Origin: Minisyncoccota bacterium | GTDB taxonomy: Bacteria; Patescibacteriota; Minisyncoccia; Phycocordibacterales; UBA9973 | DNA length: 64,000 nt | Assembly (NCBI GenBank): GCA_041662205.1 | Contig: JBAZSZ010000001.1 | Span: 159,107-223,106 of the forward strand | Direction: 5' to 3' | In this document: one piece after another, positions 1-64,000 of the stretch | How the letters are laid out: every line of letters starts with the position of its first letter | Numbering within the stretch: the first letter of the stretch is position 1 | The notes under the pieces: generated by a model | What the model was told of the DNA's origin: nothing | Database searches by the model: none | What the model saw: the letters and a program-made list of their open reading frames with translations, nothing else | Program-made: the position numbers and the translations under genes

Positions 1-1202
1 TAGGAGGACGCTATGGACTCGAGAGACAATATGATTCTATTTTGGCTCGCAATGTAGACAATCCTTACATTAATTTTTTTGCTGAAGTTTTTTCTAATAT
101 AAATGAAACTTTATTTTCCGAAAAAGTAGCTGAAGGAGATATTGTAACGACGATTGAGCCCCAAGTTCAAAGTTTCTTAGAAAAAAAATTAATGGAAGTA
201 AAAAATAAATATCAAGTTGATTCTATTGGTGGAATAATTATGAATCCCATTGATGGCTCCATTTATGCATTAGGTGCTTTCCCTTCTTTTGATCCAAATA
301 GTTTTAACCAAAATAAAACAGTTTCAGTTTTTTCAAATCCATTAGTAGAAAATGTCTTAGAGTTTGGTTCTGTGGTCAAGCCTTTGGTGATGGCTGGGGC
401 TATTGATGCAGGAGTGGTCAATGCTGATACTACATACAATGACAAAGGCGAAGTCATTGTTGAAAAACATCAAATATTTAATTTTGACAAAAAAGGAAGG
501 GGACCGGGTACTACTATGCAAGAAGTTCTCAATCAGTCTCTAAATACTGGGATGGTTTTCGTAGAACAGAGATTGGGTAAAGTAAAATTGCGAGATTATT
601 TGTTAGGTTTTGGTATTAAAGAAAAAACAGGAATTGATTTACCAAATGAAACTTCGGGACTTGTTTCAGGCATACTGACGAGTCCACGTGAAATTGAATA
701 TGCCAATGCCGCTTTCGGTCAAGGAATTGCTCTTACTTCATTTGAATTAATTCGAGCGTTAGCCTCTCTCAGTAATGGTGGAAATTTGGTTGTTCCTCAT
801 CTTGTTCAAAAAATAAATTATACCGATGGTACTTCTAAAAAAATTACTTATCAAACAACATCTACAAAAATTTCAAAAGCCACCTCCGAAGAGATCACAA
901 GAATGCTTGTGAAAGCAATGGATAAAGGAATTGCTGGAGACCAAAAAAAGCTTGATCATTTTAGCATAGCGGCAAAAACAGGTACGGCGCAAGTTGCGGA
1001 TAATGTAAATGGGGGATATTATGAAGACAGGCACAATCATTCTTTTGTAGGTTATTTCCCAGCTTATGACCCAAAGTTTATTGTTTTTCTTTATGCCATT
1101 AATCCTAAAGGGGTACTCTATTCTGCGACGACTTGGACCGATCCTTTTTTAGAAATTACAAAATTTTTATTAAATTATTATAATGTTCCACCAGATAGAT
1201 AA
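1..1202 (+). CDS. Penicillin-binding protein, transpeptidase domain (5'-truncated; the frame is open to the window edge)
   Basis: The translation has a transpeptidase signature (SIGGIIMNPIDGSIYALGAFPSFDPN, KTGTAQ motif). Frame 3 is open from nt 3. murF follows immediately. Confidence 0.8.
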   Translation, partial: GGRYGLERQYDSILARNVDNPYINFFAEVFSNINETLFSEKVAEGDIVTTIEPQVQSFLEKKLMEVKNKYQVDSIGGIIMNPIDGSIYALGAFPSFDPNSFNQNKTVSVFSNPLVENVLEFGSVVKPLVMAGAIDAGVVNADTTYNDKGEVIVEKHQIFNFDKKGRGPGTTMQEVLNQSLNTGMVFVEQRLGKVKLRDYLLGFGIKEKTGIDLPNETSGLVSGILTSPREIEYANAAFGQGIALTSFELIRALASLSNGGNLVVPHLVQKINYTDGTSKKITYQTTSTKISKATSEEITRMLVKAMDKGIAGDQKKLDHFSIAAKTGTAQVADNVNGGYYEDRHNHSFVGYFPAYDPKFIVFLYAINPKGVLYSATTWTDPFLEITKFLLNYYNVPPDR

Positions 1203-1243
1203 CCTCACCCCAGCCCTCTCTTTATTAAGGAGAGGGAGAAATT

Positions 1244-2557
1244 ATGAAAACAACTTTTAGAAAAATAATTATTTATATTTTAAGAATCGAGTCACGGCTC
1301 GTGCTTTTAAAATATAAACCCAAAATTATCGCAGTCACAGGATCAGTAGGCAAGACTTCTACCAAAGATGCAGTTTATGCTGTGCTTTCAAAAATATCTT
1401 ACGTTCGAAAAAGTGAAAAAAGTTTTAATAGTGAAATAGGTTTACCTCTTACTATTTTAGGGGTTCCAAATGGCTGGAATAATTATTTTGTCTGGTTCCA
1501 CAATTTTTTAAAAGGTCTCTGGCTTTTTCTTAATCCTTTTAATTTTGATAAATACCCTAAATGGCTGGTACTTGAAGTCGGGATAGGCAAGCCTGGAGAT
1601 ATGAAAAAAACTGCTTCTTGGCTTAAAACTGATGCTGTTATTGTGACTGCGATAGGTGATACTCCTCCCCATGTTGAATTTTTTATTTCACATAAACATC
1701 TTGTTGAAGAAAAAAGCCAAATTATAAAAACTTTAAAAAAAGACGGTATTTTGGTACTAAATGCTGATGATCAAATAACCCTTAATATGAAAGAAAAAAG
1801 TAAGCATCGCACGATTACGTATGGATTTAAAGAAGGAGCGGATGTTTTAGGTTCCGGTGATACTATTTTTTACAATAAAGACAATGAACCGGAAGGAGTA
1901 ATTTTTAGAGTAGATGAAGGAGGAAATAGTTTGCCTGTTGTGATTGAAAAAGTTTTTGGGCGAAATCATATCTATGCTGCGCTCTCCGCCTTGGCTTTAT
2001 CTTTTGGTTTAAAATTTAATATGTTGACAGCTGTAGATGCGCTCAAAAATTATGATGTGGCGCCTGGACGCATGAGATTACACAAAGGGATAAATGATAG
2101 TTTGATTATTGACGATACTTATAATTCTTCTCCTTTTGCTTGCGAGTTTGCACTAAAAACTTTAAGAGAAATAAAGAATGAAGATAGAGAAAGCAGGAAA
2201 ATCGCAGTTTTGGGTGATATGCTCGAGCTTGGTAAGCATACTAGTGAAGCCCACATGAATATAGGAAGAATTGCCAACGACAATGCGGATATTTTATTTG
2301 TGGTTGGTCAAAGGGCAGAAAAAATAAAAGAAGGAGCGATAGAAGCAGGCATGAATAAAAAAAATATCATTCAATTTTTGAATTCTAATGAAGCAGGGGA
2401 TTTTATAAAAACCTTCGTGCAAAAAAATGATATTGTTTTAGTGAAGGGTTCACAAGGTATGCGAATGGAACGAGTCGTCGGAGAGATTCTCTTAGATCAA
2501 GAAAATAAAAATAAATTATTGGTCCGCCAAGAGGCAGAATGGCTAGAGAAAAAATAA
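1244..2557 (+). CDS. murF: UDP-N-acetylmuramoyl-tripeptide--D-alanyl-D-alanine ligase
   Basis: Mur ligase P-loop (IIAVTGSVGKTSTKD) and DDTYNSSP motif. Sits after the PBP gene. Confidence 0.85.
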   Translation: MKTTFRKIIIYILRIESRLVLLKYKPKIIAVTGSVGKTSTKDAVYAVLSKISYVRKSEKSFNSEIGLPLTILGVPNGWNNYFVWFHNFLKGLWLFLNPFNFDKYPKWLVLEVGIGKPGDMKKTASWLKTDAVIVTAIGDTPPHVEFFISHKHLVEEKSQIIKTLKKDGILVLNADDQITLNMKEKSKHRTITYGFKEGADVLGSGDTIFYNKDNEPEGVIFRVDEGGNSLPVVIEKVFGRNHIYAALSALALSFGLKFNMLTAVDALKNYDVAPGRMRLHKGINDSLIIDDTYNSSPFACEFALKTLREIKNEDRESRKIAVLGDMLELGKHTSEAHMNIGRIANDNADILFVVGQRAEKIKEGAIEAGMNKKNIIQFLNSNEAGDFIKTFVQKNDIVLVKGSQGMRMERVVGEILLDQENKNKLLVRQEAEWLEKK

Positions 2558-2558
2558 T

Positions 2559-2807
2559 TTAAATTTCTTCAATAAATTTTCTTACTTTTTTTTCAGTCTT
2601 TTCTATTTTTGCTACTAAATGCGGGTGTTTGTGTAAATATCTTTTTAGAATGGTAGTAGTTTGCGGGAAATAAAAGGAGAGAAGCGCTATCCCAATCAAT
2701 AAGAAAATAATTCCTTGCAAAAAAGGTATCAATAGACCAATTAATCCGAACAGAATAAATCCGATTCCAAAAGTTAAGATTAGTATTTTTTTTATTTTTT
2801 TTCTCAT
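2559..2807 (-). CDS. Small 2-TM membrane protein (PGPGW-like)
   Basis: 82 aa, two hydrophobic helices with a basic N-terminus; resembles the PGPGW family. Confidence 0.45.
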   Translation of the reverse strand: MRKKIKKILILTFGIGFILFGLIGLLIPFLQGIIFLLIGIALLSFYFPQTTTILKRYLHKHPHLVAKIEKTEKKVRKFIEEI

Positions 2808-2827
2808 CGTTAATGCATTATAGCATC

Positions 2828-4015
2828 CTATTTAAATTTTACAGAAGACGCTCTTTTAATTGTGTTGTTTCCATGTTTTTTTCTGATTTTATCTGCGACT
2901 TCTTCTACGATAAGTTTTTGAAGTTCTTTTTCTTGTTTTCCAAAGAGATCCATAGGAATTTCTTCTTCTCTGGTTAAGTTGTGTAGGATTACCCCAGTTG
3001 AGCGAATTCGCTCTTTACTCTTTAGAATTTTAGGCAACATTGGCTCAAGGGCATTTAATATCACTCCTGGATCTGCTGTATAAAAAGATAATTTTACCTC
3101 ATCAAAATAATATTTAAATTCACTGGTTTTTACGAAAAAAGATATTTTATTACTGACTAGGTGGATGGATCTAGCTCTCTCGCAGGCATGTTCTGCATTT
3201 TCAGCAATTTCCCTCCAAATAACTTTGGGGTGAGTAGAGGCAGGATGAAAAGTGCCAGTGGCTTGAATTGATTTTTGACTTCGAGGATCGACATTATTTT
3301 CAACTTCTAAAATATTTTCTCCGGCAAGTTCTTTCTTTAGAACAAGAAGTGGCCGAGAAAATCTTTTTTCAATTTCTTTATTTTCATACATCATAAAATC
3401 ATAAGCATTTCTGATACCTAGATTTTGTAAATCTGGAACTGTTTTTCTGCCGATACCCCAAATATCATCTATCGGTGTAGCTTTTAGTGCACGAATTTCA
3501 TCTTCTTTCGAAAGCAATAAAACCATCCCATTGGGTTTTTCAAGTTTTGAAGCTTGCTTGGCAAGTGCTTTGGTGCGAGCTAATCCTAGAGAATAAGTTA
3601 CCTTGAGTTTTTCTTCTATTTCTTTTTTTAAGGCAGTAAGTAGTTGTTTTTCTCCGCCAAAGTATTTAACTTCAGCGGGTTCCACTAGGGCGAAACATTC
3701 ATCGATACTATATTCTTCTATTGTCCCAAAATAAGATAAAAGTATTTGGTGCATTTTCTCTTGAATATTTTTATATAAATCAAAATGATGATTGAGAATG
3801 ATGACTTCTGGATATATTTTTTTTATTTTAAATACCGGCATCCCTCTCGTCACTCCGAGTTTCTTGGCCTCAGGGCTCATGGCCACAGCGATACCTCTGT
3901 CACCACCTACGATCACAGGTAGTCCTCGTAGCTCTGGCTGGACAGTTAGCTCGCAGGCTACAAAGAATGAGTCTCCGTCTGCGTGGAGAAAAAGGTTTTC
4001 TGACTTGGTGGGCAT
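2828..4015 (-). CDS. dinB: DNA polymerase IV (Y-family)
   Basis: N-terminal LFLHADGDSFFVACE and DIWGIGRKT motifs are typical of DinB/UmuC polymerases. Confidence 0.85.
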   Translation of the reverse strand: MPTKSENLFLHADGDSFFVACELTVQPELRGLPVIVGGDRGIAVAMSPEAKKLGVTRGMPVFKIKKIYPEVIILNHHFDLYKNIQEKMHQILLSYFGTIEEYSIDECFALVEPAEVKYFGGEKQLLTALKKEIEEKLKVTYSLGLARTKALAKQASKLEKPNGMVLLLSKEDEIRALKATPIDDIWGIGRKTVPDLQNLGIRNAYDFMMYENKEIEKRFSRPLLVLKKELAGENILEVENNVDPRSQKSIQATGTFHPASTHPKVIWREIAENAEHACERARSIHLVSNKISFFVKTSEFKYYFDEVKLSFYTADPGVILNALEPMLPKILKSKERIRSTGVILHNLTREEEIPMDLFGKQEKELQKLIVEEVADKIRKKHGNNTIKRASSVKFK

Positions 4016-4065
4016 TTAGCTATTATACTATCTTTGATTTGATAAGTTTGTAGGGAAGACAATAG

Positions 4066-4111
4066 AATAAAAAAAATAGGGCTGGTTACTTAAGAAAAAA
4101 GTAGCCAGCCC
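4066..4111 (-). terminator. Rho-independent terminator downstream of the dsrC/tusE-like gene
   Basis: On the minus strand a GGGGCTGGCTAC...GTAACCAGCCC hairpin is followed by a T-run. Confidence 0.5.
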
Positions 4112-4126
4112 CTAATCATTTAACTA

Positions 4127-4462
4127 TTACATACAGCCTGAAGGTTTCTGAAGTCCAGCATATTTACAGGACTGTTTTACAGGACCTTTAGGATAAAGCT
4201 TATAAAGATATCTCGTATTTCCTTTTTCTGGCCCTAAAGCCTTAATTGTTCTCCTTATAATACTAGAGAACAAAGGAACAGTCTTGCGTACCTCATAATA
4301 TTCTCTGAGAAAATTGATAATCTCCCAGTGATCCGGCGTAAGATCGATGTTATCCTGCTTTGCCATGAGTGTCGCTAAGTCTGCCGTCCAATCATAGAGA
4401 TTAAGGAGATAGCCTTCATCATCAACCTCGATTTGTTTGCCCTGAAAATCTATTGTTCCCAT
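4127..4462 (-). CDS. DsrC/TusE-family sulfur-relay protein (two-cysteine DsrC type)
   Basis: 111 aa. The C-terminus CKYAGLQKPSGCM matches the DsrC CK..GLPKPTGCV pattern, with both cysteines spaced by 10 residues. Confidence 0.75.
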   Translation of the reverse strand: MGTIDFQGKQIEVDDEGYLLNLYDWTADLATLMAKQDNIDLTPDHWEIINFLREYYEVRKTVPLFSSIIRRTIKALGPEKGNTRYLYKLYPKGPVKQSCKYAGLQKPSGCM

Positions 4463-4595
4463 CGTTTGCCCTCCATGAACTTTGATTCCCTACAAAGTAG
4501 GGTATTGTTGATCTAAGATGATTCTAGTGAAATAACTCGGAAAGTCAATTTAAATTTCTTATGCTTATCTAAGGTTTTTTGTTATAATTTATTTC

Positions 4596-5453
4596 ATGAA
4601 ACTTAGTAAAGGGTTCTATCTCACCTTTGGAGCTGCATTTTTCTGGGCATTAGGTATTATTACAACAAAATTTATTTTTCTCAGGGGAGAAAATGTGTTT
4701 AATTTCACTTTTTGGGTAATTATTTTCGCCACCCCTTTTTGGATATTTATTTTATCTAGAAATTTTGGTGAATTAAAAAAAATTACCAAACAAGATTATA
4801 TCTTATTACTTAGTATCGGTTTGATTAGTATGGTTCTTCTCAACATAGTAGATTTTTTTGCAATAAAATACAGTCAGGCCATAAATTATTCCTTTTTAAT
4901 TAGAACCAGTATTATTTTTACCATATTCTTCTCTTTTATTTTTTTAGGAGAAAAAATTACTCTAAAAAAGATTATTTTAGCTACTATGATTTTGATAGGC
5001 GCTTTTTTCCTCACAACTAAGGGTCAAAAAATAATTTTAACAACAGGGGATATATTGACTCTAATAGACGCCGCTCTCGTTTCTTTCGGAAATACGATAT
5101 TAGGGAAAATTGCTGTAAAAAGGATGAGTTCAGGGTTGAGCGCCTCAGTCAGTTTTTTAGTTGGAGTATTACCCATAACAATAATTGTTTTATATCTTCA
5201 TAAATTAGAAATACCGCATTCAATATACTTAATAATTCTAGCTGCAATTTTTTCTACAGTTGGAACCCTTTTCAGATTTAAGGCATATCAAAACGCCACA
5301 GCTTCTTATGTGGCTATGGTTTATTCATTTACACCTGTTATTGTCTTTATTTTAGCTGTTACTTTTTTAAAAGAATCTGTAACCTACTTACAACTTCTTG
5401 GAGGAACTTTAATAGTATTATCCGGTGTGCTTGTTGAGAAATTGAAAATGTAA
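4596..5453 (+). CDS. EamA/DMT-family transporter
   Basis: About 10 predicted TM helices and two EamA-like halves. Confidence 0.7.
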   Translation: MKLSKGFYLTFGAAFFWALGIITTKFIFLRGENVFNFTFWVIIFATPFWIFILSRNFGELKKITKQDYILLLSIGLISMVLLNIVDFFAIKYSQAINYSFLIRTSIIFTIFFSFIFLGEKITLKKIILATMILIGAFFLTTKGQKIILTTGDILTLIDAALVSFGNTILGKIAVKRMSSGLSASVSFLVGVLPITIIVLYLHKLEIPHSIYLIILAAIFSTVGTLFRFKAYQNATASYVAMVYSFTPVIVFILAVTFLKESVTYLQLLGGTLIVLSGVLVEKLKM

Positions 5454-5541
5454 ATATGCAAAGACTATCCTTATATATGCACGAGTGTTAGGAGTTTAGG
5501 AAGGGCTTGCAAAAGCGCGAAAATTTGGCCAAAATACATAA

Positions 5542-5910
5542 ATGAGAAACTATAATGCAAAAGATGTCGATTCTTATATTGCTAGTTCAGAGAAAGAAGC
5601 TCGCCCACATTTGAAGGAGCTTCGAAAAATAATAAAATCAACTATTCCAAAAGTAGAAGAGGGAATAAGCTGGGGAGTTCCATTCTACAAATATCACGGT
5701 CTTTTGGGTGGATTTGCGGTATTTAAAAAACATGTTAGTTTTGGTCTTGCTTTTGTGTTTGAAAAGAAAGACCGTGAAATGCTTGAAAAAAAAGGTTACA
5801 AAACTGGAAGTAAAACCGTACAAATTAAATTTGATCAAAAAATTCCAACTACTGAGATAAAACAAATTCTAAAAAAGAAAGCAAAAATAAATGAAGTCGA
5901 AAAACAATAA
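5542..5910 (+). CDS. DUF1801 (YdhG-like) domain protein
   Basis: 122 aa; a SWGVPFYKYHG-type motif characteristic of DUF1801. Confidence 0.55.
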   Translation: MRNYNAKDVDSYIASSEKEARPHLKELRKIIKSTIPKVEEGISWGVPFYKYHGLLGGFAVFKKHVSFGLAFVFEKKDREMLEKKGYKTGSKTVQIKFDQKIPTTEIKQILKKKAKINEVEKQ

Positions 5911-5933
5911 AATAATTTTTTAAAGTTTTTGTT

Positions 5934-6533
5934 TTACCTTATACCTGTATCACAAGAAATAGTTGCGGATGTAAAAATATTTATATTCACAGTAATCTCT
6001 AGATGATCACACCTTGGTAAATTACTTTCTCCTGCGCCTAAAGTGTATTTTCCTGGCGGCAGGGAAGCTGAGAAACTTCCATTTGCGTCACTGGTAGTTA
6101 TTACAAATGGATGCACTAGATCATTTGAACGAAATACTACAACTGTGGTTTTATACGGCTTGTCAGTGCAATTTGGATCAGGTGGGTTGCGCTCTACTGG
6201 GCATGTTGGTCCTAATACAACTTTTCCTTTCACCCCTGACTTATATGGAAGAATGCTCTGTGATCCATTATTACTTGGCGTTGTAATTTCAGGGCAAGCA
6301 GTAAAGTCACAATTAGGCCCTGAACGTCCTACATAAGAACCATCTCCGCACAGTTTCGCTTCCATCGTACATGCGACTGGATTATTACCAAAATGATTAT
6401 AGTTTTTGTTGTTACCTTTTTCAATCAAGATGACGCATCCAATAATGCATATAACCACTAATATTAGTAGTGCAATCGATATATATAAAAAATGATGTTC
6501 TTTTTTTATCATAACTAATAACAATGATGACAT
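5934..6533 (-). CDS. Secreted/membrane-anchored Cys-rich protein with a carboxypeptidase-regulatory-like beta-sandwich domain
   Basis: N-terminal TM/signal anchor. TTSDANGSFSASLPPGKYTL matches the CarboxypepD_reg pattern. Visibly more G/C-rich than its surroundings. Confidence 0.5.
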   Translation of the reverse strand: MSSLLLVMIKKEHHFLYISIALLILVVICIIGCVILIEKGNNKNYNHFGNNPVACTMEAKLCGDGSYVGRSGPNCDFTACPEITTPSNNGSQSILPYKSGVKGKVVLGPTCPVERNPPDPNCTDKPYKTTVVVFRSNDLVHPFVITTSDANGSFSASLPPGKYTLGAGESNLPRCDHLEITVNINIFTSATISCDTGIR

Positions 6534-6556
6534 TAAAGCTAAAACATTTCAACCTG

Positions 6557-6581
6557 CTGTCAGCGGTCCAACCGCTGACAG
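6557..6581. other. Perfect 11-bp GC-rich hairpin (ctgtcagcggt-cca-accgctgacag)
   Basis: Seen directly in the sequence; lies between tRNA-Glu and the upstream minus-strand gene. No clear T-run. Confidence 0.4.
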
Positions 6582-6777
6582 CTGACAAAGATTACGGGGA
6601 ACGCTTCGCGTGTAAAGTTTACGTGGTCACAAGTTACTAAATTTTTTATTTCTTAAAATTATAAAAAATGTAAGTACTTGCTGACCCCGGCTCGGCTATT
6701 TTTCTTCTGAAAAATTATGCCTGCGCCTTCACAAACGGCTCGCAAATAAAGCAGTTTATTTGGCTTTGCGCCGTTTG

Positions 6778-6849
6778 TGACCCTACGCGGAATCGAACCG
6801 CGATTCCATCCTTGAGAAGGATGTGTCCTAACCGTTAGACGATAGGGCC
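6778..6849 (-). tRNA. tRNA-Glu (anticodon CUC)
   Basis: Manual cloverleaf on the minus strand: acceptor GGCCCTA/TAGGGTC, anticodon loop TTCTCAA, T-arm CGCGG-TTCGATT-CCGCG. 72 nt, no CCA encoded. Confidence 0.85.
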
Positions 6850-6953
6850 TTTGAAATAACAACAAAGAAAATATAGCATTTTTTGGTAAAAAACTAAAGA
6901 AAAATTATTTAAATAGCAATAACCGTTCTTGCTATTTATGCTATAATACTTGT

Positions 6954-7424
6954 ATGAAAAAATTTATCCCAGCTATAATAATTATTCATGTTATTGTAAT
7001 CGTGGTTTTATTTTGGCAGTTAAATGTTAAAAAAGAAACGGCTCCGGAGCCGAGCCCAGTAATTATTGTAGACACAGGAAACGCTGAAGAGAAAAAAGAT
7101 CTGATTCGAGTATCCTTGCCCAAGCCCAATGATGTGATAAAAAGCCCGCTTGTTATAAAAGGTGAAGCGAGAGGAAATTGGTTTTTTGAAGCATCATTCC
7201 CCATTAAATTGATTAATACCGAAGGCAAGGAAGTTCCTCTTTCACAGGGGTACATCATGACTACAGCAAATTGGATGACAACCGATTTTGTCCCCTTTGA
7301 ACAAATTATCACTTTTCCTCTACAAAAAGCCGGAAAGGGAAAATTGATCTTAATGAAAGACAATCCATCCGGACTTGCTCAATATGACGATGAACTTGTG
7401 ATACCTGTTTTTTTTGGAGAATAA
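6954..7424 (+). CDS. Membrane-anchored Gmad2-like Ig-fold domain protein
   Basis: N-terminal TM helix followed by a beta-rich domain resembling the Gmad2/GerM-like family. Confidence 0.45.
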   Translation: MKKFIPAIIIIHVIVIVVLFWQLNVKKETAPEPSPVIIVDTGNAEEKKDLIRVSLPKPNDVIKSPLVIKGEARGNWFFEASFPIKLINTEGKEVPLSQGYIMTTANWMTTDFVPFEQIITFPLQKAGKGKLILMKDNPSGLAQYDDELVIPVFFGE

Positions 7425-7427
7425 AAT

Positions 7428-8474
7428 TTATTCCTCAATTTTTGGTTTTTCTACTTCAAGTAGCGCTAGCTCGGGGGAACTGCCGGCTATGCGGAGGACA
7501 TCTTTGTCTATCTTTTTAAGTTCTTTATTTGAAGCATTGTAATGATTCACGACTGTCCCTAAGGCATTGCCAAGTTTGTTGTGGTATTCATCATAAGATT
7601 TTAAATGTTTTCCGAGGTCTTCCACTTTTTTTATTATTTCTTTGGCGGATTCTTCTATTTGGAGAGCCTTGAGCCCTTGCAAGACAGTTTGTAAATATGC
7701 GAGGAAAGAAGTAGGGCTTGTGATGATGACTTTGTATTTTCCGGCGGCACGTTGGATTAGATTCTCATTGTCATCACTTGCACCCACTTTATTGGTAATC
7801 AAATCATAGTAGATGGCTTCGTGGGGGATAAACATAAAAGCAAAGTCGGTAGTGCCTTTGGTCGGCTGGATATATTTAGCTGTTTCAGTAATACGATTCT
7901 TTAAATCATTTACGAAAATTGTTTCTAGTCGTTTCTTTTCTGCACCGTCTCGCTCTTCAACCATTTTATTATAATTTTCCAATGAGAATTTTGAATCTAT
8001 CGGAATGATTTTGTCTTTAACAAAAACGACTGCGTCTACGATCGTGCCATCTGGAAAAGGGTATTGCATTTGGTAGCTTCCTGGTGGAAGCACATTTTTC
8101 AAAACTGTCTCTAAATAATATTCACCTAGGATTCCACGCTGTTTTGGATTCTTTAAAATATTTTCCAAGCTTTGGAGTTGGTCGGCAAAAGAGATGACTT
8201 GTTTATTCGTCTCATCAAGGCGAGTGAGTCTTTCGGTCACATCACGAATTATTTTATTTGATTCAGAAGAGTGGAATTTTAAACTTTCGTTGACTTGTTT
8301 GTGTGATTCACCGATTTTACTATCTACCGTCCTAGAGAGTTCATTTATTTGGGTCAAAATAAGATTTAAGCCGATGTCGTCTTTTGTCGTATTTTCTTTC
8401 TTTTTACCAAATACAAAATAAGCAACAATGCCTCCAATTAAAATCACGATTATAATTATTAAAATATTTTCCAT
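7428..8474 (-). CDS. rmuC: DNA recombination protein RmuC
   Basis: N-terminal TM, long coiled coil and C-terminal RmuC nuclease-like region (YQMQYPFPDGTIVDAVVFV). Confidence 0.8.
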   Translation of the reverse strand: MENILIIIIVILIGGIVAYFVFGKKKENTTKDDIGLNLILTQINELSRTVDSKIGESHKQVNESLKFHSSESNKIIRDVTERLTRLDETNKQVISFADQLQSLENILKNPKQRGILGEYYLETVLKNVLPPGSYQMQYPFPDGTIVDAVVFVKDKIIPIDSKFSLENYNKMVEERDGAEKKRLETIFVNDLKNRITETAKYIQPTKGTTDFAFMFIPHEAIYYDLITNKVGASDDNENLIQRAAGKYKVIITSPTSFLAYLQTVLQGLKALQIEESAKEIIKKVEDLGKHLKSYDEYHNKLGNALGTVVNHYNASNKELKKIDKDVLRIAGSSPELALLEVEKPKIEE

Positions 8475-8480
8475 CTTTTT

Positions 8481-9197
8481 TTATTTTTCTAAATAATGTT
8501 TCAAAGTATAAATCCAATCTTCATCAATGCCTTCGCCGTTTAGCTTTTGGTCTAGTAGCCATTGCAAGTAGCCTCTGTCTATTTTCACCACTTCTTCGAT
8601 TCTTTTGCCATTATGTTTCCCGAATTTAAAAGTATGTAGTAGGGAAGGATGGGAAGAAATTTCCATCATTTTTTTTATGGCTTCATCTTCCCCTATGTTA
8701 TTTTCCTTTACCATTTTATTTTTTAATCTTTCAAATAGTTTTTCTAAAACTAAAACATCTCCCATGGCATCATGCGCTGTCGCATCTACTTCTATGTCGA
8801 GCAGATAGCGCAAATATTGCAGATTGTACCGATCTATTTTTTCCTCTTTGTCTAGATATCTAGCGAGTCTGAGCGTGCAAATGAAATTAGCTGGAAAGAT
8901 GTCTTCTTTTTTTATTATCGCCAAGTCAAAGGGAGCATTGTGAGCGACTACAACAGAATCGTTATCTTCAAAAAGTTTTTTAATTATTGCCTGATCCGTG
9001 CTTTCTTTGAAAGTAGGTTTATTGGCTACCATTTTGTTTGTGATGTGGTGCACCGCTGAAGCTTCGGGAGGTATTTTCATTTCGGGTTTATAGAGACCCA
9101 TAAAGCTTTCATCATTACTTTTATAAGCAATCTGAACTAAGAAATCTTTCTCTGTGTTGCCAGTGGTCTCCGTATCAAAAAAAATTAATTTAGACAT
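8481..9197 (-). CDS. DnaQ-like (DEDD) 3'-5' exonuclease with a C-terminal DUF3820-like domain
   Basis: Exo I motif FFDTETTG. The C-terminal FGKHNGKRIEEV...YLQWLL resembles DUF3820. Confidence 0.75.
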   Translation of the reverse strand: MSKLIFFDTETTGNTEKDFLVQIAYKSNDESFMGLYKPEMKIPPEASAVHHITNKMVANKPTFKESTDQAIIKKLFEDNDSVVVAHNAPFDLAIIKKEDIFPANFICTLRLARYLDKEEKIDRYNLQYLRYLLDIEVDATAHDAMGDVLVLEKLFERLKNKMVKENNIGEDEAIKKMMEISSHPSLLHTFKFGKHNGKRIEEVVKIDRGYLQWLLDQKLNGEGIDEDWIYTLKHYLEK

Positions 9198-9235
9198 AGT
9201 GCTATTTTAACATACTTTTGGTATGATTTAAAAAG

Positions 9236-9330
9236 AAATGTAATTTTTAAAAAGCAATCTATCTGGCGCTGTTGCGCCAGCGAACTGCTCGGCTCGTCAG
9301 CCTGCGCAAGGCTTTTTAAAAACAACATTT
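9236..9330. repeat. GC-rich palindromic intergenic element, copy R1 (core 9257-9312), flanked by imperfect 19-bp inverted repeats
   Basis: The core is identical to copy R2 (17331-17386, opposite orientation) except for compensatory changes in the internal hairpin. The flanking inverted repeats are aaatgtaatttttaaaaag / ctttttaaaaacaacattt. Confidence 0.6.
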
Positions 9331-9344
9331 CTATTTAAATTAAT

Positions 9345-9794
9345 ATGTTACATGAACAAATAAAAAATGGAATAAAAGAAGCGATGATGGCCAAAGATGC
9401 TTTGCGCCTAAAGGCTTTTCGTGCGATGTCTTCGGCTTTTACAAATGAACTGGTGGCTAAGAATAAAAAACCGCAAGACATGCTGGCTGATGAAGAAGCC
9501 ATTACTGTTATCACTAGACTAGCAAAACAAAGGAAAGACTCTATCGAGCAATTCACCAAGGGGAACCGTGAGGATTTAGTAAAAGAAGAACAAGAAGAGC
9601 TGGCCATTTTTGAAACTTATTTGCCAAAATTGATGGACAAGAGCGAGGTAGAAAAGATCGCTCAAGCTAAAAAAGATGAACTCGGAATCACTGATGCCAC
9701 CAAAAAGGGAATGTTAATGTCTGCTCTCATGAAGGATCTAAAAGGCAAAGCAGATGGAATGACAGTAAAAGAGGTTGTGGATTCCTTATTTTAA
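9345..9794 (+). CDS. yqeY: GatB/YqeY domain protein
   Basis: 149 aa, YqeY-like helical protein. Confidence 0.8.
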   Translation: MLHEQIKNGIKEAMMAKDALRLKAFRAMSSAFTNELVAKNKKPQDMLADEEAITVITRLAKQRKDSIEQFTKGNREDLVKEEQEELAIFETYLPKLMDKSEVEKIAQAKKDELGITDATKKGMLMSALMKDLKGKADGMTVKEVVDSLF

Positions 9795-9797
9795 TTT

Positions 9798-10400
9798 ATG
9801 CATACAGTAAATCTTTTAACTAGCTTAGTGGAAAATCATCAAATCCTCGCTTATATTTTAATTTATTTCGGGTTGATTTTTGAGGGAGAATTTTTTGTGA
9901 TTTTTACTGGAATTTTATCTCATCTCGGTGCTTTAAATTTTTATTTTGCTTTGCTTTTTATTTTTTTTGGCGCGATAACTAAAACATTTCTTGGTTATGC
10001 CTTAGGGGGATATCTATATAAAAAGCTTAATCATCATAAATTTTTCCAATATATTCAAAAACGTGTTTATAATGTTTTACCGAGATTTAAAACAAAACCA
10101 TTTTGGTCCATCTTTGCTTCAAAGTTTATTATGGGAATAAATTATTTAGTAATTATTTTTTGCGGATATGAAAAGATAAATTATAAACAATTCTTGAAGG
10201 CAGAGATTGTTGCCACTCTTATTTGGGCCCCAGCTCTGCTGTCGCTTGGTTACTTTTTTGGTTATACTGCATTACATATTAGTCAGGAGATTTGGAAATT
10301 CTCGGCGACTATTTTAGTCTTATTTATATTGTTTTTCTTTTTTGATAAATTAGTTAGTTGGCTTTATGAGATATTTGAAGAATTCTATGATGACAAATAA
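9798..10400 (+). CDS. DedA/VTT-family membrane protein
   Basis: Multi-TM protein with DedA-like motifs. Confidence 0.65.
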   Translation: MHTVNLLTSLVENHQILAYILIYFGLIFEGEFFVIFTGILSHLGALNFYFALLFIFFGAITKTFLGYALGGYLYKKLNHHKFFQYIQKRVYNVLPRFKTKPFWSIFASKFIMGINYLVIIFCGYEKINYKQFLKAEIVATLIWAPALLSLGYFFGYTALHISQEIWKFSATILVLFILFFFFDKLVSWLYEIFEEFYDDK

Positions 10401-11286
10401 TAAAAAATTAGTTACGCACAATGGTTCTTTTCACGCAGATGATATTTTTGCAGCTGCCATACTTTCGATTTTTCTTGAAAAGAAAGGAGAAACTTTTGAG
10501 ATAATTCGCACTAGAGATGAAGGAATTATCAAGGGTGCTGATTATATCTTTGATGTTGGAGGAATATATGATCCAGAACAAAACAGATTTGATCATCATC
10601 AGGTCGGTGGAGCGGGCAAGAGAGTAAACGGCATAGAATATTCTTCTTGCGGTTTAGTTTGGAAAAAGTTTGGCTTAGAACTTTGTGGATCTCAGAAATC
10701 TGTTGTTTCATTAGATGAAAGACTTTTTGCACCGATTGACGCTGGGGACAATGGTTTTGATTTAGTGGAAAATAAATTTGAAACATCACCTTATTTTATT
10801 CAACATGCTTTTAATGCGATGCGTCCGACTTGGCGAGAAATAGATTTAAGCGAAGATGAAATGTTTTTAAAATGTGTAGCAATAGCGAAAGAGATTTTAA
10901 TGCGAGAAATTATTCAAGTGCAAGACGCGCTACTCGCAGAGGAAAAAGTGATTAATATTTATAAAAACACAGAAGATAAAAAAATTATTATTTTAGATAA
11001 AAATTATCCTTGTGAATATACTTTGAATAATTTTCCTGAGCCTTTATATGTGATTTATCCAAGAGAAAAAGATGGGTCTTGGGGGGTAAGAGCAGTCAGG
11101 CAGGATCCTAAAACTTTTGTAAATAGAAAAAATTTTCCTAAGCTTTGGGCAGGACTCAGAAATGAAGAGCTTCAGAATGTCACTGGAGTTCGGGATGCAA
11201 TATTTTGTCATCGTGGTTTATTTTTAGCTGTGGCAAAATCTAAAGAAGGGGCTATCAAATTAGCGCAAATTGCGGTAGAATCTTAA
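10387..11286 (+). CDS. MYG1/UPF0160-family metal-dependent hydrolase
   Basis: HNGSFHADD motif. The start is probably the internal ATG (MMTNNKK) rather than the track's 10366. Confidence 0.75.
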   Translation: MMTNNKKLVTHNGSFHADDIFAAAILSIFLEKKGETFEIIRTRDEGIIKGADYIFDVGGIYDPEQNRFDHHQVGGAGKRVNGIEYSSCGLVWKKFGLELCGSQKSVVSLDERLFAPIDAGDNGFDLVENKFETSPYFIQHAFNAMRPTWREIDLSEDEMFLKCVAIAKEILMREIIQVQDALLAEEKVINIYKNTEDKKIIILDKNYPCEYTLNNFPEPLYVIYPREKDGSWGVRAVRQDPKTFVNRKNFPKLWAGLRNEELQNVTGVRDAIFCHRGLFLAVAKSKEGAIKLAQIAVES

Positions 11287-11288
11287 GA

Positions 11289-12299
11289 ATGGCATTTATC
11301 GATGAAATGAAAATAGAAGCGTCGGCCGGCCGTGGTGGGAACGGTGTCGTGCGTTGGCGCCAAGAGAAATTTATCCCTAAAGGTGGACCGGCTGGAGGAG
11401 ACGCTGGTCGCGGAGGGAATTTTTATGTTATCGCAGTGCGTGATATTCATATACTTTCAAAATATAAAGCGAAAAAGAGTTTCTCTGCTGGGCGCGGAGA
11501 AGATGGTGGGAATAAAAGTCTCCATGGAGCGAATGGCGAGGATTTTTATCTTGAATTACCAATTGGTTCTATCATTACCAATCTCGAAACCGATGAAAGT
11601 TGGCAACTTACCGAAGAAGGACAAAAATTTATGATTTTAAGGGGTGGCTATGGTGGTTTTGGAAATGAGCATTTTAAAAGCTCGACTAATACAACTCCGA
11701 AAGAATCAAAAGAAGGGCAGGAAGGCGAAAAAGGAAATTTTAAAATAGAGCTAGAGATTTTTGCTGATGTGGGATTTATTGGACTTCCGAATGCTGGGAA
11801 GACTTCACTACTCAATTCATTAACTAATGCAGAAGCGAGAGTCGGGGATTATGCTTTCACTACTCTCGATCCGAATCTGGGGGAATTTTATGGTTATATC
11901 ATTGCCGATATTCCTGGAATCATCGAAGGAGCATCAGAAGGCAAAGGTCTCGGTGTAAAATTTTTACGACATATCAAACGCACCAAGATGCTCGCACATC
12001 TCGTGTCTTTTGAAAATTTGTCCAAGGGTTCGACTGGCATGATGAAAGTTTATAAAGAAATTCGTAAAGAGCTAGAAAAATATGATAAAAAATTAAAATT
12101 AGGGAACGAAGGTTTGGAGGAAAAAGAAGAAATAATAATACTGACAAAAAGTGATGTTATTGAAGATGATAAAATCATTGAAAGAGAAGTAAAGAAATTT
12201 GAGAAGCTTGGGGGAAAAGTTTTCGTTTTATCTTTGTTTGATGATAAAATGGTAAAGAAATTCAGAGATGAATTAGTAAAGATATTAAAGAAAAAATAA
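11289..12299 (+). CDS. obg: GTPase Obg
   Basis: Gly-rich Obg fold at the N-terminus plus G-domain motifs (GLPNAGKTSL). Confidence 0.9.
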   Translation: MAFIDEMKIEASAGRGGNGVVRWRQEKFIPKGGPAGGDAGRGGNFYVIAVRDIHILSKYKAKKSFSAGRGEDGGNKSLHGANGEDFYLELPIGSIITNLETDESWQLTEEGQKFMILRGGYGGFGNEHFKSSTNTTPKESKEGQEGEKGNFKIELEIFADVGFIGLPNAGKTSLLNSLTNAEARVGDYAFTTLDPNLGEFYGYIIADIPGIIEGASEGKGLGVKFLRHIKRTKMLAHLVSFENLSKGSTGMMKVYKEIRKELEKYDKKLKLGNEGLEEKEEIIILTKSDVIEDDKIIEREVKKFEKLGGKVFVLSLFDDKMVKKFRDELVKILKKK

Positions 12300-12302
12300 A
12301 TC

Positions 12303-13730
12303 ATGGCAAATAAGTATTATCCGACTATTGGGCTTGAAATTCATGCGGAATTGAAAACACAAACAAAAATGTTTTGTGGCTGCAAGAATGATCCAGATGA
12401 AAAAAAACCTAATGTTAATATTTGTCCTGTTTGCATGGCGCATCCCGGGGCTTTGCCAGTAGCTAATAAAAAAGCTATTGAAAATGTGATAAAAGTCGGT
12501 TTAGCTATTAGCGGTAAGATCGCAGACTTTTCAGAGTTTGATCGTAAGAATTATTTTTATCCAGATATTCCAAAAGGTTATCAGATTTCTCAATATAAAT
12601 ATCCGATAGTTTCTGGTGGACATTTGGCGGAGATGGACGTCACCCGTATTCACCTTGAAGAAGATACAGCAAATAATAAACACAAAGAAGGATATTCATT
12701 GATTGATTTCAATCGCGCGGGGGTGCCACTTATGGAGCTAGTGACTGAACCGCACACTTTTGAAACTGCCGAGGAAACTGCCAAGAAAGCGACTAATTTT
12801 GCCAAAGAATTACAGCTGATACTTTGGTATCTCGGCGTATCGGAAGCAAATATGGAAAAAGGGGAGATGCGAGTGGAAGCGAATATTTCAATTTCTACCG
12901 ATCCGAAAGTTCTCGGGACAAAAGTAGAAGTAAAAAATCTTAATTCTTTTCGCAGCGTAGAACGCGCTATAAAATACGAAATCGATAGAATGACAGAACT
13001 TTTGGAAAATGGAAAAGGAGATGAAATAGTGCAGGAGACACGAGGCTGGGATGAAAATAAGCAGAAAACATTTTCTCAGAGAAAAAAAGAAGGAAGCGCA
13101 GACTATCGATATTTTCCAGATCCTGATTTGCCAAAGATGAAACTCCATGAGGCTTTTGATTTAGAAAAAATTAGAAAAGAATTACCAGAATTGCCAGCTT
13201 CAAAGCGAGCAAGATATAAAAATGATTTTGGAATTAAAGATGAAGATATAGAAAGTTATATCAATGATCCAGTATTAGGATCTTGGTTTGAGGAAGTGGC
13301 TAAAAATTTAATTAAAAAAGAAAGTGTAAAAATTCTTTCAAATTATATTACTTCAGATTATCTTGGATTAAAAAAGAATAATCCAGATGTTAAGTTACCA
13401 AGTGTTAAAAATTTTGTTGAACTTATAAATTTAGTTTCAGAGAATAAAATTTCTTCTCGTGCTACCAAGGATATTTTAGCAATGATTGTGATAAATGATG
13501 AATCCCCATTTAAAATTGCAACAGAAAAGAATTTACTTCAGAGTAATGACGAAAATGCGTTAAAACAAATAGTAGAAAAAATAATTTCCGAAAGTCCTGA
13601 AATAGTCGCTGTATATAAATCCGGAAAAGAAAACGCAATAATGTCTTTAGTTGGTAAAATTATAAAAGAATCCAAAGGTTCTGCTAATCCTCAAATTGTT
13701 ATTAAATTATTAAAAGAAATGCTGAAATAA
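12303..13730 (+). CDS. gatB: Asp/Glu-tRNA amidotransferase subunit B
   Basis: YPTIGLEIHAELKTQTKMFCGC is the GatB N-terminus; C-terminal YqeY-like tail. Confidence 0.9.
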   Translation: MANKYYPTIGLEIHAELKTQTKMFCGCKNDPDEKKPNVNICPVCMAHPGALPVANKKAIENVIKVGLAISGKIADFSEFDRKNYFYPDIPKGYQISQYKYPIVSGGHLAEMDVTRIHLEEDTANNKHKEGYSLIDFNRAGVPLMELVTEPHTFETAEETAKKATNFAKELQLILWYLGVSEANMEKGEMRVEANISISTDPKVLGTKVEVKNLNSFRSVERAIKYEIDRMTELLENGKGDEIVQETRGWDENKQKTFSQRKKEGSADYRYFPDPDLPKMKLHEAFDLEKIRKELPELPASKRARYKNDFGIKDEDIESYINDPVLGSWFEEVAKNLIKKESVKILSNYITSDYLGLKKNNPDVKLPSVKNFVELINLVSENKISSRATKDILAMIVINDESPFKIATEKNLLQSNDENALKQIVEKIISESPEIVAVYKSGKENAIMSLVGKIIKESKGSANPQIVIKLLKEMLK

Positions 13731-13732
13731 AT

Positions 13733-14599
13733 ATGAAAACATTAAGAGAATATATCAAAGAAGCAGAAGAAAAAAAGGTAGCGATCGGGCATTTTAATAT
13801 TTCAAATTTAGAAGGTTTCCATGCTATTTATCAAGCGGCAAAAAAATTAAACGTCCCAGTTATCATCGGTCTTTCAGAAGGAGAAGAGTCATTCGTCGGC
13901 CGTGAGGAAGCTGTGGCGCTGGTGCGAGCGATACGTGAGCGAGATAATTTTCCAATTTTTCTAAATGCCGACCATCATCATAGTTTTATTTCTTTAAAAG
14001 CTTGTATTGATGCTGGATTTGATGCAGTGATTATCGATGGAACAAAATTAAGTTTTGAAGAAAATGTAAAAATCACCAAAGAATGTGTGGATTATGCACA
14101 CAGTGTGACAAAAGTAACTGGCCGAGATATATTAGTGGAAGCAGAACTCGGCTACATCGGTGAAGGTTCTAATATTAAAGAAACAATTCCAGAAGGAGCG
14201 GGGATTTTAACTAAGCCCGAAGATGCGAAAAAATTTGTAGAGATGACAGGGATAGATCTATTTGCACCGTCTGTCGGTAGTATTCATGGATTGATCAAGA
14301 GTGGCAAGCCTCATATAAATGCAGAGTTGGTATCTGAAATTGGAAAAATTACAGGAATACCGCTCGTGCTTCATGGTGGCTCAGGATTGCGTGATGTGGA
14401 TTTCACTAATGCAATCGCTTCTGGAATCTCAGTCGTGCATATCAATACTGAAATCCGGGTAGCTTATGTGGAAGGTCTCAAAGAATCTATTGCTACAAAT
14501 CCTGACGAAGTCGTGCCATACAAAGTATCAAGTCTAGCGCAAGAAGATGTGGAAAAAATAGTTGAAGCAAGATTGAAGCTTTTTAATGGGATTAAATAA
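13733..14599 (+). CDS. fba: Class II fructose-bisphosphate aldolase
   Basis: HFNISNLEG motif, metal-binding His residues and C-terminal pattern. Confidence 0.85.
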   Translation: MKTLREYIKEAEEKKVAIGHFNISNLEGFHAIYQAAKKLNVPVIIGLSEGEESFVGREEAVALVRAIRERDNFPIFLNADHHHSFISLKACIDAGFDAVIIDGTKLSFEENVKITKECVDYAHSVTKVTGRDILVEAELGYIGEGSNIKETIPEGAGILTKPEDAKKFVEMTGIDLFAPSVGSIHGLIKSGKPHINAELVSEIGKITGIPLVLHGGSGLRDVDFTNAIASGISVVHINTEIRVAYVEGLKESIATNPDEVVPYKVSSLAQEDVEKIVEARLKLFNGIK

Positions 14600-14604
14600 A
14601 AAAA

Positions 14605-14625
14605 GGGGCGACAAAATGTCGCCCC
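14605..14625 (-). terminator. Hairpin terminator (ggggcgaca-aaa-tgtcgcccc)
   Basis: Perfect 9-bp GC stem. On the minus strand it is followed by a T-run, so it serves the convergent small gene and possibly fba as well. Confidence 0.5.
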
Positions 14626-14654
14626 CGAATATAACGATAACTCTTCTGTTTATG

Positions 14655-14861
14655 TCAAGAACCCAAAACCTTGACTTGTTTATCCAAGGAAACTGGGTGG
14701 ATTCCATCTTCGCAAGACACCAGTAATTCTAAATAGCTACTTGATGTCTCTGTTGCACCCACAACTTCACCTTCGTTGTGGGTGTCGTTTTCCCGGGGAA
14801 AATCTCTAATGAATGAGACCTTTTTACCTAAAAGACCTGTTATGTCAAACATTGCATTCAC
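14655..14861 (-). CDS. Hypothetical small protein (68 aa)
   Basis: Strong Shine-Dalgarno (GAAAGGAGGTG) 6 nt upstream of the ATG and a terminator downstream. More G/C-rich than the context. Confidence 0.45.
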   Translation of the reverse strand: MNAMFDITGLLGKKVSFIRDFPRENDTHNEGEVVGATETSSSYLELLVSCEDGIHPVSLDKQVKVLGS

Positions 14862-14989
14862 CTCCTTTCTTTTATTTCATTTTTTATTTTTTGTGCATAT
14901 TTATCAAAAAATTAGCATTGGTTTACATAAAAGTCAATTAAACTGTACATAAATTTGCTTTTTTAAATTTTTTCTGTATACTTTGAATT

Positions 14990-15643
14990 ATGTTTGCTAT
15001 TAAAGCTAAAAAAAGAGACGAAGGTCTAAAATTAGATTTCTTAAGAAAATCTGGTGAAATCCCAGCTGTTTTTTACGGAGCAGGGAAAGAAACTACTTCT
15101 ATCTCAGTACCTACTGTTGAATTCAAGAAAGTTTGGCGAGACGCGGGGGAATCTTCAGCTATCCAAGTTCAGATGCCAGATAAAAATATCGATGTACTTA
15201 TTCATGAAGTGCAAGTAGACCCAGTAAATGGCGAGCCAATACATGCAGACTTTTTAGCGATCGACATGAAAAAGAAAATACGTGTCAATGTTCCACTCGA
15301 ATTTGAGGGTATCTCAGAAGCAGTCAAAACTGGAATTGGGAATTTGGTTAAAGTTATGCATGAATTTGAAATTGAAGCTTTGCCTGCAGATTTGCCTCAC
15401 AATCTCGTGGTTGATATTTCTAAACTAAAAACCCTTGATGATCAAATTTTTGTCTCTGACATCAAACTTCCAGCTGGAGTTGTTGTCATCAATGAGCCGA
15501 CTGAAGTGGTGGTTTCTGTTGTAGAACAAGTGGAAGAAAAAGAAGAAGAGGCTGTACCGGTAGATCTATCTGCGATTGAAGTAGAAAAGAAAGGTAAGAA
15601 AGAAGTACCTGCTGAGGAAGCTCCCGAAGGAGAGCCAAAATAG
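14990..15643 (+). CDS. rplY: Ribosomal protein L25 / general stress protein Ctc
   Basis: N-terminal L25 beta-barrel (AVFYGAGKE) and an acidic C-terminal extension. Confidence 0.85.
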   Translation: MFAIKAKKRDEGLKLDFLRKSGEIPAVFYGAGKETTSISVPTVEFKKVWRDAGESSAIQVQMPDKNIDVLIHEVQVDPVNGEPIHADFLAIDMKKKIRVNVPLEFEGISEAVKTGIGNLVKVMHEFEIEALPADLPHNLVVDISKLKTLDDQIFVSDIKLPAGVVVINEPTEVVVSVVEQVEEKEEEAVPVDLSAIEVEKKGKKEVPAEEAPEGEPK

Positions 15644-15676
15644 AAAAATTAAATAATTTTGTGATATAATAAAGTT

Positions 15677-17041
15677 ATGACGAAGAAGACAGTCGTAACT
15701 TTTTTTGTTTCTATAATTATTTTTACGTTAGTTTTTTCATCATTTTTTGCGCAAAAAGCAAAGGCTGCTTTTGATTGTTTGACTCTAGTGGCATCCTCTA
15801 GTCAGTCTGATAAAGATTATTGTAGAAATGAATTAACCCAAATAGAAGCAGAACTTGCAAACCTGATAAATAAACAGAAAGAGCAACAAAAAGCTACAGG
15901 TACGCTGAAGGGTGATGTCGCCTTCCTGACTGCAGAGATCAACGCTTTGAAAACAAAAATAAAAGCTCGAGCGCTCGCTATCACTAAACTCAAAATAGAT
16001 ATTAAAGAAAAAGTTAGTACCATTAATTCTCTTTCTAGCAAGATCGCTCGCGAACATGCTTCGCTTTCTCAATTACTTAGAAATACTGATGAATTTGACA
16101 GTCAAAATTCATTAATTTTCTTATTATCTGATAATAGTATTTCAGATTTTTATAGTGATTTAGAATCTTATAATTCAATCAAAAAAGCTGTAAAAGATTC
16201 CGTTGATATTATCAATGGAGTGAAAACTCAAACTGAAGTCGAAAAGCAGAGCTTGGAAAAAAAACAAGATGCTGAGACGGATGCCAAAGCGGAACTAGAG
16301 AGTGCACAAAAAAGTACTTCTAAAGCAGAAGCAGACAAAAAACAACTTTTAGCTATTTCTAAAGATAAAGAGGCAGCTTATCAAAAACTCGCAGCTCAAA
16401 AAAAAGCTCAGGCAGACAAAATACGTGCTGCCTTATTTCCACTTGCTGGTATTTCTACCAAGATCGACTTTGGAACAGCCCTAGGTTATGCCAATGAAGT
16501 AAAAAATGCCACGGGTGTTGATCCAGCATTTTTGCTTGCTATTCTCACTCAAGAAAGCAACCTCGGAGCGAATGTCGGACAGTGTTATTTAACCAATCCT
16601 GATACTGGAGCTGGAGTAGGAAAAAATACTGGAACACCATTTTCTAATGTAATGAAACCGACGCGTGATGTACAACCGTTTTTGGATATAACTTCAGCTC
16701 TAGGTTTGAATGCATTTCAAACCGCGGTGTCTTGTCCTATTGCTGGGGTGGCAGGGTATGGTGGTGCTATGGGGCCAGCCCAATTTATTCCTTCGACTTG
16801 GAAATTGTTTGCCACTCGTTTAAAAAATACTTTAGGTCATTTTGCTAATCCTTGGTCTCCCCGTGATTCTTTTATGGCTTCAGGAATGTACCTCACGGAC
16901 TTAGGGGCTGTGGGCACTAGCGCTAGCGCGCAAAATAAGGCTGCCTGCAAATATTACGGTTCTGGAGGCGCTACTTGTTCTTATAGTAGAAGCGTTGCGA
17001 AATTAAAAGCTACGATTCAAGCCAATATTGATTTGCTTTAA
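15677..17041 (+). CDS. Secreted coiled-coil protein with a C-terminal lytic transglycosylase (MltB/SLT-like) domain
   Basis: Signal anchor and long coiled coil. C-terminal ESNLG...GPAQFIPSTW motifs are typical of lytic murein transglycosylases. Confidence 0.7.
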   Translation: MTKKTVVTFFVSIIIFTLVFSSFFAQKAKAAFDCLTLVASSSQSDKDYCRNELTQIEAELANLINKQKEQQKATGTLKGDVAFLTAEINALKTKIKARALAITKLKIDIKEKVSTINSLSSKIAREHASLSQLLRNTDEFDSQNSLIFLLSDNSISDFYSDLESYNSIKKAVKDSVDIINGVKTQTEVEKQSLEKKQDAETDAKAELESAQKSTSKAEADKKQLLAISKDKEAAYQKLAAQKKAQADKIRAALFPLAGISTKIDFGTALGYANEVKNATGVDPAFLLAILTQESNLGANVGQCYLTNPDTGAGVGKNTGTPFSNVMKPTRDVQPFLDITSALGLNAFQTAVSCPIAGVAGYGGAMGPAQFIPSTWKLFATRLKNTLGHFANPWSPRDSFMASGMYLTDLGAVGTSASAQNKAACKYYGSGGATCSYSRSVAKLKATIQANIDLL

Positions 17042-17070
17042 AATAAAAATCGTGATAATCTGTACAAGTT

Positions 17071-17295
17071 ATGAAAAAAGATATTCATCCAAAATATGAT
17101 TTAAAAACAAAAGCCACCTGTGCTTGCGGAGCTGTCTTTGAAGTCGGTTCTACTATGCCAGCCATTGCAATGGAAATCTGCAGTCAGTGCCATCCTTTCT
17201 ATACAGGAAATGAAAAAATAATGGACACCGCAGGACGTGTAGAACGTTTCAAAAAGCGAGCGGCTGCTACTACTAAAACGAAAGTTAAAAAATAA
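17071..17295 (+). CDS. rpmE: Ribosomal protein L31 (zinc-binding type)
   Basis: MKKDIHPKY start with a CxxC...CxxCH zinc-binding pattern. Confidence 0.9.
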
Positions 17296-17429
17296 CAAAA
17301 CAAACTTGTTGCAGGCGTACTTTTTAGAATGCCTTGCGCAGGCTGACGAGCCGAGCAGTTCGCTGGGCTAGCAAGCCCAGATAGATTGCATTATAAAAAG
17401 TATGCCAAGAAAGAGTTTGTTTTGTTATT
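17291..17429. repeat. GC-rich palindromic intergenic element, copy R2 (core 17331-17386), flanked by perfect 16-bp inverted repeats
   Basis: aataacaaaacaaact ... agtttgttttgttatt flank a core that is the reverse complement of R1, with a covarying internal hairpin. Confidence 0.6.
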
Positions 17430-17435
17430 AACCTT

Positions 17436-18416
17436 ATGCCTTTAGACTTAGAAGAACTTAAAAAGAATCACAATACTAGCTACTTGGCTGGTGAGTTAGA
17501 ACGCTTGGCGCGTGAGGAAGCCGAAGTGCGGGAAATGCTCGATAGTGATGAAAGTCTGCATGAAATGGCTGCCAAGGAACTTAAATTTATACAAGAAGAA
17601 AAAGAAAGAATAGAGAAACAGGTACAAGATATTCTTAAAAAAGAAGAAGAGCAAGATAGAGAGGCGAATGAATCACCAAATGAAATAGTGCTGGAGGTGC
17701 GGGCAGGAGCAGGCGGGGACGAAGCTTCACTTTTTGCTTGGGAGCTCGCGCATATGTATGAAAAATTCTCTGAAATACAAGGCTGGCAATGGAGGGTAAA
17801 TTATGAATCTAAAAGTGATTTGAATGGCTACAAAGAAGCGAGTTTTGAAATAAAAGGCAAAGACGTTTTTAAAAAGCTTCGCTATGAGACAGGTGTGCAT
17901 CGAGTGCAGAGAATCCCAGCGACTGAGAAAAATGGCCGAGTGCATACTTCTACTGCTTCTGTGGCAGTACTTCCGATTAGGAAAAAAGTAAATTTTCAAA
18001 TTAATCCAGCTGATTTTGATATGGAATATTCCCGTTCTGGAGGAAAGGGCGGGCAGAATGTGAACAAGGTGGAGACGGCGGTGCGTATTATTCACAAGCC
18101 GACGGGCCTAGATGTGCGTTCCACCAATGAGCGAAGCCAGCTTGCGAATCGGGAAAAAGCGATGATGATTTTGACAGCGAAGCTTCAACAACTAGAAGAA
18201 GAAAAAGAGGCGAGCAAGCATGCTGGTATTCGTAAGGGCCAAATAGGTACTGGTGATCGTTCCGAAAAGATTCGTACTTATAATTTCTCTCAAGACCGTG
18301 TGACGGATCACCGTATCAAGAAATCTTGGCATAATTTACCAAAAATTCTAGAAGGGGGAATAGAGGATATCATTGAATCTATTGAATCTGGCGCAGTGGG
18401 GGATGAGGAAGAGTAA
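17436..18416 (+). CDS. prfA: Peptide chain release factor 1
   Basis: GGQ motif and a PAT (PxT) codon-recognition motif, which marks RF1 rather than RF2. Confidence 0.85.
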   Translation: MPLDLEELKKNHNTSYLAGELERLAREEAEVREMLDSDESLHEMAAKELKFIQEEKERIEKQVQDILKKEEEQDREANESPNEIVLEVRAGAGGDEASLFAWELAHMYEKFSEIQGWQWRVNYESKSDLNGYKEASFEIKGKDVFKKLRYETGVHRVQRIPATEKNGRVHTSTASVAVLPIRKKVNFQINPADFDMEYSRSGGKGGQNVNKVETAVRIIHKPTGLDVRSTNERSQLANREKAMMILTAKLQQLEEEKEASKHAGIRKGQIGTGDRSEKIRTYNFSQDRVTDHRIKKSWHNLPKILEGGIEDIIESIESGAVGDEEE

Positions 18417-18427
18417 TCCAACTTTAC

Positions 18428-18572
18428 AACTGTGAATTACGAAACTTTTTCTTGGCACAGGTTTTCTGTCAGCACACATAAAAATCTACTGATTTTTTGC
18501 TATGCTCGGCGCGCCCGCCTGCGCAATGCTTCCAGAAAACTGCGCCTGCGACAAGTTTCATAATTCACAGTT
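18428..18572. repeat. Inverted-repeat-bounded element with a GC-rich core (R5, related to R1/R2)
   Basis: 18-bp terminal inverted repeats aactgtgaattacgaaac / gtttcataattcacagtt. The core ctcggcgcgcccgcctgcgcaatgc resembles the R1 sequence ctcggctcgtcagcctgcgcaaggc. Confidence 0.5.
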
Positions 18573-18697
18573 CACAAGAAATTGCTTTTGGTTTTAGATG
18601 TGGTATGATTATCAGGTAGAATCTCATCTAGCGAAATAGAGTTTCTACGTTTATAAATAGTTTTTGCCCGATTTTTTAAAACGGGAGAAATATAAGT

Positions 18698-19021
18698 ATG
18701 GCTACAAAGCTATATGTAGGGGGACTCCCTTACAGCACTCAAGAGGATGCTCTTAAAGAGCTCTTCGCACAAGCTGGAAACGTTGTTTCTGCTGTGATTA
18801 TCATGGACAAAATGTCTGGTCGTTCAAAAGGTTTTGGTTTCGTAGAAATGTCATCTCAGGATGAAGCTGGAAAAGCTATTTCTATGTTTAATGATCAAGA
18901 ATTTGAAGGACGAAAACTTACTGTCAACGAAGCTCGCCCTATGGAAGCTCGTCCACCACGTTCAAACGGCGGTGATCGAGGAGGATACGGCAACAATGGA
19001 GGTGGACGCCGAGAATATTAA
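18698..19021 (+). CDS. RRM-domain RNA-binding protein with a Gly-rich tail
   Basis: RNP2 (LYVGGL) and RNP1 (KGFGFVEM) motifs; C-terminal RGG/Gly-rich tail. Confidence 0.8.
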   Translation: MATKLYVGGLPYSTQEDALKELFAQAGNVVSAVIIMDKMSGRSKGFGFVEMSSQDEAGKAISMFNDQEFEGRKLTVNEARPMEARPPRSNGGDRGGYGNNGGGRREY

Positions 19022-19046
19022 TTCTTTTTCTTTTACCTTAAAAACA

Positions 19047-19075
19047 AAAAACCACCGTTATAGGTGGTTTTTTGT
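19047..19075 (+). terminator. Rho-independent terminator
   Basis: accacc-gttata-ggtggt hairpin followed by TTTTTT. Confidence 0.6.
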
Positions 19076-19110
19076 TTGCTCAACTTTTTAAACATAACTT
19101 TTTCCGGTAC

Positions 19111-19158
19111 GGATTTTTTGAAGCTTAAAAAATCCTGAAGTTCTCGGCTCGTCAGCCT
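19111..19158. repeat. 25-bp near-perfect palindrome (ggattttttgaagcttaaaaaatcc) followed by a partial copy of the R-family core (ctcggctcgtcagcct)
   Basis: Seen directly; the 16-nt core segment is identical to part of R1. Confidence 0.4.
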
Positions 19159-19228
19159 CGAAACCCCTCAAAAGTTATGTCCTAAAAAGTTTGCTGAAGT
19201 TAAGATATTTTGTTATAGTTTTTTTATT

Positions 19229-19244
19229 GAGCGTGTAGTTCAGT
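19229..19244 (+). pseudogene. 16-nt 5' fragment of a tRNA-Ile-like gene (GAGCGTGTAGTTCAGT)
   Basis: Identical to the first 16 nt of the 5' half at 19284. Confidence 0.4.
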
Positions 19245-19283
19245 ATAGGATGCTACGGGGATGATGTTAAAAAAATAATATAT

Positions 19284-19318
19284 GAGCGTGTAGTTCAGTG
19301 GTAGAACGCTGTCCTGAT
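19284..19318 (+). pseudogene. 5' half (acceptor through anticodon loop) of a second tRNA-Ile-like gene
   Basis: GAGCGTG-TA-GTTCAGTGGTAGAAC-G-CTGTC-CTGATA. Positions 8-37 are identical to the intact tRNA-Ile. Its acceptor strand pairs with the 3' fragment at 19485-19519. Confidence 0.5.
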
Positions 19319-19366
19319 ATAACGAATACAATATAAACGGTTCGCTCGCCGATTATAAAAACAAAT

Positions 19367-19438
19367 GTGTCTGTAGTTCAGTGGTAGAACGCTGTCCTGA
19401 TAAGACAGAGGTCGAAGGTCCGATTCCTTCCAGACACA
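19367..19438 (+). tRNA. tRNA-Ile (anticodon GAU)
   Basis: Complete cloverleaf: acceptor GTGTCTG/CAGACAC, anticodon loop CTGATAA, T-arm GAAGG-TCCGATT-CCTTC. 72 nt, no CCA encoded. Confidence 0.85.
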
Positions 19439-19484
19439 CATGAAATACATTTATTTTTTACATACAGCTCACTGCCGTTTATAA

Positions 19485-19519
19485 GACAGAGGTCGATGGT
19501 CTGATTCCATCCACGCTCA
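19485..19519 (+). pseudogene. 3' half (anticodon-stem 3' strand through acceptor) of the second tRNA-Ile-like gene
   Basis: GACAG-AGGTC-GATGG-TCTGATT-CCATC-CACGCTC-A. Its acceptor strand is complementary to the GAGCGTG of the upstream 5' fragments. The T-stem differs from the intact gene by compensatory changes. Confidence 0.5.
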
Positions 19520-19593
19520 CTTGTATAAATTTCGGAGTTACTTTTGAAATAAAAAAGGGTGAAATTTTATCAAAAATATGGTATAATGAATGT

Positions 19594-20613
19594 ATGTTAA
19601 AGATAGAACTAATTAAAAAAATTGAAGAAAAACGAGGTTCCAAAGTTATTTCTTATATTACTAGCGATAGGCAAGGCCCTGTTGGTGCTAGGGTAGCAAT
19701 GGATATTATTCCTATTATTAGTGAACAACTTCGTAAAATTGGAAAGGTAAATAAAATCGATCTTTTCCTTTATACGGCGGGGGGAGATACGATGGTTCCT
19801 TGGCGTTTAGTTTCTATGATTCGTGAATATTGTGATACTTTTTCTGTGCTTGTGCCTTATAAGGCCCATAGTGCAGGAACAATGATTGCTCTAGGCGCAG
19901 ATGAAATATTGATGAGCGACTTGTCAGAAATTTCTCCTATTGATCCTTCTACAGCAAATGTCTTTAACCCCACAGATCCAGCTAATCCACAAAATAAAAT
20001 TCCTATCTCAGTGGAAGATGTTATTGCTTATTTTGATTTAGCAAAAAATAAATTTGGAATAAAGAGCGATGAAGACTTAACAAAAGTTTTTAATAAATTT
20101 GTTGAATCAAATCCACAAATTCATCCTCTCGCTCTTGGCAACGTAAATCGTATACACAATCTTATTCGTTTGATTGCAAAGCGTTTACTCAAGAGTCACA
20201 AAGATCCAATGAAAGAAGAGCAGATAGAAAAAGTTGTTGAATTTTTTACTGAAAAACTTTATTCGCACACATATTTTATTGGAAGGAAAGAAGCCAAAGA
20301 AGAATTGGGAGTTAAATCAGTTACAGAAGCAGACGCTGCACTTTCAGACCTCATGTCTCAACTTTACTTTGAATATGTTAAAGAAATGGAATTACAGAAC
20401 AACGTTTGGAATCCTCAAAACGAGCTTGGAGCAAACGCAAGTCAAAATGTAAAAGAATACAAAGTAGCTTTTGTAGAAAGTGCCATTCTTTCAAAAGTAT
20501 ATCAATTAACAATGGAATTCAAGCGCCACCAGGGTATAGTAGCTCAACCCAACGGCGCGCAAGTATCTCAAGAACAAGTCGCAATTAGAATAGTGGAACA
20601 AGGGTGGAAATAA
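19594..20613 (+). CDS. ClpP-fold serine protease of the SDH/S49-like family
   Basis: The pattern ITSDRQGPVG...LFLYTAGGD...YKAHSAGTMIALGADEILM resembles Clp/SppA-class serine proteases. First gene of an operon that is tightly spaced with mod/res. Confidence 0.5.
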   Translation: MLKIELIKKIEEKRGSKVISYITSDRQGPVGARVAMDIIPIISEQLRKIGKVNKIDLFLYTAGGDTMVPWRLVSMIREYCDTFSVLVPYKAHSAGTMIALGADEILMSDLSEISPIDPSTANVFNPTDPANPQNKIPISVEDVIAYFDLAKNKFGIKSDEDLTKVFNKFVESNPQIHPLALGNVNRIHNLIRLIAKRLLKSHKDPMKEEQIEKVVEFFTEKLYSHTYFIGRKEAKEELGVKSVTEADAALSDLMSQLYFEYVKEMELQNNVWNPQNELGANASQNVKEYKVAFVESAILSKVYQLTMEFKRHQGIVAQPNGAQVSQEQVAIRIVEQGWK

Positions 20614-20614
20614 A

Positions 20615-21007
20615 ATGGAAAAAAATATTTATATTGATTTTACTCATATTTGCGAAAATGTTATCGATGCTAAAAATGGGAACTTAAGTCTCATAAACAT
20701 TTTTAACCAAATAACCTCATCCAATTTTCCAGCAGTTTATTCGCAAATGTATGTTGTAGTTGGTGGACGCGGAATAAAAGGAGAGTATCCAGTAAGTATA
20801 AAAATTGAAAACAAAACTACCGGCAAAATTGTTGTTCGTGAACAGGTACTACCAAATAAGATTATAATTCCCGAAGATACAGGAGAAGGGAGACTTTATA
20901 TTAAATTTTCTCCCTTAATTTTAGAGACAGAAGGAAAATATGAAATTATGCTTTCCATAGAAGGAGAATCGAAAAACTTATTTTTTGATGTAAAATCTTC
21001 TAAATAA
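20615..21007 (+). CDS. Hypothetical protein (130 aa)
   Basis: Begins 2 nt after the preceding stop; beta-rich, no recognisable motif. Confidence 0.4.
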   Translation: MEKNIYIDFTHICENVIDAKNGNLSLINIFNQITSSNFPAVYSQMYVVVGGRGIKGEYPVSIKIENKTTGKIVVREQVLPNKIIIPEDTGEGRLYIKFSPLILETEGKYEIMLSIEGESKNLFFDVKSSK

Positions 21008-21011
21008 AGTT

Positions 21012-21605
21012 ATGTCCGAACAGAATACACAAATTGAAGAGGTAGAGAGTAGTCGTATAAAAACAGGAACCCAGAAAGGTACAGTGGAAGAGACCAAGGT
21101 TAATTTTAATCAGGATGAAGCTTGGACGCTTCTAGATAATAGAACAAAAAACTTAGAAAAAACTGCCGATAGGGTAGAAAAAAGAATAGATAAAGTAGAA
21201 GATAAAATAAGGGACTCAAATCTTAACACCATTGAAACCCTGGCTATTTTTGTAGCTCTTTTTACTTTTGTTTCCATAGAATTTCAAATTTTCCGATCAT
21301 TTTCTTCATGGGAAGCAGCTGCGAGTTTATCCTTAATTTTATTAGGCACCCTAACATTTTTTGTTGTGTTGATAGTTTCTCTTATCGACAAAAAATTTAA
21401 CCCCTCTATGTTTTTGAAATGTATGATTGGATTAACAATATTGGGTGGTGTTGCTCTTTTTGGACAATCAAAAATAATTGATTCTGATTATATTTTAAAG
21501 CAAGAGTTAGAAGAAAATTTTTACACCCAACACCAAACTGATAGTCAGTGGACTGATTTTAAAACCTGTATATGGTATAGAGGATTGAATAATTGTTTGA
21601 AATAA
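21012..21605 (+). CDS. Hypothetical coiled-coil protein with 2-3 C-terminal TM helices
   Basis: Begins 5 nt after the preceding stop; N-terminal coiled coil followed by hydrophobic helices. Confidence 0.4.
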   Translation: MSEQNTQIEEVESSRIKTGTQKGTVEETKVNFNQDEAWTLLDNRTKNLEKTADRVEKRIDKVEDKIRDSNLNTIETLAIFVALFTFVSIEFQIFRSFSSWEAAASLSLILLGTLTFFVVLIVSLIDKKFNPSMFLKCMIGLTILGGVALFGQSKIIDSDYILKQELEENFYTQHQTDSQWTDFKTCIWYRGLNNCLK

Positions 21606-21609
21606 TGAC

Positions 21610-23151
21610 ATGCCATCTTTAAACTGGATTGGAAAAGATAAGATTGAGAATCACGACAAAGATGTCGCTTTTCGACTTTTAAAAAAGAATGAGAAGTTGT
21701 CGCTAGGAAAAAGTAGTGAGAATTTGATTGTGGAAGGAGATAACCTCGAGGCATTAAAAGCGTTGATGCCTCATTATGCCGGAAAAGTAAAATGTATTTA
21801 CATTGATCCTCCTTACAACACTGGTAATGAGGGGTGGGTTTATAATGACAAAGTGAATTCTCCTAAAATAAAGGAATGGCTAGGGAGAGCGGTGGGACCA
21901 GAAGGAGAGGATTTAACTCGGCACGATAAATGGCTTTGTATGATGTATCCACGTTTGAAATTATTACGCGACCTACTTCGAGACGATGGTGTGATTTTTA
22001 TTTCCATAGATGATAATGAGCAACATAATCTTAGATTTATCATGGATGAGCTTTTTGGAGAAGAAAATTTTGTGACAAACATTATTTGGCAAAAATCCTT
22101 CTCCCCTATTAATTTAAGGAAAAATTTTTCTAGTAATCATGACTTCATAATCGTATATGCAAGGAATAGAGTTAATTTGAATTTAAATTTATTAGTTCGA
22201 GGAAAAGAAAACAATGAAAGATATAAAAATCTAGACAATGATCCGAGAGGTGCTTGGACATCAAGTGATTTAACTGTGGGACCAATAATTAGAGAAAAAC
22301 TTTATAAAGTTGTTTCTCCTAGTGGAAAAATATTTATTCCTCCGTCAGGACGATGTTGGGTTGTTACAAAAGAAAGATTTGAAGAGTATCAAAAAGAAAA
22401 AAGAATTTGGTGGGGAGAAAAAGGTGATAATATGCCTAGGCAAAAAAGATTTCTTTCGGAAGTGCAACAAGGTATTGTGCCCATGACTATATGGACACAT
22501 CAAGAAGTTGGGCATAACCAGGAAGCAAAGCAAGAGATAAAACAAATACTCAAACAAGAGGTTCCTTTTGAAACTCCCAAACCAACTCGTTTGCTTAAAA
22601 GAATTTTTCAACTTGCAACAAAAGAAAACGACCTAGTCATGGATTCTTTCGTTGGTTCTGGTACAACTGGACAAGCAGTTTTAGAGTTAAATAAAGAAGA
22701 TGGAGGCAATCGCAAGTTTATTTTAGTTGAGTTGGAAGAAAAAATTGCCCGTAAAATTACACAGGAAAGGGTACGTAGAGTAGCAGAGAAAATAGGTGGG
22801 GATTTTGAGTATGTAGCGCTGGGTGATGCACTTTTTGAAAGTTCTGGCGCAATTAATCCAAAAGTGAGTTTTAAAGACCTTGCTTCTTATATTTATTTCA
22901 CGGAAACCCACACCAACATTAATCCAAAGAAAATAAAAGGTAATTTTATTGGCGAATATAATGGACAGGAGTTTTACCTATTATTTAAAGACAAGGATAA
23001 AAACATTTTTAATAGGTCCACTCTTTCCAAGATAGGAAAATCAAAATTGTCTAAAATTGTATATGCAGACAAGTGTTTATTGGACCAAGACATACTTAAC
23101 AAGTGGGGGATCATTTTTAAACAAATTCCTTATTCAGTAAAAACATATTAG
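21610..23151 (+). CDS. mod: Type III restriction-modification methyltransferase (Mod, N6-adenine)
   Basis: DPPY motif (IYIDPPYNTGNEGW) and an FxGxG-like AdoMet region. Immediately followed by res. Confidence 0.85.
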   Translation: MPSLNWIGKDKIENHDKDVAFRLLKKNEKLSLGKSSENLIVEGDNLEALKALMPHYAGKVKCIYIDPPYNTGNEGWVYNDKVNSPKIKEWLGRAVGPEGEDLTRHDKWLCMMYPRLKLLRDLLRDDGVIFISIDDNEQHNLRFIMDELFGEENFVTNIIWQKSFSPINLRKNFSSNHDFIIVYARNRVNLNLNLLVRGKENNERYKNLDNDPRGAWTSSDLTVGPIIREKLYKVVSPSGKIFIPPSGRCWVVTKERFEEYQKEKRIWWGEKGDNMPRQKRFLSEVQQGIVPMTIWTHQEVGHNQEAKQEIKQILKQEVPFETPKPTRLLKRIFQLATKENDLVMDSFVGSGTTGQAVLELNKEDGGNRKFILVELEEKIARKITQERVRRVAEKIGGDFEYVALGDALFESSGAINPKVSFKDLASYIYFTETHTNINPKKIKGNFIGEYNGQEFYLLFKDKDKNIFNRSTLSKIGKSKLSKIVYADKCLLDQDILNKWGIIFKQIPYSVKTY

Positions 23152-23153
23152 TT

Positions 23154-25439
23154 ATGGAACTAAAACGATATCAAAAAGAGGTTATAGATAAGTTTGAGCT
23201 ATTTTTGAAAACGGCAAAATCAATACCGAATAAAAATCAGGCAGCCGCTTTTGCTTTCATGTCTTTAACAAAGGTGCCCTACAAAGAACTCCCAGATGAG
23301 CTCGCTGAGACACCTTTTCTCTGTGTGCAAGTCCCGACAGGAGGCGGAAAAACTTTCATTGCTTCACATATTATAGACAGTGCATATACTCATTTCGAAA
23401 AAACTCAACAAAAGAACGATACGGGCTTAGTTTTGTGGCTTGTGCCTAGCGATGCCATAAGAACTCAGACGCTTCAAAAATTACGAGACAAAAATGATCC
23501 AGTTCGTGAAGTGCTCGATGAACGCTTTAATAATAAAGTTGTAGTTTTAGATATTTTAGAAGCTAGAAGTATTAAGAAAAGTGATATAAGCGAAAACATA
23601 ACTATTGTTGTGGCTACTTTTGCTTCATTTAAAAGGGAAGAAACAGAAGGATTAAAAGTTTTTCAAAATAATGGAGCTTTAATGACTCACTTTGAGAATC
23701 AAACTGAAGATGAAAATCAAAAATATTCTGTGATAGAGGTTATAAAAAAAAATACTCCGTTAGTTATCGTCGACGAAGGGCACAATGCACAAACAAGCCT
23801 TTCCCTCGATATGTTTAAGGATTTAAATCCCTGTATGATTGTAGAATTTACCGCGACACCAAGAAGCTTGAGTAATGTTTTTGTTTCTGTTCCAGCGACT
23901 GAGTTGAAAATGGAGCACATGATTAAGATGCCTATTTTCCTAGAAACCAAGACGATTTGGCAAGATGCTATAAAATTAGCTTATGAAAAAAGGAACGAGT
24001 TAGAAAAAATTTCCCAAAAGCAAACGAAAGATTCCTATATTCGCCCTATTTTGCTTATCCAGGCCGAACAAGAAATTGAATCTCCCACCAGGATATATGT
24101 AGGTAAAGTTCTTGAATATCTTGAACAAGAATTAAAGATTGATCGTAATGAGATAGCTATTCGAACCGGGAAGCAGAATGAAATTGAAAATAAAAACCTT
24201 TTTAGCTTAGAAGTAAAGATTAGATATATCATAACAGTGGATGCATTAAAAGAAGGCTGGGACTGTTCATTTGCATATGTTCTTGCATCAGTGAAGAACC
24301 TTGGGGCTCCCGTTGCTGTAAAGCAATTAATTGGTCGTATACTCCGGTCTCCCTATGCGATCGAACATAAATTTAAAGAGTTCAATCAGGCCTATGTATA
24401 TGCTAGCGCTCCCAATTTTCAAGATGCTGCAAGGTTAGTTATAGATGGTTTGAAAGCAAATGGATACGATATAGATCCAACTAATTTAAATAAAAAAACT
24501 ATTAATACTATAAAAACTGAATATTCCAGAAATAAAAAAGGTGAAGTGAAGCTGCCGTTAATAGCTTTTAATGCCGAAGGCGAGATAAGAGAGCTAGATT
24601 ATAGCGCCGACTTGATTGGAGATGTCTCTATTCTTAATAAGATAAATCCTACAATTGACCTGAGTGGGAGGGAAGATACAGGGGTCGCTCTGATTGATAT
24701 TAATACGAAAGGAGATTTGGTTCGGGAGCAAGCAGAAAATTCATATTCAACAAACGCAGACGTAGAATTTTCCATAGAACAATTAGTTGAATGGTTATTA
24801 AAAAAAATTAGTCGGTCTTTTCTCTCTCTTACAGACATAGAAGAATTTATAGTTAAAGCCGTGAAGTTGCTGATTCCCAAAAAGATTTCTATAAATAATG
24901 CTAACCGAAAACGCTACCTTTTGCTCGAAAGAATCAATGAACTAGTTGATGGGATAGTTAATGAACATACCTATAAACAATTTTTTCAATTTTTAAAAAG
25001 CAAACATATTCTTACGAATTCTAAAGTTGCGTGGGAGGTCGGTAATAAAATTGAATATAATCAAATTATTTCAGGGATAATCTACAATAAACATATTTTT
25101 ACAGGTGTGGGACAGATGAACACTGAAGAACAAAAACTTGCTGATGTAATTAATAGTATCGAATCTGTGGAATGGTGGTTGCGAAATCCTGAACAAAACG
25201 GTTTTTATATACAAGGATGGATGGGTAATAAATTTCGTCCCGATTTTATCGTAAAAACACAAAAAGGAAATTACTTTGTTCTCGAGTATAAAGGTGATCA
25301 ATTGGTGACAAATGATGACAGTAAATACAAAAAAGAATTAGGAGATGTATGGACAAAAATTGCAGGAGAAAAATATCATTTTGAAATGGTGGAAAAAAAT
25401 GAAATAAATTCAATAGCTCAGTTGATTTTAAAAAATTAG
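23154..25439 (+). CDS. res: Type III restriction endonuclease Res subunit (SF2 helicase plus C-terminal PD-(D/E)xK domain)
   Basis: Walker A (VPTGGGKTF), DEGH box (VIVDEGHNAQ) and a C-terminal EYKGD nuclease motif. Begins 3 nt after mod. Confidence 0.85.
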   Translation: MELKRYQKEVIDKFELFLKTAKSIPNKNQAAAFAFMSLTKVPYKELPDELAETPFLCVQVPTGGGKTFIASHIIDSAYTHFEKTQQKNDTGLVLWLVPSDAIRTQTLQKLRDKNDPVREVLDERFNNKVVVLDILEARSIKKSDISENITIVVATFASFKREETEGLKVFQNNGALMTHFENQTEDENQKYSVIEVIKKNTPLVIVDEGHNAQTSLSLDMFKDLNPCMIVEFTATPRSLSNVFVSVPATELKMEHMIKMPIFLETKTIWQDAIKLAYEKRNELEKISQKQTKDSYIRPILLIQAEQEIESPTRIYVGKVLEYLEQELKIDRNEIAIRTGKQNEIENKNLFSLEVKIRYIITVDALKEGWDCSFAYVLASVKNLGAPVAVKQLIGRILRSPYAIEHKFKEFNQAYVYASAPNFQDAARLVIDGLKANGYDIDPTNLNKKTINTIKTEYSRNKKGEVKLPLIAFNAEGEIRELDYSADLIGDVSILNKINPTIDLSGREDTGVALIDINTKGDLVREQAENSYSTNADVEFSIEQLVEWLLKKISRSFLSLTDIEEFIVKAVKLLIPKKISINNANRKRYLLLERINELVDGIVNEHTYKQFFQFLKSKHILTNSKVAWEVGNKIEYNQIISGIIYNKHIFTGVGQMNTEEQKLADVINSIESVEWWLRNPEQNGFYIQGWMGNKFRPDFIVKTQKGNYFVLEYKGDQLVTNDDSKYKKELGDVWTKIAGEKYHFEMVEKNEINSIAQLILKN

Positions 25440-25492
25440 AAAAAGTATATTTGCGAGAAGCTTTTAGCGGGGAATTGGTGTAAAATATAAAT

Positions 25493-26434
25493 ATGTCACT
25501 TTTTAAAAAACAAAATGGAAATATAAGCCTAGTAAAAGAAAAGCTTTTTGCATTAGAAAAAGAGTTACAAAGCATTACGGAACATAATATAAAGGAGATA
25601 TTTGGGTTAGAATTTGTTGCGACTGAATTTCAGCATAATGGTTTACGTATAGATACTTTGGCGTATGATTCTAGCTTGAATACTTTTGTAGTTATTGAAT
25701 ACAAGAGGGAAAAGAGCTTTAGTGTGATTGATCAGGGTTTTGCTTATCTTTCGCTTATTTTAAACAATCAAGCAGAATTTGTTTTGGAGTTTAATAAAAA
25801 ATTTCAAGAGAAAAAAGGGAAAGCAGATTTCGATTGGTCTCAAATGAGAGTCCTGTTTTTGACTAGATCGTTTACAGTTCACCAATTGGAAGCAATTAAC
25901 TTTAGGGATTTACCTATTGAGTTATGGGAAGTGACCCGTTATGAAGGGGATCTTATTCAGTATTCACAAACCAAGCGTTCCGGAGCCAAGGCCTCTATCG
26001 AGACCCTCGGTATTTCAAATAGCGAAGTGCGTAAAATTTCAAAAGAGGTAAGAACTTATTCTGAAGAGGAATATTTAAACAATAAGCCAAATGGAAATGG
26101 TAGAAAGTTCTATGAAAAAATTAAAGAAAAAGTCGCAGTTATTGATTCTAATATTGTTATAAACCCAACTAAATCCTATATATCATTTCAGTGGCCAAAT
26201 AATTGGCGCAATATATTTTATTGTCACGTATCGGGTAACAAAATTCGTTTAGACTTTACAAGGAGTGAACCTAAGGATTTCAAAGATCCTGAAAAGAAAG
26301 TTTTTTACAACGAAAGTAGTATGAAATACTACAAACAGCACATATCATCTATCGAGATAAATAATGAAAAAGAACTTGAGTACTCAGTTTATATAATCCA
26401 ACAAGCCTACGAAAGATTCCAAAAAGAAAACTAA
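25493..26434 (+). CDS. NucS/DUF91-like PD-(D/E)xK nuclease-domain protein
   Basis: N-terminal GLRIDTLAYD...FVVIEYKREK is a RecB/NucS-like D...ExK motif; the C-terminal half is of unknown function. Confidence 0.5.
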   Translation: MSLFKKQNGNISLVKEKLFALEKELQSITEHNIKEIFGLEFVATEFQHNGLRIDTLAYDSSLNTFVVIEYKREKSFSVIDQGFAYLSLILNNQAEFVLEFNKKFQEKKGKADFDWSQMRVLFLTRSFTVHQLEAINFRDLPIELWEVTRYEGDLIQYSQTKRSGAKASIETLGISNSEVRKISKEVRTYSEEEYLNNKPNGNGRKFYEKIKEKVAVIDSNIVINPTKSYISFQWPNNWRNIFYCHVSGNKIRLDFTRSEPKDFKDPEKKVFYNESSMKYYKQHISSIEINNEKELEYSVYIIQQAYERFQKEN

Positions 26435-26497
26435 TATCCAAAGGAGGCGAAGCTCACGAAACTTTAGCAAGAGTTGTAAAAAGGTTAAAATAAACCG

Positions 26498-26674
26498 ATG
26501 CAAAAAGGAAAAAAAGCAAAAGCAAAAGCAAAAGATAAAGATTTTAAAGATGATGATTGTGAAATATGCAAACTTATGAGAAATGGAAATCCAACCCCTG
26601 AGGCTTTAGAAAAAGCTTTTAACTTGCAGAATTTTTTAAATAATTTTCCAAAAGATAAGGGCAAGAAGAAATAA
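26498..26674 (+). CDS. Possible small Lys-rich protein (58 aa), not in the ORF track
   Basis: ATG-initiated ORF (MQKGKKAKAKAKDKD...). Its 3' end is one copy of the 42-bp direct repeat. Weak RBS. Confidence 0.3.
   Translation: MQKGKKAKAKAKDKDFKDDDCEICKLMRNGNPTPEALEKAFNLQNFLNNFPKDKGKKK
26630..26671 (+). repeat. Direct repeat, copy 1 (aattttttaaataattttccaaaagataagggcaagaagaaa)
   Basis: Differs at 3 of 42 positions from copy 2 at 27133-27174. Together the two copies bracket the TspO gene. Confidence 0.6.
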
Positions 26675-26696
26675 TTTAAAATGATATAATAAAATT

Positions 26697-27128
26697 ATGA
26701 ACAACACTTACTCTTGGTATTCGCAATTAATAAAACCTACTTGGGCTCCACCAAGCTGGCTCTTTGGTCCGGTGTGGACTTTTCTTTATGTTTTGATTGC
26801 TGTGTCATTCGGAAAAGTATTTTGGATGGCATGGCAAAAACAGATTACGCTTCTCGTTGCCTTACCTTTTTTATTGAATCTAATTTTTAATTTTGCTTTT
26901 ACTCCTTTACAATTTGGATTACAAAATAATTTTTTAGCAGCAGTAGATATTCTTTTAGTTTTAGGAACTCTCATCTGGGGTATGATTGCGATATACTTTG
27001 CCTCGCAGGAGCTTGTAAGCGTAGGAGGGTCTAGTATAATGTGGATTGTTTATATTCAAATTCCTTATCTTCTCTGGGTATCATTTGCGACTATTCTGCA
27101 ATTAACTGTCACTTTTTTAAATAGGTAA
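26697..27128 (+). CDS. tspO: TspO/MBR (tryptophan-rich sensory protein) family
   Basis: N-terminal YSQLIKPTWAPPSWLFGPVWTFLY is the TspO signature; five TM helices. Confidence 0.75.
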   Translation: MNNTYSWYSQLIKPTWAPPSWLFGPVWTFLYVLIAVSFGKVFWMAWQKQITLLVALPFLLNLIFNFAFTPLQFGLQNNFLAAVDILLVLGTLIWGMIAIYFASQELVSVGGSSIMWIVYIQIPYLLWVSFATILQLTVTFLNR

Positions 27129-27132
27129 TTTT

Positions 27133-27174
27133 AATTTTTTAAATAATTTTCCAAAAGATCAGGGTAAGAAGAAA
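27133..27174 (+). repeat. Direct repeat, copy 2
   Basis: See copy 1. Confidence 0.6.
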
Positions 27175-27361
27175 AAAAATTAGATAATAATGAAGTTGGA
27201 TTAAATATTCAAAAATAGATAAGGATGGATTATGAGAAAGGGAGCAGGGGAACTTCAAGAGCTTTTTGTTGAAACTGGATTAGATAATATGGTTGACAGA
27301 ATAAATAAATCATGATATAAAAAAGGCAGATCGAGCCTTGCTCATTTTTAAATTTAAATTC

Positions 27362-27385
27362 AAAAAAATAAAAAAAAGGGGGGGG
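27362..27385 (+). promoter_or_regulatory. A7-T-A8-G8 homopolymeric tract forming the RBS of the downstream gene (candidate phase-variation site)
   Basis: caaaaaaataaaaaaaaggggggggatatATG: the G8 run sits where the Shine-Dalgarno would be, 5 nt before the ATG at 27390. Confidence 0.4.
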
Positions 27386-27389
27386 ATAT

Positions 27390-27956
27390 ATGCGCACGAA
27401 TCTCATTGAGTCCTATATTGATATGCTTCAAAAGTCTTTAGGGCTTATTAAGCCACCAGTTGAAGAAGAAAAGTTGCGTGATCTATACGACTCAAGAAAC
27501 TTCGGTGGTATGGTCAGCCATATCCAAGAAACCTTGAGACTAGACATGAAAATCCGTTTGGGCTACGTAAGCAAAGGTGGACCAAAAGATGCACCAGCAT
27601 GGGTGGAAAGACCAATTGATATGCCGTTTTACAATTCCTCAGAATTTCGACAGACCACTGTAGTAGTGTATCTCCGAAAAACATTCCTACGAAATGGCAA
27701 TTTTGAGGAAGCAGTATTGGCTATTTCTCATGAACTTAGCCATATAGTTCTCGATGCTATTAAGCATCCTTTGAGAATGCATGAAATAGCAGTCGATTTA
27801 ACTGCTATGTTGCTTGGGTTCAGAGATTTTTACGTGACAGGTTGCCAAACAGCAGAACCTAGCATCTCTGGCAATCCTTATGAGATTAGATCTATAGGTT
27901 ATCTGACACCCGAAGAAGTAAGTCATGCGGCCAAATACATGACTTTCAGAAAGTAA
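27390..27956 (+). CDS. Hypothetical protein with an HExxH (HELSH) zinc-metallopeptidase-like motif
   Basis: AISHELSHIVLD...HPLRMHE. More G/C-rich than the context. No adjacent HTH partner was seen. Confidence 0.4.
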   Translation: MRTNLIESYIDMLQKSLGLIKPPVEEEKLRDLYDSRNFGGMVSHIQETLRLDMKIRLGYVSKGGPKDAPAWVERPIDMPFYNSSEFRQTTVVVYLRKTFLRNGNFEEAVLAISHELSHIVLDAIKHPLRMHEIAVDLTAMLLGFRDFYVTGCQTAEPSISGNPYEIRSIGYLTPEEVSHAAKYMTFRK

Positions 27957-28058
27957 ATATCAAGCCGTGAGAATGTCCGCAAGACGTTCCGCGGCTTTCT
28001 CATTTGTACATAAGGTCAATTTGCGTATAAAGTATTAAAGATCTATAATTTCATTATT

Positions 28059-28454
28059 ATGACTATGGAAAATGGAAAACCGGAGGGAGAAAAAGGGTCA
28101 ATTTTAGGTAAAGTTTTTAAAAGTGAAGGCTTACTAAATGCAGAAGCTAGGGCGAGCTCATTGATTGAAAGAGCTAGATTAAATGAAGCTATTAGGGTGA
28201 TAGAAGATCTAGAAGCAGAAGTAAGAGACATGAAGATATCAGATAGGTTTAGTAGGACAGCAAAACCCTCTGAGAGTGTGTACAGTTCTCTCGGTGGTGG
28301 AATGAATGCTGCATTATTAAAAGGTTTAACAGAAGATGAATACAAAAGACAAGTTTTATTAATAAATTTAAGATCAATAAGGGAAAGTATAGATTCTACT
28401 ATTGGAGGTATGGAAAGAGTAATTTTAGATATCGAGGCAACAAAACAGGAATAA
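28059..28454 (+). CDS. Hypothetical coiled-coil protein (131 aa)
   Basis: ORF with a plausible start; no recognisable motif. Confidence 0.4.
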   Translation: MTMENGKPEGEKGSILGKVFKSEGLLNAEARASSLIERARLNEAIRVIEDLEAEVRDMKISDRFSRTAKPSESVYSSLGGGMNAALLKGLTEDEYKRQVLLINLRSIRESIDSTIGGMERVILDIEATKQE

Positions 28455-28665
28455 TCTTACGTAAAGGATAGAACTGATTCAAATTTTTTTGTTATATTAA
28501 AATAGTTTTTTTACTCCTATTATTTATAATGTTTGATTAAAAATTATGCCAGTCAGATAGAGGACTGGCACTCTTGAGCCGAAGTCTCAGACTCTTTTTT
28601 TCAGATGAGGACACTTTATCCTCTTACATCTCTCAGCCTTGCGGGCAGTGAGACGAAAACCTTTT

Positions 28666-28836
28666 TTACTGCATCTGTATCTCATTCGCATCTCCTAATG
28701 AATCAGTAATTTCACTACAAGGTGGGCAAACTATTTCGTTTGCTCGCCCTTCATTAATCAAACGCAGTTCATCTTTACTGGGTGTTTGCCATTTTTCTCT
28801 TATTTGTACCTGGTGACAAACTACACAAAAGTCCAT
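28666..28836 (-). CDS. Small zinc-ribbon protein (56 aa; CxxC...CPPC), not in the ORF track
   Basis: Minus-strand ORF MDFCVVCHQVQIREKW...IVCPPCSEITD, with a strong Shine-Dalgarno (AAGGAGGTG) 7 nt upstream of the ATG. Confidence 0.5.
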   Translation of the reverse strand: MDFCVVCHQVQIREKWQTPSKDELRLINEGRANEIVCPPCSEITDSLGDANEIQMQ

Positions 28837-29057
28837 ATTATCACCTCCTTTCGAAGAACCTAGATTTGTTTAGAATTTATCATATTTTTTATAATTTACA
28901 AGCCTTATTTCTAAATTGGGCATAAATTTGCATCCTAATCTTCTTTATATTATTATAAGAGAAAGCCACGAGGCTTTTTGTTTTTACTTGTCCCGTACTA
29001 AATTTTTGATTACGGCACATAAGGATAAAGATTATTATTTAAAATTTTAGTACTGGG

Positions 29058-29315
29058 ATGAATGAAGAAAAAAAGAATTTTAACGAGGGTCCTTGGTGGA
29101 AACCAGCGATGGAGATATTAAGCGAGGTTTCGACTTGGATTGTCGTGCCTATCGTTTTAGCATTGGTTTTCGGTAAAATGCTCGATACGCATTATGGGAC
29201 AAAGCCAATTATTTTTTTAGTGTTTGCCGGATTTGGATTTTTAGTTACTTGTTTTGGTATGTATCGAGTTGTGAAGAATTATATTAAAAAATTACAGGAG
29301 ATAGGGAAGAAATAA
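29058..29315 (+). CDS. atpZ: AtpZ/AtpI-like small membrane protein preceding the atp operon
   Basis: 85 aa with two TM helices; position and pattern match the ATPase_gene1 family. Confidence 0.55.
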   Translation: MNEEKKNFNEGPWWKPAMEILSEVSTWIVVPIVLALVFGKMLDTHYGTKPIIFLVFAGFGFLVTCFGMYRVVKNYIKKLQEIGKK

Positions 29316-29322
29316 TTAACTT

Positions 29323-30171
29323 ATGGAAGAACAGATATCTGAAAAAATTACACTTTTTGCTGAACCAATATTTCATTTTGGAAATTTTAGTGTGACCAAT
29401 GCGCTTCTGACGTCTTGGGTGGTGGTTATCATCATCATTGTCTTATCTTTCGTTTTACGTTCTAGGCTCCAAACAGTTCCCGGAAAGTTACAAAATATTT
29501 TTGAACTAGTAATAGAGAATGCGCTTAGTCTTTGTGACCAAGTGACAAACAGCCGAGCTCTTTCCATAAAAATTTTCCCAATAGCTATTTCAGTTTTTTT
29601 CTTTATTTTAATAAATAATTGGCTTGGAATACTTCCTCTGGGGGGATTTGGGATCATAGAAAAGAGCGCAGAAGGTTTGACTTTTATTCCTTTTTTGCGC
29701 GGAGGGACAGCTGATATAAATACCACTGTTGCTCTCGCAGTCATGGCAGTCATCGGGGCAAATATTTTTGGAGTTTTTTCTATTGGCCTCTGGAAAACTT
29801 TTAACAAATATGTTAATCTAAAAGTGCTCGGACAGATATTTACAAAAATAAGAGAGGATAAAACTGTAATTATTGTAGCTCCGATCACGTTCTTTGTCGG
29901 TTTGATTGAGATTATCGGTGAATTTGCGAAAGTTGCCTCACTCTCATTTCGTCTCTTTGGTAATGTATTCGCTGGGGAAGTGCTCTTGGTATCGATGGCA
30001 GCCCTCGTGGCCTATGTCGTTCCGATACCTTTTCTTTTCCTTGAATTGCTTGTGGGTGTTATCCAAGCATTGATTTTTTCAATTTTGTTGGTGGTTTACT
30101 TTACGATTGGAGCTACGGATCATGATGAACATGAGCATGAACAAGAGGAGCATACAGTAGTCGCAGTTTAA
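29323..30171 (+). CDS. atpB: F0F1 ATP synthase subunit a
   Basis: FRLFGNVFAGEVLL conserved Arg region. Unusual C-terminal tail GATDHDEHEHEQEEH. Confidence 0.9.
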   Translation: MEEQISEKITLFAEPIFHFGNFSVTNALLTSWVVVIIIIVLSFVLRSRLQTVPGKLQNIFELVIENALSLCDQVTNSRALSIKIFPIAISVFFFILINNWLGILPLGGFGIIEKSAEGLTFIPFLRGGTADINTTVALAVMAVIGANIFGVFSIGLWKTFNKYVNLKVLGQIFTKIREDKTVIIVAPITFFVGLIEIIGEFAKVASLSFRLFGNVFAGEVLLVSMAALVAYVVPIPFLFLELLVGVIQALIFSILLVVYFTIGATDHDEHEHEQEEHTVVAV

Positions 30172-30202
30172 TTTATTATAAATTATTAGTCGAAATTATT
30201 AG

Positions 30203-30442
<240 letters not shown>

Positions 30443-30475
30443 GTAATTATTATTTGAAAATTTAAAATAGTTCTT

Positions 30476-30548
30476 GAGAAATGCCTTGCGCAGGCCGACT
30501 GGGCCGAGCAGAGCAAAAATTCAGCAGAATTTTATGTGTGCATTTCGA
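30476..30548. repeat. Divergent copy of the GC-rich element (R3) between atpE and atpF
   Basis: The core gccttgcgcaggccgactgggccgagcag resembles R2's gccttgcgcaggctgacgagccgagcag. Flanked by the inverted repeat gaaatgc/gcatttc. Confidence 0.45.
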
Positions 30549-30581
30549 GAGAAGCTATTTTAAATTTTCAAAAATTACCAC

Positions 30582-31028
30582 ATGGATTCAATTATTTCAA
30601 CATTTCACATAGATTGGAAAATTATTATTGCTCAAGCGATAAACTTCGGAGTTGTTTTTGTCGTTTTGTATATTTTTGCCCTCAAACCACTTTCTAAATT
30701 AATGGCAGAAAGGAGTGAAAAAATATCAAAAGGAATAGATGATGCAAAAGAATCGAGTGGATTATTGCAAAAAGCTGCCGAAGAATACAAGCAAAATACA
30801 ATAAAATTAAGACAGATATCAATAGATTCTCAAAAAGAACTAAATAAAGAGTTGGAACAATTGAGAGTAAAAAATCTTGATAGAATAAAGGCAGACAATA
30901 ATGAATGGGTAAAGAAGAGAACGGAACAGATGGAAATTGATAAAAAAGCTTTAGTTGAGTCAGCAAAAAGTGAGCTTGCATCACTCGCCATGTTAGCTGC
31001 CAAGAAAATTATGGAAGAAAAAAAATAA
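30582..31028 (+). CDS. atpF: F0F1 ATP synthase subunit b
   Basis: N-terminal TM helix plus a long amphipathic helix; operon position. Confidence 0.8.
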   Translation: MDSIISTFHIDWKIIIAQAINFGVVFVVLYIFALKPLSKLMAERSEKISKGIDDAKESSGLLQKAAEEYKQNTIKLRQISIDSQKELNKELEQLRVKNLDRIKADNNEWVKKRTEQMEIDKKALVESAKSELASLAMLAAKKIMEEKK

Positions 31029-31033
31029 AATAA

Positions 31034-31444
31034 ATGACCAAGATTTCTTCAAAAAATATAGCAGAAGCGGTGTACAATGCGACGGAAGGGAAGTCGGGAC
31101 AAGATTTGGCATTTGTACTCAAGCGTTCGGCTCAAATCATAAGAGATAAGAGAATGCTTGGTAAGTCAAATGAAATTTATAATGCGTTACAAAATATTTT
31201 TGATAAAAAAACAGGTACTGTCAGAATGAAAGTAACAACTGCAAAGAGTCTTGCATTGAATGAAAGAAAAAGAATAGAAGATGAAATCAGAGAAAGATAT
31301 AAAGCGAAGAATATAAAAAGTGAATTTTTTGAAAAAAAAGAATTATTGGGTGGAATGAAGATTGAGGTTGAAGATGAAGTATTTGATAATACGTATAGGA
31401 ACAAACTCGATAAATTAGAAAAATTTTTAATACAAGAAAAATAA
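31034..31444 (+). CDS. atpH: F0F1 ATP synthase subunit delta (short form)
   Basis: Operon position between b and alpha; OSCP-like C-terminal region. Only 136 aa. Confidence 0.6.
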   Translation: MTKISSKNIAEAVYNATEGKSGQDLAFVLKRSAQIIRDKRMLGKSNEIYNALQNIFDKKTGTVRMKVTTAKSLALNERKRIEDEIRERYKAKNIKSEFFEKKELLGGMKIEVEDEVFDNTYRNKLDKLEKFLIQEK

Positions 31445-31453
31445 AAGAAATAT

Positions 31454-32968
31454 ATGTCAAACTATATCGTAGAAAATTTAAAAAAGGAAATAGAAAATTT
31501 TAAGGCTGAGACCAAGATTGAAAAAGTGGGAAAAGTTCTCGAAGTTTTTGATGGTATTGCCAAAGTTTCAGGACTTTCAGATATAAAATCTTCTGAAATG
31601 GTGACTTTTCCAAATGGTGAGACAGGGGTGGCTCTTAACCTCGAAGAAGATACAGTCGGAGTAATTATCCTCGGAGAATTTTCTGCCATTAAAGAAGGCG
31701 ATGAAGTAAAAGCTACTGGGAAAATTCTTGAAATCCCAGTGAGTGATAGTATTTTAGGGCGAGTGGTTAATGCTATTGGTGTGCCTATCGATGGCAAGGG
31801 TGCTATCAAGGCTGGGAAAGACGGTCTAAAAACTTATCCAATTGAAAAAGTGGCTCCGGGTGTCATCACTCGTTTATCTGTCGACCAACCACTTTCTACT
31901 GGTATAAAAGTTATCGACAGTATTATTCCTATTGGTCGTGGACAACGCGAGCTCATCATCGGTGACCGCCAGACTGGTAAAACTGCAATTGTTATTGATA
32001 CGATTCTTAACCAAAAAGGTCAGGATATGATCTGTGTGTATGTCTCTATTGGTCAGAAAGATTCCAAGCTTCGAAAGATTGAAGCTAGATTAGAAGAAGG
32101 CGGAGCGATGGCTTATACTGTTATTGTCTCAGCTGGTGCTTCAGAAGCTGCTTCACTTTCTTATATTGCTCCATATACTGGGGTATCTATTGCAGAATAT
32201 TTTATGGATCAAGGAAAAGACGTTTTGATTATTTATGATGATTTGTCCAAACACGCTGTCGCTTATCGAGAAATCTCTCTTTTGCTTCGTCGTCCACCAG
32301 GTCGTGAAGCATACCCAGGGGATGTTTTTTATTTACACTCTCGTTTACTTGAAAGAGCTTGTCGAAGAAATAAAGAATATGGCGGAGGTTCTATCACAGC
32401 ATTACCCATTATTGAAACACAAGCTGGTGATGTGTCTGCCTATATTCCTACAAACGTTATCTCTATTACTGATGGACAAATTTTTCTAGAAACTGATCTT
32501 TTTTATAAAGGTATTAGGCCTGCCGTGAATGTCGGTCTTTCTGTTTCTCGTGTTGGTTCTAGTGCGCAAATAAAAGCTATGAAAAAAGTAGCTGGGACAT
32601 TAAAGCTTGACTTGGCGCAATTTCGTGAACTTGAAGCATTTTCCCAATTCGGTTCTGATCTCGATGATGCCACCAAGCGTCAGCTCGAACGTGGTAAAAG
32701 AGCAGTGGAAGTATTGAAGCAACTTCAATACGCGCCTGTACCAATTGAAAATCAAATTGTTACCCTTTATGCTCTGACAAAAGGTTTCATGGATGATGTA
32801 GCTATAGACCAGATAAAAGAATTTGAACAAGGTCTCATAGATTATTGTGAACGTAATGCAAAAGTTTTCTATAAACAAATTACTGAGAAAAAAATGTGGG
32901 ACGAAAAAGGTGAAGAAGAATTAAAAAAAGTAATTACAGATTTTAGCTCATCTTTTAGTAAAAATTAA
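31454..32968 (+). CDS. atpA: F0F1 ATP synthase subunit alpha
   Basis: Walker A GDRQTGKT and alpha-subunit signatures. Confidence 0.95.
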
Positions 32969-32974
32969 TTTTTT

Positions 32975-33871
32975 ATGGCAGGAACAAAAGAGATTAAAAG
33001 AAGAATAAAAAGTGTGAAGAATACGAAAAAAATCACCAAGGCGATGGAGCTTGTTTCTGCTTCCAAAATGAAGCGTGCGGTATCTTCTGCTTTAGCTTCA
33101 CGTTTGTATGCGGAATATTCTTCCGAAGTTCTCACCTCAGTCGCTAAAAACATTGATGATATTTCTAGTCCGCTTTTTGAAGAGCGAGAAACAAAGAATA
33201 TTTTATTTGTTTTAATAACTTCCAATCGTGGACTTTGTGGCGCTTATAATGCTCAGGTTATAAAAAAAGCTATTGCATTATTGAAAACAGAAAAGCAAAA
33301 AATTAATATAGATTTTGTTACAATTGGAAAAAAGGGAGACATATCAATGCGTCGTATTGATAAAAATATTATTGCTAGTTTTACTGAATTGCCAGACAAG
33401 ATATCTATTTCCGATATTCTTCCAGTTTCAAAATTAGTGATGGATGAATATATTTCTTTGCGTTACGATAAGGTTTTGATTGCTTATACTGATTTTGTTT
33501 CGGCTCTTACTCAAAAACCAAATATAAAACAAATTATACCAATATCTAAGGATGAATTTAAAGAAGCCTTACTTTCACAAAGTGAAAACAAAGCTTCCAA
33601 TATCGATCAAAAGATAGATTATTTATTTGAAGGTGATTTTAATATATTGATTTCATCACTGGCCGAAAAAATTACCAGAATGCAAATTTATCAAATGCTT
33701 CTTGAATCTAATGCTTCGGAACAGTCGTCTCGAATGATAGCTATGAAAAATGCAAGTGAAGCTTCAGGAGAGATGATAGATGATCTGACATTAGTATTCA
33801 ACAAGGCACGCCAAGCAAATATTACAAGAGAAATATCAGAGATTAGTGCCGGTATGGCGAGTGTAAGCTAA
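32975..33871 (+). CDS. atpG: F0F1 ATP synthase subunit gamma
   Basis: Conserved N- and C-terminal helices (ITKAMELVSASKMKRA...). Confidence 0.9.
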   Translation: MAGTKEIKRRIKSVKNTKKITKAMELVSASKMKRAVSSALASRLYAEYSSEVLTSVAKNIDDISSPLFEERETKNILFVLITSNRGLCGAYNAQVIKKAIALLKTEKQKINIDFVTIGKKGDISMRRIDKNIIASFTELPDKISISDILPVSKLVMDEYISLRYDKVLIAYTDFVSALTQKPNIKQIIPISKDEFKEALLSQSENKASNIDQKIDYLFEGDFNILISSLAEKITRMQIYQMLLESNASEQSSRMIAMKNASEASGEMIDDLTLVFNKARQANITREISEISAGMASVS

Positions 33872-33921
33872 AAATCCTGAACGAAAAGAATTAATTAAAA
33901 ATTATTATTATTAAATTATAA

Positions 33922-35322
<1,401 letters not shown>

Positions 35323-35379
35323 AATTTTTTAATATTTACTTTTAAAAACCCGCATAAAATTCTACTGAATTTTTGCTTA

Positions 35380-35400
35380 GACTTCGGCCCGTCGGCCTTC
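35380..35400. repeat. Short GC-rich box (acttcggcccgtcggccttc) related to the R-family core cggcYcgtcRgcc
   Basis: Lies between atpD and atpC; 2 mismatches from the R1 core segment. Confidence 0.35.
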
Positions 35401-35447
35401 GTATGATTTTTAAAAGCAATATTTAAAAATTTTTCAAAAACAATCAT

Positions 35448-35894
35448 ATGTCAAAACAATTAAAATTAAAAATAGTAACACCAGAACGTCTTGTCTTGGA
35501 AGAGATGGTGGATCAAGTAAGCTTACCAACCACATTGGGTGAGATTACAGTTTTACCTAATCATATTCCTTTAATTACAGGACTTAATTCTGGAGATGTC
35601 GTTGGTTTTGTAAATGGTGAACATATACCAATGGCTGTGGCTGGTGGTTTTGTTGAAATAAAACAAAATGAAAAAGGGGATACCGAAGTCGCTGTGTTGG
35701 CTGACTTTGCCGAGCATGTTTCTGAAATTTCAGATGTTGAAATAGAAAAAGCAAAAGCTCGCTCCTTGGAATTAAAAAAACAAATGGAAAATAAAGAACA
35801 TGTAGACTTTGAACACCTCGAAGCCGAACTCGAGCGTTCACTCACTCGTGTAAAAATCGCCGATAAATGGAAAATAAGAAAATATAGGAAATAA
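35448..35894 (+). CDS. atpC: F0F1 ATP synthase subunit epsilon
   Basis: N-terminal beta-sandwich (LKIVTPERLV...) and C-terminal helices. Confidence 0.85.
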   Translation: MSKQLKLKIVTPERLVLEEMVDQVSLPTTLGEITVLPNHIPLITGLNSGDVVGFVNGEHIPMAVAGGFVEIKQNEKGDTEVAVLADFAEHVSEISDVEIEKAKARSLELKKQMENKEHVDFEHLEAELERSLTRVKIADKWKIRKYRK

Positions 35895-35898
35895 TTTT

Positions 35899-36573
35899 AT
35901 GTCTAAATTTTATGTGGTGGCAACACCGATCGGGAATATGGGGGACATCACGTTTCGAGCTATTGAGACGTTAAAAAGCGTAGATCTGATATTGTGCGAA
36001 GATACCAGACAGACAAAAAAGCTTTTAGATAAATACGATATTAGTAAACCAACGATGAGTTATCACGCCCAAAGTAAACTCGCCAAGACAGATAAAATTT
36101 TTGAATTATTAGAAGAAGGAAAAGATTTAGCTCTAGTGTCTGATGCTGGTACACCAGGGATTTCTGATCCAGGAGCATTGCTTGTTTCTCAAATCAGAGA
36201 GCATTTTGTTGATAAGGTAGAGGTTATTCCAATCCCTGGAGCTACCGCACTAATCACCGCACTTTCTGCCTGTGGTTTACCTATCCATGAATTTACTTTT
36301 TTAGGTTTTCTGCCTCATAAAAAAGGTAGAGAGACTCTATTCAAAGAAATTTCTCAATCGAAAAGAACTTTTGTGTTTTATGAATCCCCGCATAGAATTT
36401 TGAAAACATTAGAATCATTGGTAAAATTTTGTCCCGATAAGAAGGTTTGTGTTGCGAGAGAGTTAACAAAGATTTATGAAGAATTCACCACTGGGACACC
36501 AACGGAAGTTTTAGAATATTTTCAAAAAAACAAAGAAAAGCAAAGAGGGGAATTTGTGGTTATTGTTTCTTAA
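35899..36573 (+). CDS. rsmI: 16S rRNA (cytidine1402-2'-O)-methyltransferase
   Basis: Tetrapyrrole-methylase fold: VVATPIGNMGDIT...ILCEDTR. Confidence 0.85.
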   Translation: MSKFYVVATPIGNMGDITFRAIETLKSVDLILCEDTRQTKKLLDKYDISKPTMSYHAQSKLAKTDKIFELLEEGKDLALVSDAGTPGISDPGALLVSQIREHFVDKVEVIPIPGATALITALSACGLPIHEFTFLGFLPHKKGRETLFKEISQSKRTFVFYESPHRILKTLESLVKFCPDKKVCVARELTKIYEEFTTGTPTEVLEYFQKNKEKQRGEFVVIVS

Positions 36574-36586
36574 ATTTTCAACAAAT

Positions 36587-38563
36587 TCATAATAGATCTT
36601 CGGGATCTACAGATATTTCAAAAGCTGAAGGGAGAGAAAGAAGTTTAGTTAGAAGGTTTTCATCTATAAAAGAATTAGGAGAAATGTCTTGGATGGACCA
36701 TTTTTGAGTATCTATTTTTATTAATAGATTTGTCACATATTTATCTTTATTTTTAGTTATAAATCCGCTAAAAATCTCAGGAGAATATTCTTTAAAAATT
36801 TCTTCTAATATTTTTCTTGCTTTTATTGTTTGTTCTTTATCACCAAAATAGGTAATTTTTATAAAACGTTTGTACGGTGGATAGGAGAGCTTGCGTCTAT
36901 CTTCCAATTCTTCTCGTACAAAAGATAATAAATTTCCTGCTTTTATCGCTAGAATTGCAGGATCATTTTCGTTCTTAGTTTGGACGATAAGTTTGTCTGT
37001 CGTATTTTCGATCGCAGAAAGTATTATTTGGATAATTTTTTCTCCAATTTTAAAATTTGGGATACTCCAGAGTGAATCAAAAGAAGCGATAACTGAAAGT
37101 GGAATTTTGTTTTTAAGATAAAAAAATGCCATTTCTGTGCCTACTAATATCGATCCTGGGTTTTCTTCGAATTCTTTTATGATTTTCTTAGCACCGCTAG
37201 CTGTTTTTGCAGATTCTTTATCTAATTTGAAGATTTTTGTTTTTGAGAAACTTGTCTGTGTAGTTAGGATTCTTTCTATTTCTTCAAACACTGTATCTGT
37301 ACCAATACCCAGTGGTAATAGATTCCAGCTTTTACAGGAAGCACAAGCAATATCCCCATCTATATTCATTTCACATCGATTGCAGGCAAACATTCTTTTT
37401 TTATTTTGATGAGAAGTATAAAGTACTAGTGGAGACCTGCATTTTTCACAGCTTACTATTTCGTTACAATCCTTACAAAGAGTCATGGTTGCCAAACCTT
37501 TTCTTAAAGAAAAAATAAAAACACTTTTTTTATTTTCTAATGCCAATATTATTTCTTTTATGCTTTGGTCATTAAATATTTGGAATTTTTTTCCTTCTAT
37601 CTTTTCTCTAGCTACTAATTGGCGGGTAGTTTTACCAAAAATATCTATAGTGCCGGGAAAATCAATTCTAAAAGAAGATGGATATAAGGGATTTAAATTA
37701 TCGATGTCTTTTCTTCCAATAGTTTCAAAACGTAGGAGTTCAGCAGCGATGATAAATTTTGCATTTATTTTTGAAGCATAAATTTCAGTAAAAACCCTTA
37801 AATCAATGTGTGTTTTATTCATCATTTTATAAGCATTCGAATTTTCATGTTCTAAGATAATGGTGCCGATGTCTTTTCTTGGAATAGATAGAAATATTGG
37901 AGTGCAAATGATTAATACTGGATGAGCAGAATTCATTATTTTTTCATAAGTTATCAAATTTTTTTTGGCATTTATTCCACCATGCATAGAAAAAGTGAAT
38001 TGCTCAATTCCTTTTGATAACCGCTCCGTAAATTTTTCTATATCTATTCCGGTTGGCAGAACTATAAAGATAGATTTATTTCTAGCAAAAGATTCACGTA
38101 CAAGAGTTTTGTATATGGAAATACGATCCGGTAATGGATATTGAAATAATAATTTTTCAGCTTTTAATCTAGAAGCCGAGCTCTCAAAAAGCTCGGCTCC
38201 TAGATTTTTTAATTTTGCAATTTTATCGTATTCCTCAATAAAAATATTAGGAATCAATGAAGCGATGGTGTTGTTCTTATTTTGAGCAAAATATTTACTG
38301 GTATCGAAAATTGTATTTAGAAATTCTGGTAAAAAAACAGAACTACCTTTATCCTTAGTAACTTTTTTAAGATTAAAATTCATATTCTTCACATTGCTTT
38401 TTTCTTTTTTCAATTCTTCACTAGATATGACTAATGCTAAGGTTTCTTTGTTTCTTATGGGGACAGACACGATATTCCCGACAGCTATATTCAAGCTAGT
38501 AAAATAAGTTAAATCACCTTTTGGAGCACTTTTTTTAAGCGGTATGATGGATATAATTTTCAT
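36587..38563 (-). CDS. priA: Primosomal protein N' (PriA)-like, with degenerate helicase motifs
   Basis: PriA zinc-binding Cys cluster (CKDCNEIVSCEKC...CNRCE...CASCKS). Walker A is degenerate (VLPTGIDIE, no GKT) and motif II reads LEHENSNAYK instead of DEEHDSSYKQ. Confidence 0.65.
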   Translation of the reverse strand: MKIISIIPLKKSAPKGDLTYFTSLNIAVGNIVSVPIRNKETLALVISSEELKKEKSNVKNMNFNLKKVTKDKGSSVFLPEFLNTIFDTSKYFAQNKNNTIASLIPNIFIEEYDKIAKLKNLGAELFESSASRLKAEKLLFQYPLPDRISIYKTLVRESFARNKSIFIVLPTGIDIEKFTERLSKGIEQFTFSMHGGINAKKNLITYEKIMNSAHPVLIICTPIFLSIPRKDIGTIILEHENSNAYKMMNKTHIDLRVFTEIYASKINAKFIIAAELLRFETIGRKDIDNLNPLYPSSFRIDFPGTIDIFGKTTRQLVAREKIEGKKFQIFNDQSIKEIILALENKKSVFIFSLRKGLATMTLCKDCNEIVSCEKCRSPLVLYTSHQNKKRMFACNRCEMNIDGDIACASCKSWNLLPLGIGTDTVFEEIERILTTQTSFSKTKIFKLDKESAKTASGAKKIIKEFEENPGSILVGTEMAFFYLKNKIPLSVIASFDSLWSIPNFKIGEKIIQIILSAIENTTDKLIVQTKNENDPAILAIKAGNLLSFVREELEDRRKLSYPPYKRFIKITYFGDKEQTIKARKILEEIFKEYSPEIFSGFITKNKDKYVTNLLIKIDTQKWSIQDISPNSFIDENLLTKLLSLPSAFEISVDPEDLL

Positions 38564-38577
38564 AAAATTTATGTGGC

Positions 38578-38608
38578 GTTAAGTTCGTAGTTGTGTGGAG
38601 TGAAGTTC
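38578..38608. promoter_or_regulatory. Two direct repeats AAGTTCGTA, 22 bp apart, in the priA/mreB divergent promoter region
   Basis: Seen in the sequence; binding factor unknown. Confidence 0.25.
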
Positions 38609-38676
38609 GTAATTATATAGCTTTAAGCTCATAATTTACATTTCATTCTAGCATAAAAATATGTTATATTGCCTTT

Positions 38677-39690
38677 ATGGGTTTTTTTTCACATAAATTA
38701 GGGATAGATTTAGGAACAGCTAATACTTTGGTATTCGTACCTGGGAAAGGTATTGTTTTAAATGAGCCTTCAGTGGTAGCGGTTTCTGAGCAAGACAATA
38801 AAATTTTAGCGATTGGTTTTGAGGCAAAAGATATGATTGGTAAAACCCCAGAATCAATAATCACTTATTGCCCAATGAAGGATGGAGTGATAGCGGATTA
38901 TCGGGTAACTGAAGCGATGCTCCGTTATTTTATAAGTAAGGCAATGGGTAAATTTAATTTTTTCAAGCCTGATGTGATGATCTCTGTTCCTGCTGGTGTG
39001 ACCTCTACGGAAAGACGTGCTGTCGTCGAGGCAGCGATACGCGCAGGAGCAAAAAATGCTTATGTAGTTAAAGAGCCGATATTGGCAGCCATTGGTGCAG
39101 GAATTCCAATTTATGAATCAAAAGGGTATATGGTTGTAGATATCGGTGGAGGTACGACAGATGTAGCAGTAATTTCTCTCGGAGGAATTGTATCTTCTAC
39201 TTCAGTGAAGTGTGCGGGGAATAAAATTGACCAAGCGATAGCAGATTATATTAAAAAAACTTTTAATTTAGCGATCGGAGATAGAACAGCCGAAGAGGTA
39301 AAAATCAAAATTGGTGCCGCGGTTCTTTTAGAAGAAGAACTTCATGTGACTATCAAAGGAAGAGATTTTATTCAAGGATTGCCGAGGTCTGCGCAAGTCG
39401 GGACTAATGAAATAGTTAAAGCGATAGATAATGAATTAAAACAAATAATAAAAGCTATTAAGGATGTCTTGCAAGAAACTCCTCCCGAACTCGCTTCTGA
39501 TATCATTGACCATGGAATTGTTATGACAGGTGGTTCTTCTCAACTGAGGAATCTTCCGGATCTGGTTTATAGAAAAACAGGGGTTAAGGCAGCTTTGGCT
39601 GAAGATGCTCTTTTTTGTGTAGTAAAAGGTACCGGTATCGCTCTGGAACATTTAGACGTTTATAAAAAAACAGTTTTAAGTAAAAAATAG
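38677..39690 (+). CDS. mreB: Rod-shape-determining protein MreB
   Basis: Actin-fold motifs LGIDLGTANT and DIGGGTTD. Confidence 0.9.
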   Translation: MGFFSHKLGIDLGTANTLVFVPGKGIVLNEPSVVAVSEQDNKILAIGFEAKDMIGKTPESIITYCPMKDGVIADYRVTEAMLRYFISKAMGKFNFFKPDVMISVPAGVTSTERRAVVEAAIRAGAKNAYVVKEPILAAIGAGIPIYESKGYMVVDIGGGTTDVAVISLGGIVSSTSVKCAGNKIDQAIADYIKKTFNLAIGDRTAEEVKIKIGAAVLLEEELHVTIKGRDFIQGLPRSAQVGTNEIVKAIDNELKQIIKAIKDVLQETPPELASDIIDHGIVMTGGSSQLRNLPDLVYRKTGVKAALAEDALFCVVKGTGIALEHLDVYKKTVLSKK

Positions 39691-39701
39691 TTCTAAGAAA
39701 T

Positions 39702-40460
39702 ATGAGTATTTTGAAATATTTAGATAAGAATAATTTACATCATGCATATTTGATAGAAGGTGAGCAAGATGAAATTATACCTGAAATCATTGGTTTCTTA
39801 AAAGACTTAGGAATAAATACCGTTGGCAATTCTGATTTTATTCATATGAATTTAGATTCCTTTAAAATAGAGGATGCTCGAAATTTAAAATCTTACGGAA
39901 CACAAAAAGGCCTTTCTTCGAGTAAAAAAATATTTATTATCTCCGCCAATAGTTTCCTCTTGGAGGCACAAAATAGTTTATTAAAAATGTTTGAAGAGCC
40001 AATAGAAAATACGTTTTTCTTTTTAATAGTTCCAGATATTAATATCCTTTTAAAAACTTTTATTTCTAGATTTTATTTAATCAGAGCGAGGCAAGGCCTA
40101 GATGAAAAAGAAGTTAAAGAAGTGGAAAAGTTTATAAATTTGCCTTTAAAAGATAGAATTGAATTTATAAAAGAATTACTTGTTGTGCCTGAAGAAGAAG
40201 GGAACATTTCTCCACTCGATTCCGCTCGCTCTAAAGCTTTGAAATTTTTAAATACGCTGGAAAGTTCATTGCATAGCAACTTTGTAAAGAATTTTGAACA
40301 TGGAAGGTTCCATCCGGAGGATGGAGTAAAATGGAAAAACTCTTTACAAAGTTGCTTCTTACATTTTTTTAAAGTTCGAGAATTTCTTCGGATGCCAGGA
40401 AGTTCAACAAAAAGTCTGATGGAATCGGTGGCATTGATTACACCAAATATGTTACAATAG
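39702..40460 (+). CDS. holB: DNA polymerase III delta' subunit-like
   Basis: AAA+-like N-terminal region (HAYLIEG...) and the FEEP sensor region. Confidence 0.65.
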   Translation: MSILKYLDKNNLHHAYLIEGEQDEIIPEIIGFLKDLGINTVGNSDFIHMNLDSFKIEDARNLKSYGTQKGLSSSKKIFIISANSFLLEAQNSLLKMFEEPIENTFFFLIVPDINILLKTFISRFYLIRARQGLDEKEVKEVEKFINLPLKDRIEFIKELLVVPEEEGNISPLDSARSKALKFLNTLESSLHSNFVKNFEHGRFHPEDGVKWKNSLQSCFLHFFKVREFLRMPGSSTKSLMESVALITPNMLQ

Positions 40461-40464
40461 ATTT

Positions 40465-41016
40465 ATGCAATATAATTTTTCAAATTTTAAAATGGAGCTT
40501 AAGAAGGTGGAGGAATTTTTAGGCAAGGAGTATAGTCAGCTCAATATTGGACGGGCCTCACCGATGATACTCGACAGTGTGTCTGTCGAATCATATGGTT
40601 CATTTGTCCCTTTGAAGAATATAGCTTCTGTCTCTATTGAAGATCCTAAAACATTACGCATAGCTCCTTGGGACAAGTCTCAGGTAAAAATGATAGAAAA
40701 GGCTATTGTCGGCTCAAATCTTGGATTATCTGTGGCAACTGATGATCAAGGGATAAGGGTTATTTTCCCACAATTAACGACTGATACGAGAAAAACTCTG
40801 GTAAAAGTTTTAAAAGAAAAATTAGAAGAACAGAGGATTGTTGTGCGTCGTGAACGTGAAGCTATTTTGAGTGACATAGAGGCAAAAGAAAAAGAAGGTA
40901 AGATAACAGAAGACGAAAAATTTCGGGCAAAAGAGGAATTACAAAAAATCGTCAATGAAACAAATGGTAATTTAGAAGCTACTTTTGAGAAAAAAGAAAC
41001 AGAAGTAATGGGGTAA
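40465..41016 (+). CDS. frr: Ribosome recycling factor
   Basis: RRF pattern (IGRASPMILD...RIAPWDKS...). Confidence 0.85.
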   Translation: MQYNFSNFKMELKKVEEFLGKEYSQLNIGRASPMILDSVSVESYGSFVPLKNIASVSIEDPKTLRIAPWDKSQVKMIEKAIVGSNLGLSVATDDQGIRVIFPQLTTDTRKTLVKVLKEKLEEQRIVVRREREAILSDIEAKEKEGKITEDEKFRAKEELQKIVNETNGNLEATFEKKETEVMG

Positions 41017-41020
41017 TATT

Positions 41021-42115
41021 ATGAGCATTGTAATTTTTATCATAATACTTTTAGTGTTAGTCCTCGTCCATGAGTTTGGGCATTTTTTTAGTGCAAAAAA
41101 ATTTGGTATTAAAGTAGATGAATTTGGTTTTGGTTTTCCGCCGAAATTATTTAGTTTCAAAAAAGGGGAGACTGAATATAGTTTTAATTTATTACCCTTG
41201 GGTGGCTTTGTGAAGATTTTTGGTGAGAATCCAGATGGTGAAAACACTAATGGTCCTGAAGCAGACAGGAGTTTTGTCAATAAGCCAAAATGGCAACAAG
41301 CGATAGTGCTTTTTGCTGGGATTTTTGCAAATTTTTTATTAGCTTGGTTATTATTTTCTATAGGTTTTATTTCTGGATTTCCTACTTCAGTTGGTGGTGG
41401 ACTCTCTAATTATAAATTAGAAGATGTAAATTTAGTGATTGTTTCTATTCTACCAAAGTCTCCTGCAGAAAATGCTGGACTCAAAATAGGTGATAAAATA
41501 ATAAATATAAAAAATAATAATAATTTTACGTCTGACGTAAGTCCTGAAACTATAAAATCTTTTGTGACTAAGGGTGAAGGAAAAGAAATAGATATTGGAT
41601 ACATTCGAGGGAAAAATTCTGAGGTAAATATCGCAAAAATAAGTCCAAAAGAAAATAATGGCGAATTTACTATTGGAATTTCAATGGATAAGATTGGCAC
41701 AGCTAAATTGCCTTTTTTTACCGCCTTCATTGAGGGAATGAAGCTGACACTGTTTACAACCAAAAATACTGCTGTAGGGCTTTATACGCTTATTGTTGAT
41801 GGATTGCGAGGTCAGGGTAGTTTTTCTTCAGTAACTGGTCCAGTGGGTATCGTGGGTATTGTAGGTGATGCTTATCAATTTGGCTTTGTTTATCTTTTAT
41901 CTTTTGCTGCTCTGATTTCAATAAATCTTGCAATTATAAATTTTATACCATTTCCAGCTCTCGACGGTGGACGACTTTTCTTTTTATTGATTGAAAAAAT
42001 TAAAGGATCACGTATTAATCCAAAAGTAGCAAATACTGCAAATATGATTGGTTTTGGTATTTTGATATTGCTTATGATTGTCATTACCTACCACGATATA
42101 GTTAAGTTGTTTTAG
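41021..42115 (+). CDS. rseP: Site-2 protease RseP (M50 family) with a PDZ domain
   Basis: HEFGHFF motif, a PDZ domain and C-terminal LDGG. Confidence 0.8.
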   Translation: MSIVIFIIILLVLVLVHEFGHFFSAKKFGIKVDEFGFGFPPKLFSFKKGETEYSFNLLPLGGFVKIFGENPDGENTNGPEADRSFVNKPKWQQAIVLFAGIFANFLLAWLLFSIGFISGFPTSVGGGLSNYKLEDVNLVIVSILPKSPAENAGLKIGDKIINIKNNNNFTSDVSPETIKSFVTKGEGKEIDIGYIRGKNSEVNIAKISPKENNGEFTIGISMDKIGTAKLPFFTAFIEGMKLTLFTTKNTAVGLYTLIVDGLRGQGSFSSVTGPVGIVGIVGDAYQFGFVYLLSFAALISINLAIINFIPFPALDGGRLFFLLIEKIKGSRINPKVANTANMIGFGILILLMIVITYHDIVKLF

Positions 42116-42117
42116 AA

Positions 42118-42867
42118 ATGCCAAAAGTAAAACTAATTCATGAAGTTCGAGCATTTAAAAGCAAGAAAGAACTTGCGAATATTATCAAAGCGCAAAGAAT
42201 TAGCGAAAAAGTTCTATATGATGTTTTAAAATATTTAAGAAATGGTATAAGCGAACTTGAAGTTGCTAATTTTATTAAAAAATCTTTTGTAAAATATGGC
42301 GCACCTATTTTATCTTTTACCCCTATTGTTTCTTTTGGTAAAAATACCGCTAACGTTCATCATGAGCCAGGAAAGACAAAGCTAAAAAAGCCTACCCGTC
42401 GTGGCGGGGCGGATACAATAATGTTAGATTTTGGATGTACGGTGAATCATTATTGCTCAGACATGACGAGGACTTACTTTTACGGAGAGCCAAATTTGAA
42501 ACAAAAGAAAATATATTTAGCAGTTTTGAGGGCTCAAGAGCTTGCTTTAGGTAAAATAAAAAAAGGGGAGCGAAGAGCAAAAATTATAGATAGAGCCGCA
42601 AGAGATTTTTTAAGTAAAAGGTATGGTGTTAAAAAGTTTGCTCATGGTTTGGGTCATGGTGTCGGCACCGTCATTCACGAATGGCCGAATTTTAAACCAA
42701 AAAGTGAGGATCTGATTCCTGCAGGATGTGTAATGACCGTAGAGCCCGGACTTTATTTTAAAGGATTTGGTGGAGTGAGAATAGAGGATATGGTTTTAAT
42801 AACAAAAAAGGGCTATAAGAATTTAACAAATACCCCCAAGGATTTAAAGAGTGCGATTTTAAAATAA
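42118..42867 (+). CDS. map: Methionine aminopeptidase (M24 family)
   Basis: Metal-ligand pattern D..D...H..E..E (HGLGHGVG, VEPGLY); about 250 aa. Confidence 0.65.
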   Translation: MPKVKLIHEVRAFKSKKELANIIKAQRISEKVLYDVLKYLRNGISELEVANFIKKSFVKYGAPILSFTPIVSFGKNTANVHHEPGKTKLKKPTRRGGADTIMLDFGCTVNHYCSDMTRTYFYGEPNLKQKKIYLAVLRAQELALGKIKKGERRAKIIDRAARDFLSKRYGVKKFAHGLGHGVGTVIHEWPNFKPKSEDLIPAGCVMTVEPGLYFKGFGGVRIEDMVLITKKGYKNLTNTPKDLKSAILK

Positions 42868-42880
42868 TTTAGGTATAATA

Positions 42881-43855
42881 TTGCTTATGAAAAATAAAAA
42901 GATTAAAATCGGAGTGCTTTTGGGGGGAAAATCAGCGGAGCATGAGGTGTCGCTTAAATCTGCCAATAATGTTATCAAGGCATTAGATAAAACAAAATAT
43001 ATAATAACCCCGATAAAAATAAACAAAGATGGGAAATTTGATTTTAATAATCTTAAAAATTTTGATGTAATTTTTCCAGTAATGCATGGGCCTTTCGGTG
43101 AAGATGGTAGTATGCAAGGTCTTTTAAGGCTTGCCAGTGTTCCTTTTGTGGGTCCTAGTGTGCTCGGTTCAGCGGTTGGGATGGATAAAGACATTGCAAA
43201 AAGACTTTTACGAGATGCTGGTATCCCTATTGGAAAATTTATCACTATTAAATTGGGTGATAAAATAAATTTTAGTAAAATTAAAAAAGAACTTAGTTTG
43301 CCACTTTTTATAAAACCAGCCAATATGGGTTCATCAGTCGGAGTGAGTAAGGTGCGAAATGAAAAAGAATTTAAAAAAGCTATTAATGAAGCTTTTAAGT
43401 TTGATACTAAAGTAATTATTGAAGAATTTATAGAAGGACGCGAAATAGAATGCGCTTTACTGGGAAACGATACGCCTATGGCATCTATACCAGGTGAAAT
43501 TATCGCTAATCAAGATTTTTATTCTTATAACGCAAAATATATTGATGAGGGATCTGTAGCAGTTATTCCAGCTAAAATTGATAAAAAAACAACAAAAAGA
43601 ATTCAAGAGTTGGCTATTAAAACATTTCAAGCGCTTAATTGTGAAGGAATGAGTCGGGTAGATTTTTTCCTTAAAAAAAATGGAGATATTTTAGTAAATG
43701 AAATAAATACAATTCCGGGATTTACTGATATCAGTATGTACCCAAAATTATGGGAAGCGAGCGGTGTCTCTGCGTTAAAACTCTTAGATAAATTGCTCGA
43801 GCTTGCGATAGAGAGATTTGAAAAAGAACAGAAATTACAAACAACAGTTAAATAA
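42881..43855 (+). CDS. ddl: D-alanine--D-alanine ligase
   Basis: ATP-grasp fold; IKIGVLLGGKSAEHEVSL N-terminus. Confidence 0.85.
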   Translation: MLMKNKKIKIGVLLGGKSAEHEVSLKSANNVIKALDKTKYIITPIKINKDGKFDFNNLKNFDVIFPVMHGPFGEDGSMQGLLRLASVPFVGPSVLGSAVGMDKDIAKRLLRDAGIPIGKFITIKLGDKINFSKIKKELSLPLFIKPANMGSSVGVSKVRNEKEFKKAINEAFKFDTKVIIEEFIEGREIECALLGNDTPMASIPGEIIANQDFYSYNAKYIDEGSVAVIPAKIDKKTTKRIQELAIKTFQALNCEGMSRVDFFLKKNGDILVNEINTIPGFTDISMYPKLWEASGVSALKLLDKLLELAIERFEKEQKLQTTVK

Positions 43856-44999
43856 TTTTATTGTGAAAAAAAATATACCTCTTTCGCACATAGAGCTTTC
43901 TAAAAATAACTTAATTTATAATATCAAGCAATTTAAGGATTTAGCCAAGGCGGGAATAAGATTTTCTGTTGCTATTAAAGGTAATGCCTATGGTCACGGA
44001 CAAAATGAAGTGGCTCAAATTCTTGAGCCAAATGTAGATTATTTTCAGGTTGATAGTTTTGAAGAGTTGAGATTGTTAAGAAAAGTAAGTAAAAAGGAAA
44101 CACTTGTCTTGGGTTGTGTACAAAAATCTGATTTGATACATATCATTAAACTTAAATGCATTTTATCTATTTTTTCACTAGAACAATTAAAAGAAATAAA
44201 TAAAATAGCAGGAAAAATTAGAATAAAACAAGAAATTCATTTACCAGTAGATGCATATTTAGGACGGGAGGGATTTTTATTAAGTGAGCTACCGAAAGTT
44301 TTTAATGAAATAAAGAAATGTAGATTTATAAAACTTACAGGTATTTATGGGCATTTTGCAAACATTGAAGACACGACAGATTTTTCTCATGCTCGTAAAC
44401 AAATTGAAGAATATAAAAAAGCCTTGGCATTAGTTGAAAAAAATGGTTTTAAAAATCTTCAAACACATATGTCAGCGACATCAGGACTTTTGGTTTATGA
44501 GAAAAATCTAGGAATTAATTCAATTATTCGTCTAGGTATTGGTATGTATGGTATGTGGCCTTCGGAACATTTAAAACATTTATACAAAAATAAAATTAAA
44601 TTAAAGCCAGTGTTGTCTTGGAAAACAAAAGTTGCCCAAATTAAAATTTTACACAAAGGGAGAACCATCGGCTATGGGCTCACTTATAAAACAAAAAAAG
44701 AAACTAAAATTGCAATAATTCCGCAAGGCTATGCAGATGGTTTTGATCGAGGTTTTTCTAATAATGGTTTTGTGTTGATTGGTGGTACTAGGTGTAGGAT
44801 TTTAGGCAGAGTGTCGATGAATATGTTTGTAGTGGACGTGAGTCATTTATCTAAAATTAAAATAGAAGACGAAGTTGTAATATTGGGTAAACAAGGTAAA
44901 GAAGAAATAACAGCAGAAGAGATGGCAGAGAGAATTAATACTATTAATTATGAGATAACCACAAGGATTAGTGCGCTATTGCCGAGGGTGATTATATAA
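43818..44999 (+). CDS. alr: Alanine racemase
   Basis: PLP lysine motif VAIKGNAYGHG. The ATG start overlaps ddl by 38 nt; an in-frame GTG at 43863 is an alternative start. Confidence 0.85.
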   Translation: MKKNRNYKQQLNNFIVKKNIPLSHIELSKNNLIYNIKQFKDLAKAGIRFSVAIKGNAYGHGQNEVAQILEPNVDYFQVDSFEELRLLRKVSKKETLVLGCVQKSDLIHIIKLKCILSIFSLEQLKEINKIAGKIRIKQEIHLPVDAYLGREGFLLSELPKVFNEIKKCRFIKLTGIYGHFANIEDTTDFSHARKQIEEYKKALALVEKNGFKNLQTHMSATSGLLVYEKNLGINSIIRLGIGMYGMWPSEHLKHLYKNKIKLKPVLSWKTKVAQIKILHKGRTIGYGLTYKTKKETKIAIIPQGYADGFDRGFSNNGFVLIGGTRCRILGRVSMNMFVVDVSHLSKIKIEDEVVILGKQGKEEITAEEMAERINTINYEITTRISALLPRVII

Positions 45000-45063
45000 G
45001 CCCTTCCCCGTACCGTGCTTGTTCTGGTTCGGGGTTGCATTTTCTTATTTTTTATATTAATCT

Positions 45064-45228
45064 ATGTATATGTCACAAGATAGACTTATAAAACTTGGCT
45101 GTGGGACTTGCAAACGTATAAATTACTGGTCCAGCAAGAACAAAAAACTCGTCACTAAAAAAATCGAGCTCAAAAAGTATTGCAAATGGTGCCGAAAGCA
45201 GACTAAGCATAAAGAAGTAAAAAAGTAG
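45064..45228 (+). CDS. rpmG: Ribosomal protein L33, not in the ORF track
   Basis: The translation ...IKLGCGTCKRINYWSSKNKK...IELKKYCKWCRKQTKHKEVKK matches the L33 zinc-ribbon pattern; a terminator follows. Confidence 0.8.
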   Translation: MYMSQDRLIKLGCGTCKRINYWSSKNKKLVTKKIELKKYCKWCRKQTKHKEVKK

Positions 45229-45256
45229 ATTTTATCTGTTTTTCTGCTATACTAAA

Positions 45257-45279
45257 GACGGCCGTTGGTCGTTTTTTTG
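45257..45279 (+). terminator. Rho-independent terminator after rpmG
   Basis: acggcc-gtt-ggtcgt hairpin followed by TTTTTTT. Confidence 0.5.
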
Positions 45280-45292
45280 TTAAGTATTATAA

Positions 45293-45363
45293 GGGCGATT
45301 AGTTTAGTGGTAGAACGAAGGCCTCCAAATCCTTTGGCGGGGGTTCGATTCCCTCATCGCCCG
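45293..45363 (+). tRNA. tRNA-Trp (anticodon CCA)
   Basis: Cloverleaf: acceptor GGGCGAT/ATCGCCC, anticodon loop CTCCAAA, T-arm GGGGG-TTCGATT-CCCTC. 71 nt. Confidence 0.85.
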
Positions 45364-45473
45364 CAGGACGATAGCAAGCAAACTGCTTTGCTTGTGTGAG
45401 GGAAGCGAAAAGCTTTTCATAATTCAGCAAAGCTGAATTGAAAAGGTATGCTGTTTCTGTAAGGAAAGATTAC
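45364..45473 (+). other. About 110-nt hairpin-rich insert following tRNA-Trp, homologous to the insert after tRNA-Leu
   Basis: Contains the caagcaaa-ctgc-tttgcttg and ttcagc-aaa-gctgaa hairpins. Roughly 60-70% identical (estimated by eye) to 49196-49281 in the tRNA-relative orientation. Confidence 0.45.
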
Positions 45474-45488
45474 CCCTCATCGCCCGCA
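45474..45488 (+). repeat. Duplicated 3' end of tRNA-Trp (ccctcatcgcccgca)
   Basis: Exact 15-nt copy of the tRNA T-stem 3' strand plus acceptor 3' strand, in direct orientation about 110 nt downstream. Confidence 0.6.
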
Positions 45489-45523
45489 AACGTTTTTGTT
45501 AAAAAGTAAATATATAAAAAAAT

Positions 45524-45898
45524 ATGATTGATGGTTTTAAATTAAATCCAGGAAAATTGCATGATAAAAACTTCGACAAAAAGACGGGTGCTTCTGTTGC
45601 CTATGAAGAAATGGAGCGGCTGCAAAAAATACTCAAAAAACTAGATGAGGAAATAGAATCTAGTGAAGAATTTATGATGAGATTAGAAAAACATGCAGAA
45701 GGTTTGCGACAACGATCTCCGCATTTGCCTCAATTGAAGGACATGGAAGTAGCCATTAGGAATGGACGAAAAGAGCTAGATCGTATGATAGCAGATAAAA
45801 ATATACTAGTAGAGGAAATAGAAAATTTGTTTGACGCCCATCGAACCTTTACCGAAGCATTGGAATCAATGGATGAAAATACTAATAAGGGAAATTAG
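45524..45898 (+). CDS. Hypothetical coiled-coil protein (124 aa)
   Basis: ORF with a plausible start; no recognisable motif. Confidence 0.4.
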   Translation: MIDGFKLNPGKLHDKNFDKKTGASVAYEEMERLQKILKKLDEEIESSEEFMMRLEKHAEGLRQRSPHLPQLKDMEVAIRNGRKELDRMIADKNILVEEIENLFDAHRTFTEALESMDENTNKGN

Positions 45899-45944
45899 AG
45901 TAATAAAATATTGTAAATTAAAAAAATAATATAATAAAATAATT

Positions 45945-46613
45945 ATGCAAAAAAATTATAAATATTTAGGAGCTATAAGTGTATTCTTTGTTTCAATTTT
46001 ATTGATTTCCAACGTGGCTTCAACCAAGATAGTAGATTTAAAATGGTTTGTTTTTGATGGAGGGACTTTGCTTTTTCCGCTTTCTTATATTTTTGGAGAC
46101 ATTTTAACTGAAGTCTATGGTTACAAAAAATCTAGAAATGTTATTTGGCTAGGTTTTTTTATGGCTTTATTAATGTCAGTCATATTTATCATAGTTGGAA
46201 AGCTTCCTGCGGCTTCTGGTTGGGATAATCAAGTAGCTTATGATGCTATTTTAGGATTAACCCCAAGAATCGTTATAGCTAGCTTGATAGCTTATTTCTC
46301 TGGAGAATTTTCTAATTCATATATTTTAGCCAAAATGAAAATCTGGACTAGTGGCAAAATGCTTTGGGCTAGAACTATCGGGTCCACAGTCGTAGGTGAA
46401 TTTGTGGACAGTACTCTTTTTATCTTGATAGCTTTTTGGGGTATTTTTCCAAACTCTCTGATTGTGACATTGATAATTTCTAACTATATTTTCAAAACTG
46501 CGGTGGAGGTGTTGTTTACCCCAGTAACTTATAAAGTTGTAAAATTCTTAAAGAGGGAAGAAGAAGAAGATTATTACGACAAAGACACGAATTTTAATCC
46601 GTTTAAAATTTAA
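45945..46613 (+). CDS. Queuosine-precursor transporter (YhhQ/DUF165 family)
   Basis: Six TM helices; the FPLSYIFGDILTEVYGY motif is typical of YhhQ. Confidence 0.7.
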   Translation: MQKNYKYLGAISVFFVSILLISNVASTKIVDLKWFVFDGGTLLFPLSYIFGDILTEVYGYKKSRNVIWLGFFMALLMSVIFIIVGKLPAASGWDNQVAYDAILGLTPRIVIASLIAYFSGEFSNSYILAKMKIWTSGKMLWARTIGSTVVGEFVDSTLFILIAFWGIFPNSLIVTLIISNYIFKTAVEVLFTPVTYKVVKFLKREEEEDYYDKDTNFNPFKI

Positions 46614-46629
46614 TAAATATTTTTTTGAT

Positions 46630-46971
46630 TTATTCTTCTTTCTCGAATACTTCAAAAACCCAGTTTACTATTGCAAGTATAATACCAAATAAAAATGCGG
46701 ACCAGAAACTATCTACTGTAAATCCAGGGACGATATAGCTTGCGAGCATGACTAATAGTCCATTGATAACTAATATAAAAAGCCCAAGCGTGAAGATTGT
46801 AATAGGCAAAGTCAGAAATATGAGTATTGGGCGCAGGATTAGATTGATGGCTCCGAGCACAACTGCGAGAATAAAAGCAGCCAGAAGACCACTGACATGC
46901 ACTCCTGGTAAAATATAAGCTGTTATTAATATTGCGATAGCCGAAACAACAAAATGTATTAATGTTTTCAT
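46630..46971 (-). CDS. Phage-holin-family-4-like (DUF360) 4-TM membrane protein
   Basis: 113 aa, four TM helices; the pattern matches the holin_4/DUF360 superfamily. Confidence 0.55.
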   Translation of the reverse strand: MKTLIHFVVSAIAILITAYILPGVHVSGLLAAFILAVVLGAINLILRPILIFLTLPITIFTLGLFILVINGLLVMLASYIVPGFTVDSFWSAFLFGIILAIVNWVFEVFEKEE

Positions 46972-47825
46972 AGTCTTTTTATTATAACAGATTTTGATGC
47001 GTCAAACCATTTTATTTCCTTATCCCGCTTGAACCATGTTATCTGGCGTTTGGCATATTTTAAAGTTTCAGTAATCACTGTTTCTGGTGTTGGATTATAG
47101 TATTCAAAGCCCAATTCTTTTAGTCGCTTATCTGAAATACCCTCTTTTTTAAGTTTTTTTATTTCATTAAGTAGTCCGTCCTTAAACATTTTTTTTACTC
47201 TTTTTTCCACTTTCTTTTTTAATTTATCTGTCGGTAAAAATAATCCAATTTTAATAAATTTATACGGCGGAGGCGTTGCCTCCGCCGTAGGGACTTTGCC
47301 TAGAGTCTTGGCTATTTCTATCGCTCTGATGAGTCTGACTTTATTTTTAGTGTCTATGTTATCAGCGCACCTTCGATCTAGTTTTTTTAATATTTTTAAT
47401 AATTCTGTTAATGATTTTTTTTCTAAAATTTTTCTTAACTTTATATTTGGTGGTACTTCTGGGAAAATGATTCCTTTAGTAATAGCGTCAATATAAAATC
47501 CTGTTCCTCCGCAAATGATGGGCGTATTGCCACGAGCTAGTATTTCTTTTATTTTTTCTTCCGTTAATTCTTTATATTTTGCAACTGTAAATTTACGTTT
47601 TACATTTATCACGTCAAGTAAATAATGTGGAATACCCTTCATTTCCTTTTTTGTTATTTTTCCCGTACCGATATCAAGACCTTTATAAACTTGTCTAGAA
47701 TCAGCAGAAATAATCTCACCATTAACCTTCTTGGCGATTTTGACAGCTAAATCACTTTTGCCAGTAGCTGTTTGTCCTAAGATTACAATAATCTTAGGCT
47801 TCCGCAAAAAGTTTCTTTTCTTCAT
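46968..47825 (-). CDS. miaA: tRNA dimethylallyltransferase
   Basis: P-loop ILGQTATGKS and MiaA-type core. Confidence 0.85.
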   Translation of the reverse strand: MKKRNFLRKPKIIVILGQTATGKSDLAVKIAKKVNGEIISADSRQVYKGLDIGTGKITKKEMKGIPHYLLDVINVKRKFTVAKYKELTEEKIKEILARGNTPIICGGTGFYIDAITKGIIFPEVPPNIKLRKILEKKSLTELLKILKKLDRRCADNIDTKNKVRLIRAIEIAKTLGKVPTAEATPPPYKFIKIGLFLPTDKLKKKVEKRVKKMFKDGLLNEIKKLKKEGISDKRLKELGFEYYNPTPETVITETLKYAKRQITWFKRDKEIKWFDASKSVIIKRL

Positions 47826-47829
47826 ATGC

Positions 47830-49161
47830 CTATTTTAAAATTTTAATATCCGCGCCAATTGTATTTAGTCGCTTGGCTATTCCTTCATAACCGCGATTTA
47901 TCATGTATACATTTCGAAGTATTGAAGTTCCAGGGGCTGCCAACATAGAAATAAGAATAACCATAGATGGACGAAGAGCAGGCGGACACACGACTTGAGC
48001 TGCTTTGAGCGGTGTTCCACCTTGAATATAAACTCGATGAGGGTCAGCCAGGGTAATACTTGCTCCTAGTCGATTTAGCTCGGTAAAATAAATTGCTCGA
48101 TTTTCATAAACCCAATCATGGATCATGGTTTGGCCCTTTGCACGAATTGCGATAGGAACAAAAAAGGGAAGATTATCTATATTTATTCCAGGGTAAGGGT
48201 TTGAATGAATTTTATCCTCTAAAGCTACTAATTTACTAGGAAATATTTCAATATCTGTAAGTTTTGTCCTACCATTGTATGAATAATATTTCTTCAGAAT
48301 TTTATATTTCAAATTCATCCTTTTTAATTTTTCAAGTTCCAACGAAAGAAAATCTATCGGGCATCTAGTGATAGTGAGTCTTGAGTCTGTAATTATACAA
48401 GCGGAAATAAACATCATAGATTCAATAGGATCTTCACTATTCCAGTATTCAATATCTTTATTTATTTCTTTGATTCCGTGGACTATCAAAGAGGCGGTGC
48501 CGATTCCTTCTATTTTCACACCCAATGCTTCAAGAAAGAAACAAATTTCCTGTACCATATAGTTTGCGCTAGCGAAACTTATTGTGGTCGTGCCGTCTAT
48601 CAAAGCGGCTGCAGTTAAAACGTTTTCACAAGCGGTATCCCCAGATTCATACATTATGATCTCTGCCGGGTTTAATTTTTTTGAACTAATTTCATAATTT
48701 TCTTCAGTAGTTTTTATTTTTACACCAAGTTTTTCCAAAGCGTAAATATGGGCAGCGATAGTGCGTCTTCCTAAATTGCATCCCTGTGCGTGAGGCAAAG
48801 AAAAAGAAGAGAGTGTGTGAATGAGTGGTCCTATTAGCATGACAACCGAACGTGTCTTGATAGCTGACTCGACGTTTATATTTTTTAAATCAAATTTTTT
48901 GGGAGGGGTGATAATTACAGTATTTTGATCTTGCCATTTAACTTTCACATCGATACTTTCTAGTATCTCGATCACCCTATAAACTTCTTCAATCTTGGCA
49001 ATGCCGTGCAGGGTAGTCGTGCCTTTATTCAACAAAGAAGCGCAAAGAAGCCCTACTGAGCCGTTCTTAGAGAAGTTAGTTTTAATGCTTCCACTCAATT
49101 TCTTCCCGCCATTTACTTTGAAATCAGTGGAATTACTTAATTGTATTTTTTTGTTTTCCAT
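47830..49161 (-). CDS. murA: UDP-N-acetylglucosamine 1-carboxyvinyltransferase
   Basis: EPSP-synthase-fold MurA signatures along the length of the protein. Confidence 0.9.
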   Translation of the reverse strand: MENKKIQLSNSTDFKVNGGKKLSGSIKTNFSKNGSVGLLCASLLNKGTTTLHGIAKIEEVYRVIEILESIDVKVKWQDQNTVIITPPKKFDLKNINVESAIKTRSVVMLIGPLIHTLSSFSLPHAQGCNLGRRTIAAHIYALEKLGVKIKTTEENYEISSKKLNPAEIIMYESGDTACENVLTAAALIDGTTTISFASANYMVQEICFFLEALGVKIEGIGTASLIVHGIKEINKDIEYWNSEDPIESMMFISACIITDSRLTITRCPIDFLSLELEKLKRMNLKYKILKKYYSYNGRTKLTDIEIFPSKLVALEDKIHSNPYPGINIDNLPFFVPIAIRAKGQTMIHDWVYENRAIYFTELNRLGASITLADPHRVYIQGGTPLKAAQVVCPPALRPSMVILISMLAAPGTSILRNVYMINRGYEGIAKRLNTIGADIKILK

Positions 49162-49168
49162 TTTTTTA

Positions 49169-49195
49169 CTTACTCTGTGCCCAGGGAGAGAATCG
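49169..49195 (-). repeat. Duplicated 3' end of tRNA-Leu plus 9 nt of its 3' flank (27-nt direct repeat of 49282-49308)
   Basis: Exact copy of cttactctgtgcccagggagagaatcg, located just upstream of the murA start codon. Confidence 0.6.
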
Positions 49196-49281
49196 GCTAT
49201 TACATAGCCAGGTGATTTTCGGCTTCATTTTATTCAGCAACGAAAATCCTTTCGATTCCTCCACGTAAGCAAATAAGTTTG
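49196..49281 (-). other. About 86-nt insert between tRNA-Leu and its duplicated 3' end, homologous to the tRNA-Trp insert
   Basis: Hairpins GTAAGCAAA-CTTA-TTTGCTTAC and ggctat-tac-atagcc; the shared GTGGAGGAATCGAAAGGATTTTC block also appears in the Trp insert. Confidence 0.45.
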
Positions 49282-49290
49282 CTTACTCTG

Positions 49291-49374
49291 TGCCCAGGGA
49301 GAGAATCGAACTCTCATGATGTTGCCATCAATAGATTTTGAGTCTATCGCGTCTACCAATTCCGCCACCTGGGC
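49291..49374 (-). tRNA. tRNA-Leu (anticodon CAA), type II with a long variable arm
   Basis: Acceptor GCCCAGG/CCTGGGC, anticodon loop CTCAAAA, variable hairpin TGATGGCAACATCA, T-arm GAGAG-TTCGATT-CTCTC. 84 nt. Confidence 0.85.
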
Positions 49375-49447
49375 AATGTTCACATTCTACATAAAAAACA
49401 TAGTAAAATCAATTGTTTTAAATAAAATTTTTATGTTAAAATAAAAC

Positions 49448-50464
49448 ATGTCTAATTTATATTCCAATTCAATTTTCTGGATTGATACCGATAAAATAAA
49501 ACCAAATCCTTTTCAGCCAAGGCGGGATTTTGATGAAGCTCGCTTGGCTGATTTAGCAGAATCCATAAAACAATACGGTGTTCTCCAGCCTCTTATAGTT
49601 TCTCGAGTAGAATTAGAAAAGGAAGGCGGTGATGGATTAGTGACTGAATATGAATTAATAGCAGGGGAACGAAGGCTCCGAGCTGCCAAGATCGCAATGG
49701 TGTCGCAAGTGCCAGCAGTAATTCGTACTGGAGATACGGCTTTGATGAAGCTAGAGCTTGCTATTATCGAAAATTTGCAACGTGAGGATCTAAATGTCAT
49801 TGATAGGGCTCGAGCTTTTTTTCGTTTGGTTACTGAATTTAAATTTACTCACAATGAAGTTGCAAAAAAAATGGGCAGAAGTAGGGAATATGTTTCAAAT
49901 TCTTTGCGTATTTTGACTTTACCAGAAGAAATTTTGAATGGTTTATCTGAGGGTAAAATTTCCGAAGGACACACTAGGCCGATTTTGATGCTCGCAGATC
50001 ATCCTCAGGAACAATTAGTTTTATTTAAAGAAATTGTCTACAAAAAAATCACAGTGCGTGAAGCAGAAAGGTTAGCGAGAAAAATAGCTTATGATCGAGT
50101 CCGTAAGAAAGAATTTATGCCGGATCCTGAAATCACTGAGCTAGAAGAAGAATTTCAAGAGAAATTAGGTACTCGTGTTCATATCGATAGAAAAGAACTA
50201 GGCGGACAAATTAAAATTGACTTTTTTTCCACTGAAGATTTGCGGACGATTTTAGACTTGATTAAAAAAGGAGAAGTCGAAAAAAAGCCAGGTGAAATGT
50301 TGGAGAATCATATAGCAAACGAAGAGAACACATCGTCCATAACGCAAGAACCTAGTGTCTTAAATGATGAGAGTATACCACTAGACGATAGAAATAAAGA
50401 AGAAATAGAAAAAGCTAACGAAAGTGATGCTGATTTATATAATATTTCCAATTTTAGCGTCTAA
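49448..50464 (+). CDS. parB: Chromosome partitioning protein ParB/Spo0J
   Basis: ParB box GERRLRAAKIA, an HTH and an acidic C-terminal tail. No parA in the window. Confidence 0.85.
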   Translation: MSNLYSNSIFWIDTDKIKPNPFQPRRDFDEARLADLAESIKQYGVLQPLIVSRVELEKEGGDGLVTEYELIAGERRLRAAKIAMVSQVPAVIRTGDTALMKLELAIIENLQREDLNVIDRARAFFRLVTEFKFTHNEVAKKMGRSREYVSNSLRILTLPEEILNGLSEGKISEGHTRPILMLADHPQEQLVLFKEIVYKKITVREAERLARKIAYDRVRKKEFMPDPEITELEEEFQEKLGTRVHIDRKELGGQIKIDFFSTEDLRTILDLIKKGEVEKKPGEMLENHIANEENTSSITQEPSVLNDESIPLDDRNKEEIEKANESDADLYNISNFSV

Positions 50465-50471
50465 TAGACAA

Positions 50472-51941
50472 TTAACTTCGACCAAAAGATATAAGCTTGG
50501 CAAGAAGACTATTTTTTTCTAAATATGACTTTATGTGTTTTCTGGCGAGAGAAGTTTTGGCATATTCAAGCCATTTACTGGAAGGTTTGGAATCTTTTTT
50601 CGTTATTATTTCGACTATATCTCCATTTTTTAATTTTGTAAAAATTTGAGACATTTTACTATTTACTTTAGCTCCAGAAATATGATTTCCTATATCCGTA
50701 TGTATTGAATAAGCAAAATCAATTGGGGTTGAATCTTCGGGCATATCTACGACATCTCCCTTGGGTGTAAAAATAAAAATACGATCATTAAAAAAATCCA
50801 TCCTGAGGCGCTCGATAAATTTCATTGGATCATCAGGGGAATAATTGAGTTCCTTTAGTTCCTCTATCCATTTAAATTTATTTGTATCTTCTCTAGATTT
50901 TTTTTCACCTTTTTCTTTATAGGCAAAATGCGCAGCGATACCATATTCAGCTTCTTCGTGCATCTCCTTTGTTCTGATTTGTATTTCAGCTGTTCCTCCG
51001 GCGCCGGTAAATATTGTAGTATGCAAGGATCTATAACCATTTGGTTTGGGAACAGCTATATAGTCCTTGATCCTGCCTGGTAATGGATTCCAAATAGAAT
51101 GGATTAACCCTAGAACTCTATAACAATCCTCTATTGAATTTACTATTACTCGAAGAGCGACTACATCATAGATTTTTTCTATATCCTTATCATGTTTAAG
51201 AAGTTTTTTATATAAACTGTATTTATGTTTTATTCGGTAATCAATTTCTTCTACTTTTATTTTATTTTTTTCTAATTCTTTTTTTAATTTTTCACTTACT
51301 TCTTTCAAATTTTTTTCATGTAGTTCTTTTTTTTCTTTCAGCATTTCTTCTGTCTTCATATATTCATTCGGATATGCATATGGAAAAGCAGCGTCTTCTA
51401 TCTCACCTTTGAGTTTTCCCATTCCTAGTCTATTTGCTAAGGGGGCATAAACTTCAATAGACTCTACAGCTATCCTAGCCCTCTTGTCCTCCCTAACATA
51501 TTGTAAAGTGCGCAGATTATGTAGTCTATCAGCAAATTTAATAATAACTACTCTTAAATCATTAGCCATTGCAATAAAAAACTTACGTAAAGATTCTACA
51601 TGCCTTTCATGTCCGCGATATTTTAAGGCTCCGAGTTTTGTAACTCCTTTTACTAAAAAAGTTATTTCTTCACCAAATTCTCTCAGCATTTCTTCTTCAG
51701 TGATAGATGTGTCTTCGAGCACATCGTGCAGAAAACCAGCTGCGATAGTTTTACTATCCATTCCAAGTTGGGCTAAAATTTTTGCAGTTTCTAAGACATG
51801 TATGAAATAGGGTTCACCATTAAGTCTTTTTTGGCCTGTGTGCGCTTTTTCCGCAAAAATATAGGCATGCTCAATCAAAGCCAAATCTTTTGGCTTCATT
51901 TCTCCATTTAGATCAAGTATGTCCTTGATATGGTGGTCCAT
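50472..51941 (-). CDS. rel: Bifunctional (p)ppGpp synthetase/hydrolase (short Rel/SpoT)
   Basis: HD motif (HDVLEDT), RelA/SpoT synthetase region and a TGS-like C-terminus. Confidence 0.85.
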   Translation of the reverse strand: MDHHIKDILDLNGEMKPKDLALIEHAYIFAEKAHTGQKRLNGEPYFIHVLETAKILAQLGMDSKTIAAGFLHDVLEDTSITEEEMLREFGEEITFLVKGVTKLGALKYRGHERHVESLRKFFIAMANDLRVVIIKFADRLHNLRTLQYVREDKRARIAVESIEVYAPLANRLGMGKLKGEIEDAAFPYAYPNEYMKTEEMLKEKKELHEKNLKEVSEKLKKELEKNKIKVEEIDYRIKHKYSLYKKLLKHDKDIEKIYDVVALRVIVNSIEDCYRVLGLIHSIWNPLPGRIKDYIAVPKPNGYRSLHTTIFTGAGGTAEIQIRTKEMHEEAEYGIAAHFAYKEKGEKKSREDTNKFKWIEELKELNYSPDDPMKFIERLRMDFFNDRIFIFTPKGDVVDMPEDSTPIDFAYSIHTDIGNHISGAKVNSKMSQIFTKLKNGDIVEIITKKDSKPSSKWLEYAKTSLARKHIKSYLEKNSLLAKLISFGRS

Positions 51942-51965
51942 GTTTTAATGATAACACTTATTTAT

Positions 51966-54212
51966 TTAGTCTTCAATTTTCTTTATTTTGTCTGGGCGAA
52001 AGTTTGGGCAATCTTTTTTACTACATCTCTCTGGAATAGTTTTTGTGCCTTCCATCATTAGACTCCCACATTCTTTACAGATATTGCCGGTCGGTTTTGC
52101 TTTGATGGCAAATTTACAATCTGGATAATTTGAGCAAGAATAAAAAATTCCAAATCGTCCACGTCGCTCGGAGATATCTCCTTTTTTACAAACTGGGCAA
52201 ATTACCCCAGTGCGTTTTTTTGCTTCTTCTGCTTCATCTTTTTTTATAAATTTACATTTAGGATAGCGTGAACAAGAAATAAAAGTTCCAGTGCCATCGC
52301 GTCTTTGTCGTACCACGAGCTTGCCTCCACCTGACTTGCCTTTTTTTTCTCCACACTCTGGACACATTTCACCAGTTTCCTCAGGGCCTTTTAATTCTGT
52401 GCCATCGAGCATTAAAGCTCCTTCACAATCAGGATATTTTGAACAGGAATAAAATTTTCCCCCGCGAGAAAGCTTGATAATCATAGAGCTATCACATTTT
52501 GGACATTTTATATTTTTTGGCGCCTCGCCCAGATTTGTCGCTTTTTCTAATTTTTCTTTTGATTTTACATCTTTTGAGAACGGGATATAAAAATCCTTTA
52601 ATGTTTTTTCATATTCTCGCTCGCCTCTTGATATTTCATCTAATTCATTTTCCATCTCGGCGGTAAAGGTATCAGAAATATAATTAGCAAAATGTTTTTC
52701 TAAGAAGTCTGATACTACCTCGCCTACATCTGTGGGGAATAATGTTTTTCCTTCTTTCTTTACGTACCCTCTGTCTTCGATTGTTCTCATGATAGATGCA
52801 TAAGTTGAGGGTCTGCCGATGCCTCTTCCTTCCAGCTCTTTAATTAGTCCTGCCTCAGAATATCTGCCTGGAGGTTCTGTAAATTTTTCTTCTCCATTTA
52901 ATTCAAGTAATTTTAATTTTTCTCCCATTACGCAAAGTGGAAGTTCCACATCCTCACCTCGGGCGCCAGTATCTACCGCAAGCCAACCAGGGAAAAGTAA
53001 ACGGGAGCCGGTGGCTGTGAAGTCAGGTAATTCGGACGTTGGACGTCCAGAAACCGGACGTCCAACGTCCGAATTTATATTTGCAGTAACTTTTGTTTTA
53101 AGTAATTTTGCATCTGTCATTTGTGATGATACAGCGCGTTCCCAGATGAGACGATACAATCTGCTCTGATCATCATTCCCAGCGTGAAGGTTTTCTACAT
53201 GAGTCGGGCGGATAGCCTCGTGTGCTTCCTGGGCATTTTTTGATTTTGTTTTATAGATTTTAGTTTCTGCATAATTATTTCCATATTCTTTTTTTACAAA
53301 AGATATGATTTGGGCTTGAGCGGCACTAGAAAGGTTTGTACTATCTGTTCGCATATAAGTAATATGTCCAGCTTCATAAAGTTTTTGTGCTATTTGCATC
53401 GTGCGTGAAGGAGAGTATCCGAGTCGGGAACTAGCTGTCTGTTGAAGGGTAGAAGTAGTAAAAGGCGCACGTGAAGAACGTTTTTGTTCAGTTTCTTTTA
53501 CTCCTTTTATTATCCAAGCGCCTTTTTTGCCTTCAGTCATTATTTTTTCAAATAATTTCTCGTCTCGTGGCTCCTCAGAGCAGGTGAGTGTAATTTTCTC
53601 TTTTTTTTGCGTCTCGAACAATCCAAATATTTTCCAAAATTTTTCAGGAATAAAAGCACGAATTTCTCGTTCTCGTTCCATTATAATACGTAGCGCGGGA
53701 GATTGAACACGGCCAGCGGAAAGTCCATATCTCACTTTTTTCCAGATAAGTCCACTTAAATCATATCCTACCAATCTATCGAGTACTCGGCGTGCCTCTT
53801 GAGCTTTGCGTAAATCTGTATCAATTTTTCTTGGATGTTTTAATGCTTCTTCCACCGCTTCTTTAGTAATTTCATGAAAAGCTACTCGTGCTATTGGCGC
53901 TTTTACTTTTTTGTCTTGATTGAGAAGTGTTTCAATATGCCAAGCAATAGCTTCTCCTTCACGGTCAGGGTCTGTCGCTAAAAGTATTTCATTTGCTTTT
54001 TCTGCAAGCCCTTGAAGTTCATGTACGATTTTTTCTTTGCCTTTTGAAATTTCATAATGCGGAATAAAACCTCCCTCGATATCGATGGCTTGTTTGTTTG
54101 ACTTAGGTAAATCACGAATGTGTCCTACTGAAGCGCGTACAGTAAATGCGCCCTCGAGGTATTTCTCGATAGTCTTCGCTTTTGATGGTGATTCGACAAT
54201 TAATAATTTCAT
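51966..54212 (-). CDS. topA: DNA topoisomerase I with multiple C-terminal zinc ribbons
   Basis: TOPRIM N-terminus (MKLLIVESPSKAKTI) and at least four Cx2C...Cx2C ribbons. Confidence 0.9.
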   Translation of the reverse strand: MKLLIVESPSKAKTIEKYLEGAFTVRASVGHIRDLPKSNKQAIDIEGGFIPHYEISKGKEKIVHELQGLAEKANEILLATDPDREGEAIAWHIETLLNQDKKVKAPIARVAFHEITKEAVEEALKHPRKIDTDLRKAQEARRVLDRLVGYDLSGLIWKKVRYGLSAGRVQSPALRIIMEREREIRAFIPEKFWKIFGLFETQKKEKITLTCSEEPRDEKLFEKIMTEGKKGAWIIKGVKETEQKRSSRAPFTTSTLQQTASSRLGYSPSRTMQIAQKLYEAGHITYMRTDSTNLSSAAQAQIISFVKKEYGNNYAETKIYKTKSKNAQEAHEAIRPTHVENLHAGNDDQSRLYRLIWERAVSSQMTDAKLLKTKVTANINSDVGRPVSGRPTSELPDFTATGSRLLFPGWLAVDTGARGEDVELPLCVMGEKLKLLELNGEEKFTEPPGRYSEAGLIKELEGRGIGRPSTYASIMRTIEDRGYVKKEGKTLFPTDVGEVVSDFLEKHFANYISDTFTAEMENELDEISRGEREYEKTLKDFYIPFSKDVKSKEKLEKATNLGEAPKNIKCPKCDSSMIIKLSRGGKFYSCSKYPDCEGALMLDGTELKGPEETGEMCPECGEKKGKSGGGKLVVRQRRDGTGTFISCSRYPKCKFIKKDEAEEAKKRTGVICPVCKKGDISERRGRFGIFYSCSNYPDCKFAIKAKPTGNICKECGSLMMEGTKTIPERCSKKDCPNFRPDKIKKIED

Positions 54213-54262
54213 TAAGCGTAAGTATTACACGAAATTGTTTTTCAATGCAACTTTTAATAAAT

Positions 54263-55123
54263 TTATAAAAGTTTTATTTCACCACTTTCTTCCTTAATCA
54301 ATCCTTTTATTTCCATAATAGATAAAAGGGCATTTGCAGCAGGTGTCGACATTTTAAGAGCGCGAATTAAATCATCTCGAGGTATTGGTTCGCGCAAAAA
54401 ACTTGCAACCTTTTTTTCGTCAGGCAATAGATTAACAAATAATTTAGCTTGCCTCTCTTTATTTTTAGGAAGTTCAAAACCTAATGCTTCTAAGACATCC
54501 TCTGAACAAGTGACGGGTGTGGCTCCTTGATGTAATAATTTATTTACTCCTTTTGAATTTGGAGAAAAAATTGACCCAGGCACCACTAATAAATCTCTGT
54601 TGTATTCTGTTGTGAGCCTAGCTGTGATCAGTGTTCCGGACCTTTCCTCAGCCTCTATAATGAGTACTGCTTTTGAAATACCAGCCATCAGCCTGTTTCT
54701 CATGGGGAAGCTCCAATATGTCGCTTTGAAATCAGGTTCAAATTCTGAAATTAAACATCCGCCATTTTCAACGATTTCATTCATTAGTCTGACGTTCGTT
54801 TTTGGGTACATTGCTTCATCTGATAATCCTGAACCGGGAAAAACTAAAGTCTTGAGTCCTACTTGCATCGCTTTTTTGTGAGCGATAGTATCTATACCCA
54901 TAGCAAAACCGGAAACTATTGCTATAGGGTAGTCTTTCAACCCAGCAATTATTTTTTCACAAGCTTCACGTCCATAAGAGGTGAATTTTCTCGAACCTAC
55001 CACACAGAGATATATCAAATTTTCTTTTGGCAATTCACCGATAATCCAAAGATCTTCCGGTGGCTGGGGAATTTCTAAAAGTGCCTTCGGAAATTTATTT
55101 TTTGGTAATTTTTGAATTTTCAT
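54263..55123 (-). CDS. dprA: DNA processing protein DprA/Smf
   Basis: Rossmann-like core (VVGSRKFTSYG...GFAMGID) with a C-terminal winged-helix-like tail. Confidence 0.8.
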   Translation of the reverse strand: MKIQKLPKNKFPKALLEIPQPPEDLWIIGELPKENLIYLCVVGSRKFTSYGREACEKIIAGLKDYPIAIVSGFAMGIDTIAHKKAMQVGLKTLVFPGSGLSDEAMYPKTNVRLMNEIVENGGCLISEFEPDFKATYWSFPMRNRLMAGISKAVLIIEAEERSGTLITARLTTEYNRDLLVVPGSIFSPNSKGVNKLLHQGATPVTCSEDVLEALGFELPKNKERQAKLFVNLLPDEKKVASFLREPIPRDDLIRALKMSTPAANALLSIMEIKGLIKEESGEIKLL

Positions 55124-55146
55124 AAATTATAGTATACTATATATCT

Positions 55147-56415
55147 ATGTTAGATATAAAATTTATTCGTGAAAATAAAGATATTGTGCAGGCGGGCGCG
55201 AAGAAAAAAAATATTGAGATAGATATCGATGCACTCATTGCACTTGACGACACTCGACTCAAAGAACTCAAAGAAGTAGAAGAGCTTCGCAGCGAGGTAA
55301 ATAGAGTTTCCAATGACATATCTCGCGATCAGGATCCTGCATCTAAAATTCAATTAATTGAGGAAATGCGCCTTGTGAAAGATGATATTAAGGCTAAAGA
55401 AGAAAAATTAAAAACAACAATAGAAGAGTGGCAGAAGATAATGGTGCAAGTGCCAAATGTTCCAGATATGTCTGTACCTGATGGCGTAACGGACGCTGAG
55501 AATAAAGAAATAAAAACTTGGGGTGAAATTCCAAAATTTGATTTTACTCCCAAAAATCATATTGAATTGATGCAAAATTTAAGAATGATTGATGTTGAAC
55601 GCGGTGTAAAGGTAGCTGGCTTTCGTGGATATTTTTTGAAAGGCGATGGTGCTTTACTAGAATTTGCTTTATGGCAGTTTGTACAGGATTTCTTTTTAAA
55701 GAAGGAGGGTTTTGTTCCGATGATAGTGCCATCCTTAGTAAAACGAGAAGTATTTTTAGGTACCGGATATCTTCCCCAAGGAGAAGAAGATTTATATAAA
55801 ACACAAGATGGTGATTATTTGGCGGGCACAGCAGAAGTAGCCATGATGGGACACTATATGAATGAAATTTTAGATAAAAAAGATTTACCCATAAAAATGC
55901 TTGGATTCTCTGATGCATTTCGTCGTGAGGCAGGAAGTCATGGTAAGGATACGAAAGGGATTCTCCGTGTTCATGAATTTTATAAATTTGAGCAAGTAGT
56001 ACTTTGTGAAGCGTCCCATGAGCAATCAGTAAAGTTTCATGAAGAGATAGAGAGAAATACAGAAGAAATCACCGAGGCTCTCGGTCTACCATATCACGTA
56101 GTAGCAAATTGTGGGGGAGACCTAGGATTAGGTCAAGTAAAAAAATACGACATAGAGGTCTGGATGCCATCTGAAAATAAATATCGCGAAACAGGTTCAG
56201 CTTCATATTTTCATGATTTTCAGACTCGCAGATTAAATATTCGTTATCGAGACGATGATGGAAAACTTAAATTTATTCATTCTTTAAATAATACTGCGCT
56301 TTCTGGTAGACCACTCATAATGATAGTAGAAAATTATCAACAGGCAGATGGTTCGATAAAAATTCCAGAAGTTTTGCGTAAATATATGGGGGGAAGAGAG
56401 TTCATAACTCAGTAG
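55147..56415 (+). CDS. serS: Seryl-tRNA synthetase
   Basis: N-terminal coiled-coil arm plus class II motifs. Confidence 0.9.
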   Translation: MLDIKFIRENKDIVQAGAKKKNIEIDIDALIALDDTRLKELKEVEELRSEVNRVSNDISRDQDPASKIQLIEEMRLVKDDIKAKEEKLKTTIEEWQKIMVQVPNVPDMSVPDGVTDAENKEIKTWGEIPKFDFTPKNHIELMQNLRMIDVERGVKVAGFRGYFLKGDGALLEFALWQFVQDFFLKKEGFVPMIVPSLVKREVFLGTGYLPQGEEDLYKTQDGDYLAGTAEVAMMGHYMNEILDKKDLPIKMLGFSDAFRREAGSHGKDTKGILRVHEFYKFEQVVLCEASHEQSVKFHEEIERNTEEITEALGLPYHVVANCGGDLGLGQVKKYDIEVWMPSENKYRETGSASYFHDFQTRRLNIRYRDDDGKLKFIHSLNNTALSGRPLIMIVENYQQADGSIKIPEVLRKYMGGREFITQ

Positions 56416-56438
56416 GTGATTCTACTGAATCAAATATT

Positions 56439-57311
56439 ATGAAAAGAAATGTTTTAAATTCTCCGGGTCTTTTAGAATTAAAAAAAAGAAGAAATAAGGT
56501 TTTTCTAAATAAGACGCTCGTCTTTTTATTTGGACTTTTGTTAATTTTTTTATTTTTAGTTTTTCTTTCTCGTCTTAACAGTGTGAATATAAGTAAAGTA
56601 GATATCTTGGGTAATAAAGTTCTAGAAACAGAAATATTAACAAATGCAGTAAAAAAGCAGATAAATGGTAAATATTTATGGATTTTTCCTAAGACTAATA
56701 TTTTTATATATCCTAAAAATACTATTGAGAAAGAACTTCAGAATGAATTTAAAAGAATAAAAAATATAAATTCAGTGATTGAAAATACTAAAACTTTAGA
56801 AATATCTTTAGTTGAAAGAGAAGCGAAATATACTTGGTGTGGAGAAATGCCAGACCAAGCGATGAAACCGTTGGAAACCAGCGGTTTCATCGCTGAAGAT
56901 CGAAAGTGCTTTTTTTTAGATGAAGATGGTTATATTTTTGATGAAGCACCATATTTTTCAGGAAATATATATTTTAGGTTTTATGGTATTCAGTCTGATT
57001 TTTATTTTTCTAAAGAGAATTTTAAGAAATTTATTTCATTTAAAGATACACTTATTGGTATTGGATTAAAACCCGTTGCTTTATATGTAACAAATAATGG
57101 AGATATTCAGATATTTCTTTTAAGCGGAACTTCTTTTGAAACAGCACCAAAAATAATTCTCAAAGCTGATGCTGATTTTCAAAATGTTGCAGAGAATTTA
57201 CAGGCTGCCCTAGACACTGAACCCTTAAAATCAAAATTTAAAAATAAATATTCAACTTTAGAATATATTGATTTACGTTTTGGAAATAAAGTTTATGATA
57301 AATTCAAATAA
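56439..57311 (+). CDS. FtsQ/DivIB-like membrane protein (POTRA domain)
   Basis: N-terminal TM, POTRA-like region and a C-terminal IDLRFGNKVY pattern. Confidence 0.45.
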   Translation: MKRNVLNSPGLLELKKRRNKVFLNKTLVFLFGLLLIFLFLVFLSRLNSVNISKVDILGNKVLETEILTNAVKKQINGKYLWIFPKTNIFIYPKNTIEKELQNEFKRIKNINSVIENTKTLEISLVEREAKYTWCGEMPDQAMKPLETSGFIAEDRKCFFLDEDGYIFDEAPYFSGNIYFRFYGIQSDFYFSKENFKKFISFKDTLIGIGLKPVALYVTNNGDIQIFLLSGTSFETAPKIILKADADFQNVAENLQAALDTEPLKSKFKNKYSTLEYIDLRFGNKVYDKFK

Positions 57312-58302
57312 AGACAATTTTTGGAAAAATCTCCAGAAACCATTTTTTTGCCTAGCTCCGATGTCGGATGTTACTGACATAGCCTTCCGTTCTATATTAG
57401 CAAAATATGGTAAAGACAGAGAAAATAAAAATAGGATTGTTTTTTGGACAGAATTTATTTCTGCTGATGGTCTAGCAAATAAATTTGCCAGAAAAAAACT
57501 AGCACACATATTGAAATTTAAAGAAATAGAAAGACCAATCGTAGCTCAAGTATTCGGTGCTAATCCTGAAAATATGAAAAAAGCCTGTCAATATATAGCC
57601 AGTCTTGGTTTTGATGGGATAGATATAAATATGGGTTGTCCAGATAAATCTGTGGTGAGTCAGGGGGCGGGGTCTGGTTTGATTAAAACTCCTAAACTTG
57701 CAAGAAAAATTATCCAAGCGGTCCATGAGGGTATAGAGTCTGCTGGATTACATATTCCTGTATCAGTCAAGACAAGAATTGGTTTTTCTAAAGAAGAGAT
57801 AGATGCTTGGATAGGAGAATTATTAAAAGAAGACTTTTCTGCTTTGACGATTCATTTGCGTACTACTAAAGAGTTATCCCTGGTGCCGGCAAATTGGAAT
57901 CATATTAAAAAAATAAAAGAGCTTATAAAAAAAAGCGGAAAAGATGTGACACTTATCGGCAATGGAGACGTAAGGGATTTAAAAGATGCAGAAGAAAAAG
58001 CCTTGGAGTATGGCTGTGATGGAGTGATGATCGGCAGGGGAGTTTTTGGTAATCCATTTGTCTTTGCTAATAAAAACATTTCGTCCATTTCGGAAAGGTT
58101 AAAAATCTTAGTAGAACATACCCAGATCTTTGAGAAAGAACTTTCAGGACCGAAGCACAAAAGTTTTGCGGTGATGAAAAAACATTTTAAATCTTACGTA
58201 AATGATTTTCCTGGCGCCAAAGAACTTCGTGTAAAATTGATGGAAACTGAAAACGCTAAACAAGTAGAAAAAATAATCAATAATTTTTTAAGAAAAATTT
58301 AA
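57295..58302 (+). CDS. dus: tRNA-dihydrouridine synthase
   Basis: FCLAPMSDVTD and TIM-barrel Dus motifs with a catalytic Cys. The start is probably MINSNKD rather than the track's 57268. Confidence 0.8.
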   Translation: MINSNKDNFWKNLQKPFFCLAPMSDVTDIAFRSILAKYGKDRENKNRIVFWTEFISADGLANKFARKKLAHILKFKEIERPIVAQVFGANPENMKKACQYIASLGFDGIDINMGCPDKSVVSQGAGSGLIKTPKLARKIIQAVHEGIESAGLHIPVSVKTRIGFSKEEIDAWIGELLKEDFSALTIHLRTTKELSLVPANWNHIKKIKELIKKSGKDVTLIGNGDVRDLKDAEEKALEYGCDGVMIGRGVFGNPFVFANKNISSISERLKILVEHTQIFEKELSGPKHKSFAVMKKHFKSYVNDFPGAKELRVKLMETENAKQVEKIINNFLRKI

Positions 58303-58309
58303 CACGTTG

Positions 58310-58357
58310 TTGACATATATACATATATTGGTAGATTGAACATAGAACGATGTTCAA
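58310..58357 (+). promoter_or_regulatory. Putative promoter (TTGACA-16-TAGATT) overlapping a perfect 8-6-8 palindrome (ttgaacat-agaacg-atgttcaa)
   Basis: Seen directly in the sequence, 28 nt upstream of the TTG start of the ParB-like gene; this geometry is typical of an operator. Confidence 0.4.
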
Positions 58358-58384
58358 TAATAACTTAAAAGGAGGTAGTAAGAA

Positions 58385-59665
58385 TTGAAAACAACAACAG
58401 TAGCATCCAGGGCTAAAGTACTGCAGTTAGAAATCTATTGTTTTTTCTTTCAAGGGAAGGTAAATGAAATCTTTTGCAAAGAGCATGGCGAGGTGTTTCA
58501 TAAAAACCTCGAATACTGCCAAAAGTACAATTGTCCGTCTCCGTGGAGGAAATGTCACAAATGCATAACTTCTGGAAATGGACACAATGGGCACAACCCT
58601 GTGGTTGATCCCATTCACGGACTTTGCAAAGATCACGTCATCTATGCCGAAGACCATTCTTTATTGAAAAGGTTACGACAGGCCTTTTCAAGCGATGCGT
58701 TACCCGAAGGTCTAAAAAGGCTCACAGTAGAACACAGGAGAGAACTTGCCAAAAGTTCAAGGGAAAGGTATCTGAAAGAAAGGATAAACTCTGACAAGAG
58801 GGTGGTTCTTGATGTTGGGGAGGTCGGTATGATAGATGTTGGTCGTATTCGTCCGAGATACGACCAGCCGAGGACGACCAGTTTTAATCTTTCTTCTATT
58901 TTTGATCTTGCTAAATCAAGAAAGAAAAGACAGGTAGCCTCGATTATCATTAGACCGATCGAGGACGATCCCGAAGGGTTTGATTTTGAGCTTATTGATG
59001 GAGAGAGAAGATACATATCTGCTCTTATCGCCAGAGTAAGCTTAATCAAGGCAGAAAGGGAGCTCGAGGAAAAGATAAGTGACAAGGACGCTTATCTAAC
59101 ATCAGCAATTGCTAACTTTTGTCATGAGGAACATTCACCCCTAGAAGCTCTAGACATGATCAAGCGTATAATGAAGGATCATAAAATAGGTGTCACAGAG
59201 GCTGCTGAGACACTTGGTAAATCAGGGTCCTGGGGTATTCAGCATGAAAGGTTGGGTAATTTGGAGATTTCTATTCGAAAAATGCTTGAGGAAGAAAAAA
59301 TCTCCATGACTACTGCGGCGGAACTCGGAAAGTATCCTAAGGAGTTCCAAGTGAAAGTTCTCGAAGACATAATTCGTGAACGGATGACTGCAGCTGCAGC
59401 CAAGATGCATATTCGTTGTGAATTGAAAAAAGAGGGATTGCCAATAAAAAGAGGAAAACGTGGTAGGCAACCAAGTGATGACTACGAAATTATGAAAGTA
59501 TTCATCAAGGGGTCAATCATAAAGGCAGATGGACTGCTTAAAATGGGCGGAGATGCTTTAAAAAGCATGTTTGCTCACAGAGACGCGAGAGACAAAGAAA
59601 TAGTTTTAGCGGAACTAGATTCACTTATCGGTAGAATCGAGGACATAAAAGAAACAATTAAATAA
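58385..59665 (+). CDS. Zinc-finger (Cys/His-rich) ParB-like nuclease-domain protein
   Basis: N-terminal C/H cluster (CKEH...CQKYNCP...CHKC...HNGHN...CKDH). Central ParB/Srx-fold motif IIIRPIEDD...LIDGERRYISA. TTG start preceded by AAGGAGGT. Visibly G/C-richer than the context. Confidence 0.55.
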   Translation: MKTTTVASRAKVLQLEIYCFFFQGKVNEIFCKEHGEVFHKNLEYCQKYNCPSPWRKCHKCITSGNGHNGHNPVVDPIHGLCKDHVIYAEDHSLLKRLRQAFSSDALPEGLKRLTVEHRRELAKSSRERYLKERINSDKRVVLDVGEVGMIDVGRIRPRYDQPRTTSFNLSSIFDLAKSRKKRQVASIIIRPIEDDPEGFDFELIDGERRYISALIARVSLIKAERELEEKISDKDAYLTSAIANFCHEEHSPLEALDMIKRIMKDHKIGVTEAAETLGKSGSWGIQHERLGNLEISIRKMLEEEKISMTTAAELGKYPKEFQVKVLEDIIRERMTAAAAKMHIRCELKKEGLPIKRGKRGRQPSDDYEIMKVFIKGSIIKADGLLKMGGDALKSMFAHRDARDKEIVLAELDSLIGRIEDIKETIK

Positions 59666-59783
59666 TTATATCAGAATCTTTTGACCACCACTGGTAAAAC
59701 AGGGGTGGTTATCTTTTTTTAGTTTAACAAAGTGTAATGAGACGTAGTGGAAAAAGACACTTTTTTTGGTATAATAAATATAG

Positions 59784-61121
59784 ATGATTAAATATTTAAA
59801 AAATCGACTGGGTATCATTTTAGTAGTTGTATTAACGGTATTTCCTCTTTTTATCTGGTATTTTATGATGCCGATTTCAAATCGATTTTTTTCAAATGGA
59901 GCAACATTTCAAAGTTTGGGACAAATCACAGGACTTTTAGGAATGGCGCTTCTCTCCATTAATTTTATATTAGGCGCTCGTTTTATATTTTTAGATAAAT
60001 TATTTAATGGGTTAAATCAAGTTTATATTAAACATCACATTATTGGAGCTATTTCTTTTTGTCTCCTGCTTTTTCATCCAGTGTTTCTAATCATTCAGTA
60101 TATTTTAATATCTTTGAGAGCTTCCTTCGATTTTATTCTAGCATTTCAAAATATTCCAGTACTTTTGGGAGAGTTCGCCTTGCTAGCCATGATTGTGCTC
60201 ATGGTCATTACTTTTTATTTTAATTTTAAATATGAAAATTGGAAAACCTCACATCAATATTTAGGTATTGTATTATTGTTGAGTGGACTTCATATGTTTT
60301 ATATACCTAGTGATGTTTCAAATAATATTATCTTGAGATATTACATGTTAGGATTATTAATTTTAGGTATTTACTCTTATCTTCATAGAACTATTTTTAG
60401 AATTTATAAAGAAGGGGAGTTTGAATATAAATTAACTGAAGTGAAAAAAATAAATGATACTATTGTCGAATTAAAATTATCTCCTTTATCAAAAAAAATT
60501 AAATTTATACCTGGGCAATTTGTTTTTTTAAGGTTTGTAGAATCTGTACAGACTGGAGGTAAAAGTATTCTTTCAGAATCTCATCCTTTTTCCATAACCT
60601 CGTCTAGCGAAGATGAAGAATTATTTTTGAGTATAAAAACATTAGGAGATTATACTTCCATGATTTATTTATTAAAACCAGGGGCTGTTTGTAGAATAGA
60701 GGGACCATTTGGGGCTTTTTCTTATCTAAAGGCAAATTCTAAAAGGCAGATCTGGATAGCTGGAGGCGTGGGGATAACACCATTTTTGAGTATGGCAAGA
60801 GAAATAAACATTACTAATATAAAAAATAATGTTTATGATATAGATTTATACTACGTAGTTAAAAATACCTCTGAGGCAGCGTTTGCAGATGAATTTATTG
60901 AGTTTTCAAAAAATAATAAGAATTTCAAATTCCACCAATATTTTTCGGATGAAAAAGGACGTATTTCAACTAGCTTTATTTCTAAAAACAGTCAGAATAT
61001 AGATAAGGCTGAAATATTTTTATGCGGACCAGTCGGTTTTATGAAAAGTTTAAGAGAGGAATTTGTAAAGTTAGGTTTTATTAATAATAAAATTCATTCA
61101 GAAGAATTTAGTATAAAATAA
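59784..61121 (+). CDS. NOX/ferric-reductase-family membrane flavocytochrome (ferric reductase TM domain fused to FAD- and NAD(P)H-binding domains)
   Basis: Six TM helices with two bis-His pairs (H..13..H, twice). HPFSITSS FAD motif, GPFG and C-terminal CGP NAD(P)H motifs. Confidence 0.7.
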   Translation: MIKYLKNRLGIILVVVLTVFPLFIWYFMMPISNRFFSNGATFQSLGQITGLLGMALLSINFILGARFIFLDKLFNGLNQVYIKHHIIGAISFCLLLFHPVFLIIQYILISLRASFDFILAFQNIPVLLGEFALLAMIVLMVITFYFNFKYENWKTSHQYLGIVLLLSGLHMFYIPSDVSNNIILRYYMLGLLILGIYSYLHRTIFRIYKEGEFEYKLTEVKKINDTIVELKLSPLSKKIKFIPGQFVFLRFVESVQTGGKSILSESHPFSITSSSEDEELFLSIKTLGDYTSMIYLLKPGAVCRIEGPFGAFSYLKANSKRQIWIAGGVGITPFLSMAREINITNIKNNVYDIDLYYVVKNTSEAAFADEFIEFSKNNKNFKFHQYFSDEKGRISTSFISKNSQNIDKAEIFLCGPVGFMKSLREEFVKLGFINNKIHSEEFSIK

Positions 61122-61130
61122 TATAAAATT

Positions 61131-62003
61131 ATGAAAAAATACATTACAATTTCGTTATTTGTTTTTTGGGTAATTGCTGTTGCAGTAGTTGTGGCAGGTT
61201 TGATTTCTTATAATAAAAATCAACCATCAACAACAGTACCAAATACTAATGGAATTAATCAAACTCCTAATATTTCTGGAATTGATTCTAAAGTCACCAC
61301 TTTAGTATTGTCTAAAGCTGAGCTAGCTAAACACAATTCTAGCCAGAACTGTTGGCTCCTTATTTCTGGTAAGATTTATGATGTTACTTCTTATATCAAT
61401 CAGCACCCTGGTGGTGCTAGCACCATAATACCTAATTGCGGTACTGATGCTACTACAGCATACGATACCAAAGGTAGACCAAATGGTAGTCCGCATTCTA
61501 GTAATGCGGAAGCCCTGTTAGCAAATTATTTTATAGGTAATCTAAATCAAACTTTACAAATTGGATCTGGTAAAAAAACTTCTACTCCAACAAATACAAA
61601 TCCTCCTACTCAAAATAAACCTTCTACTATTCCAACTACTCCGACCCCTGTGCCCAATCCGACGCTAGCTCTTACCATGACCGAATTGGCCAAACATAAT
61701 TCCCGCCAAAGCTGTTGGCTTCTTGTTTCTGGTAAAATTTACGATGTTACTGCTTATTTAAATCAACATCCTGCAGGTGCTAGTATTATTTTACCAACTT
61801 GTGGTACTGATGCCACTACGGCATATGTGACGAGGGGTGGTACTGGTACGCATTCGTCTTCTGCTAATGCACTTCTCGCTAATTATTTTATTGGTAATTT
61901 AAATCAAACAGTCAATACAACTCCAACCAATCCATCTACTCCACCTGTGGTAAATCCAAACCCAACTACTCCTCCTTCAGGAGATGATGACGATGATGAT
62001 TAA
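61131..62003 (+). CDS. Membrane-anchored secreted protein with two tandem cytochrome b5-like heme-binding domains
   Basis: N-terminal signal anchor. Two ~75-aa repeats each carry HPGG / HPAG and a downstream His. Pro/Thr-rich linkers and a poly-Asp C-terminus. Confidence 0.7.
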   Translation: MKKYITISLFVFWVIAVAVVVAGLISYNKNQPSTTVPNTNGINQTPNISGIDSKVTTLVLSKAELAKHNSSQNCWLLISGKIYDVTSYINQHPGGASTIIPNCGTDATTAYDTKGRPNGSPHSSNAEALLANYFIGNLNQTLQIGSGKKTSTPTNTNPPTQNKPSTIPTTPTPVPNPTLALTMTELAKHNSRQSCWLLVSGKIYDVTAYLNQHPAGASIILPTCGTDATTAYVTRGGTGTHSSSANALLANYFIGNLNQTVNTTPTNPSTPPVVNPNPTTPPSGDDDDDD

Positions 62004-62054
62004 TTCATTTTCTTAATTTTTTGATAATAATTCATTAAAAGGTATAATTAATTT

Positions 62055-63092
62055 ATGCACGATTTAGCTTTGTATAGAAAATATCGACCAAAGAATTTTA
62101 AAGAAGTTCTAGGGCAAGATCATATAGTAAAAGTATTAGAAAGCTCAGTGGAGACGGATAAAGTCTCTCATGCGTATCTTTTTGTCGGTTCACGCGGTAC
62201 AGGCAAGACTTCGGTGGCTAGGATTTTCGCATCCAGTATCGGTGTATCTCTTAATGATCTTTATGAAATAGATGCTGCCTCAAATAGGGGAATCGAGGAC
62301 ATGAAAGAATTGCGCGATGGTGTTCGAGTTTTACCTTTCAATTCAAAATATAAGGTTTACATCATAGATGAGGTGCACATGCTGTCCAAGGATGCTTGGG
62401 GCGCATTATTGAAAACTTTAGAAGAACCTCCTAAACATGTCATTTTTATTTTAGCTACGACTGAGCTTCATAAAGTTCCCGAGACTATTATTTCTCGCTG
62501 TCAGGTTTTTACCTTTAAAAAAGCTTCTGACACAGTTAGTAGGAAGATGTTGCTTGATGTAGCAAAGTCAGAAGGATATGAATTAGACGCTGGAAGTGCG
62601 GAACTCTTGGCTATTTTAGCAGATGGATCGTTTCGAGATGGTTTAGGTGAATTGCAAAAAATTCTCAACTTTAGTAAGAGTAAAAAAATAAAAAGAGAAG
62701 ATGTAGAAAAGATAACTGGGGCACCGAAGGCGACCCTAGTGAATGATTTTATTTCCGCCATTACCGAGAAAGATCTACCAATGGGAATATCCTCTGTACG
62801 AACTGCTTCAGAAATGAATTTGGATATGAAATTATATTTCAAATTAATAATTCAAAAATTCCGAATGGTGATAATTTTACGCTATGCGCCAAAATTAGAA
62901 AAAGAAATGGTAGGAGATTTAGGAGAAACTGATTTAGCTTTCTTGAAAGAGTTAATAAAGGAAGACAAAGAAGGGATGCTCCGTTCAGGAGCGCTTTCTA
63001 TTCTTTTAGAAGCATATAAAAATATGGATAATGCATTTGTTGCCGAATTACCACTCGAGCTTGCTTTGGTAGAAATAATAGGGAAAGAATAG
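62055..63092 (+). CDS. dnaX: DNA polymerase III gamma/tau-like clamp-loader subunit (short form)
   Basis: AAA+ Walker A GSRGTGKTS, DEVHML box and SRCQ sensor; 345 aa. Confidence 0.75.
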   Translation: MHDLALYRKYRPKNFKEVLGQDHIVKVLESSVETDKVSHAYLFVGSRGTGKTSVARIFASSIGVSLNDLYEIDAASNRGIEDMKELRDGVRVLPFNSKYKVYIIDEVHMLSKDAWGALLKTLEEPPKHVIFILATTELHKVPETIISRCQVFTFKKASDTVSRKMLLDVAKSEGYELDAGSAELLAILADGSFRDGLGELQKILNFSKSKKIKREDVEKITGAPKATLVNDFISAITEKDLPMGISSVRTASEMNLDMKLYFKLIIQKFRMVIILRYAPKLEKEMVGDLGETDLAFLKELIKEDKEGMLRSGALSILLEAYKNMDNAFVAELPLELALVEIIGKE

Positions 63093-63099
63093 GATCCTA

Positions 63100-63867
63100 T
63101 TATTTTTTTAATATATCTTTCTTGAAATGTTTCAAATAGGCAACTAGAATAAAACTGATGATAACCATCAGAAACCAAGAAGTTATTTTTTGAGTAGATA
63201 CGACACTCCATCCGTGTATTTGATTAGGATATTGCCACGCGCCGAAATAAGTAGAAATATTTTCAGCAATCCAGACAAAAAAAGCAATCAAAAGAAAAGC
63301 AATGTTTAGGGGCATTTGGCGTTCGATGTTTGTTACAATAAAATTCACTTTTACTTTCCAAAATAGAACAAAAACTGCGAGTATTAAAAATATTCTAAAA
63401 TCATATATAAAATGATTAGTAAAAAAATTAAGATAAATTAAAAAACAAAGCATAACACTAAAAATGTAATATGAATAATTTTGGAGTTCTAATTTAAATA
63501 TTTTCCAGGCCTGACTGATATAGCTTCCGATCGCGGCATACATAAATCCACTATAGAGGGGAACAGTGGCAATCTTAAAGAATCCATATTCCGGATAGCT
63601 CCACGAACCAACACCAGGACTTGTCTTGTAAAGTTCTAAAACAAGTCCGATAATATGGAACAAAAAAATAACTTTTACTTCGTCTCTGGTTTCAAGTTTG
63701 GTGAAATAAAGGACTGCCTGTATTGCTATGGCGGCTATAAATAGAAAATCATATCGAGCCAGCCCAAAAAGAGGAATATGATTCGAAAGAAAAAGAAGTA
63801 AGAAAAAAGATCCCGCAAAGATTGAGGCTCGAGCTTGTTTAATGCCAAAAACTAAAAATTCCTTCAT
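63100..63867 (-). CDS. Integral membrane protein of unknown function (about 8 TM helices)
   Basis: Hydrophobic throughout; no motif recognised. Confidence 0.5.
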   Translation of the reverse strand: MKEFLVFGIKQARASIFAGSFFLLLFLSNHIPLFGLARYDFLFIAAIAIQAVLYFTKLETRDEVKVIFLFHIIGLVLELYKTSPGVGSWSYPEYGFFKIATVPLYSGFMYAAIGSYISQAWKIFKLELQNYSYYIFSVMLCFLIYLNFFTNHFIYDFRIFLILAVFVLFWKVKVNFIVTNIERQMPLNIAFLLIAFFVWIAENISTYFGAWQYPNQIHGWSVVSTQKITSWFLMVIISFILVAYLKHFKKDILKK

Positions 63868-64000
63868 ATGTTAAGTATGTCATATTTTTTATTGTTTATA
63901 TATTTTCTTATTAGGAATAAAGCAAGAGCCATTATTAAAGCTCCTATTACAATTACTATCATATCTTTTTGTCCATCAAATAGATCTGTTGAACCATAAA
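63864..64000 (-). CDS. 3' end of a small membrane protein gene (partial, continues beyond the window)
   Basis: Minus-strand frame ...DMIVIVIGALIMALALFLIRKYINNKKYDILNI*. Its TGA stop overlaps the ATG of the downstream gene in an ATGA arrangement. Confidence 0.3.
   Translation of the reverse strand, partial: YGSTDLFDGQKDMIVIVIGALIMALALFLIRKYINNKKYDILNI

Follow-up and report, generated by a model that had tools for sequence, protein, structure and literature searches.

What is the GC-rich, self-complementary sequence at 9236-9330, and why do similar sequences stand at other places in the 64,000-nt stretch of DNA analysed here (the window)? The first-pass annotation took them for a family of palindromic intergenic elements with covarying stems, either REP-like or encoding a structured RNA. 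The explanation that we favour, and consider probable, is that the family consists of non-autonomous selfish mobile elements of the foldback type, which are specific to Parcubacteria and work like the palindromic elements of Rickettsia (RPEs).

A covariance model built from 112 relatives was scanned over the 64-kb window and identified six copies of the family. In the list below S denotes the strand that forms the fold described later, and the scores are those of the covariance model.

R1: hairpin 9226-9340, core 9237-9323, S on the minus strand; between the divergent genes 8481-9197 (-) and 9345-9794 (+); 74.8 bits, E=6e-21.
R2: hairpin 17291-17429, core 17320-17406, S on the plus strand; in the rpmE-prfA spacer; 72.6 bits.
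R5: 145-nt hairpin 18428-18572, core 18455-18540, S on the minus strand; downstream of prfA, antisense to both adjacent genes; 85.5 bits.
R7: 19089-19177, S on the minus strand; between the gene of an RRM protein and a tRNA-Ile cluster; degenerate; 38.7 bits, E=1.8e-9.
R3: hairpin 30455-30570, core 30472-30558, S on the plus strand; in the atpE-atpF spacer; 88.3 bits.
R6: 35331-35418, S on the minus strand; in the atpD-atpC spacer; degenerate, with the stem and the internal loop of hairpin A mutated; 59.4 bits.

Two of these, R7 and R6, had previously been recorded as fragments (19143-19158 and 35380-35400), and the model extends both to full-length, degenerate copies. R7 represents a distinct, divergent subfamily (GGGGUUUCG-AGGCU...GUACC), which is also found in L125, L174, L180 and L233 (L followed by a number denotes a fetched locus that carries or lacks copies of the family). 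None of the six copies is inside a protein gene. Within the one replichore that the window covers, S is on the plus strand in two copies and on the minus strand in four.

There is no doubt that R1 and R2 belong to a true repeat family, as had been proposed. They share an exact 33-mer in opposite orientation (9280-9312, plus strand, in R1; 17331-17363, minus strand, in R2), for which 100 shuffles of the window gave 0 matches, and the inverted match between them extends over 82 nt with 85% identity. The internal hairpin reads ctggcgc-tgtt-gcgccag in R1 and ctgggct-tgct-agcccag in R2, thus three pairs are altered on both sides and one loop base is changed, just as the annotation described. The cores are also GC-richer than their surroundings (0.46-0.49 vs. 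0.32-0.40 for the window). As had been noticed too, a repeat search and the predicted folds show each core enclosed by self-complementary arms whose sequence differs among the copies: the arms of R1 are 30 nt long and 90% complementary, those of R2 42 nt and 83%. The window copies fold far better than shuffled controls, with z-scores between -6 and -10.5.

The family is abundant outside the window, many further copies having been found both in genomes of Parcubacteria and in metagenomes from groundwater and sediment. In a scan of one genome per species with a loose search pattern, 114 of the 119 stretches detected were chance matches in GC-rich genomes, and the true members came from three Candidatus Nomurabacteria, from Parcubacteria RAAC4_OD1_1 and from one bin, all of them belonging to the candidate phyla radiation (CPR). 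A tighter pattern detected at least 120 loci in metagenomes; they originate from groundwater and sediment, with a median GC content of 0.38 among the matches listed. The resulting alignment (A1) contains 112 distinct copies and is almost free of gaps. Nine pattern matches in viral contigs (the best about 27 bits, in GC-rich DNA) included no member of the family. The annotation had suggested a comparison with known RNA families. At gathering thresholds Rfam reported only four tRNAs in the whole window and thus no family for the repeat, and with E values up to 10 the search of R3 and R2 yielded chance-level matches and no ribozyme; the models covered include hammerhead, twister, pistol, hatchet, HEARO and IS605-associated RNAs. 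Full-text searches of the literature brought up no account of an element of this kind from CPR bacteria.

The conserved core, about 86 nt long, folds on the S strand into a three-way junction composed of a closing stem (P1) and two hairpins, A and B. Its signature on S is ...GC-C/A-UUGCGCAGGCNGNCGNGCCGAGCA-G/U-AGCAA-[7 bp]-AGCA-[7 bp]-UAUGYGYGC... P1 runs on into complementary arms that are specific for the locus. Hairpin A starts with a C-G or A-U pair, a U-A pair, a bulged U, a G-C and a C-G pair, followed by a G(C)A/GA internal loop; its distal part is a 4-bp GC stem, in which the last pair is U-A, C-G or G-C, closed by a GNCG loop. Hairpin B consists of three pairs with a bulged A and of a 7-bp stem of almost any sequence, which ends in an AGCA loop; in R1 this stem is of the GC-rich type (CUGGCGC/GCGCCAG).

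In alignment A1 91.1% of the cells at paired positions are paired, vs. 71.4% after shuffling, and 25 of the 31 pairs have changed on both sides. The covariation score is 0.525, compared to 0.178 for the shuffled alignment and 0.08-0.18 for controls with slid partners. Because the search pattern had fixed part of hairpin A, the covariance model was built and copies that do not match the pattern were added. In the resulting alignment (A3), fitted to the model, 93.2% of the cells are paired, 30 of the 31 pairs have changed on both sides, and the score rises to 0.713 vs. 0.191. The compensatory changes in hairpin A include the replacement of GGCU/AGCC by GCAC/GUGC or GCGC/GCGC and of G-C by U-A. 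The earlier claim that pairing is kept by compensatory change beyond the level expected by chance is thus upheld (91-93% of cells paired vs. 65-71% in shuffled alignments, with 25-30 of the 31 pairs double-changed). The unpaired nucleotides, namely the G(C)A/GA loop, the GNCG loop, the AGCA loop and the bulged A, are conserved as well. The branched fold with its strand-specific non-canonical pairs is, as judged from these alignments, a well-supported predicted structure.

The core was also compared with known RNA structures. A hammerhead ribozyme was considered, S reading GGCUGACGAGCC with CUGANGA, and was dismissed: the relatives have CCGACGG or CUGUCGA at this place and there is no GAAA junction. 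A tRNA-like gene or arm-less tRNA was rejected too, ARAGORN and Rfam giving only the four true tRNAs and the 7-nt loop in GCC-UUGCGCA-GGC having a pyrimidine at position 37. By inspection, the layout of the bulge and the G.A pairs in hairpin A or P1 is off the consensus of a K-turn.

The annotation left open whether the fold is formed as a DNA cruciform or as RNA. A symmetric cruciform is at odds with the differences between the two strands. In each of the five window copies tested, S is the strand with the more stable fold (-48.0 vs. -43.2 kcal/mol for R1, -63.0 vs. -54.8 for R2, -69.8 vs. -53.9 for R5 and -46.1 vs. -38.8 for R3, among others). The same holds for 107 of 110 non-redundant copies, with a mean difference of 6.3 kcal/mol, and G.U pairs and purine-purine mismatches are concentrated on S. 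Pair 44-68 is G-C in 58 copies and G-U in 52, and A.C never occurs. P1 contains many tandem G.A/A.G and G.G mismatches on S, which are pyrimidine-pyrimidine on the opposite strand. The same tendency is seen in the outer arms beyond the model, where among isolated mismatches on S there are 39 G.T vs. 9 A.C and 17 purine-purine vs. 6 pyrimidine-pyrimidine. Since copies of either orientation are found, with respect both to genes and to GC skew, a mutational strand bias cannot yield this pattern. Judged from the sequences, it is one particular strand that appears to be selected to fold as a single strand. The G.U tolerance in the long stems leans towards RNA as the active strand, and the lack of promoters, the free inversion and the antisense copies within genes lean towards single-stranded DNA.

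Such a strand preference would also be expected if the copies encoded small RNAs or RNA modules that have a function, such as a protein-binding three-way junction processed from a long stem, with S being transcribed and maintained by the host. The very strong covariation and the conserved unpaired nucleotides agree with this possibility, as do the GC-rich core in an AT-rich genome and the S-specific G.U and tandem G.A pairs, which include the outer arms and suit RNA better than DNA. The retention of same-site copies in diverged genomes points the same way: sequence and structure are conserved across genomes that are only 65-75% identical, and several copies have stayed in place in many genomes, for instance in loop 2 of TsaD and in the flanks of xth. 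Conservation and same-site retention exceed those of typical MITEs, and a host function could be involved. On the other hand, no Rfam family matches, the degenerate copies R6 and R7 are tolerated, no promoter- or terminator-like signal was called at R2, R5 and R7 in a scan of 17000-19300, and, the arms being variable, such signals would have no conserved position. The genomic comparisons described below, in which close strains differ in the presence or absence of copies and in the loci occupied, and in which a copy can stand in either orientation in the same spacer and within genes in both orientations, are also difficult to reconcile with host-maintained RNAs. On balance we regard functional small RNAs as unlikely.

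Most copies of the family are intergenic, and between co-directional genes 34 are antisense and 15 sense (orthologous loci included), a bias that counts against the favoured explanation. Very stable hairpins in such positions could be plain intrinsic terminators, or hairpins that stabilise the mRNA, each of them having arisen within its own spacer. We give this reading next to no credence: it is already contradicted by the branched core, which is homologous across loci and genomes, and by the copies within ORFs. Besides, near-identical units occur at unrelated loci, some copies separate divergent genes, a U-tract is lacking, and a terminator scan gave no call at R2, R5 or R7.

Comparison with related strains showed that the occupied sites change. 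An R5-type hairpin, 95% identical over 144 nt, is present at a different locus in the related strain L247 (16322-16484), whose flanks are about 88-90% identical to the window. At the corresponding place, and at one further locus, the window has an empty site:

36574-36586: a 13-nt spacer between a methylase gene and a convergent 658-aa gene; the counterpart in L247 is a 163-nt spacer with the R5-type element, between the methylase gene and a convergent 645-aa gene.
55124-55146: a 23-nt spacer between divergent genes; the counterparts in L011, L129 and L173 hold a copy in the form of a hairpin of about 115 nt.

The window keeps its own R5 downstream of prfA while the L247-type site is empty. 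The R2 unit is found in L136 (4737-4823) with 95% identity over 117 nt and with unrelated flanks. R7 is missing at the corresponding place in L243-L246, and the atpD-atpC spacer of L247 contains no copy; in L012 the same spacer has an intact copy in the orientation opposite to that of R6. The atpE-atpF spacer documents inversion directly. The outer arms (tgaaaatttaaaatag/ctattttaaattttca in R3) are common to close relatives, being identical in the window, in L243 and in L240-242, and S is on the plus strand in the window and on the minus strand in L243 and L240. The inner part is simply inverted in L243; in L240-242 and L247 it is inverted and has a swapped hairpin B module, which in L240-242 is of the R1 type and replaces the AU-rich one. 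Because the element flips inside an essential operon, it is unlikely to serve as an orientation-dependent signal for that operon.

The repeat is thus a mobile element in its behaviour and not a regulator of its neighbours. The tie to translation- and RNA-related genes that had been seen in the window is incidental, as close relatives have the copy of a given spacer inverted or lack it. Copies occupy whichever short spacers the compact genome offers and, in related genomes, also coding sequence.

The description of the family as strictly intergenic had to be given up, since 28 of 152 copies (about 18%) are inside ORFs that read through the element, 19 of them sense and 9 antisense relative to S. 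Sense copies are nearly always in the frame that gives [SL][IL]AQA.EPS[IR]A..QQ..M[RC], and antisense copies give ..ARPVGLR..; the other two frames of S usually run into TAG or TGA. At most four ORFs end within an element, and other partial overlaps at the 5' ends of ORFs are an artefact of calling the longest ORF. The host genes code for TsaD, RecG, RsmA/KsgA (RrnaAD), Fmt, Dus and an enzyme of the PGM/PMM family (phosphoglucomutase family). TsaD has two hot loops and up to two copies per gene, and Dus has three insertion sites. When TsaD was compared with a solved structure, 31 coded residues were found to take the place of 4 loop residues. A 47-aa composite element peptide, used as query against a large protein database, matched a single 45-aa protein.

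A sequence that is excised from the RNA needs no open, stop-free frame, and from the reading frames we conclude that the intragenic copies are probably translated. The competing view is that the element is an intervening sequence removed from RNA, either as a mini-intron or by RNase III/RtcB excision triggered by the arms. The long paired arms would bring the ends of the element together, and there is a precedent in animals, where a splicing system excises DNA transposons from mRNAs when triggered by pairing of the inverted terminal repeats (PMC12779559). Removal from RNA is nevertheless very unlikely: the 28 read-through cases compared to the four or fewer ORFs ending inside, and the use of one generally open frame by the sense copies, reveal a constraint that excision would make needless. 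In addition, an element of 86-145 nt falls short of the size of group I or group II introns, and the search for ribozyme families gave no match.

The arms proved to be less arbitrary than the annotation suggested, as they consist of subfamily-specific layers and of locus-specific outward extensions. An all-against-all comparison revealed units of 113-144 nt that are common to unrelated loci, among them a large subfamily, AAAACTCGTYGCAGG...CCRAGAAAGAGTTTT (...GAGTTTT), present at many unrelated loci. In most copies of this kind the shared unit is flanked by locus-specific complementary sequence, which adds a further 2-17 bp. Whole hairpins measure 100-147 nt. R2 illustrates this arrangement: its inner part of about 118 nt (AAACTTGTTGCAGG...CCAAGAAAGAGTTT) is a unit recurring at unrelated loci, and its outer 11-bp arms (aataacaaaac/gttttgttatt) are found at this locus only. 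When RecG of L043, which lacks the element, is compared with that of L140 and L172, which carry it, the net insertion amounts to about 27 aa, roughly the size of the core, and in L140 perfect 14-bp arms lie on residues that align with the native sequence. This suggests that the arms may extend outward after insertion.

We considered whether the arms could represent a hairpin already present at the target or an inverted target duplication, and rejected both because units of the R5 type and of the AAAC...GTTT type take their arms with them to new loci. Symmetric correction of the palindrome at the DNA level would not by itself suffice to keep the arms complementary, as it fails to explain why G.T outnumbers A.C on S by 39:9. 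Replication template switching at quasi-palindromes is known from E. coli. The arms may thus grow like the layers of an onion: the core would insert, its flanks would be made complementary by template switching and/or by selection for the stem on S, and the enlarged hairpin would move as a unit and grow again. Growth of this kind would produce the first impression of termini that are arbitrary in sequence and always self-complementary.

The preferred explanation, selfish foldback elements resembling RPEs, can now be formulated as a putative mechanism. The folded single strand S would be recognised by a trans-acting enzyme, and the whole stem, not a fixed terminal sequence, would define the unit that is moved, leading to hairpins of 90-145 nt at new sites. 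After insertion the inner part can invert between the arms, and modules are exchanged between copies. Copies would probably serve no function of the host and persist only where they are harmless, that is in short spacers or, by virtue of the one open frame per strand, in surface loops of proteins, where they would be translated as an insertion of about 27 residues.

As to the machinery, neither a target-site duplication nor a clear target motif was evident at the pairs of filled and empty sites or at the subfamily boundaries, where the flanks are often complementary to each other. A TTAC-like sequence stands at the left junction of three R5-type copies, and TTAC also occurs within the palindromic arms. 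When 918 kb of fetched fragments, which stem from many genomes and cover little of each, were searched with phmmer for relatives of the TnpA sequences of IS200 and IS608, no ORF similar to a Y1 transposase was detected, a result of little weight either way. Among the ORF families of the fetched loci no partner could be identified, be it a transposase, a reverse transcriptase or another protein; the recurring neighbours are housekeeping genes in conserved order (xth, comEC, ftsK) or the host genes of the element itself. The largest 'protein cluster' among the neighbours, considered as a candidate partner, turned out to be the product of the translated sequence of the element itself.

A specific version of the mobile-element explanation is that the family is REP/BIME-like or derived from IS200/IS605, and that a Y1 HUH enzyme, either a RAYT or a TnpA, moves it in the form of single-stranded DNA. 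On this view S would correspond to the 'top strand', and the enzyme would bind hairpins A and B. With REPs, BIMEs and their RAYTs the family shares the interspersed GC-rich imperfect palindromes, the strand-specific folding with tolerance of G.T, and the presumed action as folded single strands. Some copies form adjacent inverted or tandem pairs (L205, L227, L233, L215, L203), as BIMEs do. The absence of a detectable target-site duplication would also be in line with such an enzyme, and the TTAC-like junction is reminiscent of the IS608 target, but TTAC is part of palindromic arms and may therefore be no target. REPs are simple, extragenic hairpins of 20-40 nt with a conserved 5' tetranucleotide, whereas the present elements are 86-145 nt long, branched at a three-way junction and in part intragenic, and no RAYT-like gene was seen; the label REP, in its strict sense, does not apply. 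Moreover, the ends of IS200/IS605 elements are unpaired with each other, in contrast to the pairing of both ends through P1 and the arms seen here, the orientation of the copies (2 plus, 4 minus in one replichore) shows no strict GC-skew bias, and the search for Y1-like ORFs, its coverage of genomes being small, found none in the 918 kb. Movement by a Y1 HUH enzyme thus seems quite unlikely.

A bolder interpretation is that the S-strand junction is the working part of an undescribed, shape-directed mobility system, capable of moving any stem that is attached to it. The recogniser could be a dedicated, putative enzyme or the RNA itself. Shape-directed mobility would account for ends that vary, for the missing target duplications, for the flip/flop inversion and for arms that grow like an onion, and we consider it unlikely. 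If the active strand were RNA, this would mean that a small structured, retro-mobile or self-processing RNA has been colonising bacterial protein genes.

The selfish foldback elements proposed here would provide a second, independent example, from Parcubacteria, of RPE-like palindromes that persist because they can be translated; the Rickettsia elements themselves have long been regarded as an oddity. Although the genomes of Parcubacteria are among the smallest and most streamlined in bacteria, they contain about one copy per 10 kb, even in genes of essential enzymes. The finding exceeds that of the first-pass annotation, the family being a mobile foldback element that is found throughout the phylum, is constrained in its structure and colonises protein genes too. 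The comparative data are far richer than those available for Rickettsia (more than 150 copies, polymorphism at the level of strains, inversions and module swaps) and open the way to direct tests of how such elements move; the branched fold is amenable to in vitro study. CPR proteins are probably inflated and diversified by a recognisable peptide, AQA.EPS. The element will mislead gene calling and searches for RNA motifs, and it can be used as a marker for tracking strains in groundwater metagenomes.

It remains to compare the family with known mobile palindromes and folded sites. The miniature elements (MITEs) of bacteria, such as Correia/CREE, ERIC, RUP and BOX, have been reviewed (PMC10969869). 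Like them, the present elements are non-autonomous, short, multicopy sequences with inverted ends, mostly intergenic and occasionally in frame in ORFs. MITEs are flanked by target-site duplications, whereas none were found here. The terminal inverted repeats of MITEs are conserved in sequence because they are read by a transposase; here it is the interior that is conserved, and the terminal arms differ between subfamilies and loci.

Folded single-stranded DNA sites are known from other systems, such as the ITR of AAV with its flip and flop forms, the attC sites of integrons and the attP site of the CTX phage. The parvoviral hairpins, about 145 nt long, also have a long stem with two small hairpins on top and an inner part that occurs in two orientations. 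ITRs, attC and attP are, however, ends or attachment sites of replicons that have known enzymes (Rep, IntI and XerCD), and attC has conserved outer boxes around a variable centre, the reverse of what is found here. We therefore treat the resemblance to these sites as an analogy only. The 'byp' elements of yeast mitochondria, 27-55 nt long, are skipped by the ribosome. These and the GC clusters of yeast mitochondria resemble the present family in being GC-rich mobile palindromes in an AT-rich, compact genome, located in spacers as well as in coding regions; the difference from byp elements is that the frame is open here, which points to ordinary translation.

In behaviour, the closest analogue, likened by description and not by sequence, seems to be the family of Rickettsia palindromic elements, which were reportedly described by Ogata et al. 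in 2000. Both are palindromic repeats of about 100-150 bp in the small, AT-rich genomes of host-dependent bacteria, and both are found in spacers and in frame within unrelated housekeeping genes, lengthening the product by a short peptide at places where this is tolerated. RPE-1 to RPE-10, which likewise occupy spacers and in-frame positions in genes, have no known transposase (PMC10969869). In both cases the hairpin is kept by compensatory change, and the lack of a known transposase is common to the two. What is conserved in the present elements is no simple hairpin; it is a branched three-way junction, in which the loop nucleotides are conserved as well, and the arms are layered and locus-specific, with inversion and module exchange documented between close strains. 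Because the core is branched and the host phylum is different, the family is not a member of the RPEs; its copies are spread over many lineages of Parcubacteria, whereas the RPEs belong to one genus.

A copy of the foldback element immediately adjoins the exonuclease III (xth) gene in seven genomes (loci L125, L131, L144, L198, L201 and L212, and 8481-9323 in the window). Its position varies among them, upstream or downstream of the gene and sense or antisense, and in L131 the element flanks xth on both sides (9470-9555 and 10363-10448). The recurrent element beside xth could mark a permissive spacer, or something more. In the related strain L247 the atpD-atpC spacer (15117-15180) is without the element, and a short tandem repeat, four copies of aaagcct, is found in its place.

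In the window we also observed a tRNA-Ile(GAT) gene (19225-19525) interrupted in its anticodon loop. Joining the two halves gives a valid tRNA-Ile; the insert between them, about 164 nt long, has a repeated ATA at its flanks. The pieces are as follows.

19230-19252, third piece, partial, 5'
19284-19319, 5' half of the interrupted gene
19367-19439, second tRNA-Ile(GAT), complete, inside the insert
19484-19523, 3' half of the interrupted gene

The gene is unbroken and on the opposite strand in the related strains L243-L246.

Two other repeats were seen in the window. The ORF at 61131-62003 contains an internal direct duplication (span 61326-61909, spacing about 360 nt), and a small ORF (26697-27128) and the small ORF next to it (27390-27956) each have a copy of a 57-nt direct repeat upstream, possibly a promoter or leader that has been duplicated.

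61326-61475 and 61689-61838, first duplicated block, 150 nt, 78% identity
61489-61552 and 61846-61909, next duplicated block, 64 nt, 75% identity
26630-26686 and 27133-27189, 57-nt direct repeat, 86% identity

RecG (L172:4231-6591) and TsaD (L138:2375-3577) carry a second in-frame palindromic insert, GC-rich and shorter than the element, with the DNA sequence cctgcccgaaatgctgcgcataacgctgcaggcggg and the peptide PARNA[AS]HN[AE]AGG. Further inserted peptides from GC-rich DNA, LRHQGSGGQAK and LPAGRQGKFPP, are present in the TsaD of L171, and several families of GC-rich in-frame inserts seem to be carried by Parcubacteria proteins.

Two element copies have added sequence within one small hairpin, and these may be nested insertions.

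L142:526-670, enlarged copy, 145 nt vs. 86 nt in the model
L172:916-1040, enlarged copy, 125 nt vs. 86 nt in the model

Sometimes two elements lie next to each other, 10-85 nt apart (L205:775-983, L227:4241-4438, L233:510-733, L221:3571-3778, L215:793-975 and L203:708-963), often as one intact and one divergent copy. Such pairs are either tandem or inverted, the latter arrangement being as in BIMEs.

What the first reader, a model, noticed from the sequence alone, without database searches (positions are those of the whole stretch)
18428..18572. 145-bp element with 18-bp terminal inverted repeats and a GC-rich core between prfA and the RRM-protein gene
aactgtgaattacgaaac (18428-18445) and gtttcataattcacagtt (18555-18572) are near-perfect reverse complements. 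They enclose ctcggcgcgcccgcctgcgcaatgc...ctgcgcctgcgacaag, which is related to the R-family core. This could be a MITE-like insertion, or a long-stem structured RNA in the 5' leader of the RNA-binding protein gene, for example an autoregulatory site.
Basis: seen in the sequence. Interest (0 to 1): 0.5.

Follow-up and report, generated by a model that had tools for sequence, protein, structure and literature searches.

The report
Palindromic repeat element inserted after prfA
The 145-bp hairpin is a recently inserted copy of a palindromic repeat family that is widespread in Parcubacteria-type (CPR) genomes and also sits in frame inside essential genes, much like the Rickettsia palindromic elements; it is not part of the RNA-binding-protein gene's leader.

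Summary
Window 18428-18572 is a 145-bp imperfect palindrome with 17/18-complementary outer arms and a GC-rich centre.

It is not the RRM-gene leader. Seven close relatives have the prfA stop codon followed within 1-15 nt by a conserved promoter-like block and leader. That block lies downstream of the element (from 18582).

The element is one of six copies in this window. An exact-pattern scan found at least 118 further loci, almost all in Patescibacteria/CPR.

All copies share a three-way architecture:
- a long closing stem whose ends differ in every copy;
- hairpin H1, in two interchangeable types;
- a GC-rich hairpin H2.

Helices covary almost only through Watson-Crick pairs. Copies show no orientation bias to genes, no shared termini and no target-site duplication, and no transposase lies nearby.

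About a fifth of copies sit in frame inside TsaD, UvrD, IscS-like, Fmt and KsgA genes.

Best reading: a DNA-level, non-autonomous palindromic element analogous to Rickettsia palindromic elements. Its conserved centre spreads, and the flanking DNA becomes palindromic. The spreading mechanism is inferred, not shown.

The parts
18428..18572 (+). The finding: a complete 145-bp palindromic element. The strand given is that of the family core pattern.
   Evidence: The covariance model scores the centre (18455-18549) at 81.7 bits, E 1.6e-18. The element is absent from the orthologous spacer in L123, L124, L125, L126, L129, L135 and L155.
18428..18445 (+). Outer left arm, specific to this copy. It pairs with 18555-18572.
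   Evidence: 17/18 complementary, and no other occurrence in the window.
18555..18572 (+). Outer right arm, specific to this copy.
18446..18474 (+). Inner left arm. It contains the subfamily-conserved, non-complementary block TTTTTCTTGGCAC, which lies opposite GCGCCTGCGACAAG.
   Evidence: One search gives the arm alignment. The same block...CTTTCTTGGCATAC.../...GTACGCCTGCGAC..., appears in L011, L047, L049, L083, L085, L089, L107, L110 and L119.
18480..18497 (+). Hairpin H1, type 2: aaaaatc-tact-gattttt.
   Evidence: Model alignment. Among 71 copies, 12-24 carry a both-sided change at each of the middle five of the seven pairs (1 and 8 at the end pairs), and there is a single G-U.
18503..18525 (+). 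GC-rich hairpin H2, tgctcggcGcgccCgcctgcgca. The innermost pair here is G-C.
   Evidence: That pair is UA 45 / CG 23 / GC 2 in type-2 copies and UA 21 / GC 15 / CG 9 in type-1 copies.
18527..18554 (+). Inner right arm. Its CGCCTGCGAC is a direct repeat of the core's CGCCTGCGCA.
   Evidence: (direct repeat D1).
17291..17429 (-). Sister copy (type-1 H1) filling the rpmE-prfA spacer. Its left end overlaps the rpmE stop codon.
   Evidence: (68.8 bits).
19082..19191 (+). Degenerate sister copy between the RRM-gene terminator and a tRNA gene.
   Evidence: (29.5 bits, E 6e-5). Model hits (28.8 and 24.6 bits) in L147 and L180 lie inside the stretches that one search aligns with window 18571-19244, so this copy appears to be conserved there.
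9226..9340 (+). Sister copy (type-1 H1) between divergent genes.
   Evidence: (77 bits).
30453..30572 (-). Sister copy (type-2 H1) inside the ATP synthase operon, just upstream of the b-subunit gene.
   Evidence: (90 bits).
35321..35433 (+). Sister copy (type-2 H1, divergent H2) between the ATP synthase beta and epsilon genes. It overlaps the beta stop codon.
   Evidence: (60.5 bits).
18582..18609 (+). Not part of the element. This is the conserved promoter-like block of the RRM gene: TTGCTT, 16 nt, TG-n-TATGAT.
   Evidence: Conserved in the alignments and in the 58 loci. The strict sigma-70 consensus scan does not report it.
18616..18687 (+). Not part of the element. This is the conserved RRM-gene leader: hairpin GTAG..CTAC at 18616-18648, and hairpin CCCG/CGGG at 18667-18685 overlapping the Shine-Dalgarno sequence.
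   Evidence: (I11). The covariation includes G-U pairs.

Best explanation
The 145-bp hairpin is a copy of an interspersed, non-autonomous palindromic DNA element. It inserted between the prfA stop codon and the RRM-gene promoter in this lineage only. It plays no part in the RRM leader.

The family has a conserved centre of about 60-75 nt. The centre holds hairpin H1 (type 1 or type 2, loop TGCT/AGCT), a short junction, and the GC-rich hairpin H2 (TGCTCGGC-N6-GCCTGCGCAAKGC). It is closed by inverted arms of about 30 nt. The inner parts of the arms are conserved within subfamilies. The ends are unique to each copy.

The element acts at the DNA level as selfish or neutral DNA. It is tolerated between genes, between cistrons of one operon, and in frame inside surface loops of essential proteins.

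Inferred mechanism (not shown). The conserved centre is the unit that spreads and is exchanged between sites, by gene conversion or by an unidentified trans-acting enzyme. The flanking DNA is then made and kept complementary by intra-strand template switching at the hairpin (quasi-palindrome correction). That would explain copy-specific but near-perfect arms, Watson-Crick-only covariation and the absence of target-site duplications. Recombination between the arms flips the centre.

At this locus the likely consequence is a long hairpin in any prfA read-through transcript. No effect on RRM-gene regulation is expected.
For: Shown by tool results:
- Empty sites. L123 (95% RF1 identity), L124, L125, L126, L129, L135 and L155 have 1-15 nt between the prfA stop and the conserved TTGC..TATGAT block. 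The window has about 165 nt.
- Family membership. There are six copies in the window. The model gives 118 hits in 754 kb of those loci.
- Architecture. The P1-H1-H2 junction is recovered independently for type-2 (71 sequences) and type-1 (46 sequences).
- DNA rather than RNA. My tally of the pair tables gives 322 alternative Watson-Crick pairs against 6 G-U. GC<->CG and AU<->UA flips are the commonest change. The RRM leader hairpin in the same locus does show G-U (10 and 4 of 36). Between co-directional genes, intergenic copies are co-oriented 28 times and anti-oriented 18 times; 24 lie between convergent and 18 between divergent genes. Outer arms carry more transversions than transitions and show no G-U excess.
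- Coding copies. Copies are read through in frame in TsaD and UvrD. Of 121 copies, 27 lie in long open frames, and all six frames are used.
- Not classical transposition. Median length is 117 bp, termini are unique per copy, and flanking direct repeats are 0-1 nt in 104 of 116 copies. None of 60 window proteins scanned is a transposase or integrase. L103 has five model hits (897, 1858, 3499, 5980, 6147) in 8 kb, among ORFs that from their translations look like ssb, efp, recA and ftsK (my reading; not scanned).
- Flanks made palindromic. In TsaD, removing the 70-72-nt centre leaves 90-92 nt, against 87 nt in empty alleles. The perfect 19-23-bp arms therefore occupy host positions. Arm sequence follows host codon choice: EAR as GAAGCCAGA pairs with SGF, and EAR as GAAGCTCGG pairs with PSF.
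- Centre exchange and inversion. At orthologous sites the centre is inverted and/or carries the other H1 type.
Against: - No mobility enzyme, donor copy or within-population presence/absence polymorphism was found, so present-day mobility is unproven.
- At the finding's own site the gain over empty sites (at least 152 nt) is larger than the whole palindrome. Here both arms look imported rather than made from local flanks. This differs from the TsaD case.
- The centre is strongly conserved across many species, which could mean a host function rather than selfishness.
- Mismatches are strand-asymmetric. A-C on the pattern strand outnumbers G-T by 17 to 6 in core helices and by 55 to 15 in arms. 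All six window copies fold better on the strand opposite the pattern. This hints at a strand-specific single-stranded intermediate or an RNA.
- The invariance of H2 is partly circular, because the copies were retrieved with an exact H2 pattern.
Confidence: 0.72

Rival explanations
1. The element is a cis-regulatory structured RNA in the 5' leader of the RRM-protein gene, for example an autoregulatory binding site.
For: It lies upstream of the RRM gene on the same strand. It folds with z -7.5.
Against: It is absent from all 57 other RRM-gene upstream regions collected and from the seven closest relatives. The conserved promoter-like block and the truly conserved leader hairpins begin downstream, at 18582. 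Sister copies occur next to unrelated genes in both orientations.
Confidence: 0.03
2. The element is a domesticated, functional host element. The conserved centre would be a binding site for a host protein (nucleoid organisation, recombination or replication), or the hairpin would act on RNA as a processing or stabilising signal. The family would then be kept by selection rather than by selfish spread.
For: Near-identical centre sequences occur in many species of several candidate orders. Non-complementary blocks inside the arms are conserved, for example CTTTCTTGGCA opposite CGCCTGCGAC, and GCCTGCG is repeated. Copies sit between cistrons of the ATP synthase operon, where they must be transcribed.
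Against: Presence at a given site is patchy among close relatives. Both orientations occur at the same site. Copies interrupt essential coding sequences in all six frames. Unrelated palindromic families occupy the same spacers and the same TsaD loop. All of this fits opportunistic insertion better than a site-specific function.
Confidence: 0.13
3. The element is a non-autonomous derivative of a single-strand DNA transposon system (IS200/IS605-type PATE, or REPIN/RAYT-like). A HUH tyrosine transposase encoded elsewhere in the genome would recognise hairpins H1/H2 on one strand and mobilise it.
For: Covarying hairpins with conserved loops are what such enzymes recognise. There are no terminal inverted repeats shared between copies and no target-site duplication. 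Mismatches are strand-asymmetric, favouring pairing on one strand. The H2 loop is often CGTC, and this copy is preceded by TTAC; both are only suggestive.
Against: No such gene was found in the 64-kb window, and none was apparent among the L103 ORFs as I read their translations (not scanned). The elements are long whole-length palindromes with a conserved centre, not two different subterminal hairpins. The ends, where cleavage would occur, are not conserved. Orientation relative to genes is unbiased.
Confidence: 0.1
4. The elements are a family of small RNA genes transcribed from the strand opposite the pattern.
For: That strand folds better in 96 of 116 copies and in all six window copies.
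Against: There is no Rfam match and no promoter-like site in the element. Helices show almost no G-U. Many copies lie inside coding sequences, and they are read in frame on either strand.
Confidence: 0.02

Closest known systems
Rickettsia palindromic elements (RPE; Ogata et al. 2000, 2002, as summarised in PMC10969869)
   Same: Both are repeats of about 100-150 bp that fold as long hairpins. Both fall into several families within small, reduced genomes. Both occur in intergenic DNA and, unusually often, in frame inside unrelated housekeeping genes, where they add a peptide segment. Neither has an associated transposase.
   Different: The host is a different phylum (Patescibacteria/CPR), and I did not compare sequences with RPE consensi. 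Here the conserved part is the centre and the ends are unique to each copy. H1 modules are interchangeable. One loop of TsaD carries inserts in 106 of 120 homologs, from at least 8 peptide families, some in tandem.
Bacterial MITEs (e.g. Correia/NEMIS, RUP, Nezha)
   Same: Both are short, non-coding, multi-copy, hairpin-forming and scattered between genes.
   Different: MITEs have terminal inverted repeats shared by all copies, matching a parent IS, and flanking target-site duplications. Neither feature is present here.
ERIC/IRU and BOX elements
   Same: All are imperfect palindromes of about 120 bp, conserved across species, built from modules, of unknown mobility, and often co-transcribed with neighbouring genes.
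   Different: Those elements are rarely in frame in genes on this scale. They belong to other taxa, and the comparison rests on my own knowledge of them, not on a sequence test. BOX modules vary by copy number rather than by swapping a hairpin.
REP/REPIN-RAYT systems (PMC3733652)
   Same: Both involve GC-rich hairpins with compensatory changes and long hairpins made of inverted units. A CGTC motif is frequent in the H2 loop.
   Different: REPs are 20-40 bp with a GTAG/CGTC tag at the 5' foot, and they co-occur with a RAYT gene. Here the CG(T/A/C)C is in the loop, the unit is about 117 bp with an asymmetric centre, and no RAYT was seen.
Quasi-palindrome correction by intra-strand template switching (Ripley model; cited from my own knowledge)
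   Same: It predicts that a change in one arm is copied to the other. That gives Watson-Crick-only covariation with no wobble intermediates, symmetric indels and outward growth of palindromes, all of which are seen here.
   Different: It is a mutational process, not an element family. It does not explain why the centre is conserved or how new sites are colonised.

Membership tests
Paceibacteria palindromic element family defined here | Core H2 motif TGCTCGGC-N6-GCCTGCGCAA(G/T)GC | tested here: met
   There is an exact match at 18503-18529 (pattern, 41).
Paceibacteria palindromic element family defined here | H1 hairpin with loop TRCT, flanked by ACATA and TTTGCT, 5 nt upstream of H2 | tested here: met
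   Positions 18475-18502 fit. The covariance model scores the centre at 81.7 bits, E 1.6e-18.
Paceibacteria palindromic element family defined here | Centre enclosed by inverted arms of about 30 nt or more | tested here: met
   The arms are 47 nt with 37 matches. The family median arm is 30 nt and the median element is 117 bp.
Classical MITE | Terminal inverted repeats with the same sequence in all copies | tested here: not met
   The outermost 14 nt differ in every one of 116 copies. The arm of this copy has no other match in the window.
Classical MITE | Target-site duplication flanking the element | tested here: not met
   Flanking direct repeats are 0-1 nt in 104 of 116 copies, and the longest is 4 nt.
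Classical MITE | Parent insertion sequence with matching ends and a transposase | tested here: inconclusive
   None was found among 60 window proteins, and none was apparent in the L103 ORF translations as I read them. Whole genomes were not searched.
Rickettsia palindromic elements | Palindromic repeat of about 100-150 bp forming a stable hairpin | tested here: met
Rickettsia palindromic elements | Frequent in-frame insertion in unrelated protein-coding genes | tested here: met
   This is met for the family, not for this copy. Of 121 copies, 27 lie in long open frames. Hosts include TsaD, UvrD, and genes that look like IscS, Fmt and KsgA.
Rickettsia palindromic elements | Sequence membership in RPE families 1-10 of the genus Rickettsia | not tested
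   No RPE consensus was available, and the hosts here are Patescibacteria. I treat the family as an analogue, not a member.
REP/REPIN-RAYT | GC-rich palindrome of 20-40 bp with a GTAG or CGTC tag at its 5' foot | tested here: not met
   In H2 the CG(T/A/C)C is the loop, not a 5' tag.
REP/REPIN-RAYT | Cognate RAYT (Y1 transposase) gene in the genome | not testable with these tools
   Only a 64-kb window and 8-kb loci were available. None was seen in the window.
Cis-regulatory leader RNA of the RRM gene | Lies within the transcript and is conserved in orthologous leaders | tested here: not met
   It is absent from 57 other RRM upstream regions and lies upstream of the conserved promoter-like block.
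Cis-regulatory leader RNA of the RRM gene | RNA-type covariation (G-U tolerated) and fixed orientation to the gene | tested here: not met
   There are 6 G-U against 322 alternative Watson-Crick pairs. There is no orientation bias.
Any Rfam family | Match to a curated covariance model | tested here: not met
   Only tRNAs pass the gathering threshold in the window. The best hit in 18300-18720 has E 7.3, to an unrelated snoRNA.
Intrinsic terminator | GC-rich hairpin immediately followed by a T run | tested here: not met
   No terminator-like site was reported at 18428-18590. The hairpin is followed by cacaagaaattgc. Two sister copies lie inside the ATP synthase operon.

The most novel reading that the evidence does not exclude
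The family, and several unrelated families that share its insertion sites, may represent a transposase-free way for DNA to spread. In this reading a conserved hairpin centre colonises and replaces the tips of existing hairpins through break repair or template switching. It then rewrites the neighbouring host DNA into its own stem, including codons of essential proteins such as TsaD. Palindromic elements would then be a major, so far undescribed source of protein-loop variation and genome structure across the Candidate Phyla Radiation.
Probability: 0.25. Interest if true: 0.85.

Novelty: new variant of a known kind. Interest (0 to 1): 0.6.

Why it matters
Frequent in-frame palindromic insertions in housekeeping genes have so far been described mainly for Rickettsia. 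The title of the 2002 paper even calls them unique to that genus.

The same phenomenon, on a larger scale, now appears in free-living or episymbiotic ultra-small CPR bacteria. This suggests it is a general outcome of reduced genomes rather than a rickettsial oddity.

The family has practical and experimental uses:
- It gives a tractable system for asking how such elements move without a transposase. There are many species, many orthologous filled and empty sites, interchangeable modules and copy-specific arms.
- It warns annotators that CPR intergenic hairpins and odd protein loops may be repeat-derived.
- It supplies markers for strain-level population studies.

I found no paper describing it in the searchable library. 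That library is incomplete.

Tried and rejected
- Rfam, at gathering threshold on the whole window and at E up to 10 on 18300-18720, gave nothing relevant.
- Exact-protein look-up of this RF1 found no record. The RRM protein was found, but in contigs with a different upstream gene.
- Searching protein databases with the element-encoded peptide failed. One query was too short. A 41-aa query gave only two small spurious ORFs. The full HMMER scan with one of them gave five hits, two of them unrelated repeat proteins. The number of host protein families therefore rests on the DNA-based sample only.
- The consensus promoter/terminator scan shows nothing inside the element. It also misses the conserved RRM promoter-like block, because its -35 matches only 3 of 6 positions.
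- The test for target-site duplication was negative.
- Pfam scans of 60 of the 62 window ORFs of at least 100 aa found no transposase, integrase or HUH protein.
- The idea that one arm is always the original flank (an inverted target duplication) fits TsaD and UvrD. It does not fit this locus, where the gain exceeds the palindrome length.
- Readings as an integron attC site, a ribozyme, a retron or a DNA-uptake sequence were considered from memory and dropped. The context is housekeeping genes. The conserved part is central rather than terminal. There is no reverse transcriptase or integrase nearby. Copy density, about 1 per 10 kb, is too low for an uptake sequence.
- The 2002 RPE paper (PMC186582) is not held in the library.

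Full report
**Observation.** They are complementary at 17 of 18 positions. With up to three mismatches the arm sequence occurs nowhere else in the 64-kb window, against 0.08 matches expected by chance. The inverted repeat is much longer than 18 nt. One search reports 37-nt arms, and a local alignment gives 47-nt arms with 37 matches spanning all of 18428-18572. As single strands, the + strand folds at -55.1 kcal/mol (z -7.5) and the - strand at -72.6 kcal/mol (z -8.6). The GC-rich centre is indeed related to other repeats in the window.

**Context.** The window has 35% G+C. Its DNA aligns best, at about 84% identity, to a locus from a Candidatus Paceibacterota genome (L044). I therefore take it to be an uncultured member of the Patescibacteria/CPR.

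The local gene order is as follows (terminator read from the sequence):

| Feature | Coordinates |
|---|---|
| L31 (rpmE) | 17071-17295 |
| RF1 (prfA; PCRF and RF-1 domains) | 17436-18416 |
| the element | 18428-18572 |
| RRM_1 protein gene | 18698-19021 |
| classical terminator | about 19040-19075 |
| tRNA | 19367-19438 |

**It is not the RRM-gene leader.**
- Contigs that encode the identical RRM protein behind a different upstream gene share only the sequence from about 18582 onward with the window.
- Among 80 metagenomic loci with RF1 homologs, seven close ones keep the prfA-RRM gene order. These are L123 (95% amino-acid identity), L124, L125, L126, L129, L135 and L155. In all seven the prfA stop codon is followed within 1-15 nt by a conserved block, TTGC(T/A)TTT, about 16 nt, then TG-n-TATGAT. 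The conserved leader follows. None has the element.
- In the window this block is at 18582-18609.
- The same block and leader recur in 58 distinct loci. The leader has a GTAG..CTAC hairpin at 18616-18648. It also has a hairpin that overlaps the Shine-Dalgarno sequence (18667-18685), which covaries and includes G-U pairs.
- A structured leader therefore exists, but it lies downstream of the element. The element is a lineage-specific insertion of about 150-165 nt.

**It belongs to a large family.**
Almost all are Patescibacteria: Nomurabacteria, Zambryskibacteria, Paceibacterota and Parcubacteria. Two are evident chance hits in GC-rich DNA.
- A covariance model built from 71 copies finds six copies in the window, about one per 10 kb:

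| Model hit | Strand | Bits |
|---|---|---|
| 30463-30558 | - | 90 |
| 18455-18549 (the finding) | + | 81.7 |
| 9237-9332 | + | 77 |
| 17311-17406 | - | 68.8 |
| 35331-35426 | + | 60.5 |
| 19090-19184 (degenerate) | + | 29.5 |

- The same model gives 118 hits in 754 kb of the retrieved loci. One 8-kb stretch (L103) has five hits, among ORFs that from their translations look like ssb, efp, recA and ftsK (my reading; not scanned).

**Architecture.** RNAalifold recovers the same three-way junction from the 71 type-2 copies and, separately, from 46 type-1 copies.
- A closing stem, P1.
- Hairpin H1, which comes in two unrelated versions. Type 2 is ACATAA-stem-TGCT-stem-TTTGCT, as in the finding. 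Type 1 is AATCTATCT-stem-(T/A)GCT-stem-AGCGAAC.
- The GC-rich hairpin H2.
- In each H1, the middle five of the seven pairs carry both-sided changes in 12-24 sequences (the end pairs in 0-8). The innermost H2 pair switches among U-A, C-G and G-C.
- The median element is 117 bp (interquartile range 112-123, range 85-186), with arms of about 30 nt. At 145 bp the finding is a long copy.
- The inner parts of the arms define subfamilies and contain conserved non-complementary blocks. The finding and the copy at 17291-17429 carry ..CTTTCTTGGCA.. opposite ..CGCCTGCGAC...
- The outermost 10-20 bp are unique to each copy.

**DNA level, not RNA level.**
- My tally of the pair tables gives 322 alternative Watson-Crick pairs. 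Of these, 161 are GC<->CG or AU<->UA flips. There are only 6 G-U pairs, 17 A-C pairs and about 10 other mismatches. An RNA under structural selection normally shows many G-U intermediates, as the RRM leader hairpin does.
- In the variable outer arms, transversion mismatches outnumber transitions. There is no excess of G-U on either strand.
- Intergenic copies lie between co-directional genes in either orientation (28 co-oriented, 18 anti-oriented). They also lie between convergent (24) and divergent (18) genes.
- Two window copies lie between cistrons of the ATP synthase operon, in opposite orientations. They cannot be strong terminators.
- No Rfam family matches. No promoter-like or terminator-like site lies in the element.

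**Copies inside genes.**
- Of 121 genuine copies, 27 lie in open frames of at least 150 codons. All six reading frames are used. The commonest gives ..SIAQA(D/V/G)EPSIANFQQKIM...
- Complete TsaD and UvrD proteins read through the element, and their Pfam domains span it.
- From the flanking translations, other hosts look like IscS/NifS, Fmt, KsgA and a phosphomannomutase (my reading, not scanned).
- TsaD carries the element at one loop in many species and in both orientations.

This is the behaviour described for Rickettsia palindromic elements (PMC10969869, citing Ogata et al. 2000 and 2002).

**How copies arise: what is shown and what is inferred.**

*Shown:*
- Termini are copy-specific, and there is no target-site duplication (0-1 nt in 104 of 116 copies).
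- No transposase, integrase or HUH protein was found among 60 of the 62 window ORFs of at least 100 aa.
- In TsaD, an empty allele (L204) is 87 nt between YPGGP and PRPM and is not palindromic. Filled alleles (L015, L118) have perfect or near-perfect 19-23-bp arms around a 70-72-nt centre. Removing only the centre leaves 90-92 nt. The arms therefore occupy host positions.
- The left arm encodes the conserved host residues E-A-R. Where Arg is AGA the right arm reads S-G-F. Where Arg is CGG it reads P-S-F. Complementarity is kept at the cost of the protein sequence on the other side.
- A third allele (L203) is a 40-nt hairpin of empty-site length. It looks like a remnant left after loss of the centre.
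- Orthologous copies differ by symmetric changes in both arms (window 9226-9340 against L079; the atpD-atpC copies in the window, L020, L034 and L038).
- At orthologous sites the centre can be inverted and can carry the other H1 type. Window 30453-30572 is inverted and type 2, whereas L044 and L054 are type 1. The rpmE-prfA spacer holds copies in either orientation in different relatives.

*Inferred:*
- The conserved centre is the unit that spreads or is exchanged.
- The arms are made and kept complementary by intra-strand template switching at the hairpin.
- Recombination between the arms inverts the centre.

This model does not fit every observation. At the finding's own site the gain (at least 152 nt) exceeds the palindrome, so here the arms look imported.

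**Unexplained.**
- The centre is nearly invariant across many species. Part of that is circular, because copies were retrieved with an exact H2 pattern. Model-detected variants, such as the copies at 30463 and 35331, do differ.
- Mismatches favour pairing on the strand opposite the pattern. This could point to a strand-specific single-stranded DNA intermediate.

**Comparison with known systems.**
- The element works like a Rickettsia palindromic element but is not a member of those families by host. Sequence relatedness was not tested.
- It fails two defining tests for a classical MITE: shared terminal repeats and target-site duplication.
- It is not REP-like in size or tag position.
- It shares modularity and cross-species conservation with ERIC and BOX elements.
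- I found no description of such elements in CPR bacteria in the searchable literature.

**Verdict.** The 'insertion' reading is supported and the 'leader RNA' reading is rejected. The element is a new variant of a known kind of selfish palindromic DNA, in a phylum where it has apparently not been described. Its unusual features are a conserved centre, copy-specific arms, interchangeable modules and massive in-frame colonisation of an essential-protein loop.

Noticed in passing
window 18582-18697: The RRM-protein gene has a promoter-like block (TTGCTT, 16 nt, TG-n-TATGAT) and a leader of about 85 nt. The leader has two hairpins: 18616-18648, and 18667-18685 overlapping the Shine-Dalgarno sequence. 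Both block and leader are conserved in 58 loci, with RNA-type covariation. There is no Rfam match. This, not the 145-bp element, is the candidate autoregulatory or cold-shock-type leader.
   Followed up: partly
TsaD homologs P0001-P0120; loci L015, L036, L050, L104, L118, L203, L204: The loop between YPGGPxISKLAExxR and F.LPRPM of TsaD carries 24-68 extra residues in 106 of the 120 closest homologs. The inserts come from at least 8 different peptide families, presumably different palindromic element families or frames. Six proteins have two inserts in tandem. Only about 14 are of empty-site length.
   Followed up: partly
L123 2405-2490; L138 and L145 downstream of prfA; L123 2058-2140: Unrelated long-hairpin elements with other GC-rich centres (e.g. 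CCCTTCTCGG-ATTACCGAGTGGGACCC) occupy the same rpmE-prfA and prfA-RRM spacers in relatives. Several palindromic families therefore compete for the same sites.
   Followed up: no
window 30453-30572 and 35321-35433: Two family copies lie between cistrons of the ATP synthase operon, in opposite orientations. The second overlaps the stop codon of the beta-subunit gene. The copy at 17291-17429 likewise overlaps the rpmE stop codon.
   Followed up: partly
L001-L004 versus window 18698-19021: The identical 107-aa RRM protein is encoded in four metagenomic contigs. There it follows an isopropylmalate/isocitrate dehydrogenase-type gene and a terminator instead of prfA. The protein is conserved although the gene order differs.
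   Followed up: no
window 7428-9194, 21610-25436, 54263-55120: An RmuC-family gene and an ExoX-like exonuclease gene lie next to the copy at 9226-9340. From memory, RmuC limits inversion at short inverted repeats in E. coli. The window also holds a type III restriction-modification pair and DprA. No link to the elements was tested.
   Followed up: no
all family copies; window copies: Folding is consistently more stable on the strand opposite the core pattern: 96 of 116 copies, and all six in the window. A-C mismatches outnumber G-T mismatches on the pattern strand. This is unexplained for an element with no orientation bias to genes.
   Followed up: partly

Follow-up and report, generated by a model that had tools for sequence, protein, structure and literature searches.

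Organisation of the locus

In this ultra-small bacterium (Patescibacteria) a complete tRNA-Ile(GAU) gene, referred to here as Y, lies inside another tRNA-Ile gene, X, whose 5' and 3' halves flank it, at positions 19284-19519 of the window, the term used for the whole 64-kb stretch of DNA that was analysed (Table 1). ARAGORN calls Y as tRNA-Ile(gat), and against the Rfam tRNA model RF00005, which has a gathering score of 29 bits, it scores 72.6 bits over its full length (E = 2.8e-15). The nested order, described in an earlier note on this DNA, is confirmed, and its 3' part is also found in an independent assembly. Some of the boundaries in that note have shifted. The outer 5' half, given as 35 nt ending at 19318, is identical to Y at positions 8-37 as described, but is 36 nt long (G1-A37) and extends to 19319; the 3' half, also given as 35 nt, is present but starts at 19484, with A38, and not at 19485; and of the spacers, put at about 47 and 46 nt, the upstream one has the length given and the downstream one is 45 nt.

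Table 1. Features of the nested tRNA-Ile locus in window coordinates.
Feature	Position	Strand	Remarks
Fragment 'a'	19229-19244	+	16-nt copy of the 5' end of X: acceptor strand and start of D-arm
Outer 5' half 'b'	19284-19319	+	X positions 1-37: acceptor GAGCGTG, D-arm, 5' anticodon stem, loop CTGATA
Spacer s1, left cassette arm	19320-19366	+	47 nt; starts with T and a short junction segment
P1 5' strand in s1	19332-19340	+	TATAAACGG
Bubble motif A in s1	19341-19348	+	TTCGCTCG
P2 5' strand in s1	19349-19366	+	
Inner tRNA-Ile(GAU) 'c' (Y)	19367-19438	+	acceptor GTGTCTG/CAGACAC; T-arm GAAGG TCCGATT CCTTC; intact
Spacer s2, right cassette arm	19439-19483	+	45 nt
P2 3' strand in s2	19448-19458	+	T-rich
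Bubble motif B in s2	19468-19474	+	CTCACTG
P1 3' strand in s2	19475-19483	+	CCGTTTATA; adjoins A38
Outer 3' half 'd'	19484-19519	+	X positions 38-73: GACAG, AGGTC, GATGG TCTGATT CCATC, CACGCTC, A
Accessory island	19520-27990	+	directly 3' of 'd'; from Pfam and synteny

The acceptor strands of the two X halves are perfectly complementary and the T-stems of the two genes differ by a compensated pair (GAAGG/CCTTC in Y, GATGG/CCATC in X), both as first described. The outer 3' half runs from A38 to the discriminator with no CCA behind it. X is not rebuilt at either junction, as the 5' half is followed, and the 3' half preceded, by non-tRNA sequence. Between the halves lie 164 nt, of which 72 are tRNA Y, and this insert ends in ...CCGTTTAT(A); its right end in other copies is mostly T or A. 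Because homology of the 3' side to intact Y already starts at 19481, the trinucleotide ATA is common to both junctions, which leaves the insertion site ambiguous over 34/35 to 37/38. The direct repeats formed by the 5' half and Y are 83 nt apart and those formed by Y and the 3' half 81 nt apart.

A 37-nt pattern describing the 3' half is found once in the window and in none of 100 shuffles. In the independent Logan assembly (L181) the sequence from the inner 3' half through s2 and the outer 3' half into the island is identical at every base; this assembly breaks exactly at the repeat. SRR18595301 has the same allele.

The native gene and its probable replacement

Related genomes were searched for two ordinary tandem tRNA genes and were found to have one ordinary gene instead, X being intact at the same locus in L001, L002, L004 (identical RRM protein) and L123. 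The outer 5' half of the window is identical over its full length to the intact X of L001 and L123. The intact X at the same locus in these two close relatives marks it as the native gene, into which the 164 nt were inserted at anticodon-loop position 37/38. The proposal that a segment of about 165 bp carrying a whole tRNA had entered the anticodon loop of a sister gene is thereby upheld, and it gains further from the recurrence of the insert in about 35 lineages. The 16-nt fragment 'a', which had been counted among the products of the same events, does not belong to them. It is part of an exact 17-nt repeat (19228-19244 matching 19283-19299, the start of the outer 5' half), but the upstream block that contains it (TAGTTCAGTATAGGA.G.TACGGGG.TGA) also precedes the intact X of all four relatives, and the fragment is therefore an older relic in the tRNA upstream region.

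The acceptor and T-stems of Y are unlike those of the relatives' native X, and Y looks foreign. Its T-loop, TCCGATT, is not a mark of a foreign or decoy tRNA, as this is the majority form in the phylum (60 of 119 Patescibacteria tRNA-Ile loci). The T-loop of the outer 3' half, TCTGATT, is found in none of 119 tRNA-Ile genes and corresponds to TCCGATT with C56 changed to T; the counterpart of this half in L001 and L123 reads GATGG TTCGATC CCATC CACGCTC A. When run in intron mode ARAGORN reports only the inner gene. Y is presumably the functional gene of the pair and the X halves relics; Y would also be the only functional tRNA-Ile(GAU).

The spacers form a conserved hairpin

The two spacers s1 and s2 pair with each other into a long hairpin that has the tRNA at its tip; the minimum free energy fold pairs the arms, which include a 9-bp inverted repeat across the spacers (P1), and each copy folds alike. 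The hairpin is interrupted by an internal bubble, GGTTCGCTCG / CTCGCTGCC, with a 5'-YCGCU-3' core on both strands that gives it two-fold symmetry. Across lineages the bubble is kept, an invariance that is partly imposed by the search pattern used, and the stems vary freely and covary. A search of 1.09 Mb gives 800 pairs of motif A and motif B. In 39 of them at least 6 of the 7 flanking bases are complementary, where about 1 such pair would be expected, and 33 of these 39 sit at a tRNA-Ile anticodon junction. Over 28 copies, 89% of the pairing cells are paired compared with 64.5% in shuffles, none of 500 of which reaches 89%. Covariation is also seen at pairs that were not used for selection, namely 15/50 (CG 17, UA 7) and 19/46 (UA 12, GC 9, CG 5). 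A small hairpin, P0, straddles the 5' junction and covaries as well (ATATCG/CGATAT, ATATG/CATAT, ATATGG/CCATAT); on inspection the P0 helix encloses the 5' junction, and P1 has the 3' junction at its base. One conserved position has 16 G.U and no A.C combinations, which favours the sense strand, whereas at the other stem positions G.U and A.C mismatches number 10 and 12.

Searches with R1, a covariance model built on the hairpin, gave no further full copy for the 64-kb window and only six full copies for 763 kb, all at or within 4 kb of a tRNA-Ile. The hairpin matches no Rfam family, and the + strand of the insert has no convincing promoter or terminator. Three further identities were considered for the arms and rejected. 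An integron attC-like site would call for R boxes (RYYYAAC / GTTRRRY), and these are not conserved across copies; a tyrosine-recombinase core site in s1 was suggested by a palindrome around motif A, which is found only in the window copy; and a fold-back (hairpin-primed) inverted duplication does not agree with the outer 3' half being a T-arm and not a reverse-complemented D-arm, nor with a bubble that is non-complementary.

Recurrence across the Patescibacteria

The same order of 5' half, spacer, intact tRNA-Ile, spacer and 3' half is present in at least 14 of 119 Patescibacteria species genomes. It is also present in 33 of the 34 metagenome loci retrieved by a search with the junction 21-mer, which add about 22 lineages and bring the insert family to about 35 related uncultured lineages. 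The insert measures about 110-190 bp. Both spacers are homologous between lineages, with segments of s1 (TAAC..TACAATATAAAnGGTTCGCTCG) recognisable in L124, L127, L130, L131 and L132. In L131 the spacers are unlike the flanks of the outer halves, and a self-duplication of leader, tRNA and trailer into the gene's own loop was rejected on this ground.

The inner tRNAs are intact in all nests and the outer halves are often wrecked by additional insertions or deletions. Such damage has destroyed about one third of the outer 3' halves, and mutations are present in several of the outer 5' halves, with the hairpin still intact. When the outer halves are joined, ARAGORN recognises the spliced tRNA in 13 of about 21 nests, the 3' halves of the others being broken. 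The acceptor stems of inner and outer tRNAs are the same in many nests, which fits local re-insertion or gene conversion and, equally, a local duplicative origin.

The most informative nests are those of L021 and L137, where a canonical-type tRNA-Ile, with a GCTCAGGTGGTTAGAGC D-arm and a different anticodon stem, sits inside Patescibacteria-type halves. The junctions are as elsewhere (CTGATA/T ... /AAGNNNG). A different type of tRNA-Ile inside the same junctions means that insertion was targeted to the anticodon loop and that flanking homology was not needed. In L137 there are three levels of nesting with unrelated s1 and s2. The left junction does vary in the unbiased genome set, falling after G34 in L010 and after A35 in L040, L075 and L084.

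Several loci have more complex arrangements. A tRNA-carrying unit is followed in tandem by an empty unit with the same junction in L046, L094, L128/L153 and L137, and one-sided forms with only the 5' side are found in L126/L155 and L136. Between the strains L134, L140, L142 and L157 the copy number of the 5' half-s1 and s2-3' half units differs by plain unequal crossing-over, so that some multi-level nests need no re-invasion. As a separate observation, 'empty' hairpins that lack a tRNA exist, and there are two orphans outside tRNA genes (L069:4154 and L094:497). Together they show a hairpin with a life of its own, beyond what a cassette model explains.

A proposed disrupt-and-replace cassette

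The explanation that we prefer, with a probability of roughly 0.6, is that the native tRNA-Ile(GAU) X was inactivated by a 164-nt structured mobile cassette, which entered the anticodon loop after A37 and brought the replacement gene Y. The insert family as a whole points to an undescribed, small and non-autonomous 'disrupt-and-replace' cassette, and no paper describing this arrangement was found. Such a cassette would be built of a closing stem (P1), the conserved bubble, a long stem (P2) and the tRNA at the tip. Y would presumably use the old promoter of X for its transcription and depend on RNase P and RNase Z for its release, with the leader-trailer stem preventing wrong pairings between the inner halves and the identical outer ones. 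The family may move between Patescibacteria (class Paceibacteria / Parcubacteria) and would land at the same spot of whichever resident tRNA-Ile(GAU) gene it meets. As the cassette recreates its own target, re-invasion would be possible and could give rise to Russian-doll nests.

The cassette would be moved by a trans-acting enzyme. One candidate is a nuclease or transposase that works on a folded single strand, and another is insertion at the RNA level followed by reverse transcription; within the 64-kb window no candidate mobilising enzyme was found near the locus. Tentatively, and with less confidence than in the cassette itself, the family may be regarded as a new class of protein-less hairpin element of about 100-190 nt, which homes to position 37/38 of tRNA-Ile(GAU) with a replacement tRNA at its tip. 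Its movement would rely on a structure-specific enzyme that recognises the single strand in its folded form, or on an RNA intermediate, which inserts into a cleaved anticodon loop and is then reverse transcribed, and the nested tRNAs would be the result.

Certain observations count against a cassette. It was never found outside a tRNA-Ile gene as a free donor form, nor in viral contigs or phage records, where three scans of viral contigs and a BLAST search of phage records returned only chance or generic tRNA matches. None of these carries the junction, the tRNA or the arms, and a phage origin was rejected on this basis. Moreover, most copies could be explained without a dedicated enzyme, by transformation together with homologous recombination in the ultra-conserved tRNA core.

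Alternative explanations

The last point can be extended into an explanation without any dedicated mobility, which we consider fairly unlikely. One or a few illegitimate accidents of replication or recombination, such as template switching at hairpins or tandem triplication with decay, would have produced the arrangement, and its spread and changes in copy number would be due only to natural transformation, homologous recombination via the tRNA-Ile core, unequal crossing-over and arm-to-arm gene conversion. A core of 30-40 nt that is identical in more than 119 species can be used as a homology arm, but the canonical-type cassettes of L137 and L021 have only CCTGATAAG in common with the Patescibacteria-type halves around them, and homology cannot have targeted that event. 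In the window, too, a crossover on the right-hand side would have only 11 nt of identity to use, owing to the X-type T-stem of the outer 3' half. The variable number of half-plus-spacer units among near-identical strains, the one-sided forms, which direct-repeat recombination would give, and the frequent identity of inner and outer tRNAs are all in keeping with recombination alone, whereas the tandems of carrying and empty units in four lineages look like repeated targeting. Template switching at quasi-palindromes could keep the arms complementary without selection. The bubble, however, is conserved while the stems vary freely, which indicates constraint and not neutral descent.

The covariation of the hairpin as an RNA helix, its conserved G.U on the sense strand and the covarying P0 over the 5' junction invite an explanation at the level of RNA, which is unlikely. 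Here the outer tRNA would be an intron-containing gene whose 164-nt intron at 37/38 carries Y, so that one transcript yields both tRNAs; the hairpin with its symmetric bubble would be recognised by a dimeric endonuclease, and exon joining would fall to a ligase such as RtcB. In another form of this explanation, the insert would spread by reverse insertion into a cleaved tRNA, with reverse transcription to follow. The site is exactly that of archaeal and eukaryal protein-spliced introns, the spliced outer halves form a recognisable tRNA-Ile, the same core on both strands of the bubble is what a dimeric enzyme would expect, and the Patescibacteria are unusually rich in tRNA and rRNA introns (PMC13011429, PMC11270868). 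Against this, the outer halves decay while the hairpin persists, which means that the hairpin is not maintained for splicing of an outer tRNA, and the outer T-loop of the window is without the universal C56. On inspection no bulge-helix-bulge can be drawn at the junctions; in the canonical register, 32-35 against the intron 3' end, no pairs form. Nor is G.U in excess of A.C outside the one position. A tRNA-splicing endonuclease is not known from bacteria. A group I intron or small ribozyme was also rejected, as the insert does not end in G, has too few bases for a group I core and, with Rfam intron and ribozyme families, gives no match at E ≤ 10 in 18000-21000 of the window or at E ≤ 1 in seven related loci.

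The anticodon loop is a known crossover sublocation of integrases. The earlier note had accordingly suggested nested scars of tyrosine-integrase events, and in its fullest form this explanation, which is quite improbable, holds that a phage or integrative element with a short anticodon-loop core entered X without rebuilding it, with its own tRNA-Ile aboard, and that the 164 bp are what is left as attL arm, tRNA and attR arm. The 3' end of s2 does resemble tRNA positions 24-37, as the arm of an attP core might (by inspection, and weakly), and an accessory island adjoins the locus. This island is, however, outside the two halves, between which there are only 164 bp; it has no tRNA-derived repeat at its far end, nor is there a further copy of the 3' half anywhere in the window. 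Pfam searches of all ORFs from 15677 to 29315 revealed no integrase or recombinase in the island or beside the locus. The spacers are mutually complementary and covary, which is unlike att arms, and the bases adjacent to the crossover lack the conservation expected of integrase core-type binding sites. About 35 lineages would each need a deletion to almost the same 110-190 bp, and here again the absence of junction, tRNA and arms from viral contigs and phage records weighs against an integrated phage.

The chance that reads of two strains, each with its own tRNA-Ile allele, were mis-joined is virtually negligible, for although repeats of 30-40 nt are prone to mis-joining in metagenome assemblies and L181 does break at the repeat, the spacers are unique sequence, mutually complementary and homologous to spacers in dozens of independent assemblies from different assemblers, Y, s2 and the outer 3' half are exactly reproduced by L181, and mis-joining could not create covarying stems.

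Comparison with known systems

The closest parallel to the proposed cassette is the tRNA-dependent lysogeny of actinobacteriophages (Guerrero-Bustamante & Hatfull 2024, PMC10865867), in which a single-copy essential host tRNA gene is likewise disrupted and not rebuilt; the insert here brings a tRNA-Ile(GAU), as it does in all related nests. In contrast to the phage system, where a whole prophage is integrated by a tyrosine integrase through an attP with an 8-10-bp common core (PMC10865867), the insert is of 110-190 bp with the tRNA as its sole gene and mutually pairing ends, and no integrase or phage form was found. If the cassette is real, the strategy of disrupting an essential tRNA gene and bringing one's own would reach beyond whole prophages to an element that is gene-less and about 165 bp long, and the horizontal replacement of single-copy tRNA genes in minimal genomes would be accounted for as well.

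The short ORF-less insertions known as IVS in rRNA genes, including those of CPR bacteria, are hairpins of less than 200 bp at the stem-loop tip of a structural RNA gene, have a patchy distribution and a presumed horizontal spread, and are common in the phylum (PMC11270868). The present insert resembles them in that it lies in an anticodon loop and its arms pair. However, rRNA tolerates fragmentation after excision by RNase III and a tRNA cut in the anticodon loop does not, a problem that the insert solves by bringing a replacement gene; IVS are not known to carry a tRNA.

Group I introns also have a patchy distribution in the tRNA anticodon loops of Patescibacteria, where a survey found them at all positions of the loop but 37/38 (Nakagawa et al. 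2026, PMC13011429). The insert differs from them in having only about 92 nt besides the tRNA, no terminal G and outer exons that decay. The cassette site is hence the one loop position at which no bacterial group I introns were found, and the same as that of archaeal and eukaryal introns.

Protein-spliced introns and split or permuted tRNAs of archaea and eukaryotes have in common with this locus the 37/38 position, with which the junctions CTGATA/T ... A/AGACAG are compatible (ambiguous over 3 nt), and acceptor strands that are complementary. Introns of archaeal tRNAs are believed to move from one tRNA gene to another, and none is known with a complete tRNA of the same isotype inside. A bulge-helix-bulge is missing here and the outer halves are often dead. 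With a cassette at 37/38, the descent of tRNA introns and split tRNAs from mobile insertions becomes testable in bacteria.

Finally, REPINs, MITEs, Rickettsia palindromic elements, integron attC sites and the attP of CTX phage share the hairpin of about 70-190 nt with variable stems and an unpaired conserved bubble. They are non-autonomous and may sit in genes, and empty copies and orphans are found. In the present case the arms of P1 are inverted repeats, the left one lying 12-20 nt inside the left end, and, as regards a target-site duplication, the window has ATA (or TA) on either side of the insert, a feature that not every copy shows. Differences are the lack of a high copy number (R1 search of 763 kb), of integron R/L boxes and of more than a single target, and the presence of a gene at the hairpin tip. 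The two-fold symmetric bubble and covarying stems, with no Rfam counterpart, offer a handle for finding the protein that recognises them. As the output of tRNA finders is limited to the inner gene, both the nests and the dead native gene have gone unseen in about one in ten Paceibacteria genomes.

The adjacent accessory island

The locus also marks the boundary of an accessory island, as had been noticed at the outset. The window from 19520 to about 27990 is missing from L001 and L123, in which the RRM gene, tRNA-Ile, a 126/131-aa gene and the atp operon are contiguous. According to Pfam the island encodes an SDH-type ClpP-like protease, a DUF6941 protein, a membrane protein, an N6/N4 methylase and a ResIII helicase, together with DUF5655, TspO and HExxH proteins.

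The nested tRNA-Ile locus

The earlier note described an intact tRNA-Ile(GAU) lying between the two halves of another tRNA-Ile, an arrangement that is confirmed, with coordinates shifted by one base at most. From position 8 to 37 the 5' half (b) is identical to the inner gene (c), and the acceptor strand CACGCTC of the 3' half (d) is the exact complement of that of b. Half d differs from c by a compensated pair in the T-stem, as well as in the T-loop and the acceptor. The window has a single match to the 37-nt 3'-half pattern, and 100 shuffles gave none.

Features of the nested tRNA-Ile locus and of related loci
Feature	Position	Length	Details
Fragment a	19229-19244		GAGCGTGTAGTTCAGT
Gap between a and b		39 nt
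Half b	19284-19319		tRNA-Ile positions 1-37; acceptor GAGCGTG; last loop bases CTGATA
Spacer s1	19320-19366	47 nt
Inner tRNA-Ile(GAU), c	19367-19438		complete; ARAGORN match; Rfam 72.6 bits
Spacer s2	19439-19483	45 nt
Half d	19484-19519		tRNA positions 38-73; 3' end CACGCTC-A
tRNA-Ile segment	19078-19520		relatives: L001:6324-6600, L123:6600-6880
Copy of tRNA upstream region	28493-28513	21 nt	81% identical
Accessory island	19594-27956
TspO gene	26697-27128
Direct repeat	26630-26686; 27133-27189	57 nt	86% identical
Orphan hairpins	L069 4154-4219; L094 497-564
Empty hairpin at tRNA-Ile	L025 (-) 4131-4200
GC-rich hairpins	L021 (-) ~7450-7500; L046 (-) ~1850-1910; L047 6590-6640; L125 ~525-545; L146 ~975-1010		also 3' halves of L140/L142/L148
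Mismatched tRNA-Ile	L084 170-290
16S-linked nests	L137 1-1286 and 2076-2620; L046 7833-7910
Repeated tRNA-Ile 3' end	L098 (-) ~4840-5080

The history of the locus can be read from four relatives. Contigs L001, L002 and L004, which encode the identical RRM protein, and the relative L123 each have a single intact tRNA-Ile at this position, flanked by the RRM gene on one side and on the other by a 126/131-aa gene with the atp operon after it. This intact gene joins the acceptor of b to the T-stem of d (GAGCGTG...GATGG TTCGATC CCATC CACGCTC A), and in all four relatives it is preceded by the upstream block that holds fragment a. The comparison shows that b plus d (X) is the native gene of the locus and that the 164 nt separating A37 from A38 are an insertion, which bears out the proposal that a segment had entered the anticodon loop of a sister tRNA. 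Fragment a, previously counted as part of the nested event, is an older relic with no relation to the insertion.

An exact 30-mer of the shared tRNA-Ile core, used as query, matched at least 119 species genomes. All but one of the matches listed either bear a Patescibacteria/CPR name (mostly Paceibacterota, Nomurabacteria and Parcubacteria) or are unclassified but compatible with that group; the sole exception is a short contig binned as Bacteroidales. The T-loop of c, TCCGATT, might be thought aberrant in contrast to the TTCGATT kept by other tRNAs of the window, but this is ruled out, as TCCGATT is the commonest tRNA-Ile form in the phylum (60/119 loci among the matches listed), with C replacing the near-universal U55 in half of the Patescibacteria tRNA-Ile(GAU) genes (loci L005-L123). 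On this basis c is an ordinary tRNA-Ile.

An 8.5-kb accessory island, missing in L001 and L123, lies directly 3' of d, so that the locus does mark the island's boundary, as had been supposed. The island encodes an SDH-type ClpP-like protease, DUF6941, a membrane protein, DUF5655, TspO, a type III R-M-like pair of DNA methylase and ResIII helicase, and a 188-aa protein bearing a HELSH motif. In contrast to L001, L002, L004 and L123, the window has the tRNA segment (promoter region, relic a and tRNA) the other way round with respect to the RRM gene, and a copy of the tRNA upstream region lies downstream of the 131-aa gene, which suggests that a block of island plus tRNA may have undergone inversion. 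Within the island the TspO gene is bracketed by a direct repeat and looks as if it had been inserted or duplicated as its own small cassette.

Recurrence and the fate of the two copies

Among the at least 119 genomes, scripts run over the tRNA-Ile loci detected the nest, complete or one-sided, in at least 14 (L010, L014, L021, L030, L036, L040, L046, L047, L069, L075, L084, L094, L109 and L113). The junction 21-mer GGTAGAACGCTGTCCTGATAT retrieved 34 loci in a metagenome scan, 33 of them with nest architecture and representing ~22 further lineages. Roughly a tenth of the sampled Paceibacteria carry the cassette family. The nested tRNA-Ile of some lineages is found 0.8-1.5 kb downstream of a 16S rRNA gene, whereas in the window's clade the tRNA-Ile adjoins the atp operon; the cassette therefore tracks the tRNA, not its neighbourhood.

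When the outer halves are joined, ARAGORN accepts a tRNA-Ile in 13 of ~21 nests, the outer 3' half being broken in the rest. This half has gained small hairpins in the T-arm or variable region (L021, L046, L047, L125, the L140 family, L146) or is truncated (L094, L128, L154), and outer 5' halves are mutated in L030, L036, L040, L075 and L109. The inner tRNA is undamaged in every nest. In the window b is unchanged and the T-loop of d, TCTGATT, has lost the universal C56, a form found in none of the 119 tRNA-Ile genes among the matches listed. The hairpin formed by the spacers remains perfectly paired even in loci with wrecked outer halves, L109 and L075 being examples. It follows that the outer gene is dispensable and that splicing of the outer tRNA is not the reason why the hairpin is kept.

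Dead outer 3' halves often hold extra small GC-rich hairpins (for example CCGCCGATTGGCGGA, CCGCCAGAGGCGGA and tandem CCCGCCCGGATGAACCCGTTCGGAC) in or beside the T-loop, a sign that these genomes harbour another family of very small insertions. In L084 the acceptor stem of an apparently complete tRNA-Ile is mismatched (GCGAGCG against CAGACGC), and an upstream orphan 5' half (GCGTCTG) perfectly matches the 3' strand; partial recombination may have produced a chimeric allele, or else a working tRNA would arise here only from the outer 5' half together with the 3' half.

The hairpin

From one lineage to another the spacers s1 and s2 are homologous, and s1 pairs with s2. In stem P1, ATATAA and ~4 variable bases of s1 pair with their complement directly before AAGACAG in s2, the variable part being, for example, ACGG/CCGT, GTGG/CCAC, CTGG/CCAG, AAGG/CCTT, ACTC/GAGT, TTGC/GCAA or AGTC/GACT. 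A bubble follows, with motif A, (GG)TTCGCTCG, opposite motif B, CTCGCTG(CC); it is a short run of G-C pairs broken by pyrimidine-pyrimidine mismatches, with a YCGCU core, 5' to 3', on both strands, and its invariance is partly a product of the search pattern. The long stem P2, often AAAATGAAAATAAA / TTTATTTTCATTTT, carries the tRNA at its tip, and a small hairpin across the left junction, P0, covaries as well. The hairpin matches no Rfam family.

A total of 1.09 Mb of Patescibacteria DNA contains 800 motif A/motif B pairs at suitable spacing; 39 have at least 6/7 complementary flanking bases, against ~1 expected, and 33 of these sit at the tRNA-Ile anticodon junction. An anchored alignment of 28 copies, selected by seven inner P1 pairs, has 89% of cells pairing, compared with 64.5% in shuffles (0/500 as high), and pairing falls to 31-50% when the partner columns are slid. 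Pairs unused in the selection also covary: 15/50 is CG in 17 copies and UA in 7, 19/46 is UA in 12, GC in 9 and CG in 5, and 20/45 has four pair types. This pairing supports a folded single strand, whether RNA or DNA. Pair 12/53 (G.U in 16 copies, A.C in 0) points to the tRNA-sense strand, whereas at all other pairs G.U and A.C are equally common (10 and 12) and the energies of the whole hairpin speak for neither strand. For a sense-strand RNA it is easy to imagine that a strong leader-trailer stem would stop the inner halves mispairing with the identical outer halves, and the hairpin could also give a double-strand-specific processing site ahead of RNase P and Z.

A covariance model of the hairpin found no further full copy in the 64-kb window and only six over 763 kb, namely the L069 nest, empties in L046 and L094, orphans at L069:4154 and L094:497, and the L025 hairpin; a high-copy repeat is thereby ruled out. 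The two orphans keep the conserved bubble and are intergenic, outside any tRNA and 1-4 kb from the tRNA-Ile locus. Because such empty and orphan hairpins exist, the module is more than a tRNA-processing device. The L025 hairpin, an empty member of the family, lies directly 5' of a tRNA-Ile, and its closing stem pairs the 5' acceptor strand of that tRNA with a copy of the 3' acceptor strand lying upstream, a variant that any model of the family must accommodate.

Origin of the insert

The reading preferred here, at a probability of about 0.6, is that a horizontally acquired hairpin cassette, one member of a family, split the native tRNA-Ile and supplies a replacement. Full-text literature searches turned up no account of nested bacterial tRNA genes, and the feature is genuine and, judging by those searches, undescribed. 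Archaeal tRNAs have introns at 37/38, and split tRNAs also occur in archaea. In tRNA-dependent lysogeny a tRNA of the host is disrupted by a prophage that supplies its own (PMC10865867), rRNA genes of CPR bacteria contain short ORF-less hairpin insertions, or IVS (PMC11270868), and group I introns are reported at every anticodon-loop position of Patescibacteria tRNAs except 37/38 (PMC13011429). The cassette shares the logic of the lysogeny, the form of the IVS and the address of the group I introns and of the archaeal introns and split tRNAs, but has the defining features of none of them. No phage carriage of it was found in the viral/phage collections examined.

Spread of the nests by recombination alone is unlikely. 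Unequal crossing-over between direct repeats would be expected to give copy-number variants and one-sided forms, and the number of [5' half-s1] and [s2-3' half] units does vary among the near-identical strains L134, L140, L142, L148 and L157; one-sided forms occur too, and a few left junctions lie after G34 or A35 instead of A37. However, L021 has a canonical-type inner tRNA-Ile (GCTCAGGTGGTTAGAGC D-arm) within Patescibacteria-type halves, and L137 has three levels, with Patescibacteria-type outer halves, canonical-type middle halves and a canonical-type intact tRNA, the arms of its two levels being unrelated and one extra empty hairpin being present. Every junction in these two loci reads CTGATA|T ... 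|AAGNNNG, although CCTGATAAG is all that the two tRNA types share. Because d has the X-type T-stem, identity in the window extends only 11 nt to the right of the junction, a stretch too short for homologous exchange. Four lineages (L046, L094, L128/L153 and L137) have, at the same junction, a tRNA-carrying unit and after it an empty one that shares its arms but lacks a tRNA. Together these features argue for site-directed insertion having happened repeatedly.

A reading at the RNA level, with the insert behaving as an intron, is quite unlikely. A group I intron or known ribozyme is ruled out by the lack of an Rfam match and a BHB intron by inspection. For a sense-strand RNA it is easy to imagine that a strong leader-trailer stem would stop the inner halves mispairing with the identical outer halves, and the hairpin could also give a double-strand-specific processing site ahead of RNase P and Z.

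The earlier suggestion that the nest is the scar of integrase activity has fared poorly and is very unlikely. There is no recombinase gene from 15677 to 29315, the island lies outside the halves with neither an integrase nor a flanking tRNA repeat at its far end, and only 164 bp, with arms complementary to each other, separate the halves. An assembly artefact is scarcely credible, the independent Logan assembly L181, which begins within c, being identical at every base to c(3')-s2-d and the genes after it.

In L098 the last ~29 nt of the tRNA-Ile (T-loop onward) and the trailer are repeated ~170 nt downstream, a T-loop-type att duplication of the classic form and a separate kind of event at this gene.
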